Part shown: positions 1 to 64,000 of the stretch, piece after piece | How the letters are laid out: each line of letters starts with the position of its first letter | Numbering within the stretch: position 1 is the stretch's first letter | From: Macrostomum lignano | Lineage: Eukaryota | Direction of reading: 5' to 3' | Assembly (NCBI GenBank): GCA_002269645.1 | Contig: NIVC01000151.1 | Coordinates: 744,001 to 808,000 of the forward strand | DNA: 64,000 bases | Translations under genes and position numbers: made by a program | The notes under the pieces: generated by a model | What the model was told of the DNA's origin: nothing | The model's input: the letters and a program-made list of their open reading frames with translations, nothing else | The model's database searches: none

Positions 1-1073
1 GCTGTCACACGCTTGAGTGAACACGAACAATAGGCTCTGACCTCATAAATCTTGATGGCCTGTCAAAATGATGAGAAAAAAGCTACCGCCCGCATCCCTC
101 AGACCATCTGGCGCCCGTCTCAACACTGAGTGAGGCGCAGGTGGCTGTCAGACCAGCTTCGGAAGCGATGATTTACGACCCAAAAAGCTACGCCTATGTT
201 ATTATGACTACTAGTATGGCCAGACATTATATCTAGTATAGATTCTATGACAATTCGCAGAAAAAGGATAAAAATGCCCATCGCCCACTGTTAGTAGGCT
301 AGTAAGTTTCGAGCCCATGTGCTAGCGCGGGATTTGGGAAAAAGTGCGTCCTCATCATATGCCCCCCCTATTTGTGAGTTGATCGCAGATTAACTCAAAA
401 ACAAAGAAGAAAAATGAGCGCAGTTTTGTACAAAATCGCAGCTAGCACATCACAAAGTTAGTAAAAATAATAGTTACTCACAAATAGGTACTAAAATATT
501 AAACTGACACGCGTCCCAAGAAAGGAAATCCCAAAAGAGAAAGAATTTGGGTAAAGGGAAGGAATGAAGAAAGAGAGGGATCAAAAGAGAGGAGCTTAAA
601 AATAGATATCGCATTTGCAAATACAGTATTAGGTGTGATTTACACGCCAGGGGATATTACAAACAAACAAATTATTGTCGCGCGAGAAGGTATAATTCAA
701 AATGTGCGAGATGGGATAAACAGCGCATGTCCGACAAGACTAAGCTTCATTGTTCGCGTTCGAGTCAGTCTCGATTCTACCTGTTAAGCCTCTTGATGGC
801 TTAATTCCTTTGCCGCGCGGCCGACCCGTGCCAGGATGGGCGAGGAGCCTGGGAAATGCGTTGCACATCCTCCCCTCCCGCCTGTGGAATCCACGTGCCA
901 GGGGTTGCCGTGCTCATCTGGCAGCTGCTGGCGAATGGTGACCCTCAGAGGATTAAGGGACCCTCGAGTCATCTTTGCTGACTGGCTGAGACGCTGCTGG
1001 GGGAGGATGACCTCAACCGCCTCGAGTTCGCAGGGAGATAAAAGCGACTGACCACTCAGGTCATCCACAAATT

Positions 1074-1195
1074 ATGATTTTCGTCTTCGAATCCTGCGTC
1101 AGCCTTCTACTCGTCAGCCTGCACTTCGCCACTGCCACCTTTGCTGATTTCGCACCAGGCCAGGCCAGCCACTGCAGACCTCCGATCTTCAACTG
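1074..1195 (+). other. Possible signal-peptide-encoding first exon
   Basis: ATG, then MIFVFESCVSLLLVSLHFATATFADFAPGQASHCRPPIFN, then a TG|GTAAGT donor. No downstream exon was identified. Confidence 0.25.
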
Positions 1196-2382
1196 GTAAG
1201 TCTCATCTCAGCTCTGTGATACTCTACCGTACACGTTACTCAATCGAATAATCCCAGACCCATCCCACAGTTTCAGCAACCTTCAGGGTACACTCCCTCC
1301 TGCTCATTTGCCCATTCAGTGCTGTGTAGGATATATATACTTTAAGATGTATTATGAATAGAGTTTCAGATAAGAGGCAGAATGATTTTGAGCACTAGTG
1401 TTATATTTTAAAAGTTCTTTCAAAGGGGTTTGTCTTCAAAACTCCGATTCAATCGCATTCTCTTTCTAGTTTAATTCACACAATCCAATTTTAATTTGCA
1501 CTCAGTATTACTACATGTCAGTAGTATCGCACGGCCGCGAGTTAAGTTTTCGAATACAATTAAGAATTTCGTATTAATTCAGGCGGACCACTTGTACTTT
1601 ATGAAAGATTCTATTTGCCCAATCATTCCTAATATTCACCTATATTAATCATCTAATCTGACCTAGTACTAAATTTTGCTTACTATTAGTCTCCTTCTTC
1701 GCTTCGGCTCAGTGAGTTTAGTAACACGAGAAGTCCTACATTTCAATTTTAACTCAGCCCAAGAATCAATTCCAAGGCTGGCATTGCATGTTCTAATTTT
1801 GAAAACATTCATGTCAAATTAGGCAAAATAAACAAGCAATCACATACACGCACACGACACATAGTTTCCGCCACCATTTGATGAACTTTCTACGAAAAAG
1901 GAGAAAAAACGCAAAACACTACTGATATGGATACAAATAGCATGACACAACATTTATAAAATGAGCAAGCAAGAAATTAAGCATTTTGATTTTACGCACA
2001 TGTAAAATAATGACACAACATAGAAATAAATACGCGGGAATAAATAGTAAAACAACAGTGAATATAAACATGGAAATGCATTTTCAAAGCACCAGGGGGG
2101 TATTTACAGGGGGATCAGGGAGGGTATCAAAGACATTATGAGAAAGCAATTGTTCACGCAATAAGAGGATATATTTACAAGGGGCATAGCAGCACAAAAA
2201 GAAAAGAATAGGGGGTTGAAATTTTGCTTTGGCATGACAAAAATTTGGTTGAGAATTGAACATGAAAATAGAGGCACAGCTCGCCTACTAACCACTACTT
2301 AAGCCGAACGGTTTGAGAAAAAATAGTTTAAAATGCTTTTTCCCTAATTAAAATTTGTTCATAACCGTTCCACGTTCAATTC

Positions 2383-2907
2383 TCACGCTTCTTGGTTGGC
2401 GTCTTGGCTTCTCTGATACAACACCGCCACGCTCAGTTCCCAAATCTTCCTGTCGGCATCGAGGGCGGCAGGCATCTTGAGGACCGAGCGCGGGGGGTCC
2501 TCACCGCGGTGGAACACATCATTAAGTAGGTCGTAGACGATTCTCAAGCGGAGATACCCAGCCTCGCGCACCAGCGCATTGTATAGCTGGTTCCTCTCGA
2601 GCTGCTCGGGCGCCAGCAGCCAGAAACGCTCGTTGATCGCTTGCTGGGCAGCGGGCGGCAGAGTGTAGTGCAGTGGGCCCTCTCCATGCAGGCGGGTGCC
2701 CAGCTGTCGTAACACCCGCTCCTTCACGCTTTGCTCGAGTTCTTCATACCTCTCTTCACTCTCGCCTTCTAGGTGTCGCAGACCATTCAGAATGGCCGGC
2801 CGCTCACCCGTGCTTCCCAGCCCGCCTCGGCTGTGCGGACTAGTAGCGCCGGATGACAGCGGTGAGTGAGCTTCCTCTTTGATAGCATTAACCGAAAAGG
2901 CTTCCAT
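2383..2907 (-). CDS. Accessory ORF of unknown function (174 aa)
   Basis: ATG in aaaATGG context, GC-rich coding-like block inside AT-rich flanks, normal globular composition. No family recognised. Confidence 0.55.
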   Translation of the reverse strand: MEAFSVNAIKEEAHSPLSSGATSPHSRGGLGSTGERPAILNGLRHLEGESEERYEELEQSVKERVLRQLGTRLHGEGPLHYTLPPAAQQAINERFWLLAPEQLERNQLYNALVREAGYLRLRIVYDLLNDVFHRGEDPPRSVLKMPAALDADRKIWELSVAVLYQRSQDANQEA

Positions 2908-3377
2908 TTTCGCAGATGCACAAAGTTCTCTCTTACAGAAAAAGAATTATAGCTTAGCAGAATGCTTTAGCTCGCAGAAAATCGAATTGATTTACAGTTA
3001 AAGTGTTTCCCTTTATATCCGGAAAACATCAGATAACAGCAAACAAGGGGGGGGGTGACTCCACGCCGGAGTCTCCCTCCAATTGATACAAATCATTTGG
3101 GGCGCATAGTAGAAAAAACTCATTATGAGGGCCAATAAAACATTTGGGCTCAACAGACCGTCAACTTTTAGCGAGAGAGACAAAAAGCAAGGGTTACAAT
3201 GGGGGTGCATGGGGTGCACGAGGGAGGGAAGAGAGAAGAGGAGAAGACTGGGGGGGAGAGATGAGGAATCCCAACAGACTAACTGGGGATGCCAAAAATA
3301 GCCACGGCGGATTCTCCCAAGTGAATTATAGACTCTTCAGAATTATGTTAATTAGACTATGAGCTCAAAACGATTAA

Positions 3378-3989
3378 GAATTTCGAGCTAATTCCAATCC
3401 TGACAGCTCTAACTCTTTTTCTATCCTTGACCTGCATCTACTTCTCCGCCTATCACTCGCAGAGGGAGCGCTGATCCTACAACAGAGCCTTGTGCTCAAT
3501 AAGAAAATTCTGCACGGCACCTTCTCAGTACTCCCCACCGAGGTGGTGACCCGCGCTGACGGCCAGCGAGTGCTCTGTCCTCGCGCCGGGGTCCTCGCGC
3601 CACCCCTCATCGAGACCACGTTCACCTGCCGGGGTCAAGCTGAGCCAGCTCAAGGAGGCAGGGGTCGCGGTCGTGGCCGAGCTCGCGGCAACAACCATTC
3701 CAGCAGCTCATCGACCCGACTCGCGACTGTGGCAGCCTCCACTCCCTACGGAGCGTACAGTGCGGGCTCTCCAGGCGCCTCGCCGGTGGTGGCCCTGGAC
3801 TCCATCCAAGAGGAGCCGTCGGGCACGCCAGCCGCCACCCAGAACGCTGCACCCGCTGCCGCCGACCTTTCGGTACAGCTGCAGGAACACGCCACCATGC
3901 TGCAGACAGTGCAGCACAGCTGTCCGGATCACAACCGGACGGTCGAGCTTCTGCTGCAGGCTGCCTCACGGCTCAGCGAATTACACTAG
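3378..3989 (+). CDS. ATG-less antisense open frame (about 204 codons) within the retroelement, resembling the Gag N-terminus
   Basis: Open from 3378 (after TAA) to TAG at 3989, GC-rich and coding-like. It has GGRGRGRGRARGNN and PAAADLSVQL, versus Gag GGRGRRGRGNRN and PQAADMAAQL. Confidence 0.4.
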   Translation, partial: EFRANSNPDSSNSFSILDLHLLLRLSLAEGALILQQSLVLNKKILHGTFSVLPTEVVTRADGQRVLCPRAGVLAPPLIETTFTCRGQAEPAQGGRGRGRGRARGNNHSSSSSTRLATVAASTPYGAYSAGSPGASPVVALDSIQEEPSGTPAATQNAAPAAADLSVQLQEHATMLQTVQHSCPDHNRTVELLLQAASRLSELH

Positions 3990-4290
3990 CTTCCAGACTC
4001 ATACGCCTACCCTTTGTGTCCATTGCTGCAGCATTACTACTATCCATAAATTACTTCTCTAAACAAACTATTACCGTATTAATTTCTTTGTGCCAATATT
4101 TCTGTTCTTAAATAAACTGCTTTTCATAACTTATCATTTCATTCATAATTTTTCTTAAATTCCTAACTATTATTCCTGATTAATTTGACCTAATCACTCT
4201 AGAAGTCCAACCTGTTATAATACTTTAGCCAAAGAGGGGTGGGCAAGGGGAAACCGAGTTGGGCCCCAAACCTCAAAGTTCGCAAGGAAG

Positions 4291-4713
4291 TCAACAGAAT
4301 GGGAGCATTTGCCCCAATACTAGTAAATTTCTAGTGTGATAGTCCAAGACAGCAGGCGCGGCTGCCAGAAAAGAGTTGCCCAGCAGAGGCCTCGTGGCGG
4401 GGTCACTGGCGACTAAAAACATTACTGGCATGGTTTCAGCCCCTAGGGTGACAATCAGCTTGGACTGACCCACAATCTCTAATCTATGCCCGCTATAGGA
4501 ATAGATAGAGACTGTAGGGGCTTCCAACCTGTCCATGTCATCATTAGTGGCCGCCACAAAGTCTCTGAAGGGCAAGATGGAGACTGCCGATCCAGAATCA
4601 ATGAGAATTCGGAGTGGCAATCTCTCCACTTGAACTTTCACATACACGTCAGCTCGGGAGCTTTTAAATGGCATAGCCTTCCTGGGAACAATGAAGTCGG
4701 GTATGCAATTCAC
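4291..4713 (-). CDS. Retropepsin-like aspartic protease, +1 frame relative to gag, terminating without RT
   Basis: Catalytic motif ILIDSGSAVSIL, flap-like YSYSGHRLEIVG and C-terminal PLLGNSFL. Stop codon at 4291. The frame has no ATG at its start and is open across the last about 25 gag codons. Confidence 0.85.
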   Translation of the reverse strand: MNCIPDFIVPRKAMPFKSSRADVYVKVQVERLPLRILIDSGSAVSILPFRDFVAATNDDMDRLEAPTVSIYSYSGHRLEIVGQSKLIVTLGAETMPVMFLVASDPATRPLLGNSFLAAAPAVLDYHTRNLLVLGQMLPFC

Positions 4714-4792
4714 TTTCCTTTTGCCCCATTTGCTAAATTTGCCCTTGAAAGTCCAGAAGAGGGGTGAGTGTGGGCGCCACCCATCCCTACTC

Positions 4793-6142
4793 TCAGTTTT
4801 CCGACCCGGGCGGGAGATAGAAAGAGGGCCGCTGTTTCTGTGCTCCCGGCGCCGGGGTTGGCGGGGGCCTCAAATTCTCTTCTCCTGTACTGCTCTCTCC
4901 CTGGGTAGGAACATGCAGGGGAGGCGGGCGCGCGCGTGCACTGTTGCGCAACTGCGGGGGCCGGTAAACCTCAGTTCTTTCAGTCTGCTTGGCCGAGTCA
5001 CCGTAAATCGCGTTCTGCCTCAATAGTGCGGGCTTCGCTGACAGATTTTGAGACGAGGGGAGCGGGGACTTGCCCTCAGGCGGTTGGCTAGCTCGCTCAG
5101 TATCTTCTACCACGGTGAGGTCTCCCTCCCAATGATCTGAGTGGCTTGTCATGGCCTGATCAATCCTCTCCGCAACCTGGCTCATAGCGCCGTAAATCTT
5201 GCCGACGGTTTCATCTAGGCTGTTTTGACGCTGCTGTAAATCTGCCAGTGCCTCTTCCACTTCCCTTCCTTCCTCCGACTCTAGCATGCGGACCCACCTG
5301 CGTTGATATTCTCTGTCGCTGGGGCGATTCTGATCTCTGTTTCTATCGTCCCTACGCTGATCATACCTGGGCTGGTCTCGCGCTAAGCGCCGGGAAATCT
5401 CATCTGCCTCTTGGAGATTCTGCTGAGCTGCCAGCACTTCATCAATGCTGCGAAACTGTTGCCCTAGCAGCGACTTGCGCACATCTGGGGCGATGTCAGC
5501 TGTTTCCAAGTAGGCAAAGATCACCTCCGACTCTAACTGTCTAGGACTCATGTCGGGGTAAGCAGAAGCTATCACACTACGCACCATGGCCGAATAGGCG
5601 TGGTGATTCTGGCCTGCCTTCTGTTTTAGATTCCGGACCTTGTTCCTCTTCGCTAGTTCTGAACTGGCCTCTCCTACCTGGCGACCTAACCTTTCTATAA
5701 ATTCCTCAAAGTCAAGGCCGGGATGGAGGGCAATAGCAAGACTCTGCAGATCTGGGGGGAGGAGCGAGATTACTGTGCTCTTCTTCTGCTCTCTGTCCCT
5801 AATCTCTTCAGACCTGAGTTTGTATTTGACTCTGTCAACCCACTGGGGGAAGCAGGATTCTGCTGGGTTGAATTTCTCAACGCTAATCTTGACACTCTGT
5901 GTCTCTCTGCCCAATCCGATAGCTGCAAGGGCTTGCGCTAATTGGGCTGCCATGTCGGCGGCTTGGGGTTGAGGTGGGGCTCTCTGCGGGGATGACCCGC
6001 ACTCTGATTGCTCGGGGGAGCCTGAGCCCTGGGACGAAAAATTGCAGGCGGCTGCAGCGGCGGCTGCTGATCCGTTCCTATTCCCTCTACCTCTTCTGCC
6101 TCTACCTCCTGACTTACTGGTACTGGAATTACATGTTTCCAT
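4793..6142 (-). CDS. gag: Ty3/gypsy-type Gag-like protein
   Basis: Long ORF with the first ATG at 6142; the track start at 6178 is TTG. The capsid-like core is KFNPAESCFPQWVDRVKYKL...LLPP...LRNLKQKAGQNHHAYSAMVRSVIASAYP, followed by an R/D/Q-rich region and a coiled coil. It lies downstream of the PBS and upstream of the protease. Confidence 0.8.
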   Translation of the reverse strand: METCNSSTSKSGGRGRRGRGNRNGSAAAAAAACNFSSQGSGSPEQSECGSSPQRAPPQPQAADMAAQLAQALAAIGLGRETQSVKISVEKFNPAESCFPQWVDRVKYKLRSEEIRDREQKKSTVISLLPPDLQSLAIALHPGLDFEEFIERLGRQVGEASSELAKRNKVRNLKQKAGQNHHAYSAMVRSVIASAYPDMSPRQLESEVIFAYLETADIAPDVRKSLLGQQFRSIDEVLAAQQNLQEADEISRRLARDQPRYDQRRDDRNRDQNRPSDREYQRRWVRMLESEEGREVEEALADLQQRQNSLDETVGKIYGAMSQVAERIDQAMTSHSDHWEGDLTVVEDTERASQPPEGKSPLPSSQNLSAKPALLRQNAIYGDSAKQTERTEVYRPPQLRNSARARPPPLHVPTQGESSTGEENLRPPPTPAPGAQKQRPSFYLPPGSEN

Positions 6143-6810
6143 AGTTCGGGCACAACACCAGTTGCCGGGACAGAACAAAAGAATGTGAATCTGAACCGGG
6201 GCGGAAAAAATGAATGCAATTGGCTATTAGCCGAATTTGGGTGTCTGCTTCAAAGCAAGACAATGGCAATGAATCGAATCGAATGGGGGGAAGGGGGGAG
6301 ATTGTGCAAAAAGCCTAACTGGGGTAGGGTTTTGACACAAGTGAGCAATGGGGGGTTGAGCGCCGCGAGTTGGGGAGCTCAAAGCAAAAGCAATAAATTA
6401 CAAGGAAAAATAAAAAACACGCAAATAAGCAAAAGATACGCGATCTATATACAAAAGCGTACAATACGAGCGCGGGGCTTGCGATAATGATCGCAAACAC
6501 AGCACAAAAATGAGAAAATACGCAAAAACCAACAAAGCGGAAACGTCACTTATTCCACTCACACCGCAGTCACACTTGACTCAGAACTTTCACACCCAAA
6601 ATCCTTCTGTCTCTGTCTTGAATCCGATCTCGGATTTTCTCGAATCGCTGCTTTTAAACTCACTGATTCTCAACTGGGCTGAGGCCACAGCTTTCCGCAG
6701 GCTACTACAGTCTCAGTTTCTCTTTCTCTCTGAGCGGCTCTTTTTGCTTCCGAATAATTTCAATGGGCTAGTAAATCATGGAGGGTCTCTTCAGCTCTTA
6801 TTAGCCTAAA

Positions 6811-7367
6811 TTGCAGGCGCCAATATGTGGGCACCTCATGTGTATTAGAGCTCTCCTGCGTGGTATCGCCACTAGGAAACCGTCCGGGTGCTGCTACGGC
6901 TAGACAGATTCACAATCCCCATCAAGGCTGATCTTTTAGCGGAACTTGGACGTCTGACCCAGCGCGCCCAGTGGCCCCTCTGTGTAGCTTTTGTCAGCAT
7001 TGACCGGTGAGGGCGGATTACACCCAATGAACGATACTCGCAAACAGACAGGTAATACACAAGGAGTTAAGCAGGTCCGTAGTGTAGTGTTCACTCCGCA
7101 ACAAAACCTTTTGGCACGGTCCCTAAGAATTTTGATCATAGAAAAAGCTACGGGCAGCAGGAAAGTTTGTCAAATATTATGACCCTACGTTATCGGGTCG
7201 GGTATTTTTATAGCGGCGAACCACAGAAGACATCTGTGTCTTGAGTCAGTAGAGTCTGTCCAGACAAAGCTGCGCTCCCCTCCTCTTACTATCATAAAAA
7301 TGAATAGCCACGGCGTTTTCTGCTCTCTGCAGAATCGTTAACCAGAGCGGTAGCTGGAATTCGCACA
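6811..7367 (-). mobile_element. Putative second LTR (6826-7367) with TGGCGCC(TG) tRNA-Lys-like PBS (6811-6822)
   Basis: The minus strand has TGTGCG...CCCACA ends, then TAT, then TGGCGCCTGCAA, about 670 nt upstream of the gag ATG. The PBS match is short and no second copy was seen. Confidence 0.5.
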
Positions 7368-8638
7368 TACTACCATGGCACCGTGTGGGTAATTCTCTCC
7401 GCTTTCCTTACTGTATTTACATTAGATACCCCTCCAATTCTAAGAAAGAACCGAAAGGGCAAAAGCAAACTTCCAAACCCTAAATTCCGCAACCAGGAAA
7501 AATTACTTGTGCACTGGCAAACTGTGCTACTTAAAGTAACACCTACACACTTTCCAGACTCCTAGGCTAAGCAGATGGTAAATGTACGAACTTAAAGTAA
7601 CTCCAGACCTCACAATTCTGTACCCAAACCCAAAGTAGCGTGGCTGTTCCCGCGTTCCGGTAGCCATCAACCCCAGACATATTTTTCAGGACATGGATGT
7701 CTGACCCAGCGCATCCAGAGGCCCAACGGCACAGCACTTGCCATTGTTAGCCGGAATACCGAGAATTGCGGTGGGAATTTGAGCTCTCCGTTGCCACTTA
7801 AAGCGATTTATACCACCAAAGCCCGAATAGCGGACAACAATTCGTGAGAAGCACTCAGATAGAACACCCCGATTTAAATCGAAATGATACTATGATCACA
7901 CAGTTCGCTAATCCGACTGTCCCGTACTAATCTGCTCCAGAGTATAACCTTTGAACCCAAAACCCGTGAGGCCCTGCGTATGAAACCAAGGCTTCGCACA
8001 TCCAAAAAGCTGCCTGATTCTAAATTTTGCAAACAAGTCAAAAACTACGAGCGCTGTCAGCATTCTATAATGAACGTTTTGGCCGAGGAAGCATTATCAT
8101 TCGGATAATGGCCTCTTGTCTACACGACAAAAATTAATAGCTTAATTTCGAGTGATCAGTTCGAAACTTTTCTGTTTAGCAAAAGTACAAGAACTATCCT
8201 AAGTCTCTATTTTCCGCATAATTAGCTGGCTGAAATCAAAACTGGAGAACTAAGCAGAGAGCCTAGATAACTTATCAAGCTGAGAGAGTTATATGTGCGG
8301 GGTTGATTTTTTTTACATGCTCTGGCTTTTTGAATTTTTTATAATTTTTTTGGTTGATTTTTTGGAATAGGCATGCATTTAATGGTAAGCAATTCATACT
8401 AGTAATTTTTTTGGTTCCAGTAGCATAATTTTTTTGTGCATTTTTGGACTCTCATAATTCAGACTTGAAAAGCTATCGCAGCTGACTACTTACAGTAATC
8501 TAAAAGAAACCTAAATTCCCAATTTTGAAATCTAAACGGCGCAACTCGATATTATTATTCTGTCACAATTTGCCATTTACCAGCCATCCACTACCGGTGA
8601 GCACTTTACCACTTCCTACCGGCTAGTGTTTACCAAAC

Positions 8639-8656
8639 ATCCCACCGCTGCCACCA
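8639..8656 (-). promoter_or_regulatory. Primer-binding site complementary to the tRNA-Leu(AAG/TAG) 3' end
   Basis: The minus strand reads CA-aa-TGGTGGCAGCGGTGGGAT. The plus strand atcccaccgctgccacca equals the 3' 18 nt (including CCA) of metazoan tRNA-Leu as I recall it. Confidence 0.9.
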
Positions 8657-8658
8657 TT

Positions 8659-9157
8659 TGATGGGTTTCGACCTTGCAGGCCCCTTGTGAGGAAGCCTTC
8701 GGGCCTCAGGCCTCAGAAACAAATCAATTAGAGTCCTGGCCCCCCACTCCTGTCAGATGGTCAGCCCCATGGTAGCTTGATCGTGTGGCGAGCAGTCTAG
8801 GTCCTATAGCTTCGAGATTGACAGCAAAAAGACACTAGTTGGCAGGTAAGTGCAAAGCCCCTTCTAGTCGGAAGCCCGATTTCGAGAGTCCCGGTGTGGT
8901 GAGCCAGGACGCACGGGCTGGTGGCAGCGAGTTAGCTTAGTCTGCGGATTAGCTAATTTCTACCTTCAAAATTCTCCCTGCTTGTCTCTCGCTGTCCCTC
9001 TCTTAGCTATAGGACCTAGACTGCTCGCCACACGATCAAGCTACCATGGGGCTGACCATCTGACAGGAGTGGGGGGCCAGGACTCTAATTGATTTGTTTC
9101 TGAGGCCTGAGGCCCGAAGGCTTCCTCACAAGGGGCCTGAAAGGTCGAAACCCATCA
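8659..9157 (-). mobile_element. 5' LTR (TG...CA, 499 bp) with 153-bp terminal inverted repeats
   Basis: 8659-8811 (tgatgggtttcgaccttgcagg...ctatagct) is the reverse complement of 9005-9157 (agctatagg...aaggtcgaaacccatca) with one mismatch seen. On the minus strand it ends CA, followed by a 2-nt spacer and a PBS. No partner LTR was seen in the window. Confidence 0.8.
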
Positions 9158-9399
9158 TTATTATGGCACAACAGAGCCAGCAACTAAAGCGGGCACAAAT
9201 GATATTTCGCGCAAGCTTCAACTGCAGTCTATGACAAAACGCCTTCACTTCTATAGATTGACTTCATTTCGCGCCAGCTGTTACGGTCATGGTAAAAATT
9301 CCTACGAAGGACCCCTACTACTCGTAATTCTATATAGTAGCCTGTATTCCTCGATTATTTCTTCACGACAGAATACGCAAGAACGAAATAGGGGGTTTG

Positions 9400-9830
9400 A
9401 CTGGCGATGAGTTGGATTTTGTCGTTCATCTTGTATACGCCGAGAGGATACCGTCCCAATCGGCCAATAGACAGGCCTTACTGAGAACCAGGAACGCCTC
9501 ATCGACGAGGAACTCCGTGATCCAACCAACGTTGACGAAATTTCTCTGTTGCGTGAGTTGACCTCTGAAGAACAAGATCTTCTGTGACAGGTGGAGGAGG
9601 AAAGTCTACCGCCAAGCAGACGGAACAACATTATAAAGGCTCAAAACTTTTCTGATGGAGGAGGGAATGCCAACTGACATTGATAGCATCCGATGCTGGT
9701 TCAAACTCTATTTCGAACTTCATGATAGCCATTAGCAATCCAGTTTGCGAAGCACCCAATTCGTTCGGCAACTGCAAGTTTGAAAACTGTACCTTCAACG
9801 TCACCCCAACAAGTGAGTGTCGGATCGAGC
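9400..9830 (+). pseudogene. Degenerate coding relic ending in an FGNCKFENCTFNV motif (Crypton/DUF3504-like C-terminus?)
   Basis: Acidic helical peptide ENQERLIDEELRDPTNVDEISLLRELTSEEQDLL interrupted by stops. The terminal FxNCxFxNCTFN motif is one I associate with Crypton-derived proteins. Confidence 0.25.
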
Positions 9831-11109
9831 AGACAACTTTTAGCCTGTTTGAGACAATGATGCGTCAAATACTTCATTGTATACGTAAATACGACTCGAG
9901 CTATATTTATTAGCTCATGTTTTGTTTTAATCTGTTATTTTGGATATTGATTCTGCTTGTTTATTCACCTCTTGTTTTCAAAGAGAGGCATAAATATAAA
10001 GAATATATGCCATTTGGTTTGGCCATAGACATCGGCCGCGGGCAAATATCGTTGGTTTCACCCTCATTTCGACACGCCCTGGCCTGCCATAATTAATCTA
10101 TGCAATTGGGTTAGCATGCGCATTTACAATGTTATATTCAGCGGACTTGTAGAATTTAAAGCAAAGCTTACACGAGGCCTGCATTACTACACGCATATAA
10201 ATTGTGACTGCATTGTGATTGGTTGATTGTAAAAAGTAAAATCACAATGTCGAATGCCCACTCAGTTTTTTCCTGATGAATGTCAGAGCACATACAGTAC
10301 GTACAGTCCGCACTGGAGGCATTTCCATGTCAATTGTATTTGGTTCGAGTTCAGGGTTTGATTGAGGAACCAGTAAAGTATTAGCGTATACACATGTTAT
10401 CAGTAAAATCTTTAAGAGGAAATTTAGGAGGTTTACTCTTAATATACTGAAATATACTCGTGTACTCATAGCTATAATCAAACCATGCCAGTTCTACGGT
10501 AGCAATGTAAATTGTTTCAAAATATAACAAACGAAAAAATAGACATTGAAGCATACACAAGAAGTTAAATAAGTTTTAGAGTAAACCCTTGTAGTGTGTT
10601 TTTGATATAAAGTAAACTGCAATCAAAACAGGTAAATAACTAAGCGAAAATCCAGCGAAGTTCAATTGAAAATATCAAAATACTACAAATATTCCATGAA
10701 AAACTGTAATATTTGGTTTTTGAGGTACGATACCTAACGTTTTAAAGTCACGAATACAGTTTTATGAAATACATTAAATTGTTTAGGCTTATTAGAAGTA
10801 ATTGTTCGTCGTTTTTTAGTGTTTATTTTTATTAAATTTGCCACTTCTGTATTCATTTTAACTTTAAGTATATCAATACTTAGCTGGACTGTAAGAAACG
10901 CAGCATCATTTGTCTACTTTATAAAAAGCTTTATCTGAAAAGGATAAAATTTCCTCCTAAGCGCAAAAGTGGGATCAATTCAAAATAAAGTATTCAAAAA
11001 ACGTTTCATTTTGGTATCTGTTGTTGTAGTTGCATTGTCATTTCTTATTACCAACAATGCAGTATTAGAATTTAAAATGTATTCAAGTTACAAGGCACAG
11101 TCTCTTGCA

Positions 11110-14100
11110 ATGAAAAATCTTAAAACCCTTCTTATCTCAGCAAATGTAGGATCATTGTTTGATGATGTAAGTGCTATTGCTGATTGAGGCAAGTAAATTT
11201 TAGTATGATCATCATGGTTGATTGATTTATTTAATATAGGTTCACCTTGTTTTTAATAGAAATTCATTAAAACATTAAAACATTAAACAACAATCTAGTT
11301 AATAACTGATGATGTCATTGTCATTAATTTAGGTTTGTTATTTGTGTTTTTTAGTTCATTTTTAAACTAATAGAGTATTTTTGTGTTTATAACTAAACTA
11401 TTGTATAGATATAATTTTCATGGATTTTTACTAGCAGCTAATTTGCATCAGACTTTTAACTCCTAACCTTAATCAGAAATAAATAAGTTTATGTAATTAT
11501 TTATATATTTTGCTGCATATAATTTCACACAACCAAGTGCATATTTATTTTGTCTTGTTCATATTACATCCTTATAAACATCTGGATTTGCTATAAATCT
11601 TTACAACCATACCTTCTCCATGGCAAAACCTTCAAATTCTATAAAATATTTAAATCAATCTTCTAGCAGATGTAAAAAATTATAACAATTGTTTTAAATT
11701 CTTGAACTCTACTGCCTGTCCTCCCTATCTCTAGAATCACATTTCAAATTTTAGCCCGAGAATCTCTTCAAGAAGTGGCTGAATCAGTTCTATCAGGTGC
11801 GTTGTTTAAAACAAATAAAAATTATGCTGCTTGTTTAAAACTTTAAGCTATACTCGTGAAGCGAATCGCACCATCGCCCACCTTTGAGACGAGAACCGCG
11901 GGCCTGGTGTGAATTGCGTCACTTGCGGCTCTGAGATCTGAGAAAAGTTGCCCACTGGTTTCCGGGGTGGAAACTTTAACATTTTGCTGAGGGTATTTGA
12001 TATCTGGATGTCAAGAGTGCACAAACTGCCAATTATGCAGGTCGTCAGGGACAAAGACCCCGACTTCATCGCTCTGCACTGCCAGGAGGTCGGCGGTAAA
12101 AACTTTGCCCAGTCAATGCCGAACGTGAAAAAGTGGATTCAGTAAGATTACTGTAATGATTGATGATCGGTAGGCGAGCAGACTGATTGATTGATGATCA
12201 ATGGGCGAGCAGATTGATTGATTGATTGATGATCGATGGGCGAGCAGATTGACTGATTGATTGATGATCGATGGGCGAGCAGATTGACTGATTGATTGAT
12301 GATCGATGGGCGAGCAGATTGATTGATTGATTGATGATCGATGAGAAGGAGATTGATTGATTGATGATCGGTGGGCGAGCAGACTGATTGATTGATGATC
12401 GGTGGGCGAGCAGATTGATTGATTGATTGATGATCGATGGGCGAGCAGACTGATTGATTGATGATCGATAGGCGAGCAGATTGATTGATTGATGATCGAT
12501 GGGAAGGAGATTGATTGATTTATTGCTTTAGTAAGGAGTTAGTTGATTTTGATAGATATTGGCATTATCAATGACTCACCTGTAATCAATTCTGCAGAGA
12601 TCTCCTGGCGTCGCCAGACCTAAAAAGTTATGACAGAGTTCGCATATTCCTAGACGAAGACTTCAAAACTGCTGAAACCTTCACGGTTCGTGCTGGCTCT
12701 GAGTCTGTTGTGGACCACAGAAATGAGAATCACCCATTCCATAGACAGAACAGAGCCATGACCCTCATAGAGCCACGATCCTCACGCACAGACTCACAAA
12801 GTCTACAGAGCTATAAGCTTATAACCGACATCACCCATAGATATATCGCCAACCGCACCCATATAGCCATGACTCACTGATCTCACAGAGCCATGACTCA
12901 CTGATCTCACAGAGCCATGACTCACTGATCCCACAGAGCCATGACTCACTGATCCCACAGAGCCATGACTCACTGATCCCACAGAGCCATGACTCACTGA
13001 TCCCACAGAGCCATGACTCACTGATCCCATCCCTCCACAGGCCCTGGGCTCGCTCTACTTCGTACACTCGCGAGTTGCTGACATCCGCATCTGGGACTTC
13101 GCCAGCTCCGACTTTGTCAACGTTAAAGACACCAAGGTGAGTCTGGGAGCTCTCGTGACGGACATTCAGGTTTATTTTGAACCCAACTGAGAACCCATGG
13201 TATTGATAATTATTGAAAATCTCACCCTGACCCACACTGAGAATCTCACCCTGACCCACACTGAGAATCTCACCCTGACCCACACTGAGAATCTCACCCT
13301 GACCCACACTGAGAATCTCACCCTGACCCACACTGAGAATCTCACCCTGACCCACACTGAGAATCTCACCCTGACCCACACTGAGAATCTCACCCTGACC
13401 CACACTGAGAATCTCACCCTGACCCACACTGAGAATCTCACCCTGACCCACACTGAGAATCTCACCCTGACCCACACTGAGAATCTCACCCTGACCCACA
13501 CTGAGAATCTCACCCTGACCCACACTGAGAATCTCACCCTGACCCACACTGAGAATCTCACCCTGACCCACACTGAGAATCTCACCCTGACCCACACTGA
13601 GAATCTCACCCTGACCCACATTGAGAAACTCACCCTGACCCACACTGAGAATCTCACCCTGACCCTGACCCACACTGAGAATCTCACCCTGACCCACACT
13701 GAGAATCTCACCCTGACCCACATTGAGAATCTCACCGTGACCCACACTGAGAATCTCACCCTGACCCACATTGAGAATCTCACCGTGACCCACACTGAGA
13801 ATCTCACCCTGACCCACACTGAGAATCTCCTCCTGACCCACACTGAGAATCTCACCCTGACCCACACTGAGAATCTCACCCTGACCCACACTGAGAATCT
13901 CACCCTGACCCACACTGAGAATCTCACCCTGACCCACACTGAGAATCTCACACTGACCCACACTGAGAATCTCACCCTGACCCACACTGAGAATCTCACC
14001 CTGACCCACACTGAGAATCTCACCCTGACCCACACTGAGAATCTCACCCTGACCCACACTGAGAATCTGACCCTGACCCACACACTGAGAATCTCACCCT

Positions 14101-17100
14101 GACCCACACTGAGAATCTCACCCTGACCCACACTGAGAATCTCACCCTGACCCACATTGAGATTCTCACCCTGACCCAAATATAGAATCTCCTCCTGACC
14201 CACACTGAGGATCTCACCCTGACCCACACTGAGGATCTTACCCTGACCCACACTGAAAATCTGACCCGGATTGTCTGACATGGTGGCTCTTTTATATCCG
14301 CGCCATCTGATACTGCAGAGTCTGCTCCGAGATCTGTGGCTTCTTTGCACTCCGAAATCTGCTTCCACCCGGATCTGTTTGACTTGCCTTTGGCTATCGA
14401 CCCGCTCCAGACGGACTGACGCCTCTCTTCAAAGCCAGCCCGATGTCAATAAATATTTGAGCAGCCATCGTCTCTGCTCTGCTCCGAACTCTGAGTTCTC
14501 CCGTGCACTTTTGATCCCCCACTGAGTCTGCGAGGCCAAACCCCAGCCATTAATCTCTAAGCCGCACAGAGCCCCCTCAAACCCGTCTGCCAAAAACGGC
14601 TGCCAGATTTTTGCCTTCTGGCGGCTCCAGCTGATGCGCTGGGATCGCCTCGTCCGGATTGCAGCACGCCGAGGCTGCGGCTTTTATGATATTGTGCTGC
14701 ATTGATTAATTAGAAAGAGTCAGGAGCGAGGCCTAGCGACTGGGGATCTGGGAGGCTAGCCCAGCAACTGAGGATCTGGGAGGCTGGCCCAGCAACTGAG
14801 AATCTGGGAGGCTGGCCCAGTAACTGAGGATCTGGGAGGCTGGCCCAGCAACTGAGGATCTGGGAGGCTGGCCCAGCAACTGAGGATCTGGGAGGCTGGC
14901 CCAGCAACTGAGGATCTGGGAGGCTGGCCCAGCAACTGAGGATCTGGGAGGCTGGCCCAGCAACTGAGGATCTTGGGGACTGGCCCAGCAAATGAGGATC
15001 TGGGGGACTGGCCCAGCAACTGGGGATCTGGGAGGCTGGCCCAGCAACTGAGGATTTGAGAGGCTGGCCCAGCAACTGAGGGTCTTTGAGTTGGCCCAGC
15101 AACTGAGAAGCTGGGAGGCTGGCCCAGCAACTGAGGGTCTTTGGGTTGGCCCAGCAGCTGAGGGTCTTTGGGTTGGCTCAGCAACTGAGGAGCTGGGAGG
15201 CTGGCCCAGCTACTGAGGATCTGGGAGGCTAACCCAGCAACTGAGGATCTGAGACGGTTGCCCAGCAACTGAGGATCTTGGGGACTGGCCCAGCAAATGA
15301 GGATCTGGGGGACTGGCCCAGCAACTGAGGATCTGGGGGACTGGCCCAGCAAATGAGGATCTGGGGGACTGGCCCAGCAACTGAGGATTTGAGAGAGCGG
15401 CGCAGCAACTGAGGATCTGAGGGACGGGCCCAGCAACTGAGGATCTGAGAGGGCGGCCCAGCAACTGAGGATCTGGGGGACTCGCCCAGCAACTGAGGAT
15501 TTGAGAGAGCGGCCCAGCAACTGAGTATTTGAATCTTTACCTTCGTATTGCTCTTTTTCTCTCATGCGATTATTAAGTTCTCTCGTTGAAATCTTGTCAT
15601 TTAACGCACGCCGACGTTGCTTTTAGGTCTACGACGGGTCCATCGAATCGGTGGGCGAAAAGGACAAGCAGAAATTTCCATTGGAACTTTTTCCCAATGT
15701 GAGTTGTCTGCCATGTGTGTTGCCATGTGTGTTGTCTGCCATGTGTGTTGTCTGCCATGTGTGTTGCCATGTGTGTTGTCTGCCATGTGTGTTGTCTGCC
15801 ATGTGTGTTGTCTTCCATGTGTGTTGTTGTCATGTGAGTTGTCTGCCATGTGTGTTGTTGGCATTGGTGTTTGCATTTGTCACTTGGTGCGAGCCCGCTG
15901 GGCTCATGTACACCTGGTGTTAGCCCACCTGGGCTCATGTACACCTGGTGTTAGCCCACCTGGGCTCATGTACACCTGGTGCTAGCCCATCTGGGCTCAT
16001 GTACACCTGGTGTTAGCCCACCTGGGCTCGTGTACACCTGGTGCTAGCCCACCTGGGCTCATGTACACCTGGTGCTAGCCCACCTGGGCTCATGTACACC
16101 TGGTGCTAGCCTACCTCAGCCCCTTATGTACCCGGTGCCGGGTGCTACCCCAGTTTAATATCAATCGGCCTTGCAGCTCCCGCCCTCCGTTCGGCCCGCA
16201 GCGCACCTGGTCTCGCAAAGGCTACATGCGCACCCGCTGGCAGGTGGGGCGGCTCAGCTTTGACTTAGTCAATGTGCACCTGTTTCACGACGACTCAAAT
16301 CTGGAGAGCATGTCTCGGGTAAGTTTGGCAGATAGGCAGATATCGCAGAAGCATTGTTCTATTTATAGGGCAGTCATCCAATAGGCAGATATAATTTTAT
16401 ATGATTTTATAGTTATCCCATAGGATGTGGCAGTTACTCTGCAGGATGTGGATGTCACAGACGGCAGTTATCCAGTAGTAATAAATGTCAGTTATCCAGT
16501 GGCCACAGGCGGCAGTTATCCAGTAGCCACAGGCAGCAGTTATCCAGTGGCCACAGGCGGCAGTTATCCAGTAGCCACAGGCGGCAGTTATCCAGTAGTC
16601 ACAGACGGCAGTTATCCAATAGTAATAAATGTCAGTTATCCAGTAGTCACAGACGGCAGATATCCAGTAGCCACAGACGGCAGTTATCCAGTAGCCACAG
16701 GCGGCAGTTATCCAGTAGTCACAGACGGCAGTTATCCAGTAGTCACAGACGGCAAATATCCAGTAGTCACAGGCGGCAGATATCCAATCATAGCAGCCGC
16801 TCTGTCCCGCAGACGCCGTCCATCTACGCGGACTTCAGACGCGGCGCTTTCAACTGGACGCTCGACCAGCTGCGCAACGGGTCGGCGAGCATCGAACTCC
16901 CGACCTTTCTGTTCGGCGACTTCAACTTCCGCCTGGACATGGTCGGCTATCTCAGGGTTGGGCCTCCGAGTTTCGCCAATGTTTGCCTGTGAAATACCGT
17001 GGACAGCTCGGGCTCAGCTCCCCAATTCCCCTGTGGAATTCCCCTCGGCTCAGCTCCCCAATTCCCCTGTGGAATTCCCCCCGGCTCAGCTCCCCAATTC

Positions 17101-19491
17101 CCCTGTGGAATTCCCCTCGGCTCAGCTCCCCAATTCCCCTGTGGAATTCCCCCCGGCTCAGCTCCCCAATTCCCCTGTGGAATTCCCCCCGGCTCAAGCT
17201 TCCGTTTTTTCTTGCACAGGCGGTCGCGGACGGCGCCGAGCGGCGGGAGCAGTCGGACAAGAGCGGCCGGCCGAGCCGCGTCGACTTCCTGGCCGCCGGT
17301 AACGGCGAGAACGGCGGCTGCCTGCTGTCGGTGGGCAAGAAGCTGTTCGAGCGGCGCTCGGACAACGGCGCTAATGAGTTCTATGAGAACAAGAACTGCT
17401 GGGTGAGACTGTGCTGAGTGCATGATGTGCGAATGGTGTGGGACTGATGTATGAATTATGTGTTAATGATGTGCGACTGATGTGATAATTATGTGACTGA
17501 TGTGATAATGATAAATCAGATGATGAGATGATGAATGATGATAATATGAATTATGTGATAACGATGTGTGACTAATGTGATAATGATGTGTGACTGATGT
17601 GATAATGATGTGCGAATGGTTGATAATGATGTGCGAATGGTGTGTGGCTGAAGCACTTACATCACTGCATGGCCGCAGCTCCCCGCATACCTCACTGCCG
17701 CCCCCATCGCAGCTTAACGAACTCGACTTCGAGCTGAAATCGTTCGACCAGCACCTGTTTGAGTTCCCCGTGACCTTCCCGCCGACCTACCCGTTCAGCG
17801 AGGACTGCCAGGCGCCGGGCGCGGCCACCGACTACATGGCCACCCGCCTGCCCGGCTGGTGCGACCGCGTGCTCTGCAGCCACTCCGCCCGGCGCGCCCT
17901 GCTGTGCCCGCCAGACCAGCCGACTCAGTACGCCGTCCTCGGCCTGGACGACTGCCTGGGCGACCACAAGCCCGTGTTCCTCTCCACCCTGCTGTGCACC
18001 GCGGCAGATGCCGAAGGTAAGGATCAGCAAAGTTGGAGTTCCGATGGTCCACCAGGCTGTTTGTGTACACCTGTAGCTGTGTTGTCGGTAGCTGGTGCAC
18101 CCTGTAGCTGGTGCACCTGTAGCTGGCACACCTGTAGCTGGTACACCTGTAGCTTGTACACCTGTAGCTGGTGCACCTGTAGCTGGTACACCTTTACATG
18201 TAGCTGGTACACCTTTACATGTAGCTGGTACACCTGTAGCTGCATGGTACACCTGTAGCTGGTACATGTATTACTTGAAGACTGAGTACTTTAAAGAATT
18301 TCTAGAATCGAACCAGTATAGCCCGAGTCTGGAGGTCAGGGAGTAATTAATGAACCAGTGGCAAGCACTAGACTGGTGTTTTGGTGCATTTATCGTACAT
18401 ATGTACTTTTCTCAGCATTGAGTGTGTTGCCAGTTGCTACCCAAAGCCTTAGTCCGCATTGCCTAAACAGATGACTAAACATTGATTGATGACATTCTCT
18501 TTCAGAAGAAAGCCACAGTGAGCTGTGACCGAGTAGGTTTTTGCTTTTTCTGCCTCCCAATTTACTCCCGCCCTAATCTGTACTTTGCTTCTCTCCTCTT
18601 CTGTTTTCCTCAATTGTTTTCTTAGAGTTTTTAACATTTAGTTTACTTGCTGTAGCATCTCAAGGGTCTTCTATTATTGATTGGCAGCTAATTGTCTGAG
18701 CTGGCCTGCTGGAGTGCCGGCAACTTGAGGCTCGCCTTGAGTTCGCACACCATTAAGTCGCAAACAGCATCATGCTGTACTTTTATTGGATTTTGACTGT
18801 CTTGAATTTTATGCTGACTTTATTCAACTCTGTCTGTCTCTTCTCCCTCCCCCGCCTGTCTCCTTCCCTCAGTGCCTGTCTTCTTCCCTCACCGCCTGTC
18901 TCCTTCCCTCACCGCCTGTCTCCCCTCACCGCCTGTCTCCTTCCCTCACCGCCTGTCTCCTTCCCTCACCGCCTGTCTCCTTCCCTCACCGCCTGTCTCC
19001 TTCCCTCACCGCCTGTCTCCTTCCCTCACCGCCTGTCTCCTCCTTCCCTCAGTGCCTGTCTCCTTCCCTCACCGCCTATCTCCTCCCCTCCCCTGCCTGT
19101 CTCTTCCCCTCACTGCCTGTCTCTCCCCCCTCCTTCGCCTGTCTCCTCTCCCGCTCCTCATGTCCCTCTTCCTCAAAGAGTATTCTTAATTATGTTATCT
19201 TAATTCCCATGCGGATGTGACTGCTAGCCTTCAGTGAGATTCTTAGTGGCATGCAGTGTTCTGCTAGATGCCAATTTCTCAGACAAACCGCTTGCCTTCC
19301 TCCCCCCCCCAACAGCCGATGCCGCCGGCTGCATCCTGGACCCCGCCGACATGCCGTCCCCGCCGCTACTCAGCCGGCTGCTCGACCAGCCGGGCGTACA
19401 GGTGAAGCTGACGGACCGCAACGGGGCGGTGTACGCCCACGTGCGCCGGGACGGCACCACAATCTGCGTGTTCAGGGAGACTGCGGTGTGA
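11110..19491 (+). CDS. INPP5A: Type I inositol 1,4,5-trisphosphate 5-phosphatase, 11 exons, about 459 aa
   Basis: Exons 11110-11166, 11755-11796, 12041-12141, 12598-12685, 13041-13136, 15627-15698, 16202-16318, 16813-16956, 17220-17402, 17713-18016, 19316-19491. All GT-AG and phase-consistent. Motifs LLISANVGSLFDD, FIALHCQEVGGK, WSRKGYMRTRW, NVHLFHDDSNL, FGDFNFRLD, PPTYPFSED, PGWCDRVL, GDHKPVFL. Confidence 0.95.
12160..12525. repeat. GATT-rich minisatellite (gatcgatgggcgagcagattgattgattgat), INPP5A intron 3
   Basis: About 11 variable-length tandem copies. Confidence 0.9.
12760..13030. repeat. 24-bp minisatellite (gactcactgatcccacagagccat) abutting the exon 5 acceptor
   Basis: Tandem copies, each containing cccacag|ag, similar to the real acceptor ccacag|gc. 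Confidence 0.9.
13218..14262. repeat. 24-bp minisatellite (ctcaccctgacccacactgagaat), about 43 copies
   Basis: Highly homogeneous tandem array in INPP5A intron 5. Confidence 0.95.
14745..15525. repeat. 28-bp minisatellite (cccagcaactgaggatctgggaggctgg)
   Basis: Tandem array in INPP5A intron 5. Confidence 0.95.
15694..15855. repeat. 16/12-bp minisatellite (gtgtgttgtctgccat) starting at the exon 6 donor
   Basis: The unit mirrors the junction caat|gtgagttgtctg. Confidence 0.85.
15893..16110. repeat. 31-bp minisatellite (cacctgggctcatgtacacctggtgctagcc)
   Basis: About 7 copies, intron 6. Confidence 0.9.
16455..16785. repeat. 24-bp minisatellite (cagttatccagtagtcacagacgg)
   Basis: About 14 copies, intron 7. 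Confidence 0.9.
17008..17195. repeat. 36-bp minisatellite (ggctcagctccccaattcccctgtggaattccccc...)
   Basis: About 5 copies, intron 8. Confidence 0.9.
18090..18265. repeat. 15-bp minisatellite (cacctgtagctggta)
   Basis: Tandem copies, intron 10. Confidence 0.85.
18845..19135. repeat. 20-bp pyrimidine-rich minisatellite (ttccctcaccgcctgtctcc)
   Basis: Tandem copies, intron 10. Confidence 0.9.
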
Positions 19492-19512
19492 CGGCACATC
19501 TGATCTCAATCG

Positions 19513-19960
19513 AGCTGGGATAGCGGTTGATACAGCTGGGATAGCAGTTAATTGAGTTTGGATAGCGGTTGATTGAGGTGGGATAGCGGTTGATACAGCT
19601 GGGATAGCAGTTAATTGAGTTTGGATAGCGGTTGATTGAGGTGGGATAGCGGTTGATACAGCTGGAATAGCAGTTAATTGGAGCTTGGATAGCGGTTGAT
19701 TGAGGTGGGATAGCGGTTGATACAGCTGGGATAGCAGTTAATTGAGTTTGGATAGCGGTTGATTGAGGTGGGATAGCGGTTGATACAGCTGGAATAGCAG
19801 TTAATTGGAGCTTGGATAGCGGTTGATTGAGGTGGGATAGCGGTTGATACAGCTGGAATAGCAGTTAATTGAGTTTGGATAGCGGTTGATTGAGGTGGGA
19901 TAGCGGTTGATACAGCTGGAATAGCAGTTAATTGGAGCTTGGATAGCGGTTGATTGAGCT
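19513..19960. repeat. About 63-bp higher-order repeat of 21-bp ggatagcggttga-type subunits, INPP5A 3' UTR
   Basis: Starts about 22 nt after the stop codon; about 7 higher-order units. Confidence 0.9.
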
Positions 19961-20744
19961 GTGATATTGAGCTGATGGCTACTATATACAATTATCTAGT
20001 CCTATTGCTTAAACAATTTGCTGTAACCTCGTTCATAAATCTTTATTATCTGATCAAGTGGGCAGCGAATCCAATTCTGTTTTTGGCTTCGCCCATCCTG
20101 TCGATACAAACCATTTTCCCATATTCAAACAGTTATTGGAGTTTCACCCTGCTTTGATTTTTGTGCTTTATTATTTACTGTATCGCCACTCCCGCACACA
20201 TTTTTAACCGCGTACACAAGTTTAGAGATTTTTTGTCTTTTTAGATTTGTTATTGCATTATTTTTGAATTCTGGCAATGCGAATGCTGACCATACTACTG
20301 CATAACTCAGCAGTAGACTCGATAGAAAGTTCTTAATGTATTATTTTATTTTACAGCTGTTTTATCGCCCTTTCTCTCCCATTCTGTGGCATATCGCACC
20401 GGCTGACTCCAGTTTCCAGCATAACTGATAAAATGCAAAAACAGTTCTGCGTTGCTGCCACTGCTTTTACAAAGCGCAACGCTCTTCTTGAGCAAAGCTT
20501 TAAGTGTCGTGAGGCTAGTCAGCGTGCGTGTTTATTCTAGTGGCTTTTACAGTTTTACATGCATCCCCAGCATCACAATTTTTACTCTGGAACCTCCGCA
20601 GTTACCACGCTAGGTGTAGCCAGGGGGGGGGGCAAAAACTGTCGCGCCAGCCCGCTCATTTGGCAATCCCTGCACAGCAGGTTCAGCTCCTTTGGTCGCA
20701 ATCTTAGCAGTTCCCCAATAAGCTGCTAGCGACCCTACGATAGT

Positions 20745-21150
20745 GTGTCTTACGATGTCACCCCAGGATGTCACTCTAAGATGTCACCCCAAGATGTACT
20801 ACCCCAGGATGTCACGCCAAGATTTCACCCGAAAGATGTCCCCATAGAATGCCAATCCAGGATGCCGTCACCTCAGGATGTCACCCCAAGATGCACTACA
20901 CCAGGATGTTACCCCGGGATGTCACTACCCCAGGATGTCACTACCCCAGGATGTCACCTTTGGATGTTACCCCGGGATGTCACTACCCCAGGATGTCACT
21001 ACCCCAGGATGTTACCCCAGGATGTCACCCCAAGATGGCGGCCCCAGGATGTCACCCCAAGATGGCGGCCCCAGGATGTCACCCCAAAATGGCGGCCCCA
21101 GGATGTCACCCCAAAATGGCGGCCCCAGGATGTCACCCCTGGATGTCGCC
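20745..21150. repeat. ccccaggatgtcac-type minisatellite
   Basis: Variable tandem array between the convergent INPP5A and NEMP genes. Confidence 0.85.
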
Positions 21151-21660
21151 ACAAGATGACGACTTGACAATCAAAAACCTGGCTACGCCCCTTGTTGGGA
21201 AACGTTTTTCGTGATTAATTTCATCAGTTTTGAGTAGCAGACCAGCAAATTTGATAAGCCACGCACATTTATAGAAAAATAGAACGGCTATTGCACTGTG
21301 CCCGCTGTATTTTCTCCTTAACGATCAAACATCAAGCAAGATGAAGTCCTTGCTTTTAACTGTGTTCGTTCAATAAAGCCATGCAAGTACATGTAGGTCA
21401 CAACCAAACAGCTGGCTCACTGGGACCCTGGCCAATATCAAATCATTTGTACATGAGAGAAATGCAAAAGTAGTCAGAACATTAGCACTCATCTATACTG
21501 ACTGAATGCAAAAGTTACGGTAATAGAAAATTGATAATTGCCAAAATAAACAAGAGATTAGAATACAAGCAACTTCGCTCAAGTGCCGAGTGCACAACAC
21601 TAAACTGCTGTATTCTGGGCGGAAGAGAAAATGTGCAAATTTGCGAAATAGAAATAGGAA

Positions 21661-22280
21661 ATCCCAGCTCAGTCAGTGAGGGAGCCACCGGACATCCCAG
21701 CTCAGTCAGTGAGGGAGCCACCGGACACCTCAGCTCAGTCAGTGAGGGAGCCATCGGACACCCCAGCTCAATCAGTGAGGGAGCCACCGGACACCTCAGC
21801 TCAGTCAGTGAGGGAGCCACCGGACATCCCAGCTCAGTCAGTGAGGGAGCCACCGGACACCCCAGCTCAGTCAGTGAGGGAGCCACCGGACATCCCAGCT
21901 CAGTCAGTGAGGGAGCCACCGGACATCCCAGCTCAGTCAGTGAGGGAGCCACCGGACATCCCAGCTCAGTCAGTGAGGGAGCCACCGGACACCTCAGCTC
22001 AGTCAGTGAGGGAGCCATGGGACACCCCAGCTCAGTCAGTGAGGGAGCCACCGGACATCCCAGCTCAGTCAGTGAGGGAGCCATCGGACACCTCAGCTCA
22101 GTCAGTGAGGGAGCCATCGGACACCTCAGCTCAGTCAGTGAGGGAGCCATCGGACACCCCAGCTCAATCAGTGAGGGAGCCACCGGACACCCCAGCTCAG
22201 TCAGTGAGAGAGCCACCGGACATCCCAGCTCAGTCAGTGAGGGAGCCACCGGACACCCCAGCTCAGTCAGTGAGGGAGCC
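21661..22280. repeat. 33-bp minisatellite overlapping the NEMP stop codon, about 19 copies
   Basis: Unit atcccagctcagtcagtgagggagccaccggac. The last copy supplies the final 18 nt of the CDS (GSLTD*). Confidence 0.95.
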
Positions 22281-24785
22281 GTCGTCCGAGTCGTCCAGAA
22301 CTGGCCGCCTCTGCCGAATCTGAGTCGCGGACGGCGCCATGCGGGCGCCTCGTGCACATCCGTTGCCGTTCACTGCGGGGGCGCGCGTCGAACCGGGCGT
22401 GGCCTTCCATCCGTTGGGAGCCGGCGAAGAGGTGGTGGCGGCGGGGGCCACGGTCGAACTGTCGCTGTCCGAAGACAGGTCCGTGGAGTCCAGCAGCGAC
22501 TGCAGGTGGCTGCCGCCCTGAAGTGCGCCGGGTGTTTGAGCTGTGAGCTCCGCAATACTTGGCAGAGCATCCGCAGCGGTAACTGCGTCAGACTCTTGCG
22601 CAAAGGCCCCTGGTTCAATTCCGTGCGCAGCTACATTTATGTGGGGCTGTCGTGTGTATGAGTGCATGCCTCTGTACAGTATTGGCGTGCCTGTATGTGC
22701 TCGGAATGCGCATGCGGAAGCGCAGAATGGCCTCACCGTAGCTCCGCGGTGCCCACAGCTGTTCTGCGAGTATTGATTTTATACTTATACTCGTGCCTGC
22801 TTGCCTGCCGTATCCATGTGTGAGGAGGTGCACAGGCCTCATTGGCACAGCAGTGACAGCACTCACCTGCACAAACTGGGCGAACCCGGCCGGGTCCCGC
22901 AGGCGCGCGCTGACCCGCCAGGCGTCGCAGTCGGGGCTGGCGCAGTGCCGCCGCAGCTGCTCCAGCGCCACCTCAGTGCACTCGCGGCCCTGCCTGCTGA
23001 AGTCTTCCTCGGTCAGCCAGCGCCGCCGGTGCAGCGGTCGCAACCAGCGGGGGCAGCAGCGCCAGAAGGCCGACTCTAGGCGCTGCCACAGCGCCCAGCG
23101 CAGGCGTAACATCGAGACCTTCGCGACGGCCGACACGGCGGATGTCAAGAAGCCGCGCAACAGGATTGCCACCGCTGCCACCCCCGATACCTGCCAGAAC
23201 TGAGGGCGGAGGGGAGCTGATAAGCGTCAGAACGGAAATCGAGCAGGTGGAAGGGGATCAGGCAGGTGGAAGGGGATCAGGCAGGTGGAAGGGGATCAGA
23301 CAGGTGGAAGGGGATCAGACAGGTGGAAGGGGATCAGGCAAGTGGAAGGGGATCAGGCAGGTGGAAGGGGATCAGACAGGTGGAAGGGGATCAGGCAGGT
23401 GGAAGGGGATCAGTAGTGGGAATCGGACAGAGGTCATACCTGACAGGAGGCCAGCATGCAGAGGAGCGCCAGGGCCCTCAGCGCGATCTCCAGCAGGCGG
23501 AAAGTCCGCTGGCTGGTGACGGGCCCCAGCCAGTAGCAGATGACCACGGAGAGGCCGGCAGAGCAGGCCAGGTAGGCAGACAGAGTCGTCCAGTGCCGCT
23601 CGGCGAGTTCGGCGGCGTGCGCGGCGGCGAAAGTCCAGATGGCGCCGGCGCCGGCAGCGCTGGCCAGGAAGAGCGGCCAAAAGAGGCGGCGCAGCGGCAG
23701 CAGGCGGTTGAGCAGCAGCACCAGGAGCGCCGCAGACAGCAGGACGCCGGCCATGGCGCCGCCAGCGTAGTGGAAGGTGGCCCGGCGGCTGAGTTCGGGC
23801 GCCCAGGCCAGCAGGCCGCAGCCGATGACGAATGCGGCAAGGCGGGCGAGGCTGAGGCCGGCGACGGCGCGCACAGTGTAGACGGCGGCGTCGCCTTCTG
23901 CTGCGGTGCCGGGTTGGGGAGATTGAGGAATATCCCCTGACTGGGATTAGTATCCCCGAATAGGGAATACGAGTAACATCTCTACGGGTAGTTCAGGCGT
24001 AAAATTCATATATTTGGTATAGATAATCCTCAAATTAGTGATTCATATCTACTGTTTATAGTCGTATAGATCGAAATCCCTAGATTGGGGATCAATATCC
24101 CTAGATTGGGGATCAGTATCCCTAGATTGGGGATCAGTATCCCTAGATTGGGGATCAGTATCCCTAGATTGGGGATCAGTATCCCTAGATTGGGGATCAA
24201 TTTCCCAGGTTCATCCCTGCAGCCAAGATCCCCAGCACCATGGGCGGCAGGCCCTGCTGCGGACGCACCGATGGCCCTCGGCGGCTCCTCCTTGCCTTCG
24301 ATCAGCACGCCGGCGCAGGACGGCTCCAGCAGCGGCAGCGGCAGCGCCAGCGGGCCGAGAAAAGCCCGCCGAGCGGCCATCAGCGGCTCCCAGAAAAATC
24401 CGTCACGGAAGGCGGCCGGCAGGAGCAGCCGGTGGAACAGCGAGGCCTCCGAGGCCTGCCGCACCCGGTCAGTAACATCGCTCTCGTTCGTCCCGAGGAA
24501 GAGGCGCGGCGCCGCCGAATTGGACGACGCCAGCGAGATGCGCAGCGAGGCGCCGTGGAAGGCGAAGCGCGGGTGGGCGGGCAGGCCGGGCGAGCAGAAC
24601 ACGCAGAGCCGCTGTGTCCAATCGCCAGCCAGCGAGACCGAGTCGCGCCTGATGGTGATTGGCTGGCTGCCAAGTTGGAAGATCAGCGGCCTATCGCGCT
24701 GAGCCGCCAGAGTGCCGTCGAGGCGATGAAAAAGCAGCAGCGACAGCAGCAGCAGCAGCAGCGGATTCGGGCACCGCCAATTCAT
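22263..24785 (-). CDS. NEMP1: Nuclear envelope integral membrane protein (NEMP/TMEM194 family), 4 exons, about 521 aa
   Basis: Exons 24785-24269, 23900-23440, 23199-22867, 22517-22263, phase-consistent. Signal peptide; FHYAGGAMAG; VICYWLGP; RRWLTEEDFSRQGRECTEVALEQLRRHCASPDCDAWRVSARLRDPAGFAQFVQGGSHL matches the NEMP BAF-binding C-terminal box. Confidence 0.92.
23240..23412. repeat. 19-bp minisatellite (ggcaggtggaaggggatca), NEMP intron 2
   Basis: Tandem copies. Confidence 0.9.
24075..24200. repeat. 21-bp minisatellite (atccctagattggggatcagt), NEMP intron 1
   Basis: About 6 copies. Confidence 0.9.
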
Positions 24786-24914
24786 GCTGGATGAACTTTT
24801 GTTGCTAGGGAATGCCAGAGGATTGCATGAACAATGGATAACAGAAAGGGAATATCTGCAGGGCTGCCGGCTAAAGCAGACTGATAAAACTCCCGTGTTA
24901 GCACCATTTTTCAG

Positions 24915-25530
24915 CAGGAATTGAGGGAATCACAAGGGGAATGCAGGAGATTCTTCAGGAGGAATTGGGGGAATCACAAGGGGAATGCAGGAGATTCTTC
25001 AAGAGGAATTGGGGGAATCACAAGGGGAATGCAGGAGATTCTTCAGGAGGAATTGGGGGAATCACAAGGGGAATCCAGGAGATTCTTCAGGAGGAATTGG
25101 GGGAATCACAAGGGGAATGCAGGAGATTCTTCAGGAGGAATTGGGGGAATCACAAGGGGAATCCAGGAGATTCTTCAAGAGGAATTGGGGGAAATCACAA
25201 GGGGAATCCAGGAGATTCTTCAAGAGGAATTGGGGGAAATCACAAGGGGAATCCAGGAGATTCTTCAAGAGAAATTGGGGGAATCACAAGGGGAATGCAG
25301 GAGATTCTTCAAGAGGAATTGGGGGAATCACAAGGGGAATGCAGGAGATTCTTCAGGAGGAATTGGGGGAATCACAAGGGGAATGCAGGAGATTCTTCAG
25401 GAGGAATTGGGGGAATCACAAGGGGAATGCAGGAGATTCTTCAAGAGGAATTGAGGGAATCACAAGGGGAATGCAGGAGATTCTTCAAGAGGAATTGAGG
25501 GAATCACAAGGGGAATGCAGGAGATTCTTC
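24915..25530. repeat. 44-bp minisatellite upstream of NEMP
   Basis: Unit ggggaatcacaaggggaatgcaggagattcttcaggaggaattg, about 14 copies. Confidence 0.95.
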
Positions 25531-25549
25531 AGATGGGTTTGGGGGAATC

Positions 25550-25900
25550 GAGTCATTTTGAGTCGTTTTATTGTCTGCGACTTTGAGCTGGGAGGCGCCG
25601 CAGGGGCCGAATCGACTCTGAGTCGAATCTGAGACGTGCCAGAGTCGCTGTAGAATTACTGAGTTGCGTCTAAAGCGCATTTCGCATTTATAACCACTCT
25701 ATTTAGTCTACTTGAGTGAGTATAAAGTTAAGCACTCAACACGAGGACTCTTGGACTATTTATAAGCTTCTACAAATCCGTTGCATTACAGCCCTCTTTG
25801 AGTTGTTAAAAAGTCACAAGAGTCGTACCAAAGTCGCTAGGGCCAGCAGTGAGTGATTTGCAATGACTATTTAGCGATTCTTGTCCCGGTAACGGTTTTA
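25550..25900. repeat. Dispersed repeat (second copy at about 48520-48800)
   Basis: Shared agacgtgc(c/t)agagtcgctgtaga...actgagttg and aaagttaagcac...acac blocks. Confidence 0.55.
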
Positions 25901-26260
25901 ACGGCTTCAGAGGGAATTGTGGGAGTCGCAGGGGGAATTCGGGACATTATTGAGGCGAATGGGAAAGAACCAGAAGTTGAATGATTCGCAAAATTATCTC
26001 AAAAAACAATCTGATTTCTTTGCACGATCGGGTAGTAGTCACCAACGTGAAGAAAGCAGAATCCTGGGTAAAAGCGATGAAGATAAGCTAAAGGGTTAAT
26101 GCTGATCCTGCTGTAGCAGCATAGCTAGCTGTAGCTGTAGGAGTGACAGCAGATAATTAAAAAAGACAAACATCGATACTCGATTGAAAGAACAGTGCGT
26201 ACTTTTATTCATTTATCATTTACGTTCAAAGCATGCAAAAATGCGAGTTTCCAGGCTCTG

Positions 26261-26917
26261 TCAGTCCACCCGGTCCGGCAGGATGACCACGAACTCCGCC
26301 TCCACGCTGACCTGCAGCCGGCTGTGGGTTCGAACCCGGACCACCCTGGCCAACACTCGATCGCCTGGCGCCAGCGTCGGGGTGGCGGGCGGCACGGCCA
26401 CGGTGACCTGGTAGACGCCGTGGCAGACGCAGGACAGCAGCTCGGGCAGCACGGCGGTGACTGTGCAGGCCAGGCTGAGGCCGGGCCGCGGCCGGAACAG
26501 GCGGCAGTGCAGGCGGAGGCGCACCGGGCACTGCACCAGGCTGGGGCCGCAGGCTACCAGCGGGGCGGCCAGGCGGCGCCGGCCGGCATCAGCGCTGGCC
26601 AGGAGGCGCAGCGAGTCTACGCTGTGCAGGATGCCGCCCAGGCTGGGCACGTGGCGGTGCAGGCGGCAGCGGAGCTGCTCGGCCACCAGGGCGCCGGCGT
26701 CGCCGCCCAGCTGCCAGGGATGCAGCGGGATCGTCAGCTCCCGGCGAACCCGCTCAAAGCATTCGCCGCCTTCGTCTTTTTCTTTTACGTCAGCTGGCGC
26801 AGCTGCCGGCGGCTTCTCCATCTCAGTTGCCAGGCTGCTGGGCCAGTCAGCCTCCTCGGTTGTGGAAGCGGCTGAGCGGCGCCGCTTGCGCTTTGGCTTA
26901 GCGGGAGATGGCGGCAT
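26261..26917 (-). CDS. POLR1F: RNA polymerase I subunit RPA43-like (Rpb7/RPC25/RPA43 family), single exon, 218 aa
   Basis: IPLHPWQLG...PSLGGILHSVDSL and LFRPRPGLSLACTVTAVLPELLSCVCHGVYQVTV align with the RPA43 core (IFCPEPGQKLMGIVNKVSSSHIGCLVHGCFNASI). Divergent copy. Confidence 0.7.
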   Translation of the reverse strand: MPPSPAKPKRKRRRSAASTTEEADWPSSLATEMEKPPAAAPADVKEKDEGGECFERVRRELTIPLHPWQLGGDAGALVAEQLRCRLHRHVPSLGGILHSVDSLRLLASADAGRRRLAAPLVACGPSLVQCPVRLRLHCRLFRPRPGLSLACTVTAVLPELLSCVCHGVYQVTVAVPPATPTLAPGDRVLARVVRVRTHSRLQVSVEAEFVVILPDRVD

Positions 26918-27377
26918 TGCAGCTGGTTAGCGATTGCGAGTGTCTGGGGAATTAATTCCCAGCTGCAGCTGGTTAGTGATTGCGAGTGTCTGGGGAATTA
27001 ATTCCCTGCTGCAGCTGGTTAGCGAGTGCGAGTGTCTGGGGAATTAATTCCCTGCTGCAGCTGGTTAGTGATTGCGAGTGTCTGGGGAATTAATTCCCTG
27101 CTGCAGCTGGTTAGCGATTGCGAGTGCCTGGGGAATTAATTCCCTGCTGCAGCTGGTTAGCAATTGCGAGTGTCTGGGGAATTAATTCCCTGCTGCAGCT
27201 GGTTAGCGAGTGCGAGTGTCCAGGGAATTAATTCCCTGCTGCAGCTGGTTAGCGAGTGCGAGTGTCCAGGGAATTAATTCCCTGCTGCAGCTGGTTAGCA
27301 ATTGCGAGTGTCCGGGGAATTAATTCCCTGCTGCAGCTGGTTAGCGATTGTGAGTGTCTGGGGAATTAATTCCCTGC
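26918..27377. repeat. 46-bp palindrome-containing tandem repeat directly abutting the RPA43 ATG, about 10 copies
   Basis: Unit gctggttagcgattgcgagtgtctggggaattaattccctgctgca, containing the perfect palindrome gggaattaattccc. Confidence 0.95.
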
Positions 27378-28071
27378 ATCAATGAAGATCAATAAGTGGG
27401 ATTATAAGCAAAGATTTGATTTTGACAGTATTTGAACCAAAATTAAAAAGTCCATATTACAGCATTTTTATATATTCATAATACATACTAAAGCCTAGAA
27501 TATTTCGCATAGCAATTAAAAAATAGGAAAAACAATAAAATTGAAATTGCTAATAAAAAACAAATGGATTAAAAATTTCAACTTATCTTTTTTAATGTAA
27601 GCTTCAACTATAATAACTAAAAACAATATAAATAAAAGTATAAAAAATAGGCCTAGCTAAAGATGAATAAAGAAATAAGATTTTTATAGTCATGCTTTAA
27701 AGATACTTTGAAAGTATCACAGTTTAATAAGAATATAAAATAACAAGAATATAGAATAATGTTTTTTTCATGACTTGGCAATAATTAAAAAATTGCAATG
27801 TCTATAAGGAATGTTAATTAAGGTTGTTCTATAATTTTTAGATAATAACTAGCAATCTACGCCCCCCGTTGGGGAGCCAAAGAAATGCAATACACGTTTT
27901 TTTAATAAGCTACATGTATCCTTGAAATCCTAAAAAATCTTCTGTCAAACCTTGCAAGCCTTGACATGTCAGTTATCCCCCCCCACAAGCTTTAACATAT
28001 CAACTTCCCCCCTTGACATCTCAGCAATGCCCCCAATAAGCCTTGGAAATCTAAAAATATCTGTCAACCTT

Positions 28072-28127
28072 CTAACCCTAACCCTAGCCTAACCCTAACC
28101 CTAACCCTAACCCTAACCTAACCCTAA
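28072..28127 (-). repeat. Interstitial telomeric repeat (TTAGGG)n, about 9 units, inside a degenerate about 480-bp duplicated unit (about 27900-28850)
   Basis: ctaaccctaaccctagcctaaccctaacc...; a decayed equivalent lies at about 28501-28546. Confidence 0.85.
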
Positions 28128-28999
28128 AGCATTGAAATTTCAGTAATTCTCTCTAAGAGTCATTATAGCACTACTACAGCATTATAGCGATTCCCTGCAA
28201 GCCTCAACATCGTAGGGATTCCCAAATGAATCTCTTAACTTCGACATGAAGCTTATTTTATTTTTTACATTACGCTTTTTTATCAGCGATCCCTCGCCTG
28301 AGGAGGCATCAAATAATGTAATAAAAAGTTTTCAATAAACTACATGTAGCTTCTGACTTTAGCCTTGAAATCTCATTTATACCCCCGTGAGCCTTGACAT
28401 CTCAGCTATTCCCCCCGTAAGCCTTGACATGTCAGCAATGGCCCCCATAAACCTTGAAATCTAAAAAATCCCCTGTTAACCTTGAAACCCGATAAAATAT
28501 AACCCTCAACCCACACCTGACCTAAACCTAACTTTAACCCAACCTAAAGCCTTGAAATCTCAGCAATTCTTCTCCCCTAAGCCTTGACATTTTAGTGATT
28601 CCTTCTTTAAGAATAACAGCACTATAACGATTTCCACCAAGCTTTGGCATCGTAGCAATTCCCAAATGAATCTTTCAACTTCGACATGACTTTTATTTTA
28701 TGTATACATAGTGCTACTTTTATTTTTTACATAACTCTTCTTCTATCAGCGCCCCCCCCCCCGTGACATGAACTTTGAAGTAGCTTCTGACTTTTGCTTT
28801 GACATCTCAGAAACCCCCCCGTAATCTCAGTTATTCTCTGAGAGCCTTTACGTCTCAATTTTTCTCCCCAGCACAGCATTATAATTGCATTTAATTTTTA
28901 CATGAACCCTTCATGTCTGACATGACGTTTTTTTATTCTACCGTGACGCTTCTTAATTTTTTAAATGACACTTTCATTAGTTTTTAAATGAGGCTTCTA

Positions 29000-30255
29000 T
29001 GATTTTTTCTTGACGCTTCTATGATTTTTACATGACGCTTCTATGATTTTTATATGACGCTTCTATGATTGTTTACATGACGCTTCTATGATTGTTTACA
29101 TGACGCTTCTATGATTGTTTACATGACGCTTCTACGATTTTTTACATGACACTTCTATGATTGTTTACATGACGCTTCTATGATTTTTTACATGGCGCTT
29201 CTATGATTGTTTACATGACGCTTCTATGATTGTTTACATGACGCTTCTATGATTGTTTACATGACGCTTCTACGATTTTTATATGACGCTTCTATGATTT
29301 TTTAAATGGCGCTTCAATGATTTTTTAATGACGCTTCTATGATTTTTTACATGACGCTTCTATGATTTTTTACATGACGCTTCTATGATTGTTTACATGA
29401 CGCTTCTATGATTGTTTACATGACGCTTCTATGATTGTTTACATGACGCTTCTATGATTGTTTACATGACGCTTCTATGATTGTTTACATGACGCTTCTA
29501 TGATTGTTTACATGACGCTTCTATGATTGTTTACATGACGCTTCTATGATTGTTTACATGACGCTTCTATAATTGTTTACATGACGCTTCTATGATTGTT
29601 TACATGACGCTTCTATGATTTTTTACATGACGCTTCTATGATTTTTTACATGACACTTCTATGATTGTTTACATGACGCTTCTATGATTTTTTACATGAC
29701 TCTTCTATGATTTTTTAAATGACGCTTCTATTATTTTTTAATGACGCTTCTATGATTGTTTAAATGACGCTTCTATGATTGTTTACATGACGCTTCTATG
29801 ATTGTTTACATGACGCTTTTATGATTGTTTACATGACGCTTCTATGATTGTTTACATGACGCTTCTATGATTTTTTACATGACGCTTCTATGATTGTTTA
29901 CATGACGCTTCTACGATTTTTATATGACGCTTCTATGATTTTTTAAATGACGCTTTTATGATTTTTTAAATGACGCTTCTATTATTTTTTAATGACGCTT
30001 CTATGATTGTTTAAATGACGCTTCTATGATTGTTTACATGACGCTTCTATGATTTTTTACATGACGCTTCTATGATTGTTTACATGACGCTTCTATGATT
30101 TTTTAAATGACGCTTCTATGATTTTTATATGACGCTTCTATGATTTTTTACATGACGCTTCTAAGATTGTTTACATGACGCTTCTACGATTTTTTAAATG
30201 ACGCATCTATGATTTTGTAAATGACGCTTCTATGATTTTTACATGACGCTTCTTT
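29000..30255. repeat. 23-bp minisatellite (tgacgcttctatgattgtttaca), about 54 copies
   Basis: Long AT-rich tandem array. Confidence 0.95.
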
Positions 30256-30769
30256 TTAAAAAGTCTTTTAGTTTTCCTGACGTTGAAAAGCTTAAATTAA
30301 AAAAATTATACTCTATGAAAATTCGAACCATCGTCGCTGCATTTAGCAGTTCAGTCTGTTTACCTCTAGGCTAGCTCTCATCGTTTTGATAACATCAAAA
30401 TTTGCACTTATATAATTCAACAGTTTAAAATCCAAGCATAGAGTAAATCACACGAAGCAGTTTGACATAATCAGTTTCTCAGTCAGTCAGTATCAGTTAA
30501 CAATATGGTTACGCAATTTAAATCAAGTCTGGTGCTACGCTTCCACACTGCATTTTCAATTCAAGTCGGAGTTACAATTCAGTTATGATGCAATCTATTT
30601 CAGAATCAGAATTCAACCAGTCAGTTTTTTGTCTAGCATTCTTACAATACATTTCAAGTCGAAAAGTTTGCTTGACCTTTGCAAAAAAGCATGTTTTTCG
30701 AATATTTAATGCCTTTAGCATCGAACAATTTCTTAGCCACGATGCATGTACAGTCACGGGAAAATTTCT

Positions 30770-30862
30770 GATCGAACAGTGCAAGTTCGAACAAAATCGG
30801 TCCAGCCATTTTTTCTCTAATCGATCACATAGACACAGACAGACCATTTTTAGTATATAGGA
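30770..30862 (+). mobile_element. DINE-1/Lep1-like Helitron/Helentron 3' end
   Basis: aaaatcggtccagccatttt...cacagacagac...tttagtatatagga is typical of these non-autonomous elements. Confidence 0.45.
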
Positions 30863-33340
30863 TAGCATTGGTGTTATTTTATTTGCAAGAAGACTTTTTT
30901 CTAACAATATATCGATAATTTTATACATAAATAATTTTAATCAATGATTTAGTACTGTACTTCTGTATATTTGACACTATCAAATATGTATGCTTTTCTT
31001 TGAATTTTTTATAGGCCTGCAATATTATACTAGGTTCTTTGGAATTTTACCTTTCTGGGTAAACTTGTCAAATTTTTATTTGTTTACCACAGTTTGTAAA
31101 ATGTGTAACTGATATGCAATATAATGAAGTGTATAGAAGTAAGAGATACAAACAAAGCAAAAACAATAAGGTTTTAATTTATATATGGATAAAAAGTTGA
31201 TTAAGTAATATTTTTTGCTAAACACATTTATTAAAATTTGATTGAAAAATCAATATTGATTAGGATTGGGATCCTGGAACAATTAATTGCAGTCCCCTAG
31301 CTAGTTGTTGAAATGGAAGATTATTGGTTTCATTGTTTTTAATTTTATTGTATCTCATATTTGAGTATGTTGTACATGGCAGCTTATTGGGTGCTGCAAT
31401 GCACTGCTGTCTCTTATCTAGTCAATCTAGCAAAAAGACATTCTAGCAATTGACGATCTGCCTATCTGGCAACAATAAAGGCAGGCATTGTTACAATTGA
31501 TAATTGACATGTCCTATGCCTAAAAACCAGCATTACAATAACATGGCTCAGCTCATTGTTTTTATTATTCTGTTTTATCTGTGCACTGAGATAGCTGTAC
31601 ATACCGTACTGTGTTGAGGAATTTACTAGTTGATGAATTTACCAATTGACAAATTTACTATACAGCTAGGCCAGTTGACAAAAAAGTTGACAAGTTTACT
31701 AGCACTCATTACTAATGCTTATACTGCATTCATAGATGGCTATCACTTTGCTTATCCTAGCCAATTTATTGTGTTAGGCATGCAATTTAGGCTTTATGCT
31801 CTGCAAAGGTCCTAGGCTCTAGAAGGTTAAGTGTAAATAAAAAATTCATAAATGAACTCTTTTAAAGTTGGCATATATATTTTGCCATTTTTATGATATA
31901 CAAGTAGCAGAGGCCTATAAGTTTTGCCATAGAAAAAATATATAAATTTAGGAATGCATAACATATAAATTTTTATATTTAAAAATATATTATTATGTAA
32001 TTGTTACAGGCCTTTTGGCTCCCTATAAGAATCTCAATCGCTGACACCAAAGTTGACGTAGGGCTTACTTCTGCCTCTATTAATAATATCCCACTATTGC
32101 CACCAAAGTTGTTGTAGGGGTGACTTCTGTCCCTTCAAATGATTTCACCGCTGTCACTAAAGTTGTTACAGGTGTGATCCTTTTTACTGTTCTTACTGTT
32201 TACTTACTGGTAGCGCATGTACTTTTTACTGGTAGCGTCTGTACTTCTATTGCACTTTCGTATGTACTTTTATTGGTAGCGTCTGTACTTCTATTGCACT
32301 TTTGTATGTACTTTTATTGGTAGCGTCTGTACTTCTATTGCACTTTCGGGCCTGAGCGGTCTTTTTAGGCACTGTCTATCCTATTCTTATATATTCCTCT
32401 AAAGATGTTATTCTCTCAGTCCTAGGCGTTCCCGGGATCAGAGGGTCACAGCGCACTTTGCTGGGTATTCTGCCCTTAGGCGGGTTTCTCAGACTCTAAG
32501 CCTGGATTTCTCTACCCTATGGTAGGATTTCTGCCTTTCTAAAGGCGGGTTACTAGACTTCTAAGTCTAGGATTTCTCATTCTCTGAGAACGGACTAAGT
32601 TTCTTCCAATTTGGGGATCCTAATGCTGCTAAATAACTAAGTCAATAAGTATCAAGCTTCAATTTTAGGATACTAGAACAGTTTAAGCTTTGAAGCCATG
32701 CAACGAGGCAAGTATCTCTCCTTCAGTTTCAGCTCGTGTATTTATACTCCCCTCTTAGTTCATTTTAAACAAATAACATTTCATAATATTCATAATATTT
32801 ACAATACTACTAATATTATATGCATTAAAACAAAAATAGTCTAATTTAAAACGTACTACTTTCTAAGAAACAAGCAATCGCTAAGATAAGGCCTACCTCA
32901 TAATACACTAATATGAATAATGAAAATATTGATATTTTTATGCAAAATTAAGACAAATTTAGTATTAAAGAAAGAGTCAATGATAAAAAATTACACAATT
33001 AAATCAACAACATTAAATAAAAAAAATATTAAAAAAATTTTATCACTGAAAACTATAGTTATTTGATAATTTTCTGGACTATAACTTTAGAATAAGATTT
33101 TTGCTCTAGTATACACTACTCTACTATCCAGAACCCTGACATAAGTCTAATGTACTGCAATACTCAGGAAAATTTGTGCCAGAAATAAAATTTTTTTTAG
33201 AAAAAAATTCATTATCATAAGGGATTTTTAGCTCTGATAGATTGTCTAGCCTAAAGGGAGAACAGTGTTAATGAGTGTAGTGCATACGTTTTTAAGGCAT
33301 TCACACACTATATACAAAATTACAACCAACCTATTATCAT

Positions 33341-33543
33341 CAGGTGCAGATCCAGAAAATTTTTGAGGAGGGGGCCAAGCTATACCAAGCACTACAACCC
33401 CATATTAGAAAATAGACCTGGGACCTGGCATAGTAGCAGGCCAAAAGATGACCAAATTTTTTGGCTGCAGCCTGCAGCTGACGGGGGCCATGATGGCCAT
33501 GGCCCCCTACCCCTTGGCTCTCCCTCTCTGGATCCATCCCTTG
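33341..33543. mobile_element. Degenerate hAT-like MITE
   Basis: caggtgcagatccaga ... tctggatccatcccttg imperfect TIRs; target-site duplication (TSD) unclear. Confidence 0.35.
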
Positions 33544-33824
33544 TTGTCAATTTGTCATTACCTACTAAATATTTTCTAGCAACATATAATTAGCTACTTG
33601 CAAGTGCAAGCAATGCAAAAGTTCTGGCCATATAACAAATTAAGTTGCCTAACTGTACCTATATTTTACTGCCAATTTTGTGTCCACTTCTCTATAATCC
33701 CCTAGTTTCCTGTAACTGTAGCCGTAATATAACAAAAATTAGGAATAGACATGGTAAGGAAAATGATGTAAAAAAACATGTAGATTCGTAACATGTACCA
33801 CATGTAAAAACTACCTTTCCATAA

Positions 33825-34461
33825 CCTGTACTATAACTTTCACCGACACATTTTCAGATAGATCTTCCGACACTTTTTACGACACTTAAAATGTTGCAAA
33901 AAGTGTCGTAACAGTTGACCTTCGCTGACACATATTTTCCGACACTTAAATTAATACTGCAAAAAAGTGTCTGAAAAAGTGTCGTATGGTTAAAATTCTG
34001 CCAACACATCTTCCAACACTTGAAATGTCACTTCTTAAAGCTAGGTGATGTACGTACATGTAGCTCCTACTATTCATGTAATGTATGTTTGTTAAGTACA
34101 CACTACGCAGCAGCCTGCAGTACATGACAGATTCATTTAAATTAATCTTCAGTCAGATAAATATAGTAGATCAAACCATTAAATGTAAGTTTGTGATTTG
34201 AGAAACATTTCCCTGTTTCCCTGTTTTAAAGATCCCTTCATGGAACAAGATACAAGAACTGTTTCTTCAACTGCTTCAAAATTTTGTTACAACACTTTTT
34301 CCGACATTTTAAGTGTCGTAAAGTGTCAGAAGATCTGTCTGAAGATGTGTCGGTGAAAGTTAACTGGTACGACATTTTTTCCAACACTTTTTCCAACATT
34401 TTAAGTGTCGAAAAAGTGTCGGAAGATCTGTCTGAAGATGTGTCGGCGAAAGTTATACAGG
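33825..34461. mobile_element. Foldback/MITE with about 70-bp imperfect TIRs and subterminal repeats
   Basis: cctgtactataactttcaccgacacattttcagatagatcttccgacac... is the reverse complement of ...gtgtcggaagatctgtctgaagatgtgtcggcgaaagttatacagg. Confidence 0.7.
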
Positions 34462-36120
34462 TCTTCCCATAGATCGTCGAGATCTTCAAAACTGGCAATT
34501 TTATATCTATTTAATTTTCAATATGCAACATAAACACATCACATCATAGAGTGCTTGTTTCTCAAAAACGAGACAAAAATAGGGTATAAAATTAAAAACT
34601 CCAACTACACAGCAAAAAAGTTTACATTTAAAGTTTATAAAAATCTAATAGCTAATTCCCAATCCAATAAATCATTTCAGGTTTACCACCCGTTCCCGTT
34701 GCCGTTCACGAATCGCCTTCATTCAATCGAGTAATTAGGGATTGGAAGGCCCAAAGTCACTTTGAAATGCGAGCATTATTTTTCAATTTAAACAAACTAC
34801 CATGGTAATTTGTATTTCATTTTAAACATGACAGGAAAAAATTTAGAGATTTAATTTTTTGAATATTATACTTTATACCTTTGCAAAAAGAAATGCAACA
34901 ATTCGTATTAAAAAAATTTAAATTCAATTACGTTCCGGCAAAATTCGTGAAAAGCGTCCTCCTGGCAGTAATCCCGTAGTCGTTCCGTAACTGCCCCTTT
35001 CAACAATAACCGTAATCCGTAACCAAAATTACGGCAGTTTTGTTCCCGCCCCGTAGTTTTCCGTAACCGTATCCGTAATTACGGCGGAACACTAGTCCTA
35101 GAGTACGAGTACCTTGACCCTACTAGGCCTACCTTTAATAAGACTGATTAGTAAAATATCAAATAGATTGGTAGCTCGCCACGAGTTTTCTCAGATATTT
35201 ATTTAATAAGTAGCACGACGTATTCAACTGCACCCATGCCATTCTATTACTATATTTTAAGTCATGACGTATGAGTATGATCGCATAGGCCTGTTGGGAT
35301 ATGTGTAAAAAGATATAGAATAGGTTTCAACTCAGTTTTGTTTTGTTTCGATTTGCCAACTTGGTGAGAACTTTTGCAGAATTAGGTACCTATGCCGCGG
35401 CTAAGCCTAAGAGATTATGACATGCTAAGGGGATTAAATATATTGGAAAGAATATGTGTCCTGACCTCTGATGCCTTTAACAAGAATTCAAAGAATTCCA
35501 AGATCATAATCTGCAGCAGCATTTGACTGAATTCCGTTTTTTGATAATTTTATTTTAAGAATGATTTTTTAAAGATAGATAGGCCCTAAAACCTTTTACT
35601 TATAATTTTGGAAAGCCTAGAAGTATATTAGCAGACTTGGTTTTTCATTTTTGTTTGATTTTAAAAAATTTAAATGTGGTGACAATTGTTTCAAAAATGT
35701 TGGAGAATGAAGTGTTTGATTTTATTCATACATTTTCGAGCAATTTGACGATCATTAGCTAGCTATTCACATTTTTATGCATTGCAATGTATTGTTTAGC
35801 AACTTGACGATCATTTTTAGCTATAGCTGTTCACATTTTTATGCATTGCAATGTTTTGTTTAGCAACTTGACGATCGTTGTTTGCACATTTTATGCAGAA
35901 CAATCCAGAAAAACAATGCTAAAGAATCAGCGGTCGCAGCACGTGACCGCTCTATACTTTGTGTGTAACTATACTTTAATGGATAAATAATAATATCCAT
36001 TATATAATTATTTATCCATTCAACCATCGCTGTGCGTTAGCGCACGAGTGTCTACCATTATTCCCCTCCGTTTACCTACTATACTAAACAATCCACCAAA
36101 ATGTTTTCATTTTCTACGAT

Positions 36121-36240
36121 TATCAGGGCGCGCATCTGCCTATACTGTCTTAATGTCGTGGAGTATAGTGGTGCAGATCCGGGCTTTTCGTCAAGTCATC
36201 GAAGAGGCGCGGATACGCTAGCAGATTCTGATTGTTATCT
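36121..36240 (+). mobile_element. Short RTE non-LTR fragment (inverted relative to 38434-38560)
   Basis: Shares gcatctgcct...gtcgtggagta...ggcttttcg...catcgaagaggcgcggatacgctagcagat...ttatctt with the minus strand of the RTE relic. Confidence 0.55.
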
Positions 36241-37183
36241 TATCAGGATTGGCTTATTCCCGATTCTAGAACAGTGAGAATCAGTTTGAAACTTTTAATT
36301 TTTCTTGTTTCTTTTTCCAAGCTCAAAACTAACTGTTTCTTGAACGAAAATTTATCGTTTCACTGCTGTGTTCTATAGTTTCTAATATGGAAGCTATGTT
36401 ACCGATTCTTTTGAGCTATATTTCATTCTTCGAGGCTTGTCTTGTCTCTAAATAATTAAATAAGGAATACAGTAGCTACCCGAAATGGCGAAAATTCTTC
36501 ATAATTATTTATCAAATAATTCATATTTGTGAATTGAAAATACGCACACTGTATACAGCTGTGCTAAGTTGATGGTTGTCATTTTCCCACACAGGTACTG
36601 TTGTAGAACCATGCAATTATTCTGGTTTATATAGTAAATTTAGAGAAAAGCCTCGTCATTAAGTGAAAGATAAAGTCAGAACATGATCATCATTCACCCA
36701 TCATAGCTCCACTCTATGTATTTAAGGTGCGTGTGCAAAATACACTCAGCTGTGCATAAATGGCCATCTGGCTTACTGGCACAGTGCGTACGAATTCATG
36801 AGCAAATCATGCGTTTGTTGTTGTCAAATGGTTTTGCATGCCTAATGTACATACATCTAATACAACTAAGCAATTGGGGACATCAGCAGTTCTCAGGTGT
36901 GCTGCTTCTTAAAGTCTATTGAAAAAACATTGAAAAAAACAAATATCTGTTTAAAGAAGCCATTAGTTAATTTCGTTTCATTGCCATAGACGTATTTGTG
37001 GCATCAACGCCAGGGTTTTTTACACAAACAAAACTGGACTGTGGAGACAGGTTCGATGGGCTGAGTCTCAAGCGCAGCAGTTTAAGTGAGAGCTGCAGCA
37101 TTTGAGCTAATTTCCGAATCTGCTAGATACGAGAGCACCACGTTTTTCACTGGCATAGGACCACCCGAAACGCCGCTACAGCA

Positions 37184-37549
37184 ATGAGCTCGTATTTCGC
37201 ACTTCTGGCAGTCGGCCTGATGAGCGCCGCTGCCCTGCTGACCAAGGCCGACGCCATCAGTACTGGCGAGATGCTCTTCGAACTAGCCAATGACGGCCAC
37301 CACCATGACGACCATCACCACCACCATGACGGTCATCACCACCACCATGAAGGCCATCGCCACCACTATGATGGTTATCACCACCACGACGACCATCACC
37401 ACCAACATGACGGTCATCACCATCACCATGACGGTCATCTCCATCACCATGACGACCATCACCACCACCATGTCGGTCATCACCATCATCATGACGGTCA
37501 TCACCATCATCATGACGGTCATCACCACCATGACGACCAGCATCACTAA
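37184..37549 (+). CDS. Secreted His/Asp-rich repeat protein, paralog 1 (121 aa)
   Basis: Signal peptide MSSYFALLAVGLMSAAALLTKADA, then ISTGEML, then about 12 HDG/HDD-H4 7-aa repeats. Clean ATG and stop; AATAAA downstream at about 37858. Confidence 0.85.
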   Translation: MSSYFALLAVGLMSAAALLTKADAISTGEMLFELANDGHHHDDHHHHHDGHHHHHEGHRHHYDGYHHHDDHHHQHDGHHHHHDGHLHHHDDHHHHHVGHHHHHDGHHHHHDGHHHHDDQHH

Positions 37550-38049
37550 TATCGTGGTCACTGAATTCAAGCCAGAAGACTGAAACGTGAAAGACATTCG
37601 CATGTCAAAGTTTTATTCCGCTTCCTCTAATCCACTTGTTATTGTGCGTAAGCCAATCAGTCCAATTATCCACACACAAATCATAATCCTAACACAACAG
37701 AAAACTCTATATTGATCGCACCTTCATCTAAGCATCTTTCCGCCTTTTATTTCAATTCTAGTGTCCGCTGTTGCATGATTACATCAAACTGCTAATCAGT
37801 CGTGCATGTTGAAGCTAACCAATTATTTGCTTTGATTCTGGTATCGATGCACTTGAAATAAATAAAAAATTGAAGCAAATTGAGAAAATTAAATCAGAAA
37901 TCTGTAATTTAAATCAGAAAAAAATGCTGTGTCAGTTCTTGCGTTTAAATAATATTTAAATTGCCATAGTCGCGAGGCCCTGAATACTGTTGATGGAGCT
38001 GGGGATAGTGGAAAGGATTAGTTATAAGTTGATAGAAGGAACGACCATT

Positions 38050-39060
38050 GACAGAAACATAAAACCAGTTAGAGTCGCCGATGGCACAACAGGTCGCTTG
38101 GACGCTCTGGGCCGGTGCGATGATACAGTGCAGGGCACGCGTTGGAACTCGTTTGTCGCCGATCTTGAAGTCGACGAGTAGCAGGCCAGCGTGCGCCGCT
38201 TGATCTACAGCTCTACAGCAGTCTACAGCTGTCAGCGTCCAGAAGCCTCGGCGTTGTAAAGCAGAACGGTCTCGATTGGCCTTCCGGTGTTGACACGCAG
38301 TTTCGTGTCACAGCACATCGCCATGATGGCGGAAAGCAGCTGATTTGGCACCATTATTGGGAGCGCAGCACGTGTACTTATCCACCGACGAATACATAAT
38401 CTACAAATCTGTGAATCTGTATCTGCGAATCCCCAAGATAACATCAGGATCTGCTAGCGTATCCGCGCCTCTTCGATGCCTCAGCGAAAAGCCAGAATCT
38501 GCGCCACTACTCCACGACCGAAGGCAGATGCCCTAGCTGATACTCCTCAAGGTTGTGATGCGCGGCTTCTGAGGAATAGCTGCGATGTATTCCGTGGTCC
38601 ATTCGTTGGGCGCCGATCCTCGCCGAAGAGCACGCGGCCGGTTCATTACTCTGGCGACTTAACTAGCGTCAGGACCCAGCGCTTTCCTGCCCGGCGACAA
38701 TTGGGCAAGCCTCAAAACGTCGGCTGTGCTTACCGGGACTATGCTAAAGCTCTCCTCTTCCGGCGACGGCGTCTCGGGCTGTATCCGGCGGTGTCTCCGA
38801 CAGCGTCGGATTGTCTGGCAGCGGGAGTGTCAGCGCGTTCACGATCGCGGCGAAGAGTTCGTGCAGCTCATTCTGCGCCCGTCAGCTGTAGTGTCGCCGG
38901 AACGACGAGGCGACAGTCTCGGTTCGATCAGCGCTCCAACTCCTATACGGCCCCGAAAGTCCCCCAGCGCCCAGGTCCTCATGGTGAAGTCCCAGGTCAG
39001 CCTTGATAGACACCTCCTGCGGTGCAATGATATCGCAGCTTAGGTCAAACGCTAGCTTCG
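38050..39060 (-). mobile_element. Degenerate, internally deleted RTE-clade non-LTR retrotransposon
   Basis: APE-like CDIIAPQEV at the 5' end, then YLG, DTKLRV...IETVLLYNAE and ALYHRTG...PSDLL..RRL post-RT motifs, with stops and frameshifts. Confidence 0.6.
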
Positions 39061-39314
39061 CCTGCAGCTCAGGTTAAGACTGCAGATAAAAAATCAGGAA
39101 ATAATCAGTCCCTCATTAAACAAATTCATGACAAACTTTTTGTGCCATCGCCGAATCTGCATGGCAGGCCAAATCATCCGCGTTGAGTGGTACTGCCCAC
39201 AGCCGGTGATGCAGGTGCTACTGGTGACGCTGCAGGCACCCTACCGGCGAAGACTGGCGCGCACTCGGCGCTTTGTCCCATTTTCTTGTTGTTCTTGTAT
39301 GGATAGAAAAAGCA

Positions 39315-39580
39315 AAGACCAGTGGATAGAGGCAAGGACCAGTGGATATAGGTATAAGGACCAGTGGATATAGGTATAAGGACCAGTGGATATAGGTATA
39401 AGGACCAGTGGATATAGGTATAAGGACCAGTGGATATAGGTAAGGACCAGTGGATATAGGTAAGGACCAGTGGATATAGGTAAGGACCAGTGGATAGAGG
39501 CAAGGAACAGTGGATAAGAGGCAAGGACCAGTGGATAGAGGCAAAGACCAGTGGATAGAAGCAAGAACCAGTGGATAGAA
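39315..39580. repeat. 20-22-bp minisatellite (aggaccagtggatataggtata)
   Basis: Tandem copies between the two His-rich genes. Confidence 0.9.
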
Positions 39581-40072
39581 TGACAGATTTATTTGTTAGC
39601 CACTATTTTTTGGAAAACCACCCAGTCTTTAAATCTACGAGTATGACAAAAAAGCGAATTCTTGATGTTGACTAAAAGTACAAGCGGGCCCAGATACTAA
39701 ATGATCAAGATGGATCGCTCAAAAAAGTCTTTTTCGAAACTGTTTGCATGCTTACCAGCTATATTGAATCGTTGTACTTTTCTGAATTCAGCGATTCAGC
39801 TACGCGGGCTGGGACAAGCAGATAATAGTCTATGGCCAAAGTTTCGCTCGGCATAACAGTTCAGGCCTTAAGCTTGAGAAATTGCGCCTACAGGCCAACG
39901 GTTTCAGCCACAGACGAAAGTGTCACTGCCGCACACAGCATAAGAGGCCACAGGCCGGAGCGGTGGTTGGGGCAGCCTCTCAGGTTTAGTGAGCAAGCGA
40001 CAGCCAAAGCAAGTGGTGGGCAGATACTCTCAAGTTGCAGCATCGTACCAGCAAGCTCGATCAACCGCCAGC

Positions 40073-40786
40073 ATGACATCGACTATCGCAATCCTAACAT
40101 TCGTTGTGACGAGCCTGGCAGCGCTGGCGGTCAGCACGGAGGCCCTCAGCGCTGGCGAAATGCTGTTGAGGAATCAACTGAGGACCCGGCAAGACGGACA
40201 TGACCATCATCTGCATGACGGACATGACCATCATCCGCACGACGGACATGACCATCATCTGCACGACGGACATGACCATCATCTGCACGACGGACATGAC
40301 CATCATCTGCACGACGGACATGACCATCATCTGCACGACGGACATGACCATCATCTGCACGACGGACATGACCATCATCTGCACGACGGACATGACCATC
40401 ATCTGCACGACGGACATGACCATCATCTGCATGACGGACATGACCATCATCTGCATGACGGACATGACCATCATCCGCACGACGGACATGACTATCATCT
40501 GCACGACGGACATGACCATCATCTGCACGACGGACATGACCATCATCCGCACGACGGACATGACCATCATCTGCACGACGGACATGACCATCATCTGCAC
40601 GACGGACATGACCATCATCTGCACGACGGACATGACCATCATCTGCACGACGGACATGACCATCATCTGCACGACGGACATGACCATCATCTGCACGACG
40701 GACATGACCATCATCTGCACGACGGACATGACCATCATCTGCACGATGGACATGACCATCGCATGCACGACGGACATCATCATTGA
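40073..40786 (+). CDS. Secreted His/Asp-rich repeat protein, paralog 2 (237 aa)
   Basis: Likely start ATG at 40073: MTSTIAILTFVVTSLAALAVSTEA signal, LSAGEML, RTRQ, then about 24 near-identical HDGHDHHL units (24 nt). Confidence 0.85.
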   Translation: MTSTIAILTFVVTSLAALAVSTEALSAGEMLLRNQLRTRQDGHDHHLHDGHDHHPHDGHDHHLHDGHDHHLHDGHDHHLHDGHDHHLHDGHDHHLHDGHDHHLHDGHDHHLHDGHDHHLHDGHDHHLHDGHDHHPHDGHDYHLHDGHDHHLHDGHDHHPHDGHDHHLHDGHDHHLHDGHDHHLHDGHDHHLHDGHDHHLHDGHDHHLHDGHDHHLHDGHDHHLHDGHDHRMHDGHHH

Positions 40787-41294
40787 GCATGCCAAGTTCA
40801 TCCTTATTGGCCAAAAGACAGCAAGCGCCATCAGAGACTGCTCACGCATAGACAGCAGCATTAACAAAAGCTCCAAATCTTGAGTCTGTGTAAGCATGCT
40901 GTCCTTAGACAGCAAAATCCCCACAAAAACCACAAAAAGGCTAGAAAAACTCCCAGTAATTTCTTTTGCAAACGCGCTATACGAAATTTAGTCAACAGAT
41001 GATCCCAAGTGCTAATTTTACCTGTAAGTTCGTCATGATTTTTCCCTGATCTTATCAATTAAAATTTGATGGAAATAATTCTAGTTGAATGTTTTCAAAT
41101 AAATATGGATCATAATTCAAGGAGACATAATTAATTAAATAAAAACATGAGGAATTTATGACAAACAGTGACTGACAATGTGCGTCTGCTTGACTTCATT
41201 TTAGTGCACAATATATTCCTTCTGGGTCTTGCTTGAAACGCACATTGGCGTATGAACAAGACTAGCGTTGTAGGCTGAGGCTTGTGTTGGTGCC

Positions 41295-41755
41295 CACTGA
41301 AGGAGGTCAGAAGCGGTGATGCCCACTGAAGGAGGTCAGGAGCGGTGGTGCCCACTGAAGGAGGTCAGAAGCGGTGATGCCCACTGAAGGAGATCGGGAG
41401 CGGTGATGCCCACTGAAGGAGATCGGGAGCGGTGATGCCCACTGAAGGAGGTCGGGAGCGGTGATGCCCACTGAAGGAGATCGGGAGCGGTGATGCCCAC
41501 TGAAGGAGGTCGGGAGCGGTGATGCCCACTGAAGGAGGTCGGGAGCGGTGGGCCCACTGAAGGAGGTCAGAAGCGGTGATGCCCACTGAAGGAGGTCGGG
41601 AGCGGTGGGCCCACTGAAGGAGGTCAGAAGCGGTGATGCCCACTGAAGGAGGTCGGGAGCGGTGATGCCCACTGAAGGAGATCGGGAGCGGTGGTGCCCA
41701 CTGAAGGAGGTCAGGAACGAGCGGTGGTGCCCACTGAAGGAGGTCAGGAGCGGTG
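41295..41755. repeat. 29-bp minisatellite (cccactgaaggaggtcgggagcggtgatg)
   Basis: About 16 copies. Confidence 0.95.
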
Positions 41756-42093
41756 TCGGTAGCACCCAGAAGCTCAGTTAGACTTCGTTCCAACTCTTCA
41801 GTGCCGAATGCGGTCCAACAATTCCCGATAAAGAAGCAATCTTGATGCTGTACTTCATGTGATCAGGAAACTGAAATTCGGTGAATTTCAAGCAATCAAA
41901 TGCTTTTAATGTTCACATTCGCTAATATTCAAGTATTTGAGCAACCGAACTTGCCTTTATTTGTTACAAAGCACCATCACCAAGAAGCTGCACTTCATTG
42001 CATTAAAACTACGAGCAAATTAATGCAGTAAAGATCGAACGCCTGTAGTCTATAGCGATGATCCATCTGCAGTGTACCGATGGCCCGGCCCCA

Positions 42094-43958
42094 TCACATC
42101 ATGCTGTTCCCCTCAAACGGCTTGCACCTGGCCGAGCTCAGGTAGTCGCGAACTCTCGGCCGGTCCTCCATTCCGGCCTTGAACTCGGCCAGCCTCGGAC
42201 AGTCGCCGATGCTGCGGGCCCAGGCGGCCGGAAACTGCGACTCCGCAGCACGCAGCACGTGCAGCAGGCAGAGGTCGCAGTAAGTCACCCGCCGGCCAAC
42301 GACAAACCGGCCGCCGCCAGAAGCGTCCCAGTTGGCCGCGTTGAAGCTGAGCACCTGCTCGAAGTGGCGCAGGAACTTGGGCAGCCGGTGCCGCTCAAAA
42401 TAGTCAATGTAGGGCCGCGTCTCCGCCTCCTGGTCGAAGTACGACTCGTAGAAGTTGCGGCCGTGGAAGGCCAGCCGGCCCTCCGTGATGAAGTCCATGA
42501 CGGTGGCGCAGGTCTGGTCGGCCCGCCAGCGGTCCGGCTCGCCATCGGGCAGCAGGCCGAGCCTCTCGGCCAGGTAGCGGCAGATGGTGGCCGTCTGGCC
42601 CAGCTCGAAGTCGCCTGGGAGGTGAAATATCGGCCAACATCAGTCCGAAGTAGCCTCAGTGCTGCAGCTGCAGCTCTGCTGTCGCCTTGTAAAAGTGCAG
42701 TAAGAGATGCCAGCACCCGCCGTGCATCCAACAGAATACAGAATTTACCTCTACAAAACTCCTCTCTATTTAACTTAAGACTTTGGTAAACAATAGTGTA
42801 AACTTTGGGATAACTTAAATTAATTTGTGTCCCAATGTTCGATCGAATGCTTTATCATGGGCACAGCAACCTCACCCTGCTTTATCATTGGCACAGCAAC
42901 CTCACCCTGCTTTATCATGGGCACAGCAACCTCACCCTGCTTTATCATGGGCACAGCAACCTCACCCTGCTTTATCATGGGCACAGCAACCTCCCTCACC
43001 TTGCTTTATCATGGGCACAGCAACCTCACCCTGCTTTATCATGGGCACAGCAACCTCACCCTGCTTTATCATGGGCACAGCAACCTCCCTCACATTGCTT
43101 TATCATGGGCACAGCAACCTCCCTCACCCTGCTTTATCATTGGCACAGCAACCTCACCCTGCTTTATCATGGGCACAGCAACCTCACCCTGCTTTATCAT
43201 GGGCACAGCAACCTCACCCTGCTTTATCATGGGCACAGCAACCTCCCTCACCTTGCTTTATCATGGGCACAGCAACCTCACCCTGCTTTATCATGGGCAC
43301 AGCAACCTCACCCTGCTTTATCATGGGCACAGCAACCTCCCTCACATTGCTTTATCATGGGCACAGCAACCTCCCTCACCCTGCTTTATCATTGGCACAG
43401 CAACCTCACCCTGCTTTATCATGGGCACAGCAACCTCACCCTGCTTTATCATGGGCACAGCAACCTCCCTCACCCTGCTTTATCATGGGCACAGCAACCT
43501 CACCCTGCTTTATCATGGGCACAGCAACCTCACCCTGCTTTATCATGGGCACAGCAACCTCACCCTGCTTTATCATGGGCACAGCAACCTCCCTCACCCT
43601 GCTTTATCATGGGCACAGCAACCTCACCCTGCTTTATCATGGGCACAGCAACCCCACCCTGATTTATCATGGGCACAGCAACCCCACCCTGCTTTATCAT
43701 GGGCACAGCAACCTCACCCTGCTTTATCATGGGCACAGCAAACACAGGCCAGCCAATTTTCTGCTGACACTTGAAGTCCAGGTAGATGGCCTCGGGGTCG
43801 CAGTGCTCGCTGAACTCCTGCCCAGCTTCCACCAGGATGAGGCGGATGAACTCCGCTCTGCCAGGCACGTTGGGCCAGTAGCGCAGCTGCCACTTCGGGC
43901 TCGGCTCTTCTTCACCGCCCGCTGTGTCAGCCGAGGAATTTTCGCCCGGCGCCGTCAT
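42094..43958 (-). CDS. Glutathione S-transferase, 2 exons, about 253 aa
   Basis: Exons 43958-43718 and 42614-42094. Motifs LRYWPNVPGRAEFIRLIL, FAVPMIKQG|DFELGQTATICRYLAERLGL, VTYCDLCLLHVL, PRLAEF...RPRVRDYLSS. Confidence 0.9.
42848..43740. repeat. 30-bp (some 34-bp) minisatellite = 23 nt of GST exon 1 end + 7 nt of 5' splice site, about 28 copies
   Basis: Minus-strand unit tgctgtgcccatgataaagcagg|gtgaggt. Confidence 0.95.
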
Positions 43959-44815
43959 TTGCTTCAAAACAGTTGCTGAGGCCGTGGCGGCAGCGAACTT
44001 CGCGAGCGAGGCCGAGTTTGGCTGCCCAAATGCGCTTTTATGGCCAATACTGGAAACTCGACACCCAGGCTGCTGCATGCGGTCGCCTACCTGTCAGAGA
44101 TACCTGCAGCTCATTAGCTCGAGCTGTCATGCACGATGGCCGTGGAGTTGAAGTGAAAATGTATAGGAAATTTCATCCTTTAATTTGTTCTGTCAGCGTC
44201 AGGACAGTCAACAGTGATTAGAGAAAAGCGATATACATGTTTGTATGTAAGCTCTAATTATCCAATTTGCAAACTCCGTCATTACCAGTGCAGACTCAAG
44301 GTGAGATTAAAGCGGCAGGCATCCAAGGGTTGGAATGGCAGTAGCAGAGAGACAAATGGCAGTCATAAAAATCATTCTTTCAAATCGGAGCCAATTTATG
44401 CATTTGACAGTCAGTCAGGTAGGGTATATTTGATAAAAACTTTACATTGCTTTCTTACGCATGCAGCAGAGTATCTTTTTTACGGACAGAAATCGGACTA
44501 AAAACTGACAAGCACAGGCTTGCTCTGCTGCTTCTGTTCAAACAAATACTGAGCAAGCAGACAGCCGCCAGATAGCAAAGGGAGAAATACTCTTCACGCA
44601 GCTATAAAAAGTACAGCGGACGGTCAGAGAGGAACCCGGCTCCAAAATAAAATTTGGATACCTACGTGTCCATCAGTAAAAAACAGCGATGGAAAAGTGT
44701 ACAGTACAGTGATGCCCAGCTTACCCAAAGCACCCGCTGAGCAATGGGCCAAAAAGGCTAATACTGCAGAGTCGCATAAAACAGAAATTCTCCCCCCTGA
44801 GATTTGGTGGGAAAT

Positions 44816-46010
44816 TCAGGCTGGGCGGCACACACAGCCGGAGGCGCTGTCGCCTGTTCCGTTAGTCAGCGCGAGCCGCAGGCCGGCCTCCATCGGGTGG
44901 CGCCTCCGTGACAGGCAGGCAGCGGCCAGGTGGCGGAAGGCGGCCTCAACATTCAGGCCAGTCTTGGCGGAGCACTCGAAGTAGCGCTCAGCATCGCTAG
45001 GCAGCTGCTGGGCGCTGCGCCAGGCGGCGACGCATCGGCCGGAAACCGCCCGGCTGCCCGTGGGCAGGTCGGCCTTGTTACCCAGCAACAGCAGCGGCGG
45101 CAAGGCGGCCGCGGATTCGAACCCGGACCGTTCCGAGTCGAATTCCTGGCGCCAGTGTGTCAGGGAGGCGAGGCTGGCGGTGCTGGTCAGGTCGAACACT
45201 GCGGGAGGAGCGGGGCGGAGCTGCCAGGCGATCGGATTGATCAATCCATTTTCTTTAGACCCGATTTAAAAGTTCAAGGCCTTTATTCTCTGTGCTGGCC
45301 CCCCCTCCCAGGGGAAGCTGTGGAGTTGGCAGAATCCCCTGACGATGTCGTTGAAGATGGAAGCCTGGCGTAGAGAGTACAGTCTCTACTTCAATCCGAT
45401 CGCAAAGCAATGCTTTTCTACTACTGATACGAATTTGAACGCTTATATAGAAATGCTATAACAGCCAGAGATTTAGTTTTGATTATTAACTATTTTCCAC
45501 ACGACCCGCAATTCGGAAACCGCCGTCGAGGCTATGATGAGCCCCCATGAGTGGTTTACAATGAGGAACTTGGATGCTGCGCCCCAACCCCATCTTTCAA
45601 TACGCAATGATTTTGTCTGGCTTGCATGCCAGAACAAATACTCAGGCGCAAATGCGGCCGTCGGCCCCTCTGAAGTAGGCGCGGTTAAGCGACCTGAACC
45701 GCTCCTGCCCGGCCAGCAATCACAGCTGCAGCGTCACCTCGGCTCTGCAGTTCAGCACCAGCCGCTTCATTAGCAGATCCGAGCCGATGGTGGCCCGATA
45801 GATACCGTCTCCATGGTAACCGCTGTGAACCAGCCGGTGCAGCAGGGCCGTCTTGCCGACGTCGGCATCGCCCAAGACAACAATTTTGACGCTGGCCAGC
45901 CGGCACTGCGGGCGCTGGTTGGGCAAATTGCCAAAGCATTGGGCAGAGTGCGGCACAAAGACTGGAGCTTGTCCGCTAGACTGGAATGCCCGCCCCCTGG
46001 GGCCTTGCAT
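44816..46010 (-). pseudogene. Rab7/Rab9-like GTPase with an in-frame TGA in G3 and a non-canonical donor
   Basis: Exon A has GDADVGKT, YRATIGSD, then VTLQL*LLAGQERFRSLNRAYFRGADG. Exon B (45198-44816) has VFDLT, GNKADL, ECSAKTG and C-terminal GCVCRPA. Confidence 0.75.
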
Positions 46011-46147
46011 ACTACAGACAGCTCCCGGACTTCAGACAGCAAGCAAATACGCTGCACGGTTCCCTGAGTTCTTGGCAATTGACAATTCCAATTCCAACAC
46101 GGCAAATGACTTTAATTTTTTTATTAATTCCCGTAAAGACGGCCTTC

Positions 46148-46550
46148 TACCAATTCCCATTGAGACTCGGTGTTTCACCAATTCCCATTGAGACTCGGTG
46201 CTTGGCCAATTCCTATTGAGACTCGGTGTTTTACCAATTCTCATTGAGACTCGGTGCTTTACCAATTCCCATTGAGACTCGGTGCTTTACCAATTCCCAT
46301 TGAGACTCGGTGCTTTACCAATTCCCATTGAGACTCGGTGCTTTACCAATTCCCATTGAGACTCGGTGTTTTACCAATTCCCATTGAGACTCGGTGTTTT
46401 ACCAATTCCCATTGAGACTCGGTGTTTTACCAATTCCCATTGAGACTCGGTGCTTTACCAATTCCCATGTTTTACTAATTTTCGGTGTTTTACCAATTCC
46501 CATATTTTACCTATTTTCGGTGTTTTACCAATTCCCATATTTTACCAATT
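46148..46550. repeat. 28-bp minisatellite (taccaattcccattgagactcggtgctt)
   Basis: About 14 copies upstream of the Rab-like gene. Confidence 0.95.
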
Positions 46551-47942
46551 TGCCTCAAGACTTGGCATCTGAGCAACTCCCTCGAGTATTGGGTTTTGAT
46601 CAACTTCCTTTGATGCCTGTCATTGGGGCTGAGCACAGAATCGATAAATCATTGCAAACAAACGCAAGAGACAGCATAAGCGCCACAGTGTTGATAATAT
46701 TGCACAGATTCGCATTTATTACAACAAATTGCTACAGAATCGTTCTGCACTCTGCACACAAAAATAAACTGACGGTGCGCTAAAAGAGTCAAAACAAGCA
46801 GTCGGAAAATTTCAATTTTAGCTGAGGTGGTGTGATAAAGACCCACTGAGGCTCCAATCCAAAAGTCCTGTCAAAGTGCGCCAAATCTGTCATGATGAAA
46901 CAAGCAGTGAAGCAGAAAAAAGAAAGTAGACGAAAAGCCGCAGTATCCACATACTAAATCCATATACCTAAGGTACTAAAAATATAATGCTATAATTATA
47001 TTCGTTGATCAGAATATTGGCAAAAATCTCTGCTTAAAATGCCAAATGAACAAGCGACAGAATTATGAGCACACAGCAGGGTGCGCTGCCCCGAGATTCT
47101 GAGCGAGACAGCCAGGGCCACTCAGGAAAAAGCGTCAGATTGAAAACAAATTTCAGCATTCAACTGAAATTGAACGCGCAAGTGTGGAGTAGGACAATAA
47201 TCTACATGCCAAGATGAGGAACTTTAAAATATATGAATAATATTGCAGAGCCGAGGTTGCCACACACAGCAATGGCGAGAACACCAAATAAAACAGATCT
47301 GGATAAAGTTGATGAAGGTGGGGAACTAAAACAGGCGCAGGGCTTGCGGTGCCCATTGTGTACAGCTCAAATTATACAGGTGAATGAGTCAAAATGGAAA
47401 CAGACTTCTCAAATGAAAAAATAGTAGCGGGGGTAAAGGGAATTAACGAATTTCGCTTGTAGCAGCCTTGGCGCTCGGGACAAGCAGGCGAAGACCCACT
47501 CGGGCCATTTGCTTCGAACTCAGGACTGCCACATGGAGTCAAGGAATTGAGTTGTGCAACAAAGGAAAGTATAAATTCGCATGCAATAAGCAAAACAGAA
47601 GCCAGAATTAGCGCATCCTGGATGAGTGCTCAGCTCTGAGCAGCGTCAATCGCTTCTGTTGGGAGTCAAGCGGGCCGGACCAAGAAATTGGAAACCCGGC
47701 CGATGTTTTCGAATAGACTAAAGAGAAAGGCGGAGCAAAGTCTCCCAGAATGCCGGCTGCTCAACAGATTCACAATGGTAGAACAGGCTGCGCTTACAGC
47801 CCCGTGTAAGTTATCTGTGTGAAGAACTTTGCACCGCTGATCCCTTCAGCCATTTCAAAACGATTAAATTGGCCAGGATTGGCCGTTTGAAGGGAAGCGC
47901 CGGTTCCATTTCCTCAACTCTCCCAGTCAGAGGAAGCCACAC

Positions 47943-48325
47943 TCAGCACTGGCAGGCCCGGTGTCCGGAGTTCGAGTCCGCATCGCCGGCCCGCAGCTGG
48001 ATGGCCGCGGGAATTTCGGCAGCCGCAGCCTCATCGGCGGCAACAGCGGAGGTCTCGCCGGCCAGGGCGATGCGGGCTAGCGAACAGAAGGCCTCGTCAA
48101 CGTTGACGGCCTCCTTGGCGGAGCACTCGATGTAGGGCATGCCGCTCTTGCACTGAGCCCACTGGGCGGCCCGCTTCTTCGTGACGGAGCGGCTCTCCAG
48201 GTCCACCTTGTTGCCGATCAGGATGAAGGGGAATTTGTCCGGGTCGCGGGGCCCCGCCTGCACCAGGAATTCGTCGCGCCAAGAGTCCAGCGACTTGAAC
48301 GAGTTCGGCTGAGTGACGTCGTACA
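47943..48325 (-). CDS. RAB7: Rab7 terminal exon (5' exons not found)
   Basis: After a ccccag acceptor: [43 protein letters not shown]...[14 protein letters not shown]...CQC*. The PRDP insert and CXC end are diagnostic of Rab7. Confidence 0.85.
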
Positions 48326-49324
48326 CTGGGGTGAGGCGATGGGCGGGTGGCTGGCTATGCTACTGGCAGTGCTGCATATAACATTTTCACTGCATAAGCC
48401 TATTAATGGAAGAAATACTAAAGGCTCTGCTTGTGCTTGGCCTGAACAGATAACACGCTCAAGAACAATAGCTGGTGGCATTCCCGATGAAAACGGTACC
48501 TATGCCAAGAAGCGTTCCAGAGTCACCCGAGTCACCCCAGAGTCACTGCAGATGACACTGGGGTGTCATCTGGGCCGTAGAGTCGTATCTAAGACGTGCT
48601 AGAGTCGCTGTAGAGTCACTGAGTTGTGTTTGAAGCTCATTTGCGTCGCTTGATAAATTAGAGTCACATCTTTTAGCGAAAGTTAAGCACCAACACAACG
48701 ATTCTTTGACTCACGTGACGCAAAGGTTGCCTCTCCGTTGCATTAGACGCGTTCAGGTCGTTAGGGTGATGTTGACTAAGCTTTACAATAAGCTTCCGAG
48801 GACTGTACATGTACAGCTTCCAGAGCGCTTGAGTCAGCTTTTATACAGACCCACAAATTTAAAATGTGCTTAGAAAATTATACAATATAACAAATTACTA
48901 ACCGTTGTTAAATTGGACCAAATATCAGAGCATGCGAGTTTTTTGTGATTATTACCTGGACTCTTTGGCTCATACCCGCTCCTCAACATAAATTTGGCTT
49001 CGCTGTTAATGAAAGGATCGAGTCAACACTGTATCGCGACAAATTCTGATTTCAGAACCCCATAAGTAATGTTGGGTAGTAATAGTAAAATAAGATCATC
49101 AATCAGTATAACAAGCATTATGTAGTCATCTATCTACCTGCATTCTTTATAAGAATTATCTTCATTTCTTTAGCTATCTGGACCATTTGCTATATGATTT
49201 CATTTATTAACAAGTTTTGAACCGAATATGGCCATGGAATGGCCTATACATATCAAGCATGGACTGGCCTTAAACATGCTGTTCTTTAATAAATATCAGG
49301 AAATTTGCAGTCCGATGTGTTCGA

Positions 49325-50440
49325 AAAATGGATATGTTCAAGTCCATGCTTGAGAGCGGCTCAAAAAATGGATATGTTCAAGTCCATGCTTGAAAGCGGC
49401 TCAAAAATGGATATGTTCAAGTCCATGCTTGAGAGCGGCTCAAAAAATGGATATGTTCAAGTCCATGCTTGAAAGCGGCTCAAAAATGGATATGTTCAAG
49501 TCCATGCTTGAGAGCGGCTCAAAAATGGATATTTTCAAGTCCATGCTTGAGAGCGGCTCAAAAATGGATATGTTCAAGTCCATGCTTGAGAGCGGCTCAA
49601 AAAATGGATATGTTCAAGTCCATGCTTGAGAGCGGCTCAAAAAATGGATATGTTCAAGTCCATGCTTGAGAGCGGCTCAAAAATGGATATGTTCAAGTCC
49701 ATGCTTGAGAGCGGCTCAGAAAATGGATATGTTTTAAGTCCATGCTTGAGAGCGGCTCAAAAAATGGATATGTTCAAGTCCATGCTTGAGAGCGGCTCAG
49801 AAAATGGATATGTTCAAGTCCATGCTTGAGAGCGGCTCAAAAAATTGATATGTTCAAGTCTATGCTTGAGAGCGGCTCAAAAAATGGATATGTTCAAGTC
49901 CATGCTTGAAAGCGGCTCAAAATGGATATGTTCAAGTCCATGCTTGAGAGCGGCTCAAAAAATGGATATGTTCAAGTCCATGCTTGAGAGCGGCTCAGAA
50001 AATGGATATGTTCAAGTCCATGCTTGAGAGCGGCTCAAAAAATGGATATGTTCAAGTCCATGCTTGAGAGCGGCTCAGAAAATGGATATGTTCAAGTCCA
50101 TGCTTGAGAGCGGCTCAAAAAACTGATATGTTCAAGTCTATGCTTGAGAGCGGCTCAAAAAATGGATATGTTCAAGTCCATGCTTGAGAGCGGCTCAAAA
50201 AATGGATATGTTCAAGTCCATGCTTGAGAGCGGCTCAAAAAATGGATATGTTCAAGTCCATGCTTGAGAGCGGCTCAAAAATGGATATGTTCAAGTCCAT
50301 GCTTGAGAGCGGCTCAGAAAATGGATATGTTCAAGTCCATGCTTGAGAGCGGCTCAAAAAATTGATATGTTCAAGTCCATGCTTGAGAGCGGCTCAAAAA
50401 ATTGATATGTTCAAGTCCATGCTTGAGAGCGGCTCAAAAA
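49325..50440. repeat. 39-40-bp minisatellite (aaaatggatatgttcaagtccatgcttgagagcggctca), about 28 copies
   Basis: Homogeneous tandem array with no spacers. Confidence 0.95.
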
Positions 50441-51039
50441 TGTATATAAAATGACGAAATGAGACCAAAATAAATGCATTCGTTTCTGTCTCAAGACAAT
50501 TCAAACGCGTTCTAAGTGTAAAAGCCGCACATATGTATTTCTGCTTGAGTAGCAATAAAAAACTGCAGAGTTTAAGGACCAGGTGCGAATAGAAGCAGCA
50601 AACTGACTCTGTAAGCCGGGGCGCGGCAAAGAGATGGCAGAATTTCGCACCCGGCAATGGCTACCCAGTGTTAGGAGACAGACAGTGCAGTAAAGCCGGC
50701 GAGGAGTGAGCCATCGCCCTGACGACGGCTAAACGACACCAAGGCCAGTGGGGGGAAGTCGACAAATGCAAAACAGGGGGCAGCGAGGATATGAAAAATC
50801 AGTGCGATCGGCTGCGACTCGGCCAGACTGGGAGAAAAATTTGCGCTCGAGACTGGCCGGGCAGGGGCGGGAAATGCAGGGCGGGGGGGAGGCAGTGCTC
50901 GAACTGACGCACAGCGCGATTGACAGACAGCGAGCAGTGCAAGCAGGAGACAGATTTGCTATTTGCTTTTCTCAGTTAAAAATCATCGACTCTCAAGCGA
51001 ATGCAGACTTTCGAGCTGCTCCGAACTCTCAGACCTGGG

Positions 51040-51302
51040 CATACATGCGCAACAGTCGGCCGAGTCGGCCGACCGATTTGGCGGCCAACCAAGGAAGTCG
51101 CAAAAATGCCCACCCGAAAAATAATGAAGCAGTAGTACTAAGTAGCTGACGAGGCATTTTTGCTTAATAAGACAGTCAGGTTACTCCTGCCGTTTACCCA
51201 AAGTTGCGTTAATTTTGCTTTAGGGTTTTTTTACATGTAAGTCGCATTTTTGTTAAAACTAAGTCGCATGGCCGACCGAATTTCAGAGGTTGCGCATGTA
51301 TG
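51040..51302. mobile_element. hAT-family MITE, copy 1
   Basis: Perfect 14-bp TIR catacatgcgcaac/gttgcgcatgtatg; 8-bp TSD gacctggg/gacctggc. Confidence 0.85.
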
Positions 51303-51467
51303 GACCTGGCGCAGCGGCCCCTGCTCGTGCTCGCGTTAATAACCGCGAATAGGAAAAGTCAGTTGGACAAACGAAAAGAATTACAAAAATTAGAAATATT
51401 AATAAAGCCAAAAGGGTTAAAAAAGCAATTCAACAGAGAGTGCAGAGAGAATGCATGCGCGCCCCGC

Positions 51468-53122
51468 TCACTGCTGCTCCGCCTGACTGGCGAACGAATT
51501 GTGCCGGGCGTAGCTGCTCCGGCCGCCGCGGAATCCGCCGCCGCGATGGCCACCGCCGCCTTCACCGCCAAAGCTCGCGCGGTCGCCGCCGCCGAAACCG
51601 CCGCGATGGCCGTCAGCGCCGAAGCTGGTGCGCTCGCCGCGATGTCCGCCACCGCCACCTCCGCGGCCGCCGAAGCCACGACCACCGCGTTCACCGCCAC
51701 CGCCACCGAAGCCCCGACCGCCGCGACCTCCGCCACGGAAACCGCCTCCGCCGCGGCCACCGCGGTGCTCGTTAAAGCCGCCGCCGCCACGGCTACGACC
51801 GCCGCGGCCGCGCGAGTAGGCGATGAACTCGCCGCCGTTATCGGCGTCGCCAGCGGATACGGTGTCAGCAGACGGTCCGGCCTGCGGAGAAGACAAAAAG
51901 AATTCAAGACAAATGTTTTGTAAAAGAAAGCACAGCAAGCAGACAAATCAATTGACGAATTGACCAATTTTCACCTGCTGGAAGCCACCGCCGCCGCCGT
52001 TGTTAGCGGCTGGGAAGCTGGACGCAGCAGATGGAGCGGGCATGGGCTCGTCAGCCCAGTGCTTGGGCTGGGACCAGGCCGGCTTGGCCTGAGCCGGTGG
52101 CTCCGGCTCCTCATCTACAGGGGCTTGGAGAGCTTCCGCAGGCACCGGCTGCTGCTGCTGCTCAGCAATAGCGGGGGCCGGCGGCTGCGTTGCCACGGCC
52201 GGCTGGCGATCGGCGGTGAAGAACGGCAGGCCGGCCAGACGCTTCACCAGTTCGGCGACGTTGCGGAAGGTGGAGCCGCCCGGCTGCAGAGGCCGGTCAG
52301 CCTCGGCCAGGTAGTGCTGCCAGTTCTCGGCGCTGGCCCGCAGCCGGGCCGGCCAGGCCGCTACGGCGCCGTCGGAGGCGTCGGCCGGCGTCTCGCGGCG
52401 CGGCGTCACGGCCTGGTAGAGCAGGTCCAGGCTCTCCAGCTGAGGGTTTTTGGTTGGATTTGTTAATTTTTAGGCCGAACCGCCGCTGTGTTTACTAAGA
52501 GTAGTTTATTAGGCGCCATCTATGCACAAAGCCTTGATCATGGAACTCAAGTTTAATAGCGTAGGGAAGCAGTTTTCGATGTGAAATCTCTAGCTGGTGA
52601 AGTGTTCCCTATTCTGAGAAAGTGCCAGCGCTCTCTGCGTTGGAAACAGTAGCTAAAATTACAATATTGCTATCGATAAGCAAATTGTCCATCTGCCAAT
52701 TTGGAGCCCGCGCCCAAGCTGAAATCTTACAGGCTGCTTATAGAATACAAAATCAATAGAAAATCAAGTATTCCTAAGCAGCGCGAGCTCCGCACCTCCT
52801 CAGCGCTGAGCGTCACTCCGTTGACTCCCCGAGCGAAGGCCTCTTTGAGCTCATCGGCGCCCATCTCGTCAAGCAGCGCCTGGGCGCGAACCACGGACTC
52901 CAGCTGGTCGAGTTCGCGCTTGTCCCGCTCGATCTTGGCCTTCTTGTCGGCCTTCTTGGCCAGCCGCTCCTGCTCAGTCAGAGTCTGGCTCACGTAGCCC
53001 AGCACGTCGCGAGCGAAGTCCAAGTTGCCCTGCACGGTTGCCATGGAGGCCAGAGCTTCGATCTGCTGCTGCTCGAGAGTTTCGCCTTTTTCCTGGCGCT
53101 TCTGGTAATCGTCCAAGCGGTT
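51468..53122 (-). CDS. CAPRIN1: Caprin family RNA-binding protein, last 3 exons (first coding exon not found)
   Basis: Exons 53122-52796, 52439-51975, 51881-51468, all phase 0. HR1 domain NRLDDYQKRQEKGETLEQQQIEAL...NLDFARD...LLDEMGADELKEAFARGVNG; RGG-rich C-terminus. Confidence 0.88.
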
Positions 53123-53722
53123 CTGTTTGGCAGGGCAGTTGGTTGTCAAGCGTTTTGGCATCATTAAACTGAATATTACAAAAGAGTAATTTTTTACATT
53201 ACAAGTTATTAATAATTATGCATAACACTTAATCTAGCCTGCCTGGTAAAACTTTTAAAGACTTAAATTATGAAAAGGCAATATGCCAATAAATTGAGCT
53301 TCTATGACATGAAGCTTTGTAGGAAAATCCAAAGGGCCTGTAGACTTAAGCTAATAAAGTGAAGCTCAAGTAACCTATGTACACAAATGATAGCTCATTC
53401 TGCCCACAATGACACCAGGAAGCTGGGTTTGGTAAAAAAATTGGACTTGGGATAGGGGAGAACAAGCAAGGGGATAATTAAGGACTATAATGTCAACTTT
53501 AACTCATAAAGTGGAGTCATTCATTCTCACACTAACACTCCCAAACTTACTCTGTCATCTTGAACATTGCGAGCACTCAATAGCTTCTATGTTGACAACA
53601 GGCAATACACTACATATGGGCATGCAACTAAATTTTAATACGTCATTATCAAAAACAATTTAAGCTGATATAAAAAATCTGCTTTTATTAGTACAGATAT
53701 ACAATTCTAATACAATTATACA

Positions 53723-53984
53723 CATACATGCGCAACAGTCGGCCGACCGATTTGGCGGCCAACCAAGGTAAGTTGCAAAAATGCCCAGCCGAATAAATAA
53801 CCAAGTAGTACTAAGTAGATGACGAGGCATTTTGCCTTAATAAGACAGTCATAGTTACTCCTGCCGTTTACCCAAAGTTGCAAAATTTTTTATGTAAGTT
53901 ACATTTTTGGCCAAAAACTACGTTGCATTTTTTGTAAAAACTAAGTCGCACGGCTGACAAAATTTTGGAGGTTGCACATGTATG
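53723..53984. mobile_element. hAT-family MITE, copy 2
   Basis: TIR catacatgcgcaac/gttgcacatgtatg; TSD attataca/atcataca; same orientation as copy 1. Confidence 0.85.
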
Positions 53985-56432
53985 ATCATACATGCAGAAA
54001 ATGCGAATTTTGGGGCTTAAAGTATATATCAGTGGCAATAACTGCTAATTGGCAAACATCTAGCTAATGAGAGTTCAAGCAATTTTGTTAGTGTTTCACT
54101 GCAAAAAATGGTCAAACCATAAATACGTTATAACATATACCTGAATTCCCTATATGTATATGATATGATATGACATATGACTATACAATTCATTATTAAG
54201 GGTTAGATACTTATAATATTAAATTTTTAAGATTTGATATTTTTAACAATATAATACATAATTCAATTTAGACTTAGAGATTTTGGACTTTATTAATTTT
54301 GCAACTACTGTGACAATGTCAGATTGTTTTCTTTTCTTGGATCATTAACATTTGATATAATCTATTTACCTCTATTCATATCTAATTTAACCTATACTCA
54401 AATCTTTTTATATAACTTTCTATTAAAAATAGCACATAGATAATATTATAATTTAAATTGAATGAACAAAACAAAAAAGCTCTAGAATCTTCTTTTATAG
54501 CTTTATCTTGTTTTTTTTCTTTTTCTCATGGCCTTTATGCTTTATTAAAATTATCTAATAATGTCAAACCAAATTCTTTTTTGGCTTTTCTATGTATAGC
54601 AATCTTAGTATAATATAGTTTAGGCCATACTTTTATAAATAAAAAATCTTTAAAGAAATATATATTAACCAGACTCAGGATAATATATAGATGTATTCCA
54701 GAAAATTCTAATATAAAAAAGGATCTAGTATATCCAATTGGCATATAAAGGAGCTTGGCGTACCCCTTTGGTATATAGCTTGGTATACAAAGATCACAAG
54801 ATATCAGGTGGGACCAAGTTATGAGTCTCAATCAATATACACTGCAGTTGGCATATAAAAAATAACCAAGTTCAAGTTTTGCAAATTCTATATATTTTTT
54901 ATAACTTTTATAGAAAGTTTACTAGCTATATATATAGCTACAAATATAGATATAAGAAAAAATGGTTATAGCAAAACTCTATTTACAAATAAGATCCAAA
55001 TGGCAAAATCCAAAAACAGAATACTTTACAATTTAAATTTATATAAAGTAAATATTTTTTCTTGTATATTAATAGTTTAGGATTTAAATTTAACTTGGCT
55101 AAAAAACTCCATGCTAAAAAAGTAATACAATCCACTTAGATAACAACCACTTTGGTCACAAAAATGACCACTTTGATAACAGCCACTTTTGTAACAAAAC
55201 AGATTTACAATTGTCAACTTTATATCTTTATGGTAATTACCTTTTGCAACAAATAGTTTAATAGTTAAATTTGTAAATATTTTTTTTACAATGTATGCTT
55301 TAATTTTCTAATTAAACTGTATTCTAATTTGTTTAAATTTGCATATTAACTTTGTAAAAAATTTGAAGGCACAGAAAATTAAGCAAAGGCTACATATTAA
55401 AATTGAACATTTTAAATAATTATCGAAGGTAAAAAGTAGATTTTATAGTTTTAAGTGATTAACTTAGATAATCCAATGTATATCATTTTTGATCAGTTAT
55501 ACAATGTCTTGGTGCATGTTTCTAACTGAGGTATCGAGAAATGAAAATAGATCAATAAAAGAACTTTTAAACAAATTAAACATATGCAGATATGCAGTTT
55601 TCTGCATCAATCCAAATCTCTTGAAGTGTGTGAGAAGTGTGTGAAAAGGAAAATTTTCAAATTTATTGTGGATCTTCACACTGCAAATCATGTAGTATAT
55701 GCCCAAAAATTTTGGTATGCATTGGCCTTGCATGCCATAAGTAAGCGTGCATAGTTGGCATGCATTACTCTTAAGAAAAGTGTGTATGCATACCTAGCAT
55801 ATACTTTATAGAATCACATGGAAGAATTATTGTTAACAAGAAAAAAAGATAAAAAAATTCATTTTAAAACATAAATTTCAAGCTTTCCAGGTTTTTAGGC
55901 TTGTAATAAGGCATTTAAACAAATCTTTGTATACATTGGGTTTTTACTATAAATAGTATAGCCAAAAAGCAGAAAAATTAATCAAATGATTTGCCAAAAT
56001 ATTATAATATGCAATTAAAAAAGGTCCTTTATTGTCACAATGTAAAAGGGTCATTTATTATTATAATACTAGCCTAGTTTTGAGAATGGGCGTGCATTCA
56101 ATTTTTTTTTGGTGTGCATTTGTAACTATTTGATTTTTGTTTGGGTGTGCAACCAGCATGATCCAGACTATAGTGGGTAGATTTAAAATATTTTTTGTTA
56201 TTCTTTTTTAAGTTCATTGGTACATTTTTCTGGAGCTTATCAATTAATACATATTATTATTCTTATTTGTTATCAGCGTAGCTATTACCAAAATGGCTAT
56301 TATCAAATAATATAACTATGTTAATTTTATAGAAGAAATAATTTTATATTTGTAAGAAATAAACATGCAACTTTGGTTCTGTTTGGTAAAATCTACTTCA
56401 AATTCTACATTGATATGTTTTAATAGGTCCTA

Positions 56433-57476
56433 GTCATTTCGTCAACTGGCGTTTCGTCAACTGGCCATTTCGTCAACTCGGTTTTATCACTGGTCGTTTC
56501 GTCAACTAGCCAATGAAGCGATCTCAAACCTTGGTCACTTCGTCGACTGGCCAACAAGGAGTTTCCCAACATGGTCACTTCGTCAACTGCCAATAAACTA
56601 CCCCGCCGCAGCCACAAAAAAGTAAAACTGAACCCTGAAATGACTAAGTCGACAGGCTAATTAATATTCATACCCTTCTGCAACATCTGCCGGCTTTCGA
56701 TCGATTCGTCTCTGATATACACTCGTTAATGTACTAACAAAATATAATGCGCTCATGTGTTTGAAACGTGTGCAGCACGACGGGGCTGACATCGCGTGTT
56801 ACACATTTGTATATGTTAAATTTTGAATGCAGAAGTTAATTAAGAAGTAGTACATGTAGTTGAGGAGTACCCGGACCAAAGATAACACTTGAAGTGGCCG
56901 CGGGTCCTCTATTCGCAACACATACATTTAGAAAGCATTCCCAATCAAGCCATTACATACATACATGAATGTATGGTCATGTATGACTGCGCAACAGGTT
57001 GCTTGGACGGAACAGGTCGGCACGGTGATACAAAAGCCACGTTGGTCACTCACATAGGCGATCTTGAAGGTGGCATGCAGCTATACCCATGTCCATGTTA
57101 CATAGTCGCATGTATGTTCGCATAATGTACAAATACTCAAGATTCATTAATGCCCAGACGCATTGGGTATGAGTGCGCATGAGTGACGCATTTGCATAGA
57201 ATATTTTCATTGAAACATTTAACCTAATGGACATGCTGCAGTCTGGTATTGCAAAATTATAAAATTTGATTGTTTTAAAAAAATAAGGCAATAAAACAAG
57301 TCATCGATATAACAATTATTGTAAGCTATACAAGATTATGCAGCTGTATCAGTTACATACGTGTATCATTCATATAATGAAAATTTTGGTCACTTTGTCA
57401 ACAAAGCAAATGGGAAGGACCTAAGCATTGGTCACTTCGTCAACCGAGTTGACAAAACGCCAGTTGACGAAATGAC
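56433..57476. mobile_element. Non-autonomous TIR element with ttcgtcaact subterminal repeats
   Basis: gtcatttcgtcaactggcgtttcgtcaact at the left end versus agttgacaaaacgccagttgacgaaatgac at the right end. Confidence 0.7.
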
Positions 57477-60174
57477 CATCACCCATTTTAATCCAGCATT
57501 GAATAGGCTTAAAACTCAAGTTGAAATTAGGCCTTAGTGTAGGAAATCTTGCATTGAATTCCACATTAAATAGGCTTAAGAACTCAAGTTGAGTTTAGTA
57601 CAGGAAATCCTACATTGAGTTCTACATTGAAATATAAAACATAGGGGGCCTATATCAACATGGAATTTGATGTGGTTTTTATTGTGCAAAACCAAAGTTG
57701 CTAGTTACATATGTAGAAATAAAAAAAACCAAATGCTAGGCCTACTCTAATATTTTTTCTTCTAGGCCCTACCTTGCATTTGCTTTTTTTAGATTAGACT
57801 TAGAAGTTTTTGCTAGACATAAACTAGATCCATTAGTTAGAAATAGATATGAATGTAGCATTAGGCTTAGTTCTATCTTCCATGTTTCGTAGGCTCTAAT
57901 AAATAGCCCAAATAGGTCTACAGAATTGAGAAAAGCATATAATAGGCCTAGGCCCTATGATTATGAAGTGCTTACCTTTCTTTTTTTCCAGATTGCGTAT
58001 TTTTTTCTCTATATAAACTTGCATGCTCCGATAGCCTTCTGGCTCACTTGAAGCTTTACCATTTTCAGTGGACATTTTTTAGTCACAAATCACGCAATAT
58101 TGCAAATTATGTGCTAAAATCTATACGACTATTGCTAGCTAGGCCTAGGCAAAAATTAAAACCCACTATGGGCAATGGCTCACTGAACCCACTGAATTTT
58201 AGATATTTAGATTCACAGAAACTTTAAAATGAGAATTGAACAGTGAACATTGAAAGGAGAGAAAGGGTAGTAAAATTGATTACCGGGCGATCAAACTTAA
58301 AACAACGTAATTTGATGTTCGTAATACACGGACTAACATGCGGCCATAATGTCAAGTGTACGATATCACTGCAGTTTGAATGTGTGTGAAAGCTAATAGC
58401 TGCTCAATACGAAATGAACAGAAACAATTTAAACAAAAAATATTTTGCTTTTAGAAAAAAATTGTTTGTGTTAATAATTAATTAATTAGAGAAATATTTT
58501 TGCAATAAAAATAAAATTTAAAAGTTACTATATTTTTAAAAAGTAAAACAGCCCTGCAATGATCGACATTAATTGTCAAACACAATTGGACGGCGGCGTA
58601 TAAGCCGAAAAATTAATGTGGTTATACAAAATATAGTCCGGTGACGTAAAATCAGCCCTGACCCACTTTAGTTTTTCTGTTTTTTACTTCCATGTATTAC
58701 ATACAGTGTAGCCTCTGTCTGCATGTTCTCTAAACTTCTCTCTTTATCCGATCGATCTGTTTGGTCCTCTGACTGCAGCTGACACCATGCCGGGGCACCA
58801 AGGGATGATAGTCATCCTTGAGTCGATGGGTCACCTTTTTCAATCCTCCATAACTTAATCCAGGATCAGGGTAGGTTCTCAGTTTTTTGGCAGGTGCGGT
58901 TGAAGCTGGACGAGTACGACGAAAGCCGTACGGTGGTACGTAAGATCAACCCCCCCCCCCAGAGGCATATGACACCAAACCTACATATGTACATAATTTC
59001 ATGCAACTGGCTCTTTGCAAGTTCAATCATTTAATTGCTTGGCTTGCTGCTCTGGTTGCTGTTTCGTTTGCTGCTATGTATCTAGGTATAGCTATACATA
59101 AGTATACATGTATAGTAGGGATGTTGCATCATGGGTTGCCGCGATCTCGCTATATACAGTACTAGCAAAGCCGCTAGCTGAACAACTTTAAGTTCAACTC
59201 AAGTCTCACTGCACCTTCTTGAGCTCGCCCGGGGGTACCTGAGTTCTGAAAAGTGAAACTTCAAGTTTCTAACTGTACAACTATTTGGCCGACCTACAGT
59301 ACATATACATGTACTTCATCGCTTACGACACACCTGTAGACAATAGCAGATTCTCTGTTCCTGGCTTCATTCTCAAACCTAAGCTTATATGGATTCATGA
59401 ATATTATAGCAAATACAATACACTTATTAAACTTAGATCGACCGCAGACCTCCACAACGTCATCTTCTTCTACGTTCTACCAGCTGAAGCTCGTCAACTG
59501 GACCGTCTTCATGAAGCACTTTGACTCTCAAAAATGATGGAAAACTGATTTGCAGATTAATTTGCTCACTGACCTGGATTGGATTCTTGGTGAGGCACAA
59601 TTCTTGTCTAATTCCTACAACCAATAAAATGCAGCTGCTATGATGCAGGGGGGGGGTTCCTGCGTTTTCAGGCTTCATGCATGGCCATAGACTTGGTGCT
59701 GACAAAAGCTCGCTTGCATTGTACCTATCGATACAATTTTTGGACTCACCTTACAGTAATTTTCCTGTTGCCTTTCTCTCCTCTCTGTCGCTCTGCTTCT
59801 TCAGAATCAGAAAATTTATTGAATGCTTTGATGACATGAAATTTTTGGGTCTTGCTGATTCAGCTGCTCTACCTGTCCGCATTCAGGCCCCGGCCTAGCG
59901 GCGCAGAGGCTGCAGCCACCACACCAAGGCATCGAGGGTCAGTTAATGAATTCTTTTCAGCCACGGCCACCAGGGCGCAAAACTTCCAGGCTCGCAGTTG
60001 GCCGCAGGCATCGATTATGCTCGGTGCAAACGTAATAGACAAGAAGAACTTGCGATGACCTCTTCGCCAGTTAAAATAACCAGCAAAGTTTTTCATGATA
60101 TCCCCTCTGCTAGTTTGGAAACTTGTATTTTCCTTGCTCGTTCAATTTGCGCTCCATGTCAAAAACACTCGGTC

Positions 60175-61005
60175 CTATAGAGTGCCGCTACTCCCTGCCA
60201 GTCCTACCACAGAAAGTGCCGCTACTCCCTGCCAGTCCTACCATAGAGTGCCGCTACTCCCTGCCAGTCCTACCACAGAGAGTGCCGCTACTCCCTGCCA
60301 GTCCTACCATAGAGTGCCGCTACTCCCTGCCAGTCCTACCATAGAGTGCCGCTACTCCCTGCCAGTCCTACCACAGAGTGCCGCTACTCCCTGCCAGTCC
60401 TACCACAGAGAGTGCCGCTACTCCCTGCCAGTCCTACCACAGAGAGTGCCGCTACTCCCTGCCAGTGCTACCACAGAGTGCCGCTACTCCCTGCCAGTGC
60501 TACCACAGAGTGCCGCTACTCCCTGCCAGTCCTACCACAGAGTGCCGCTACTCCCTGCCAGTCCTACCACAGAAAGTGCCGCTACTCCCTGCCAGTCCTA
60601 CCATAGAGTGCCGCTACTCCCTGCCAGTCCTACCACAGAGAGTGCCGCTACTCCCTGCCAGTCCTACCATAGAGTGCCGCTACTCCCTGCCAGTCCTACC
60701 ATAGAGTGCCGCTACTCCCTGCCAGTCCTACCATAGAGTGCCGCTACTCCCTGCCAGTGCTACCACAGAGTGCCGCTACTCCCTGCCAGTGCTACCACAG
60801 AGTGCCGCTACTCCCTGCCAGTGCTACCACAGAGTGCCGCTACTCCCTGCCAGTGCTACCACAGAGTGCCGCTACTCCCTGCCAGTCCTATCACAGAGTG
60901 TCGCTACTCCCTGCCAGTCCTACCACAGAGAGTGCCGCTACTCCCTGCCAGTCCTACCACAGAGTGCCGCTACTCCCTTCCAGTCCTACCACAGAGAGTG
61001 CCGCT
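60175..61005. repeat. 31/33-bp minisatellite (agagtgccgctactccctgccagtcctaccac), about 26 copies
   Basis: Tandem array. Confidence 0.95.
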
Positions 61006-61803
61006 AATTAAGTTTTGGAAACCATGCAGTCTCTGCACAGGTCACCAATTTTTACGATAATTTGTTTCGTAGTAAATAAAAAGGATTAAGTTGAGGTATG
61101 GTAATAAAAGACCGGGTCACTGTGCTGTGAATATATTTCAACATCAAATACTGAGCCAGCTAAAAAAAGTTTTTATAAATGGTTTTTCATAATCTTTTAC
61201 TAGCATTACAGGTGGGTCTCGCCATGCAGATACTCTAACTGGAGGGTTGGGCAATTATTAAATAAATATAGAGATTTGAACATGCGGTTCAGCTATAATT
61301 TGAACTGCGTGACCTTGGCGCCTCCCTGAACAGCCCTGGGACGGCAGCAGTGCGAGCCTTGCTCTCTCACTGTCTAAAAAAAGTAATGACGACAGCCCCC
61401 ATCAGCTCTGGCCTTTGGATAGCCAGTGCAGACTGGCAGCCGCCCTTCCAGCCCAGTTGTTGCTAGGGAGTAGGGGGGGTGTCTGCAGACACGCGTTTAT
61501 CGCTGAGCTGCTCTGCTTCCCCGTTTTGTGCATTTTCCAAATGCGAGCGGATTAATTTAACATAGAGTGAGAAGATGCGGAGTCATTAAGCTTAAAGTTA
61601 ACTTAATAAATTCGATCATTCAAAATCTAATTAGAATTTACAGTCAGGCTTTATCGCATGTCTGCAGCTCATTGGTTCTGATGTGAGCAGTTTCCATGCC
61701 AATAAAACTATTGGTGGGTTGAAAAGTGTGTTGAAAACAAGGATGTAACTGCACTGCCCAGTCCATCTCCGTCACTTATAGTGGCTGCCGTGCAGTGCGA
61801 CAT

Positions 61804-62013
61804 CACCAGAATCTGACTACCGGCAGCTCTAATCTCACACCAGAATCTGACTACCGGCAGCTCTAATCTCACACCAGAATCTGACTACCGACAGCTCTAA
61901 TCTCACACCAGAATCTGACTACCAGCAGCTCCAATCTCACACCAGAATCTGACTACCAGCAGCTCCAATCTCAAACCAGAATCTGACTACCAGTAGCTCT
62001 AATCTCACACCAG
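61804..62013. repeat. 34-bp minisatellite reiterating a branch-point/acceptor just before the channel ATG, about 6 copies
   Basis: Unit cacaccagaatctgactaccggcagctctaatct; the last copy reads ctaatctcacaccag|cagcagATG. Confidence 0.9.
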
Positions 62014-62019
62014 CAGCAG

Positions 62020-63730
62020 ATGGCATCCAGTAAGCAGCAGAAGCAGTCGCAGTCGGAGCTGAGTGACTCCCTCTTGCAGCAGCTCCGCGAGAAGGCCCTC
62101 ATCACCTTCGCCCAGCAGACCACCGCGCACGGCCTGGTGCGCCGGGTTCCGGTCTGCGCCGCCTCATCTGGGCCCTGGCCATTGTGGGCGCCTGCATCGG
62201 TTTCTCCGTGCACCTTGCAGAGCTCGCTCAGCGGTACCTAAACTACCCGGTGAGCACCGAGTTCTCCAATGAGGGCGCCGACTTCAAGTTTCCGACCGTG
62301 ACCATCTGCCCGACCAACATGTTCGCTTACGCGTGCCAGAGGGTGGAGAGCAACTACTCGATTCCGGGTGAGCTTGCCCTTGTATATTCCAGCTTGTACC
62401 TTGGTGTCACCAGCTTCACTGGAACGTTTTAAATGACTGCACCAACTCATACACGCGTCACACAACGCTGTCTCTGAGCAGCTTTGCCAAGCACTCCCAT
62501 CTGCTCCTGCTTTTAGGTTGGAAGAAGTGTTTGTGGTGGATGATGTACGATGCTCCCTATGTTTATTATCTTCTTAACCAAAAAGATTGGAACGTCTCGA
62601 TGCCACCACATCCATACAAATACTACCCGGACGGAAAAATGTCAATACGGTTTTTGGCGTATCGAGGATTCAACTTCGCCCGGGCCTACGAGGCTGTGAT
62701 TTACTGCCGGTACAAGTTCGACGATTGCACCTATGAAAAGTTCACCGTGTACAAAGATGAAGACAGGTGAGTCTACGTTCCGGGGCAGAGATGTCTAGGT
62801 TTAAATCCTAAGAGACACTGGGACGTCTCATTAAGTCTGCAACGGGGTCTGCTTCTTCATCAAAGGAGCCGTGCGGTGTGTATTTGCCACTGCCTACTTC
62901 AGTATCTGTCTACTGTATTGAAATTGAATATGAAGTCTCTTCAATTTATCGATCGAGTAAAATACCAACTCGTGGTTTTCTCTTTCTTAAATCACCACAA
63001 AAGGGAAGTCCTCCTGAGCCGACTCTTGAGAAAGTAGATTCAACTGTGAAGCTTTTATTTACAGCAAAAGGTTTAAGTGTTGACAAGTCAGAACCGGAAT
63101 CACTTTCCAGCATGTGGTGCTACTCCTTCAGTCCTGTAAACCGAAGCATCATCAATGTGGGTAAGGGCAGCGGACTCTACCTGGTGCTCCACCTGAGAGC
63201 AGATGCTTTTCTAACTGACGAGGAGCAGATTGACTACGTGCCCGGCTTCCGAGTGGCCCTGCACGAGAAGGGTACGAAGTGACCTTTGCAGCTCTCTCGT
63301 TGAATCGAAATTTCCTAACTAGTCGGGTCATACTAAATATCATATTTGACATAGTTCATATTTGCTTAATATGAAACTTCTCATTCAAAATGTCGCTGAA
63401 TCAAAAACAGGATATCGGCCGAACATGAAGCTGGGATTCAACGCACCCTACGGCCAAAAGACGTCCGTCCAGGTGACAGCCGAGACCGTCACCAAAGTCA
63501 GCCGCAAAGACTCGCCGTGCAGCGATGAGCTGCCGAACGTCACCTACACGATGGACTTCTCCCGGCCTGGAAACTGGGAGAACCAGAGCTTCTTTGGCAC
63601 CACCGAGGACTGCGTAACGCGGCTTAAGCAGGAGGAGTTCAAAGAGACGTGCGGCTGCCTCAGCGCAAAGCTGGCGCTGCCCAGCAAACTCATGGATGGA
63701 ACAAAAATGTGTCACGGCCTGCCGGAAGAG
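62020..63730 (+). pseudogene. DEG/ENaC (FaNaC/ASIC-like) channel with a frameshift in exon 1; continues beyond the window
   Basis: Exons 62020-62367, 62517-62766, 63111-63271, 63411-63730. TTAHGL and TM1 (RLIWALAIVGACIGF), YLNYPVST and FPTVTICP are in different frames, with the shift at about 62140-62150. Cys-rich thumb CKETCGC-type region in exon 4. Confidence 0.85.
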
Positions 63731-64000
63731 GTGAGTTTACCTGCAAAATATGTCTGACAACATCCTTTCTTCAGCGATTAACCATTTGGAAGCCAAACAA
63801 AAACAAAAATGCAACCAGTTCAAAACAAAACAAGGACATGAAAAGAAAAGTGTGGCAGGTTTCTGACTCAATCTCCGTCGAGTCACTGGTTGATAATGCG
63901 TCTTCCGAATCGGAATCGAGTCTCAGTCTGTGCAAGACGTCACTTTTAGCTGTCTTTTCCTGGCCATTTGTGGGTAGGAAGGTTTAAACAGGAACTAGCA

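Follow-up and report, generated by a model that had tools for sequence, protein, structure and literature searches.

A gag-protease LTR retrotransposon of Macrostomum lignano whose 5' LTR carries an inverted copy of its own U5 end

The locus and the coding region of the element

The window analysed here is a 64,000-nt stretch of contig NIVC01000151.1 of Macrostomum lignano. A host inositol-polyphosphate 5-phosphatase gene maps to about 11960-19500 on the plus strand; one of its exons, at 17713-18018, shares 99% identity with M. lignano BOX15_Mlig000302g1, and most of its introns contain their own minisatellite. Nearer to the start of the window, on the minus strand, is a non-autonomous gag-protease Ty3/gypsy-like LTR retrotransposon, the 5' LTR of which (8659-9157, 499 bp) is a palindrome with the ends TGATG and CATCA. 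It is followed on the same strand by a primer-binding site (PBS) and by gag and protease ORFs, an order that bears out the original prediction that the unit is an LTR.

The PBS, which had been predicted to be perfect, spans 18 nt (8639-8656, minus strand) and is separated from the LTR end by a 2-nt spacer, AA. It matches the complement of a tRNA-Leu(AAG) 3' fragment at 18/18 positions (the fragment as given in the available part of PMC12452697), the reference fragment being human and not from M. lignano. Between the PBS and gag lies a 2.4-kb leader (6224-8638, minus strand) without known domain, for which a Pfam search of six frames gave no relevant match. Two hairpins in the leader, at 6944-6977 and 7691-7724 on the minus strand, are 85% identical, have a common 12-nt loop and differ in their stems by changes that preserve pairing; they could possibly represent a packaging or dimerisation signal.

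The gag ORF (4793-6223, minus strand) comprises 476 codons from stop to stop, with the first ATG at 6142, and encodes a basic N-terminal tract and a predicted two-lobed capsid fold. A search of 1.84 billion representatives gave two relatives (E 2e-5 and 6e-5; 22% identity). Both contain Retrotrans_gag and zf-CCHC domains; a CCHC zinc knuckle was looked for in the Gag of the element and was not found. A structural model built from the three-sequence alignment had a pLDDT of 70, and the top 23 of the 50 structural matches listed were retroviral or retrotransposon capsids, the best with a Z of 9.8 and an rmsd of 4.7 over 146 aligned positions. For helical proteins, Z values of this size are modest, and the weight of the capsid assignment is therefore on the uniform top of the list. 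A word-index protein search gave no match among 8000 candidates, a search of PDB sequences with the Gag alignment gave none below E 0.06, and Foldseek with the Gag model gave none at E 0.001 or better, although capsids headed its results.

The aspartic-protease ORF (4291-4869, minus strand; 192 codons) overlaps the end of gag in another frame and has its stop directly after the domain. Its match to the Pfam family gag-asp_proteas is weak (E 9e-4, under the curated cut-off), and the word-index search found no match among 1314 longer candidates. No Pfam match to an RT, RNase H, integrase or recombinase was detected in 18 frames covering 1-4290, 6200-8640 and 9158-11900, and the element, in which no RT, RNase H or integrase was found, is not assignable to a clade.

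Two further ORFs of no recognised family were found inside the element, beyond the protease. An antisense ORF of 203 codons (3378-3989, plus strand) had Pfam matches of low complexity only and no usable Atlas match for 3462-3989, and a sense ORF of 187 codons (2383-2946, minus strand) had no match in Pfam or the Atlas and gave a model with a pLDDT of 44. Both are intact, they are divergent, and each is preceded by an acceptor-like pyrimidine tract. None of the four ORFs has a second copy in the 64-kb window, and an exact look-up of three ORF translations returned none of them (0/3).

Extent and symmetry of the palindrome

The original prediction described a 499-bp TG...CA unit with 153-bp arms, one mismatch and a 193-bp core, and comparison of the unit with its own reverse complement confirmed this description. 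There is one mismatch in the first 153 positions, at offset 18 (8676/9140). The PBS-side arm (8659-8811, minus strand), in the U5 position, ends in CATCA, an end motif that is found again at 1879, while the outer arm (9005-9157, minus strand), which occupies the place of U3, is an inverted copy of it with 152/153 positions complementary. Ungapped extension of the arms into the 193-bp core gave 167 bp at 97%. By far, 8659-9157 is the most perfect inverted repeat of the 64-kb window. The intact ORFs and the single arm mismatch suggest that the insertion is young.

Outside the unit the pairing ends abruptly: 0/7 of the nearest flanking positions pair, and 2/12 overall. Since the arms stop exactly at TG/CA, the ends correspond to an att site and not to a random inversion; a local inversion or assembly fold-back, considered in advance as a refuting case, therefore fits poorly. 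A second refuting case set in advance, a MITE with its own target-site duplication, also fits poorly, because no duplication of 3-10 bp is present at the unit; over the lengths tested (2-10), the left and right flanks agree at 2 bp (TT) only.

The premise that ordinary LTRs carry only short terminal repeats holds for the LTRs described in the available text of PMC3601003, where they are about 7-15 bp: the terminal inverted repeats of the LTR models measure about 7 bp, and the specificity of integrase resides within 8-15 bp. The same source describes an AATAAA signal and an AT-rich promoter stretch as conserved in animal Metaviridae LTRs. A search of 8659-9157 in both directions found no AATAAA, ATTAAA, TATAAA or TATATA. 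Within the 64-kb window there is no second copy of the palindromic unit and no 3' LTR bearing the same arm, which the complementarity of U5 and U3 that was proposed to form a panhandle requires. Each arm also contains a small stem with a UUCG loop, at 8695-8704 on the plus strand and 9112-9121 on the minus strand.

Inner stem, core and predicted folding

When gaps are allowed, the arms are prolonged inward by an imperfect stem of ~30 bp, to about sense position 184. Its 5' side (8974-9004, minus strand) pairs with its 3' side (8812-8850, minus strand); over sense 156-175 the pairing includes 18/20 positions, with G.U at two of these. The anchored score of this stem was reached by 3 of 1500 core shuffles. 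The boundary of identity is graded, with 99% over 153 bp and then about 70%, and in the minus-strand RNA the inner stem contains 2x2 purine loops and G.U pairs, its mismatches being G.U or purine-purine. The predicted fold of 8620-9157 has an energy of -416 kcal/mol (z = -32.5), with none of 100 shuffles equally stable, and the structure of the core was matched in stability by 3/200 and 1/200 shuffles. As RNA, the inner stem gave -32.7 kcal/mol unflipped versus -28.5 flipped; as DNA, the two were equal.

A stretch of 11 nt in the core (8919-8929, minus strand) is complementary to the beginning of the PBS, nt 1-11; it is a candidate self-primer or PBS mask and, on the plus strand, reads as a second PBS-like site. 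A PBS complement of at least 11 nt occurred in 5 of 20000 shuffles of the LTR. The duplex of this 11-mer has an energy of -24.9 kcal/mol versus -39.0 for the full 18-mer, and the 11-mer was predicted to pair with the PBS in 3/4 trial transcript starts, namely for RNA beginning at sense 190-225. It closes a short hairpin (8919-8964, minus strand) that, in the manner of a tRNA acceptor minihelix, terminates with ACCA unpaired and that may resemble the tRNA-Leu acceptor stem. A consensus-type 5' splice site is located in the core at 8843-8851 on the plus strand, facing the host gene, the start of which is about 3 kb downstream.

A second junction and a candidate 3' end

A second LTR-end/PBS-like junction, CATCA-AA-TGGTGGC, was found at 1868-1886 (minus strand), with an exact 14-mer in common with 8650-8663 that comprises the LTR end, the spacer and the start of the PBS. 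None of 2000 shuffles gave this shared 14-mer; with 2 mismatches allowed, 8/100 shuffles gave two matches. The likeness to the Leu PBS breaks off after 7 nt, and the junction is preceded by ~480 bp of T-rich DNA without homology to the palindromic LTR.

Downstream in the direction of the element, the only PPT-like G-tract with a TGATG start is at 353-368 (minus strand), where a G7 tract and 4 nt precede TGATG, forming a candidate PPT and 3' LTR start that leaves the window at its beginning. The chance of such a site was 0.007 under a narrow pattern but rose to 0.29 when a broad purine pattern was used; both patterns were picked post hoc. The site is not matched by a pattern of at least 9 purines before TGATG. 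The sequence after the candidate start is unrelated to the arm. If 353-368 is the 3' LTR of the element, its 5' LTR has lost U3 and bears an inverted U5 instead; if the site is due to chance or nesting, the partner LTR is outside the window. The start may be a chance occurrence, or may belong with the 1868-1886 junction to a second, nested element. A purine run followed by TG at 866-879 was also considered as a PPT and was rejected, being without a partner LTR.

When 1-11900 was divided into nine parts and these were aligned pairwise, in either orientation, the result was three short AT-rich matches only, none of which touches the LTR. Three mutually unrelated ends of the TGATG/CATCA type are located on one strand within 9 kb, at the palindrome, at 1868-1886 and, 1.5 kb further, at 353-368, a cluster that may represent nesting or a captured relic.

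Origin of the palindrome

The likelihoods given here to the competing explanations are judgements and not computed values. Our best explanation, held tentatively and at somewhat less than an even chance, is that the palindrome arose in reverse transcription through fold-back of the minus strong-stop DNA and is limited to the 5' end of this insertion, the enzymes for mobilising the element being supplied in trans. Since the PBS is 2 nt from the CA end, tRNA-primed minus strong-stop DNA would copy U5 and R. The ~30-bp inner extension would represent an imperfect stem formed by the ends of R, on which the strong-stop DNA would fold back with its 3' end, allowing RT to copy U5, the 2-nt spacer and the PBS off its own strand. 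The self-copied product would end like plus strong-stop DNA, so that it could pair through the PBS with the full-length minus strand and complete the cDNA. The left end would then consist of an inverted U5, a flipped R and U5, with the correct CA integrase end outermost, and the right end would be an ordinary 3' LTR with U3 beginning at 357. Under this mechanism the palindrome would be a trait of one insertion or of a minority of copies and not of both LTRs, and the RNA would be without a U5-U3 panhandle.

Several observations favour fold-back. The arms end exactly at TG/CA, the outer 153 bp are near-identical, as in a fresh copy, and the arms are coaxially continued by an older imperfect stem, a possible snap-back primer. 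The absence of AATAAA, ATTAAA, TATAAA and TATATA from the unit points the same way, and a 353-368 start unrelated to the arm is expected where U3 is missing from the 5' end only. In folding predictions, a DNA 3' end reaching 4-7 nt into the arm paired back on the inner stem with a probability of about 0.5-0.97 on either strand. Self-priming of this kind is described for HIV-1 RT, with which minus strong-stop DNA primes itself on a terminal hairpin and nucleocapsid suppresses the reaction, according to the available text of PMC6088434; the Gag of the element is without a zinc knuckle, while both of its relatives have one, which also argues for fold-back.

Other observations disfavour it. Without the help of the perfect arm, the predicted snap-back was weak, with a probability of about 0.2 for the minus-window strand and of at most 0.05 for the plus-window strand. 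None of the three plus-strand 3' ends tried folded back, and folding demonstrated no strand preference. The available text of PMC6088434 describes the self-primed HIV-1 products as dead ends in first strand transfer that are absent from endogenous reactions, and here the self-primed strong-stop product would have to be integrated. As RNA, the inner stem has a slight advantage in stability when unflipped, and it is in the unflipped sense only that the 11-nt anti-PBS suits a known self-priming geometry. The 353-368 site is possibly due to chance (0.29) or to a nested element, and a window taken at random is likelier to meet a family trait than a one-off event.

The close rival is such a family trait, in which both LTRs of the element family would be 499-bp palindromes; we consider this a possible but doubtful reading. 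The U3 and U5 arms would pair in the genomic RNA, drawing the PBS and PPT together, and template switching onto nascent cDNA would re-equalise the arms in each cycle, while the inner 30 bp, held by pairing alone, would drift. The integrase would meet the same 153 bp at both cDNA ends, and the core may flip between copies. The graded boundary (99%, then about 70%) suggests an old palindrome that is actively homogenised, and a family trait accounts for it as well as or better than fold-back does. A core more structured than its shuffles, inner mismatches that are G.U or purine-purine in the sense RNA, and an 11-nt anti-PBS paired with the PBS in 3/4 trial starts are all consistent with it. However, the unit has no second copy in the 64 kb, and the arm has no relation to the sequence that begins at the candidate 3' LTR, which leaves 353-368 to chance or nesting. 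No such LTR was found in the literature searched, a body of text that includes few subscription papers and no part of Repbase, and five motifs of the locus are absent from the supplement of a survey of M. lignano LTR elements, which gives sequence for 6/137 families, as partial alignment rows. It seems rather unlikely that the palindrome represents a heritable 499-bp family in which the U3-side end is remade in each cycle by fold-back copying of U5, with flipping of the core and a tRNA-free second priming from the 11 nt. The balance tips slightly towards a palindrome confined to the copy studied here, which was the third refuting case set in advance.

Back-to-back fusion, in which the element would have inserted in opposed orientation into the LTR of a related copy, is improbable. 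The older LTR would then have supplied its U5 end as the outer arm, and the LTR of the inserted element would begin inside the core, at about 8968. Such an event would also produce exact CA ends, and opposed LTRs are a proposed origin of the Ginger1 TIRs in the available text of PMC2836005. A TG start that is partly like the clade end motif is present at sense position 190, slightly inward of the stem boundary; this start is not TGATG, however, whereas the three other ends in the window are TGATG/CATCA, and the abrupt change from 99% to about 70% identity is not expected of two independent copies.

It is very improbable that the unit is a MITE or a Ginger-like non-autonomous DNA transposon that abuts the PBS by chance. 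Its 153-bp TIR is inside the 40-270 bp range of Ginger1 as described in the available text of PMC2836005, and further fold-back elements are present in the window. Nevertheless, the flanks agree at 2 bp (TT) only and not at 3-10 bp, the right flank is not the remainder of an LTR, the termini are TGATG and not the TGTNR of Ginger, and the sequence of end, 2-nt spacer and PBS start recurs exactly at the 1868-1886 junction.

An assembly or read fold-back artefact, which the near-identity of the arms and the description of the M. lignano assembly as redundant (available text of PMC12801592) would allow, is most improbable of all, since a chimeric read would continue beyond the CA end into the PBS and should not produce an inner stem that has diverged, and the window is without N and without plasmid or phage matches.

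Comparison with known systems

The feature is real in this element, and it is unusual: the outer 153 bp of the LTR repeat its U5 end in inverted orientation. DIRS1 is a retroelement with inverted terminal repeats, a tyrosine recombinase and an RT/RNase H, and no protease; the present element differs in having a protease and no match to a recombinase or RT. TR-GAG elements are non-autonomous LTR elements with gag and protease only, a content that the present element shares, but they have ordinary direct LTRs and not a palindromic 5' LTR. In the self-priming of Tf1/sushi elements, the transcript starts at the self-primer. The self-primer criterion given for these elements in the available text of PMC6317226 is an LTR stretch of at least 10 nt with complementarity to sequence 0-5 nt downstream of the 5' LTR; the stretch complementary to the PBS here is 11 nt (8919-8929). 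Tf1/sushi elements are described there as being without a tRNA-complementary PBS, whereas the present element has a full 18-nt tRNA-Leu site.

The Ty3/gypsy elements described for M. lignano (Mag, CsRN1, Gmr1/Osvaldo and Mdg3; available text of PMC12801592) resemble the present element in the host, the TG...CA repeat, the tRNA PBS and a capsid-fold Gag followed by an aspartic protease. The present element differs from them in that no RT, RNase H or integrase was found, and its terminal inverted repeat is 153 bp, compared with a few bp in the Mlig-id38 LTR rows of that source. Since the survey starts from RT, an element such as this one would be missed, and in its available main text palindromes and PBS are unmentioned (PMC12801592).

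Self-primed minus strong-stop DNA of HIV-1, as described in the available text of PMC6088434, has in common with the proposed fold-back a hairpin at the end of R and a cDNA 3' end that copies its own U5 side. The HIV-1 product is an in vitro dead end, whereas the flatworm product would have been completed and integrated. Ginger1 and Ginger2 resemble the palindrome in their 40-270-bp TIRs and LTR-like ends, the TIRs of Ginger1 being of suggested origin from opposed LTRs; the available text of PMC2836005 further gives Ginger an integrase-like transposase between the TIRs, TGTNR ends and 4-bp duplications. In contrast, the flatworm repeats are both part of a single LTR that adjoins a PBS, and the unit is not flanked by a duplication. 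The LTRs of Sireviruses are also palindromic, hairpin-capable and tied to siRNA hotspots, but in these plant Copia elements the palindromes are many, of 17 bp and in the upstream half of the LTR, and do not form one long terminal repeat (available text of PMC4728375). Inner repeats of 9-10 bp are described for bivalve TRIMs (available text of PMC6934838).

If the palindrome is a one-off, it would be a genomic fossil of a side reaction of reverse transcription that has been considered a dead end. It would mean that self-primed strong-stop DNA can be completed and integrated, giving long TIRs from an LTR in one step, and would offer a concrete route for the relation of TIR elements such as Ginger1 to LTR elements. 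A family trait would instead represent an LTR design with consequences for strand transfer and for silencing by hairpin small RNAs, for which it would provide a built-in long hairpin. With 153-bp TIRs and integrase ends, each solo LTR of such a family would resemble a MITE and would form a living link from LTR elements to Ginger-type TIRs. Repeat annotation would be affected, since solo copies would be filed as MITEs.

Flanking sequence and other repeats in the window

The right flank of the unit, about 9158-9760 (plus strand), looks like decayed coding sequence cut by the insertion; in pairwise alignment it is not the remainder of an LTR, and none of three frames of 9158-9759 had a Pfam match. 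An Rfam search of 1-12000 gave one chance-level snoRNA match and no ribozyme or tRNA, ARAGORN predicted no genes, and comparison with plasmids, phages and bacterial and archaeal genomes gave no match.

Three other inverted-repeat pairs were found, at 33832-34457, 36155-38518 and 56422-57487, with 41-117 bp at 80-90% identity; they are probably MITE-like elements. A short array of telomere-like hexamers is located at 28072-28127.

What the first reader, a model, noticed from the sequence alone, without database searches (positions are those of the whole stretch)
37184..40786. Tandem pair of secreted His/Asp-rich repeat proteins with a shared (I/L)S(T/A)GEML post-signal motif
Seen: two same-strand intronless ORFs, each with a signal peptide, a conserved A-[IL]-S-[TA]-G-E-M-L segment and a mature part of at least 50% His plus Asp/Gly (7-aa HDGHHHH versus 8-aa HDGHDHHL units), with no Cys. 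Established: His-rich secreted proteins bind Zn/Cu and harden or coacervate structures (Nereis jaw Nvjp-1, squid beak HBPs, fluke vitelline protein C). Inference: an uncharacterised family for metal-based sclerotisation (stylet, bristles, eggshell), gland secretions or metal defence.
Basis: partly seen in the sequence, partly recalled or inferred. Interest (0 to 1): 0.7.

Follow-up and report, generated by a model that had tools for sequence, protein, structure and literature searches.

The report
Orphan secreted His/Asp-repeat protein pair
Two neighbouring, related open reading frames in a Macrostomum flatworm genome probably encode small secreted, unstructured proteins that are about half histidine. 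They are likely metal binders, but they have no detectable relatives and there is no evidence yet that they are expressed.

Summary
ORF1 (37184-37549, 121 aa) and ORF2 (first ATG 40073, to 40786, 237 aa) lie on the + strand. Each has a signal-peptide-like N-terminus, a shared A-[IL]-S-[TA]-G-E-M-L segment at the predicted cleavage site, and an in-frame His/Asp/Gly array. The arrays are 13 degenerate units of about 7 aa and 24 near-perfect 8-aa units. Neither protein has Cys.

The two copies are homologous from exactly the ATG: 65% ungapped nucleotide identity over 96 nt, 8.6 SD above background. Their flanks are unrelated.

The window is Macrostomum lignano or a close relative (NEMP exon 98% identical). 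It is packed with minisatellites that give long chance ORFs, so only the unique N-termini argue for genes.

No homologue turned up in the word-indexed protein collection (5.8 billion clusters), 1.84 billion representatives, Pfam, PDB or JGI metagenomes. Neither ORF is in the annotated proteomes, and expression could not be checked.

AlphaFold2 predicts an N-terminal helix and a disordered remainder. Calculated charge flips from about +25 at pH 5.5 to -17 and -46 at pH 8.1.

The best reading is an orphan paralogue pair of secreted, pH-switching, multivalent metal-binding proteins. The biological role is untested, and a non-coding artefact remains possible (about 25%).

The parts
37184..37549 (+). 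ORF1, a complete single-exon reading frame of 121 aa (stop TAA at 37547-37549)
   Evidence: first ATG after the in-frame stop at 37124
37184..37255 (+). ORF1 predicted signal peptide MSSYFALLAVGLMSAAALLTKADA (h-region FALLAVGLMSAAALL; A-D-A at -3 to -1)
   Evidence: heuristic only, SignalP not available
37253..37276 (+). ORF1 conserved segment AISTGEML spanning the predicted cleavage site (mature N-terminus ISTGEML)
37292..37546 (+). ORF1 His/Asp/Gly array: 13 degenerate units of 5-7 codons, consensus GAC GGT CAT CAC CAC CAC CAT (DGHHHHH)
37857..37866 (+). Two overlapping AATAAA candidate polyadenylation signals, 308 and 312 nt after the ORF1 stop
   Evidence: expected often by chance in AT-rich DNA
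40073..40786 (+). ORF2, a complete single-exon reading frame of 237 aa from its first ATG (stop TGA at 40784-40786)
40073..40144 (+). ORF2 predicted signal peptide MTSTIAILTFVVTSLAALAVSTEA (T-E-A at -3 to -1)
   Evidence: heuristic only
40142..40165 (+). ORF2 conserved segment ALSAGEML spanning the predicted cleavage site
40193..40783 (+). ORF2 array: 24 near-identical 24-nt units GACGGACATGACCATCATCTGCAC (DGHDHHLH) plus a terminal DGHHH
41058..41103 (+). Candidate polyadenylation signals: ATTAAA 272 nt and AATAAA 312 nt after the ORF2 stop

Best explanation
The two ORFs are old tandem paralogues of a lineage-restricted Macrostomum gene. Each encodes a small secreted protein: a cleavable signal peptide, a short conserved mature N-terminus ([IL]S[TA]GEML) and an intrinsically disordered His/Asp/Gly repeat tail.

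Inferred mechanism:
- Each 7-8-residue unit offers 4-5 imidazoles and 1-2 carboxylates. The tail would therefore be a high-capacity, multivalent ligand for divalent transition metals (Zn2+, Cu2+, Ni2+).
- In ORF2 the two Asp per unit would exactly balance one bound M2+.
- Because almost all titratable groups are His and Asp, the protein would be a soluble polycation in an acidic secretory granule. On release into seawater (about pH 8) it would become a polyanion with deprotonated, metal-competent imidazoles.
- At that point it would either chelate metal or be cross-linked by it into an extracellular secretion or material. Candidates are a gland product such as shell or cement gland secretion, eggshell or copulatory structures.

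Shown here: the ORFs, their homology starting at the ATG, the signal-like N-termini, the composition, the predicted disorder, the calculated charge switch and the absence of relatives.

Inferred only: expression, secretion, metal binding and the tissue or role.
For: - Homology starts exactly at the ATG and is the best match in the window, while 5' and 3' flanks do not align.
- Frame 1 is the only forward frame open in both copies and gives the highest BLOSUM62 score of the six frames.
- The signal-peptide heuristic passes both ORFs and only 2 of the other 114 ATG-ORFs. One of those is exon 1 of the NEMP gene, a plausible true positive.
- Both frames stop immediately after the last repeat unit.
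- Both ORFs are GC islands (51-59%), with lower GC on both sides of ORF1 and downstream of ORF2 (26-44%); the 270 nt upstream of ORF2 are already 53-55% GC.
- Both have AATAAA 308-312 nt downstream of the stop.
- AlphaFold2 gives helix 2-43 at pLDDT about 90 and the rest at pLDDT 45-50.
- Charge is +24 and +29 at pH 5.5 and -17 and -46 at pH 8.1, with pI 6.3 and 6.0.
- Precedents for His-based pH and metal switching in secreted marine materials are in PMC9999432.
- A 'histidine-rich glycoprotein precursor' transcript is 727-fold female-biased alongside eggshell genes in Schistosoma japonicum (PMC4851400).
- Secreted tail-region genes of Macrostomum evolve fast and often lack detectable homologues (PMC7336406).
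Against: - No transcript, peptide or orthologue was found. Exact products are not on record.
- No protein in the searched collections, including the UniRef M. lignano entries that the NEMP control did hit, shares the N-terminus.
- The selection test on the 32 N-terminal codons is not significant (P about 0.12; differences per codon position 12/8/14).
- The window is full of minisatellites that yield long ORFs in several frames, and all three + frames are open across both arrays.
- ORF2's array is nearly perfect and so carries no information on constraint.
- The composition lacks the Gly, Tyr and hydrophobic partners of known His-rich structural proteins.
Confidence: 0.45

Rival explanations
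1. This is a non-coding artefact. A duplicated segment with a CAY/GAC-rich minisatellite happens to be open in the His frame, in a genome where minisatellites routinely create long ORFs. The ATG and the hydrophobic start are fortuitous, or are relics of a dead gene.
For: - TRF returns 59 rows in 64 kb, and most of the 43 ORFs of at least 150 aa sit on arrays, often in several frames and on both strands.
- Both His arrays are open in all three + frames and in minus frames.
- No annotated protein, homologue or transcript was found.
- The protein-level conservation test is not significant.
- The 3-nt indels in ORF1 can arise by (CAC)n slippage without any selection.
Against: - Homology begins at the ATG itself, with no similarity upstream.
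- At 35% nucleotide divergence both copies keep the ATG, an uncharged 15-16-residue hydrophobic core, small residues at -3/-1 and the GEML motif, with synonymous changes in it (GAG/GAA, CTC/CTG, AGT/AGC).
- A third of simulated random mutation sets at this divergence introduce a stop.
- The crude signal-peptide rule passes only 2 of the other 114 ATG-ORFs, about 2%.
- Both frames end right at the array end.
Confidence: 0.25
2. The proteins are real and secreted, but they act as soluble metal buffers or sequestrants. Possible roles are detoxification or storage of Zn, Cu or Ni from sediment and diatom food, or antimicrobial metal starvation. They would not be a building block of any material.
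For: - High Asp with almost no aromatic or hydrophobic residues, no Lys and no Cys predicts a very soluble polyanion at pH 8, not a self-assembling protein.
- The only database hit of the repeat is the His/Asp stretch of a CobW/COG0523-type metallochaperone (PF02492 + PF07683). This shows the same composition is used for metal handling.
- From my own knowledge, not tested here: Helicobacter Hpn, Candida Pra1 and the Gly/His-rich insect antifungal peptides.
Against: No expression site is known, no induction data exist, and there is no homology to any of these proteins.
Confidence: 0.2
3. The proteins are the unidentified negatively charged releasing-gland product of the duo-gland adhesive organs. 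They would be stored as polycations at acidic pH and released as polyanions at seawater pH. There they would mask the Lys/Arg-rich cohesive protein Mlig-ap1 and detach the animal.
For: - The flatworm adhesion model postulates an unknown negatively charged secreted substance, and heparin mimics it (PMC9229212).
- ORF2's mature form carries about -46 net charge at pH 8.1 in 213 residues.
- Both are small secreted proteins, consistent with the small releasing-gland vesicles.
Against: This is purely an argument from charge. There are no expression data. A plain acidic protein would do the job without about 50% His. The published tail-specific screens that I could search do not mention such a protein.
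Confidence: 0.05

Closest known systems
Nereis jaw protein Nvjp-1 and Glycera jaw MTP (secreted His/Gly-rich, Zn- or Cu-hardened marine materials)
   Same: Secreted and largely disordered, with His-rich short repeats. Behaviour switches between acidic storage pH and seawater pH, and metal ions trigger assembly (PMC9999432).
   Different: Nvjp-1 has 27% His and 36% Gly with GYG/DYG Tyr motifs. The ORFs here have 47-59% His, 10-12% Gly, 17-24% Asp and at most 3 Tyr. There is no sequence homology, and no jaw-like mineralised or metal-hardened structure has been documented in Macrostomum.
Squid beak His-rich proteins (HBP-1 to -3)
   Same: Architecture of a signal peptide, a non-repetitive N-terminal part and a tandem short-repeat tail. 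His acts as a pH switch near pH 6.5.
   Different: HBPs have only 10-16% His and rely on Tyr, Phe, Ala and Gly (GHGXY, GAGFA) for coacervation. His is their only charged residue, whereas the ORFs here are strongly anionic at neutral pH and lack aromatics.
Plasmodium falciparum histidine-rich protein 2 (HRP2) (own knowledge)
   Same: A small secreted protein made almost entirely of short tandem His/Asp-containing repeats. It is lineage-restricted, lacks Cys and binds divalent metals and haem.
   Different: It has Ala-rich AHH/AHHAAD repeats, is exported into the host erythrocyte and shares no sequence. There is no homologue of the GEML N-terminal segment.
His/Asp stretches of COG0523/CobW-type metallochaperones and bacterial Hpn-type Ni-storage proteins
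   Same: The same H-D-G-H composition. This was the only database hit for the repeat (P0001, 57% identity over 20% of ORF2).
   Different: Those are cytosolic and attached to a GTPase domain (PF02492/PF07683). The ORFs have a signal peptide and no domain.
Flatworm eggshell-associated His-rich proteins (Fasciola vitelline protein C, own knowledge; Schistosoma japonicum 'histidine-rich glycoprotein precursor')
   Same: They come from the same phylum, are secreted and His-rich, and are co-expressed with eggshell precursors.
   Different: The sequences could not be fetched for comparison. Fluke eggshell proteins are DOPA/Tyr-based and quinone-tanned, whereas the ORFs here have almost no Tyr. Macrostomum has no vitellaria.

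Membership tests
Secreted His-rich metal-hardened structural proteins (Nvjp-1 / MTP / HBP class) | N-terminal signal peptide | tested here: met
   The h-region and -3/-1 rule pass both ORFs, and only 2 of the other 114 ATG-ORFs in the window. AlphaFold2 gives an N-terminal helix at pLDDT about 90. No SignalP run was possible.
Secreted His-rich metal-hardened structural proteins (Nvjp-1 / MTP / HBP class) | His-rich short tandem repeats in a disordered body | tested here: met
   47-59% His, periods 21 and 24 nt; pLDDT 45-50 over the repeats.
Secreted His-rich metal-hardened structural proteins (Nvjp-1 / MTP / HBP class) | Gly-rich matrix with Tyr/Phe partners for coacervation and cross-linking | tested here: not met
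   Gly is 10-12%. Tyr is 3 residues in ORF1 and 1 in ORF2. There is no Lys or Cys, and Asp is 17-24%, against Nvjp-1 and HBP compositions.
Secreted His-rich metal-hardened structural proteins (Nvjp-1 / MTP / HBP class) | Presence in, and expression next to, a hardened metal-containing structure | not testable with these tools
   No transcriptome, proteome or elemental data for this species were reachable. Literature searches found nothing.
Secreted His-rich metal-hardened structural proteins (Nvjp-1 / MTP / HBP class) | Sequence homology to a member | tested here: not met
   No significant relatives in the word-indexed collection of 5.8 billion clusters, in 1.84 billion representatives or in PDB. 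The class is convergent in any case.
COG0523/CobW metallochaperones with a His stretch | CobW/HypB/UreG GTPase domain (PF02492) plus CobW C-terminal domain (PF07683) | tested here: not met
   Pfam gives no family for either ORF at E<=0.01. The hit P0001 matches only through its His/Asp linker.
Any curated protein family (Pfam-A) | A match to the conserved N-terminal segment or to the repeat | tested here: not met
   0 families for both ORFs.
Genuine protein-coding gene (as opposed to a minisatellite ORF) | Purifying selection at the protein level between the paralogues | tested here: inconclusive
   Frame 1 has the best BLOSUM score, but P is about 0.12 in both permutation nulls. Differences per codon position are 12/8/14. 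Only 32 alignable codons are available.
Genuine protein-coding gene (as opposed to a minisatellite ORF) | Transcript or annotated gene model | tested here: not met
   Exact products are not on record, and no protein shares the N-terminus. The NEMP control shows that UniRef M. lignano proteins are in the collection.

The most novel reading that the evidence does not exclude
The pair is a flatworm-specific 'charge-flip' secretory protein. It would be packed as a polycation in acidic granules and become, on exocytosis into seawater, either a Zn/Cu-cross-linked hardener of a reproductive structure (stylet or eggshell) or the long-sought polyanionic release factor of the duo-gland adhesive organ.
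Probability: 0.1. Interest if true: 0.7.

Novelty: new variant of a known kind. Interest (0 to 1): 0.35.

Why it matters
If the genes are real and expressed, they would be an unannotated orphan family in a genetically tractable flatworm model, where RNAi by soaking, in situ hybridisation and transgenesis are all available.

Their composition is among the most extreme His contents known for a secreted animal protein. It is also a simple, testable pH and metal switch (His plus Asp only).

That makes the family a convenient entry point to three open questions:
- How soft-bodied meiofauna harden copulatory or egg structures.
- How they handle trace metals.
- How they release temporary adhesion, where the releasing substance is still unknown (PMC9229212).

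The case also illustrates that repeat masking can hide low-complexity secreted genes in minisatellite-rich genomes. If the ORFs are not expressed, the finding is only an example of how such genomes generate convincing-looking ORFs.

Tried and rejected
1. A full-length ORF2 search of the 5.8-billion-cluster collection returned only a CobW-type protein, matched through its His/Asp linker. I rejected this as compositional.
2. An N-terminal two-sequence profile found no candidates in the word-indexed collection (two earlier attempts failed on parameter limits). In the 1.84-billion representative library it found one hit at E=3e-5, a 1268-aa tetratricopeptide-repeat protein matched in four stretches. 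I rejected this as spurious.
3. Exact-product look-ups for ORF1, ORF2 and the M. lignano NEMP protein returned nothing. No genomic context from other assemblies could be obtained.
4. A JGI metagenome scan with back-translated motifs matched 597 pattern stretches, none confirmed.
5. Pfam and PDB sequence searches found nothing apart from a weak compositional match to a carbonic anhydrase (E=0.0045), which I disregarded.
6. Rfam and tRNA scans of the window found nothing.
7. Literature searches for Macrostomum with histidine-rich, histidine, stylet or zinc terms, and for the peptide strings themselves, gave no relevant report.
8. A codon-level selection test on the N-termini was not significant. 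Repeat-variant analysis was uninformative, because ORF2 is near-perfect and ORF1's 3-nt indels are explained by slippage.
9. I considered that the GC-rich block between the ORFs (38000-39350) might be a third gene or a transposable element. The three minus-strand frames and the one long plus-strand ORF (38476-39006) had no Pfam hit, so it remains unexplained.
10. I considered ER retention, a membrane anchor and furin-type processing. There is no KDEL-like end, the h-regions are 15-16 residues long, and there is no RXXR or dibasic site (read directly from the sequences).
Full report
**Origin of the window**

The window is eukaryotic and very rich in minisatellites. Tandem Repeats Finder returns 59 rows, with periods mostly of 13-46 nt. 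GC content swings between 26% and 65%. No Rfam family or tRNA gene was found.

An exon-like ORF at 22615-23181 (-) carries a NEMP domain (PF10225, E=1e-15). It is 98% identical to a UniRef protein of Macrostomum lignano, a free-living marine flatworm (lineage). The window is therefore M. lignano or a very close relative or homeologue.

Other recognisable genes in the window:
- A 5-phosphatase-type exon at 17590-18258.
- A glutathione S-transferase on the minus strand. Its C-terminal exon is at 42094-42498 (PF14497, E=5.5e-16), and it is convergent with ORF2.

**The observation**

- ORF1 is 37184-37549 (121 aa).
- ORF2 should be read from its first ATG at 40073 (237 aa, ending at 40786). The ORF list extends it to a GTG, which does not apply in a eukaryote. 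No other ATG lies between the upstream in-frame stop and this ATG.

Both proteins begin with an uncharged hydrophobic stretch of 15-16 residues, followed by small residues at -3 and -1 (A-D-A and T-E-A). The shared segment AISTGEML / ALSAGEML occupies residues 24-31 in both. The predicted mature N-termini are therefore ISTGEML and LSAGEML.

Past the motif, the composition is as follows:
- ORF1: 58.9% His, 16.7% Asp, 10% Gly.
- ORF2: 47.1% His, 23.8% Asp, 12.1% Gly, 10.7% Leu.
- There is no Cys or Lys in either.

ORF1's tail is 13 degenerate units of 5-7 codons, with consensus GAC GGT CAT CAC CAC CAC CAT. ORF2's tail is 24 almost identical 24-nt units, GACGGACATGACCATCATCTGCAC (DGHDHHLH), plus a final DGHHH. 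Read side by side, the 8-residue unit is the 7-residue unit with an extra Asp codon after DGH and one His replaced by Leu. The arrays are therefore related as well.

A motif and His-density scan of all six frames finds no third copy in the window.

**Is it more than chance?**

ORF length is worthless as evidence here. Most of the 43 ORFs of at least 150 aa in this window lie on minisatellites, often in several frames and on both strands. All three + frames are open across both His arrays. The argument must therefore rest on the unique N-terminal parts.

1. Ungapped nucleotide identity between the two loci is 0.64, 0.55 and 0.70 in the three 33-nt bins starting at the ATG. It is 0.06-0.30 in the nine bins upstream and 0.24 in the bin after codon 33.
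2. The ORF2 start is the best match to the ORF1 start anywhere in the window on either strand (0.646 against a mean of 0.246, SD 0.046).
3. MAFFT finds nothing convincing in the 200 nt upstream or 430 nt downstream.
4. Frame 1 is the only forward frame free of stops in both copies. It also gives the highest BLOSUM62 score of the six frames.
5. Inside the motif, three of the five changed codons are synonymous (AGT/AGC, GAG/GAA, CTC/CTG).
6. A crude signal-peptide rule passes 4 of 116 ATG-ORFs of at least 60 aa. These are the two ORFs, exon 1 of the NEMP gene (a plausible true positive; NEMP's signal peptide is from my own knowledge, not checked here) and one other.
7. Both frames terminate immediately after the last repeat unit.
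8. Both ORFs are GC islands of 51-59%. GC is lower (26-44%) on both sides of ORF1 and downstream of ORF2, but the 270 nt upstream of ORF2 are already 53-55% GC.
9. Both have a purine at -3 of the ATG and an AATAAA 308-312 nt after the stop.

Against this, a permutation test for protein-level conservation over the 32 alignable codons is not significant (P about 0.12). Differences per codon position are 12/8/14. ORF2's array is too young to carry any signal, and ORF1's 3-nt indels can be explained by (CAC)n slippage.

I put the probability that these are real coding genes at about 0.7.

**Relatives**

None were found.
- Pfam gives no family for either ORF.
- The exact products are not on record.
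- Full-length ORF2 hits only the His/Asp linker of a CobW/COG0523-type protein.
- A profile of the two N-termini finds no candidate in the 5.8-billion-cluster collection. In 1.84 billion representatives it finds only a spurious tetratricopeptide-repeat protein.
- Nothing was confirmed in JGI metagenomes.
- PDB sequence searches give nothing meaningful.

The NEMP control hit a UniRef M. lignano protein and nothing else. M. lignano UniRef proteins are thus in the collection, and neither ORF (nor a close paralogue) appears among them. Read-level assemblies of this species do not seem to be in the collection, however, so lack of transcription is not shown. Genes made of tandem repeats are commonly lost to repeat masking (inference).

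No paper in the searchable library mentions a His-rich Macrostomum protein or these peptide strings.

**Physical properties**

AlphaFold2 (single sequence) models residues 2-43 of ORF2 as one helix at pLDDT about 90. The repeats have no secondary structure, at pLDDT 45-50. That fits a signal peptide followed by a disordered tail.

The predicted mature proteins are 97 aa (11.9 kDa, pI 6.3) and 213 aa (25.3 kDa, pI 6.0). Their calculated net charge goes from +24 and +29 at pH 5.5, through zero near pH 6.0-6.3, to -17 and -46 at pH 8.1.

**How it most likely works**

Dense imidazole and carboxylate arrays are the classic ligands for Zn2+, Cu2+ and Ni2+ (established chemistry). Each ORF2 unit, with four His and two Asp, could hold one M2+ and become electroneutral (inference).

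The charge flip predicts a soluble, self-repelling polycation in an acidic secretory granule. After release into seawater the protein would be a metal-competent polyanion. This is the same logic as in the His-based marine materials reviewed in PMC9999432, where a pH rise and Zn2+ or Cu2+ trigger assembly.

The composition departs from those materials, however. Nvjp-1 has 27% His and 36% Gly with Tyr motifs. Squid HBPs have 10-16% His and coacervate through Tyr, Phe and hydrophobic contacts, with His as the only charged residue. The ORFs here have almost no aromatic or hydrophobic residues and a large excess of Asp. Self-coacervation by deprotonation alone is thus unlikely. Either metal ions or a polycationic partner would be needed, or the proteins simply chelate metal in solution.

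I therefore commit to 'secreted, disordered, pH-switching multivalent metal binder' as the mechanism. I leave the biological role open between three options:
- A metal-cross-linked gland secretion or material. The flatworm precedent is a 727-fold female-biased 'histidine-rich glycoprotein precursor' listed among eggshell genes in Schistosoma japonicum (PMC4851400). Fasciola vitelline protein C is a further precedent from my own knowledge.
- Soluble metal buffering or antimicrobial metal starvation.
- As a long shot, the unidentified negatively charged releasing-gland substance postulated for flatworm temporary adhesion (PMC9229212).

The orphan status fits what is known of secreted tail-region genes in Macrostomum, which diverge quickly (PMC7336406).

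**Comparison and novelty**

The pair works like the known class of secreted His-rich repeat proteins. It fails membership of every concrete family tested: it has no homology, no Gly/Tyr matrix and no GTPase domain. I rate it a new variant of a known kind.

Interest is moderate. A specialist would not be surprised that a marine invertebrate has a His-rich secreted protein. The extreme His/Asp composition, the conserved mature N-terminus, the absence from annotation and the tractability of M. lignano make it a cheap and potentially rewarding target. Everything hinges on showing expression, which I could not do.

No step had to be referred.

Noticed in passing
window 36155-36241 and 38435-38518: A short dispersed repeat in inverted orientation brackets ORF1, about 0.9 kb from each end. 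It is 67-87 nt at 87-88% identity, and similarity is traceable over about 110 nt. It could be two copies of a small mobile element or the ends of one. ORF2 has no counterpart.
   Followed up: partly
window 38000-39350: A GC-rich block (50-65% GC) lies between the two ORFs, with only an Arg-rich 176-aa ORF (38476-39006, +). The three minus-strand frames and that ORF had no Pfam hit; the other plus frames were not scanned. It may be a decayed gene or element of unknown nature.
   Followed up: partly
window 39317-39577: A 20-nt minisatellite (GACCAGTGGATATAGGTAAG, 12.6 copies) sits about 500 nt upstream of the ORF2 start. It may lie in or near its promoter.
   Followed up: no
window 28072-28127: An interstitial telomere-like run (CCCTAA/TTAGGG, about 9 units) lies at the edge of a long AT-rich, repeat-filled stretch (28-37 kb) that includes a 57-copy 23-nt array at 28944-30253.
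   Followed up: no
whole window: Minisatellite density is extreme: 59 TRF rows, many arrays of 0.3-1.3 kb. These create most of the 43 ORFs of at least 150 aa, often in several frames and on both strands (for example 12831-14368, 21515-22661, 42825-43979). This is a general trap for ORF-based reading of this genome.
   Followed up: partly
window 22615-23181 and 24030-24785 (-): These are exons of a NEMP (nuclear envelope membrane protein) gene. The first is 98% identical to a UniRef M. lignano protein. The upstream exon starts with a signal-peptide-like MNWRCPNPLLLLLLSLLLF and runs on into an intronic 21-nt minisatellite.
   Followed up: partly
window 42094-44078 (-): A glutathione S-transferase gene is convergent with ORF2. 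Its C-terminal exon is at 42094-42498 (PF14497, E=5.5e-16). A probable N-terminal exon lies near 43560-44078, and a 30-nt minisatellite of about 29 copies (42848-43741) lies between the two exons, probably in an intron.
   Followed up: partly
window 17590-18258 (+): An exon-like ORF matches the C-terminal part of the endonuclease/exonuclease/phosphatase family 2 (PF22669, E=5e-8). It looks like an inositol polyphosphate 5-phosphatase fragment and is flanked by 11-21-nt repeat arrays.
   Followed up: no
window 4793-6178 (-): This is the longest non-repetitive ORF in the window (461 aa, Arg/Glu/Gln-rich). It has no Pfam hit and its identity is unknown.
   Followed up: no
window 37857-37866 and 41098-41103: AATAAA lies 308-312 nt downstream of the stop in both ORFs, although the 3' flanks do not align. 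This may be a coincidence or a conserved 3'UTR length.
   Followed up: no
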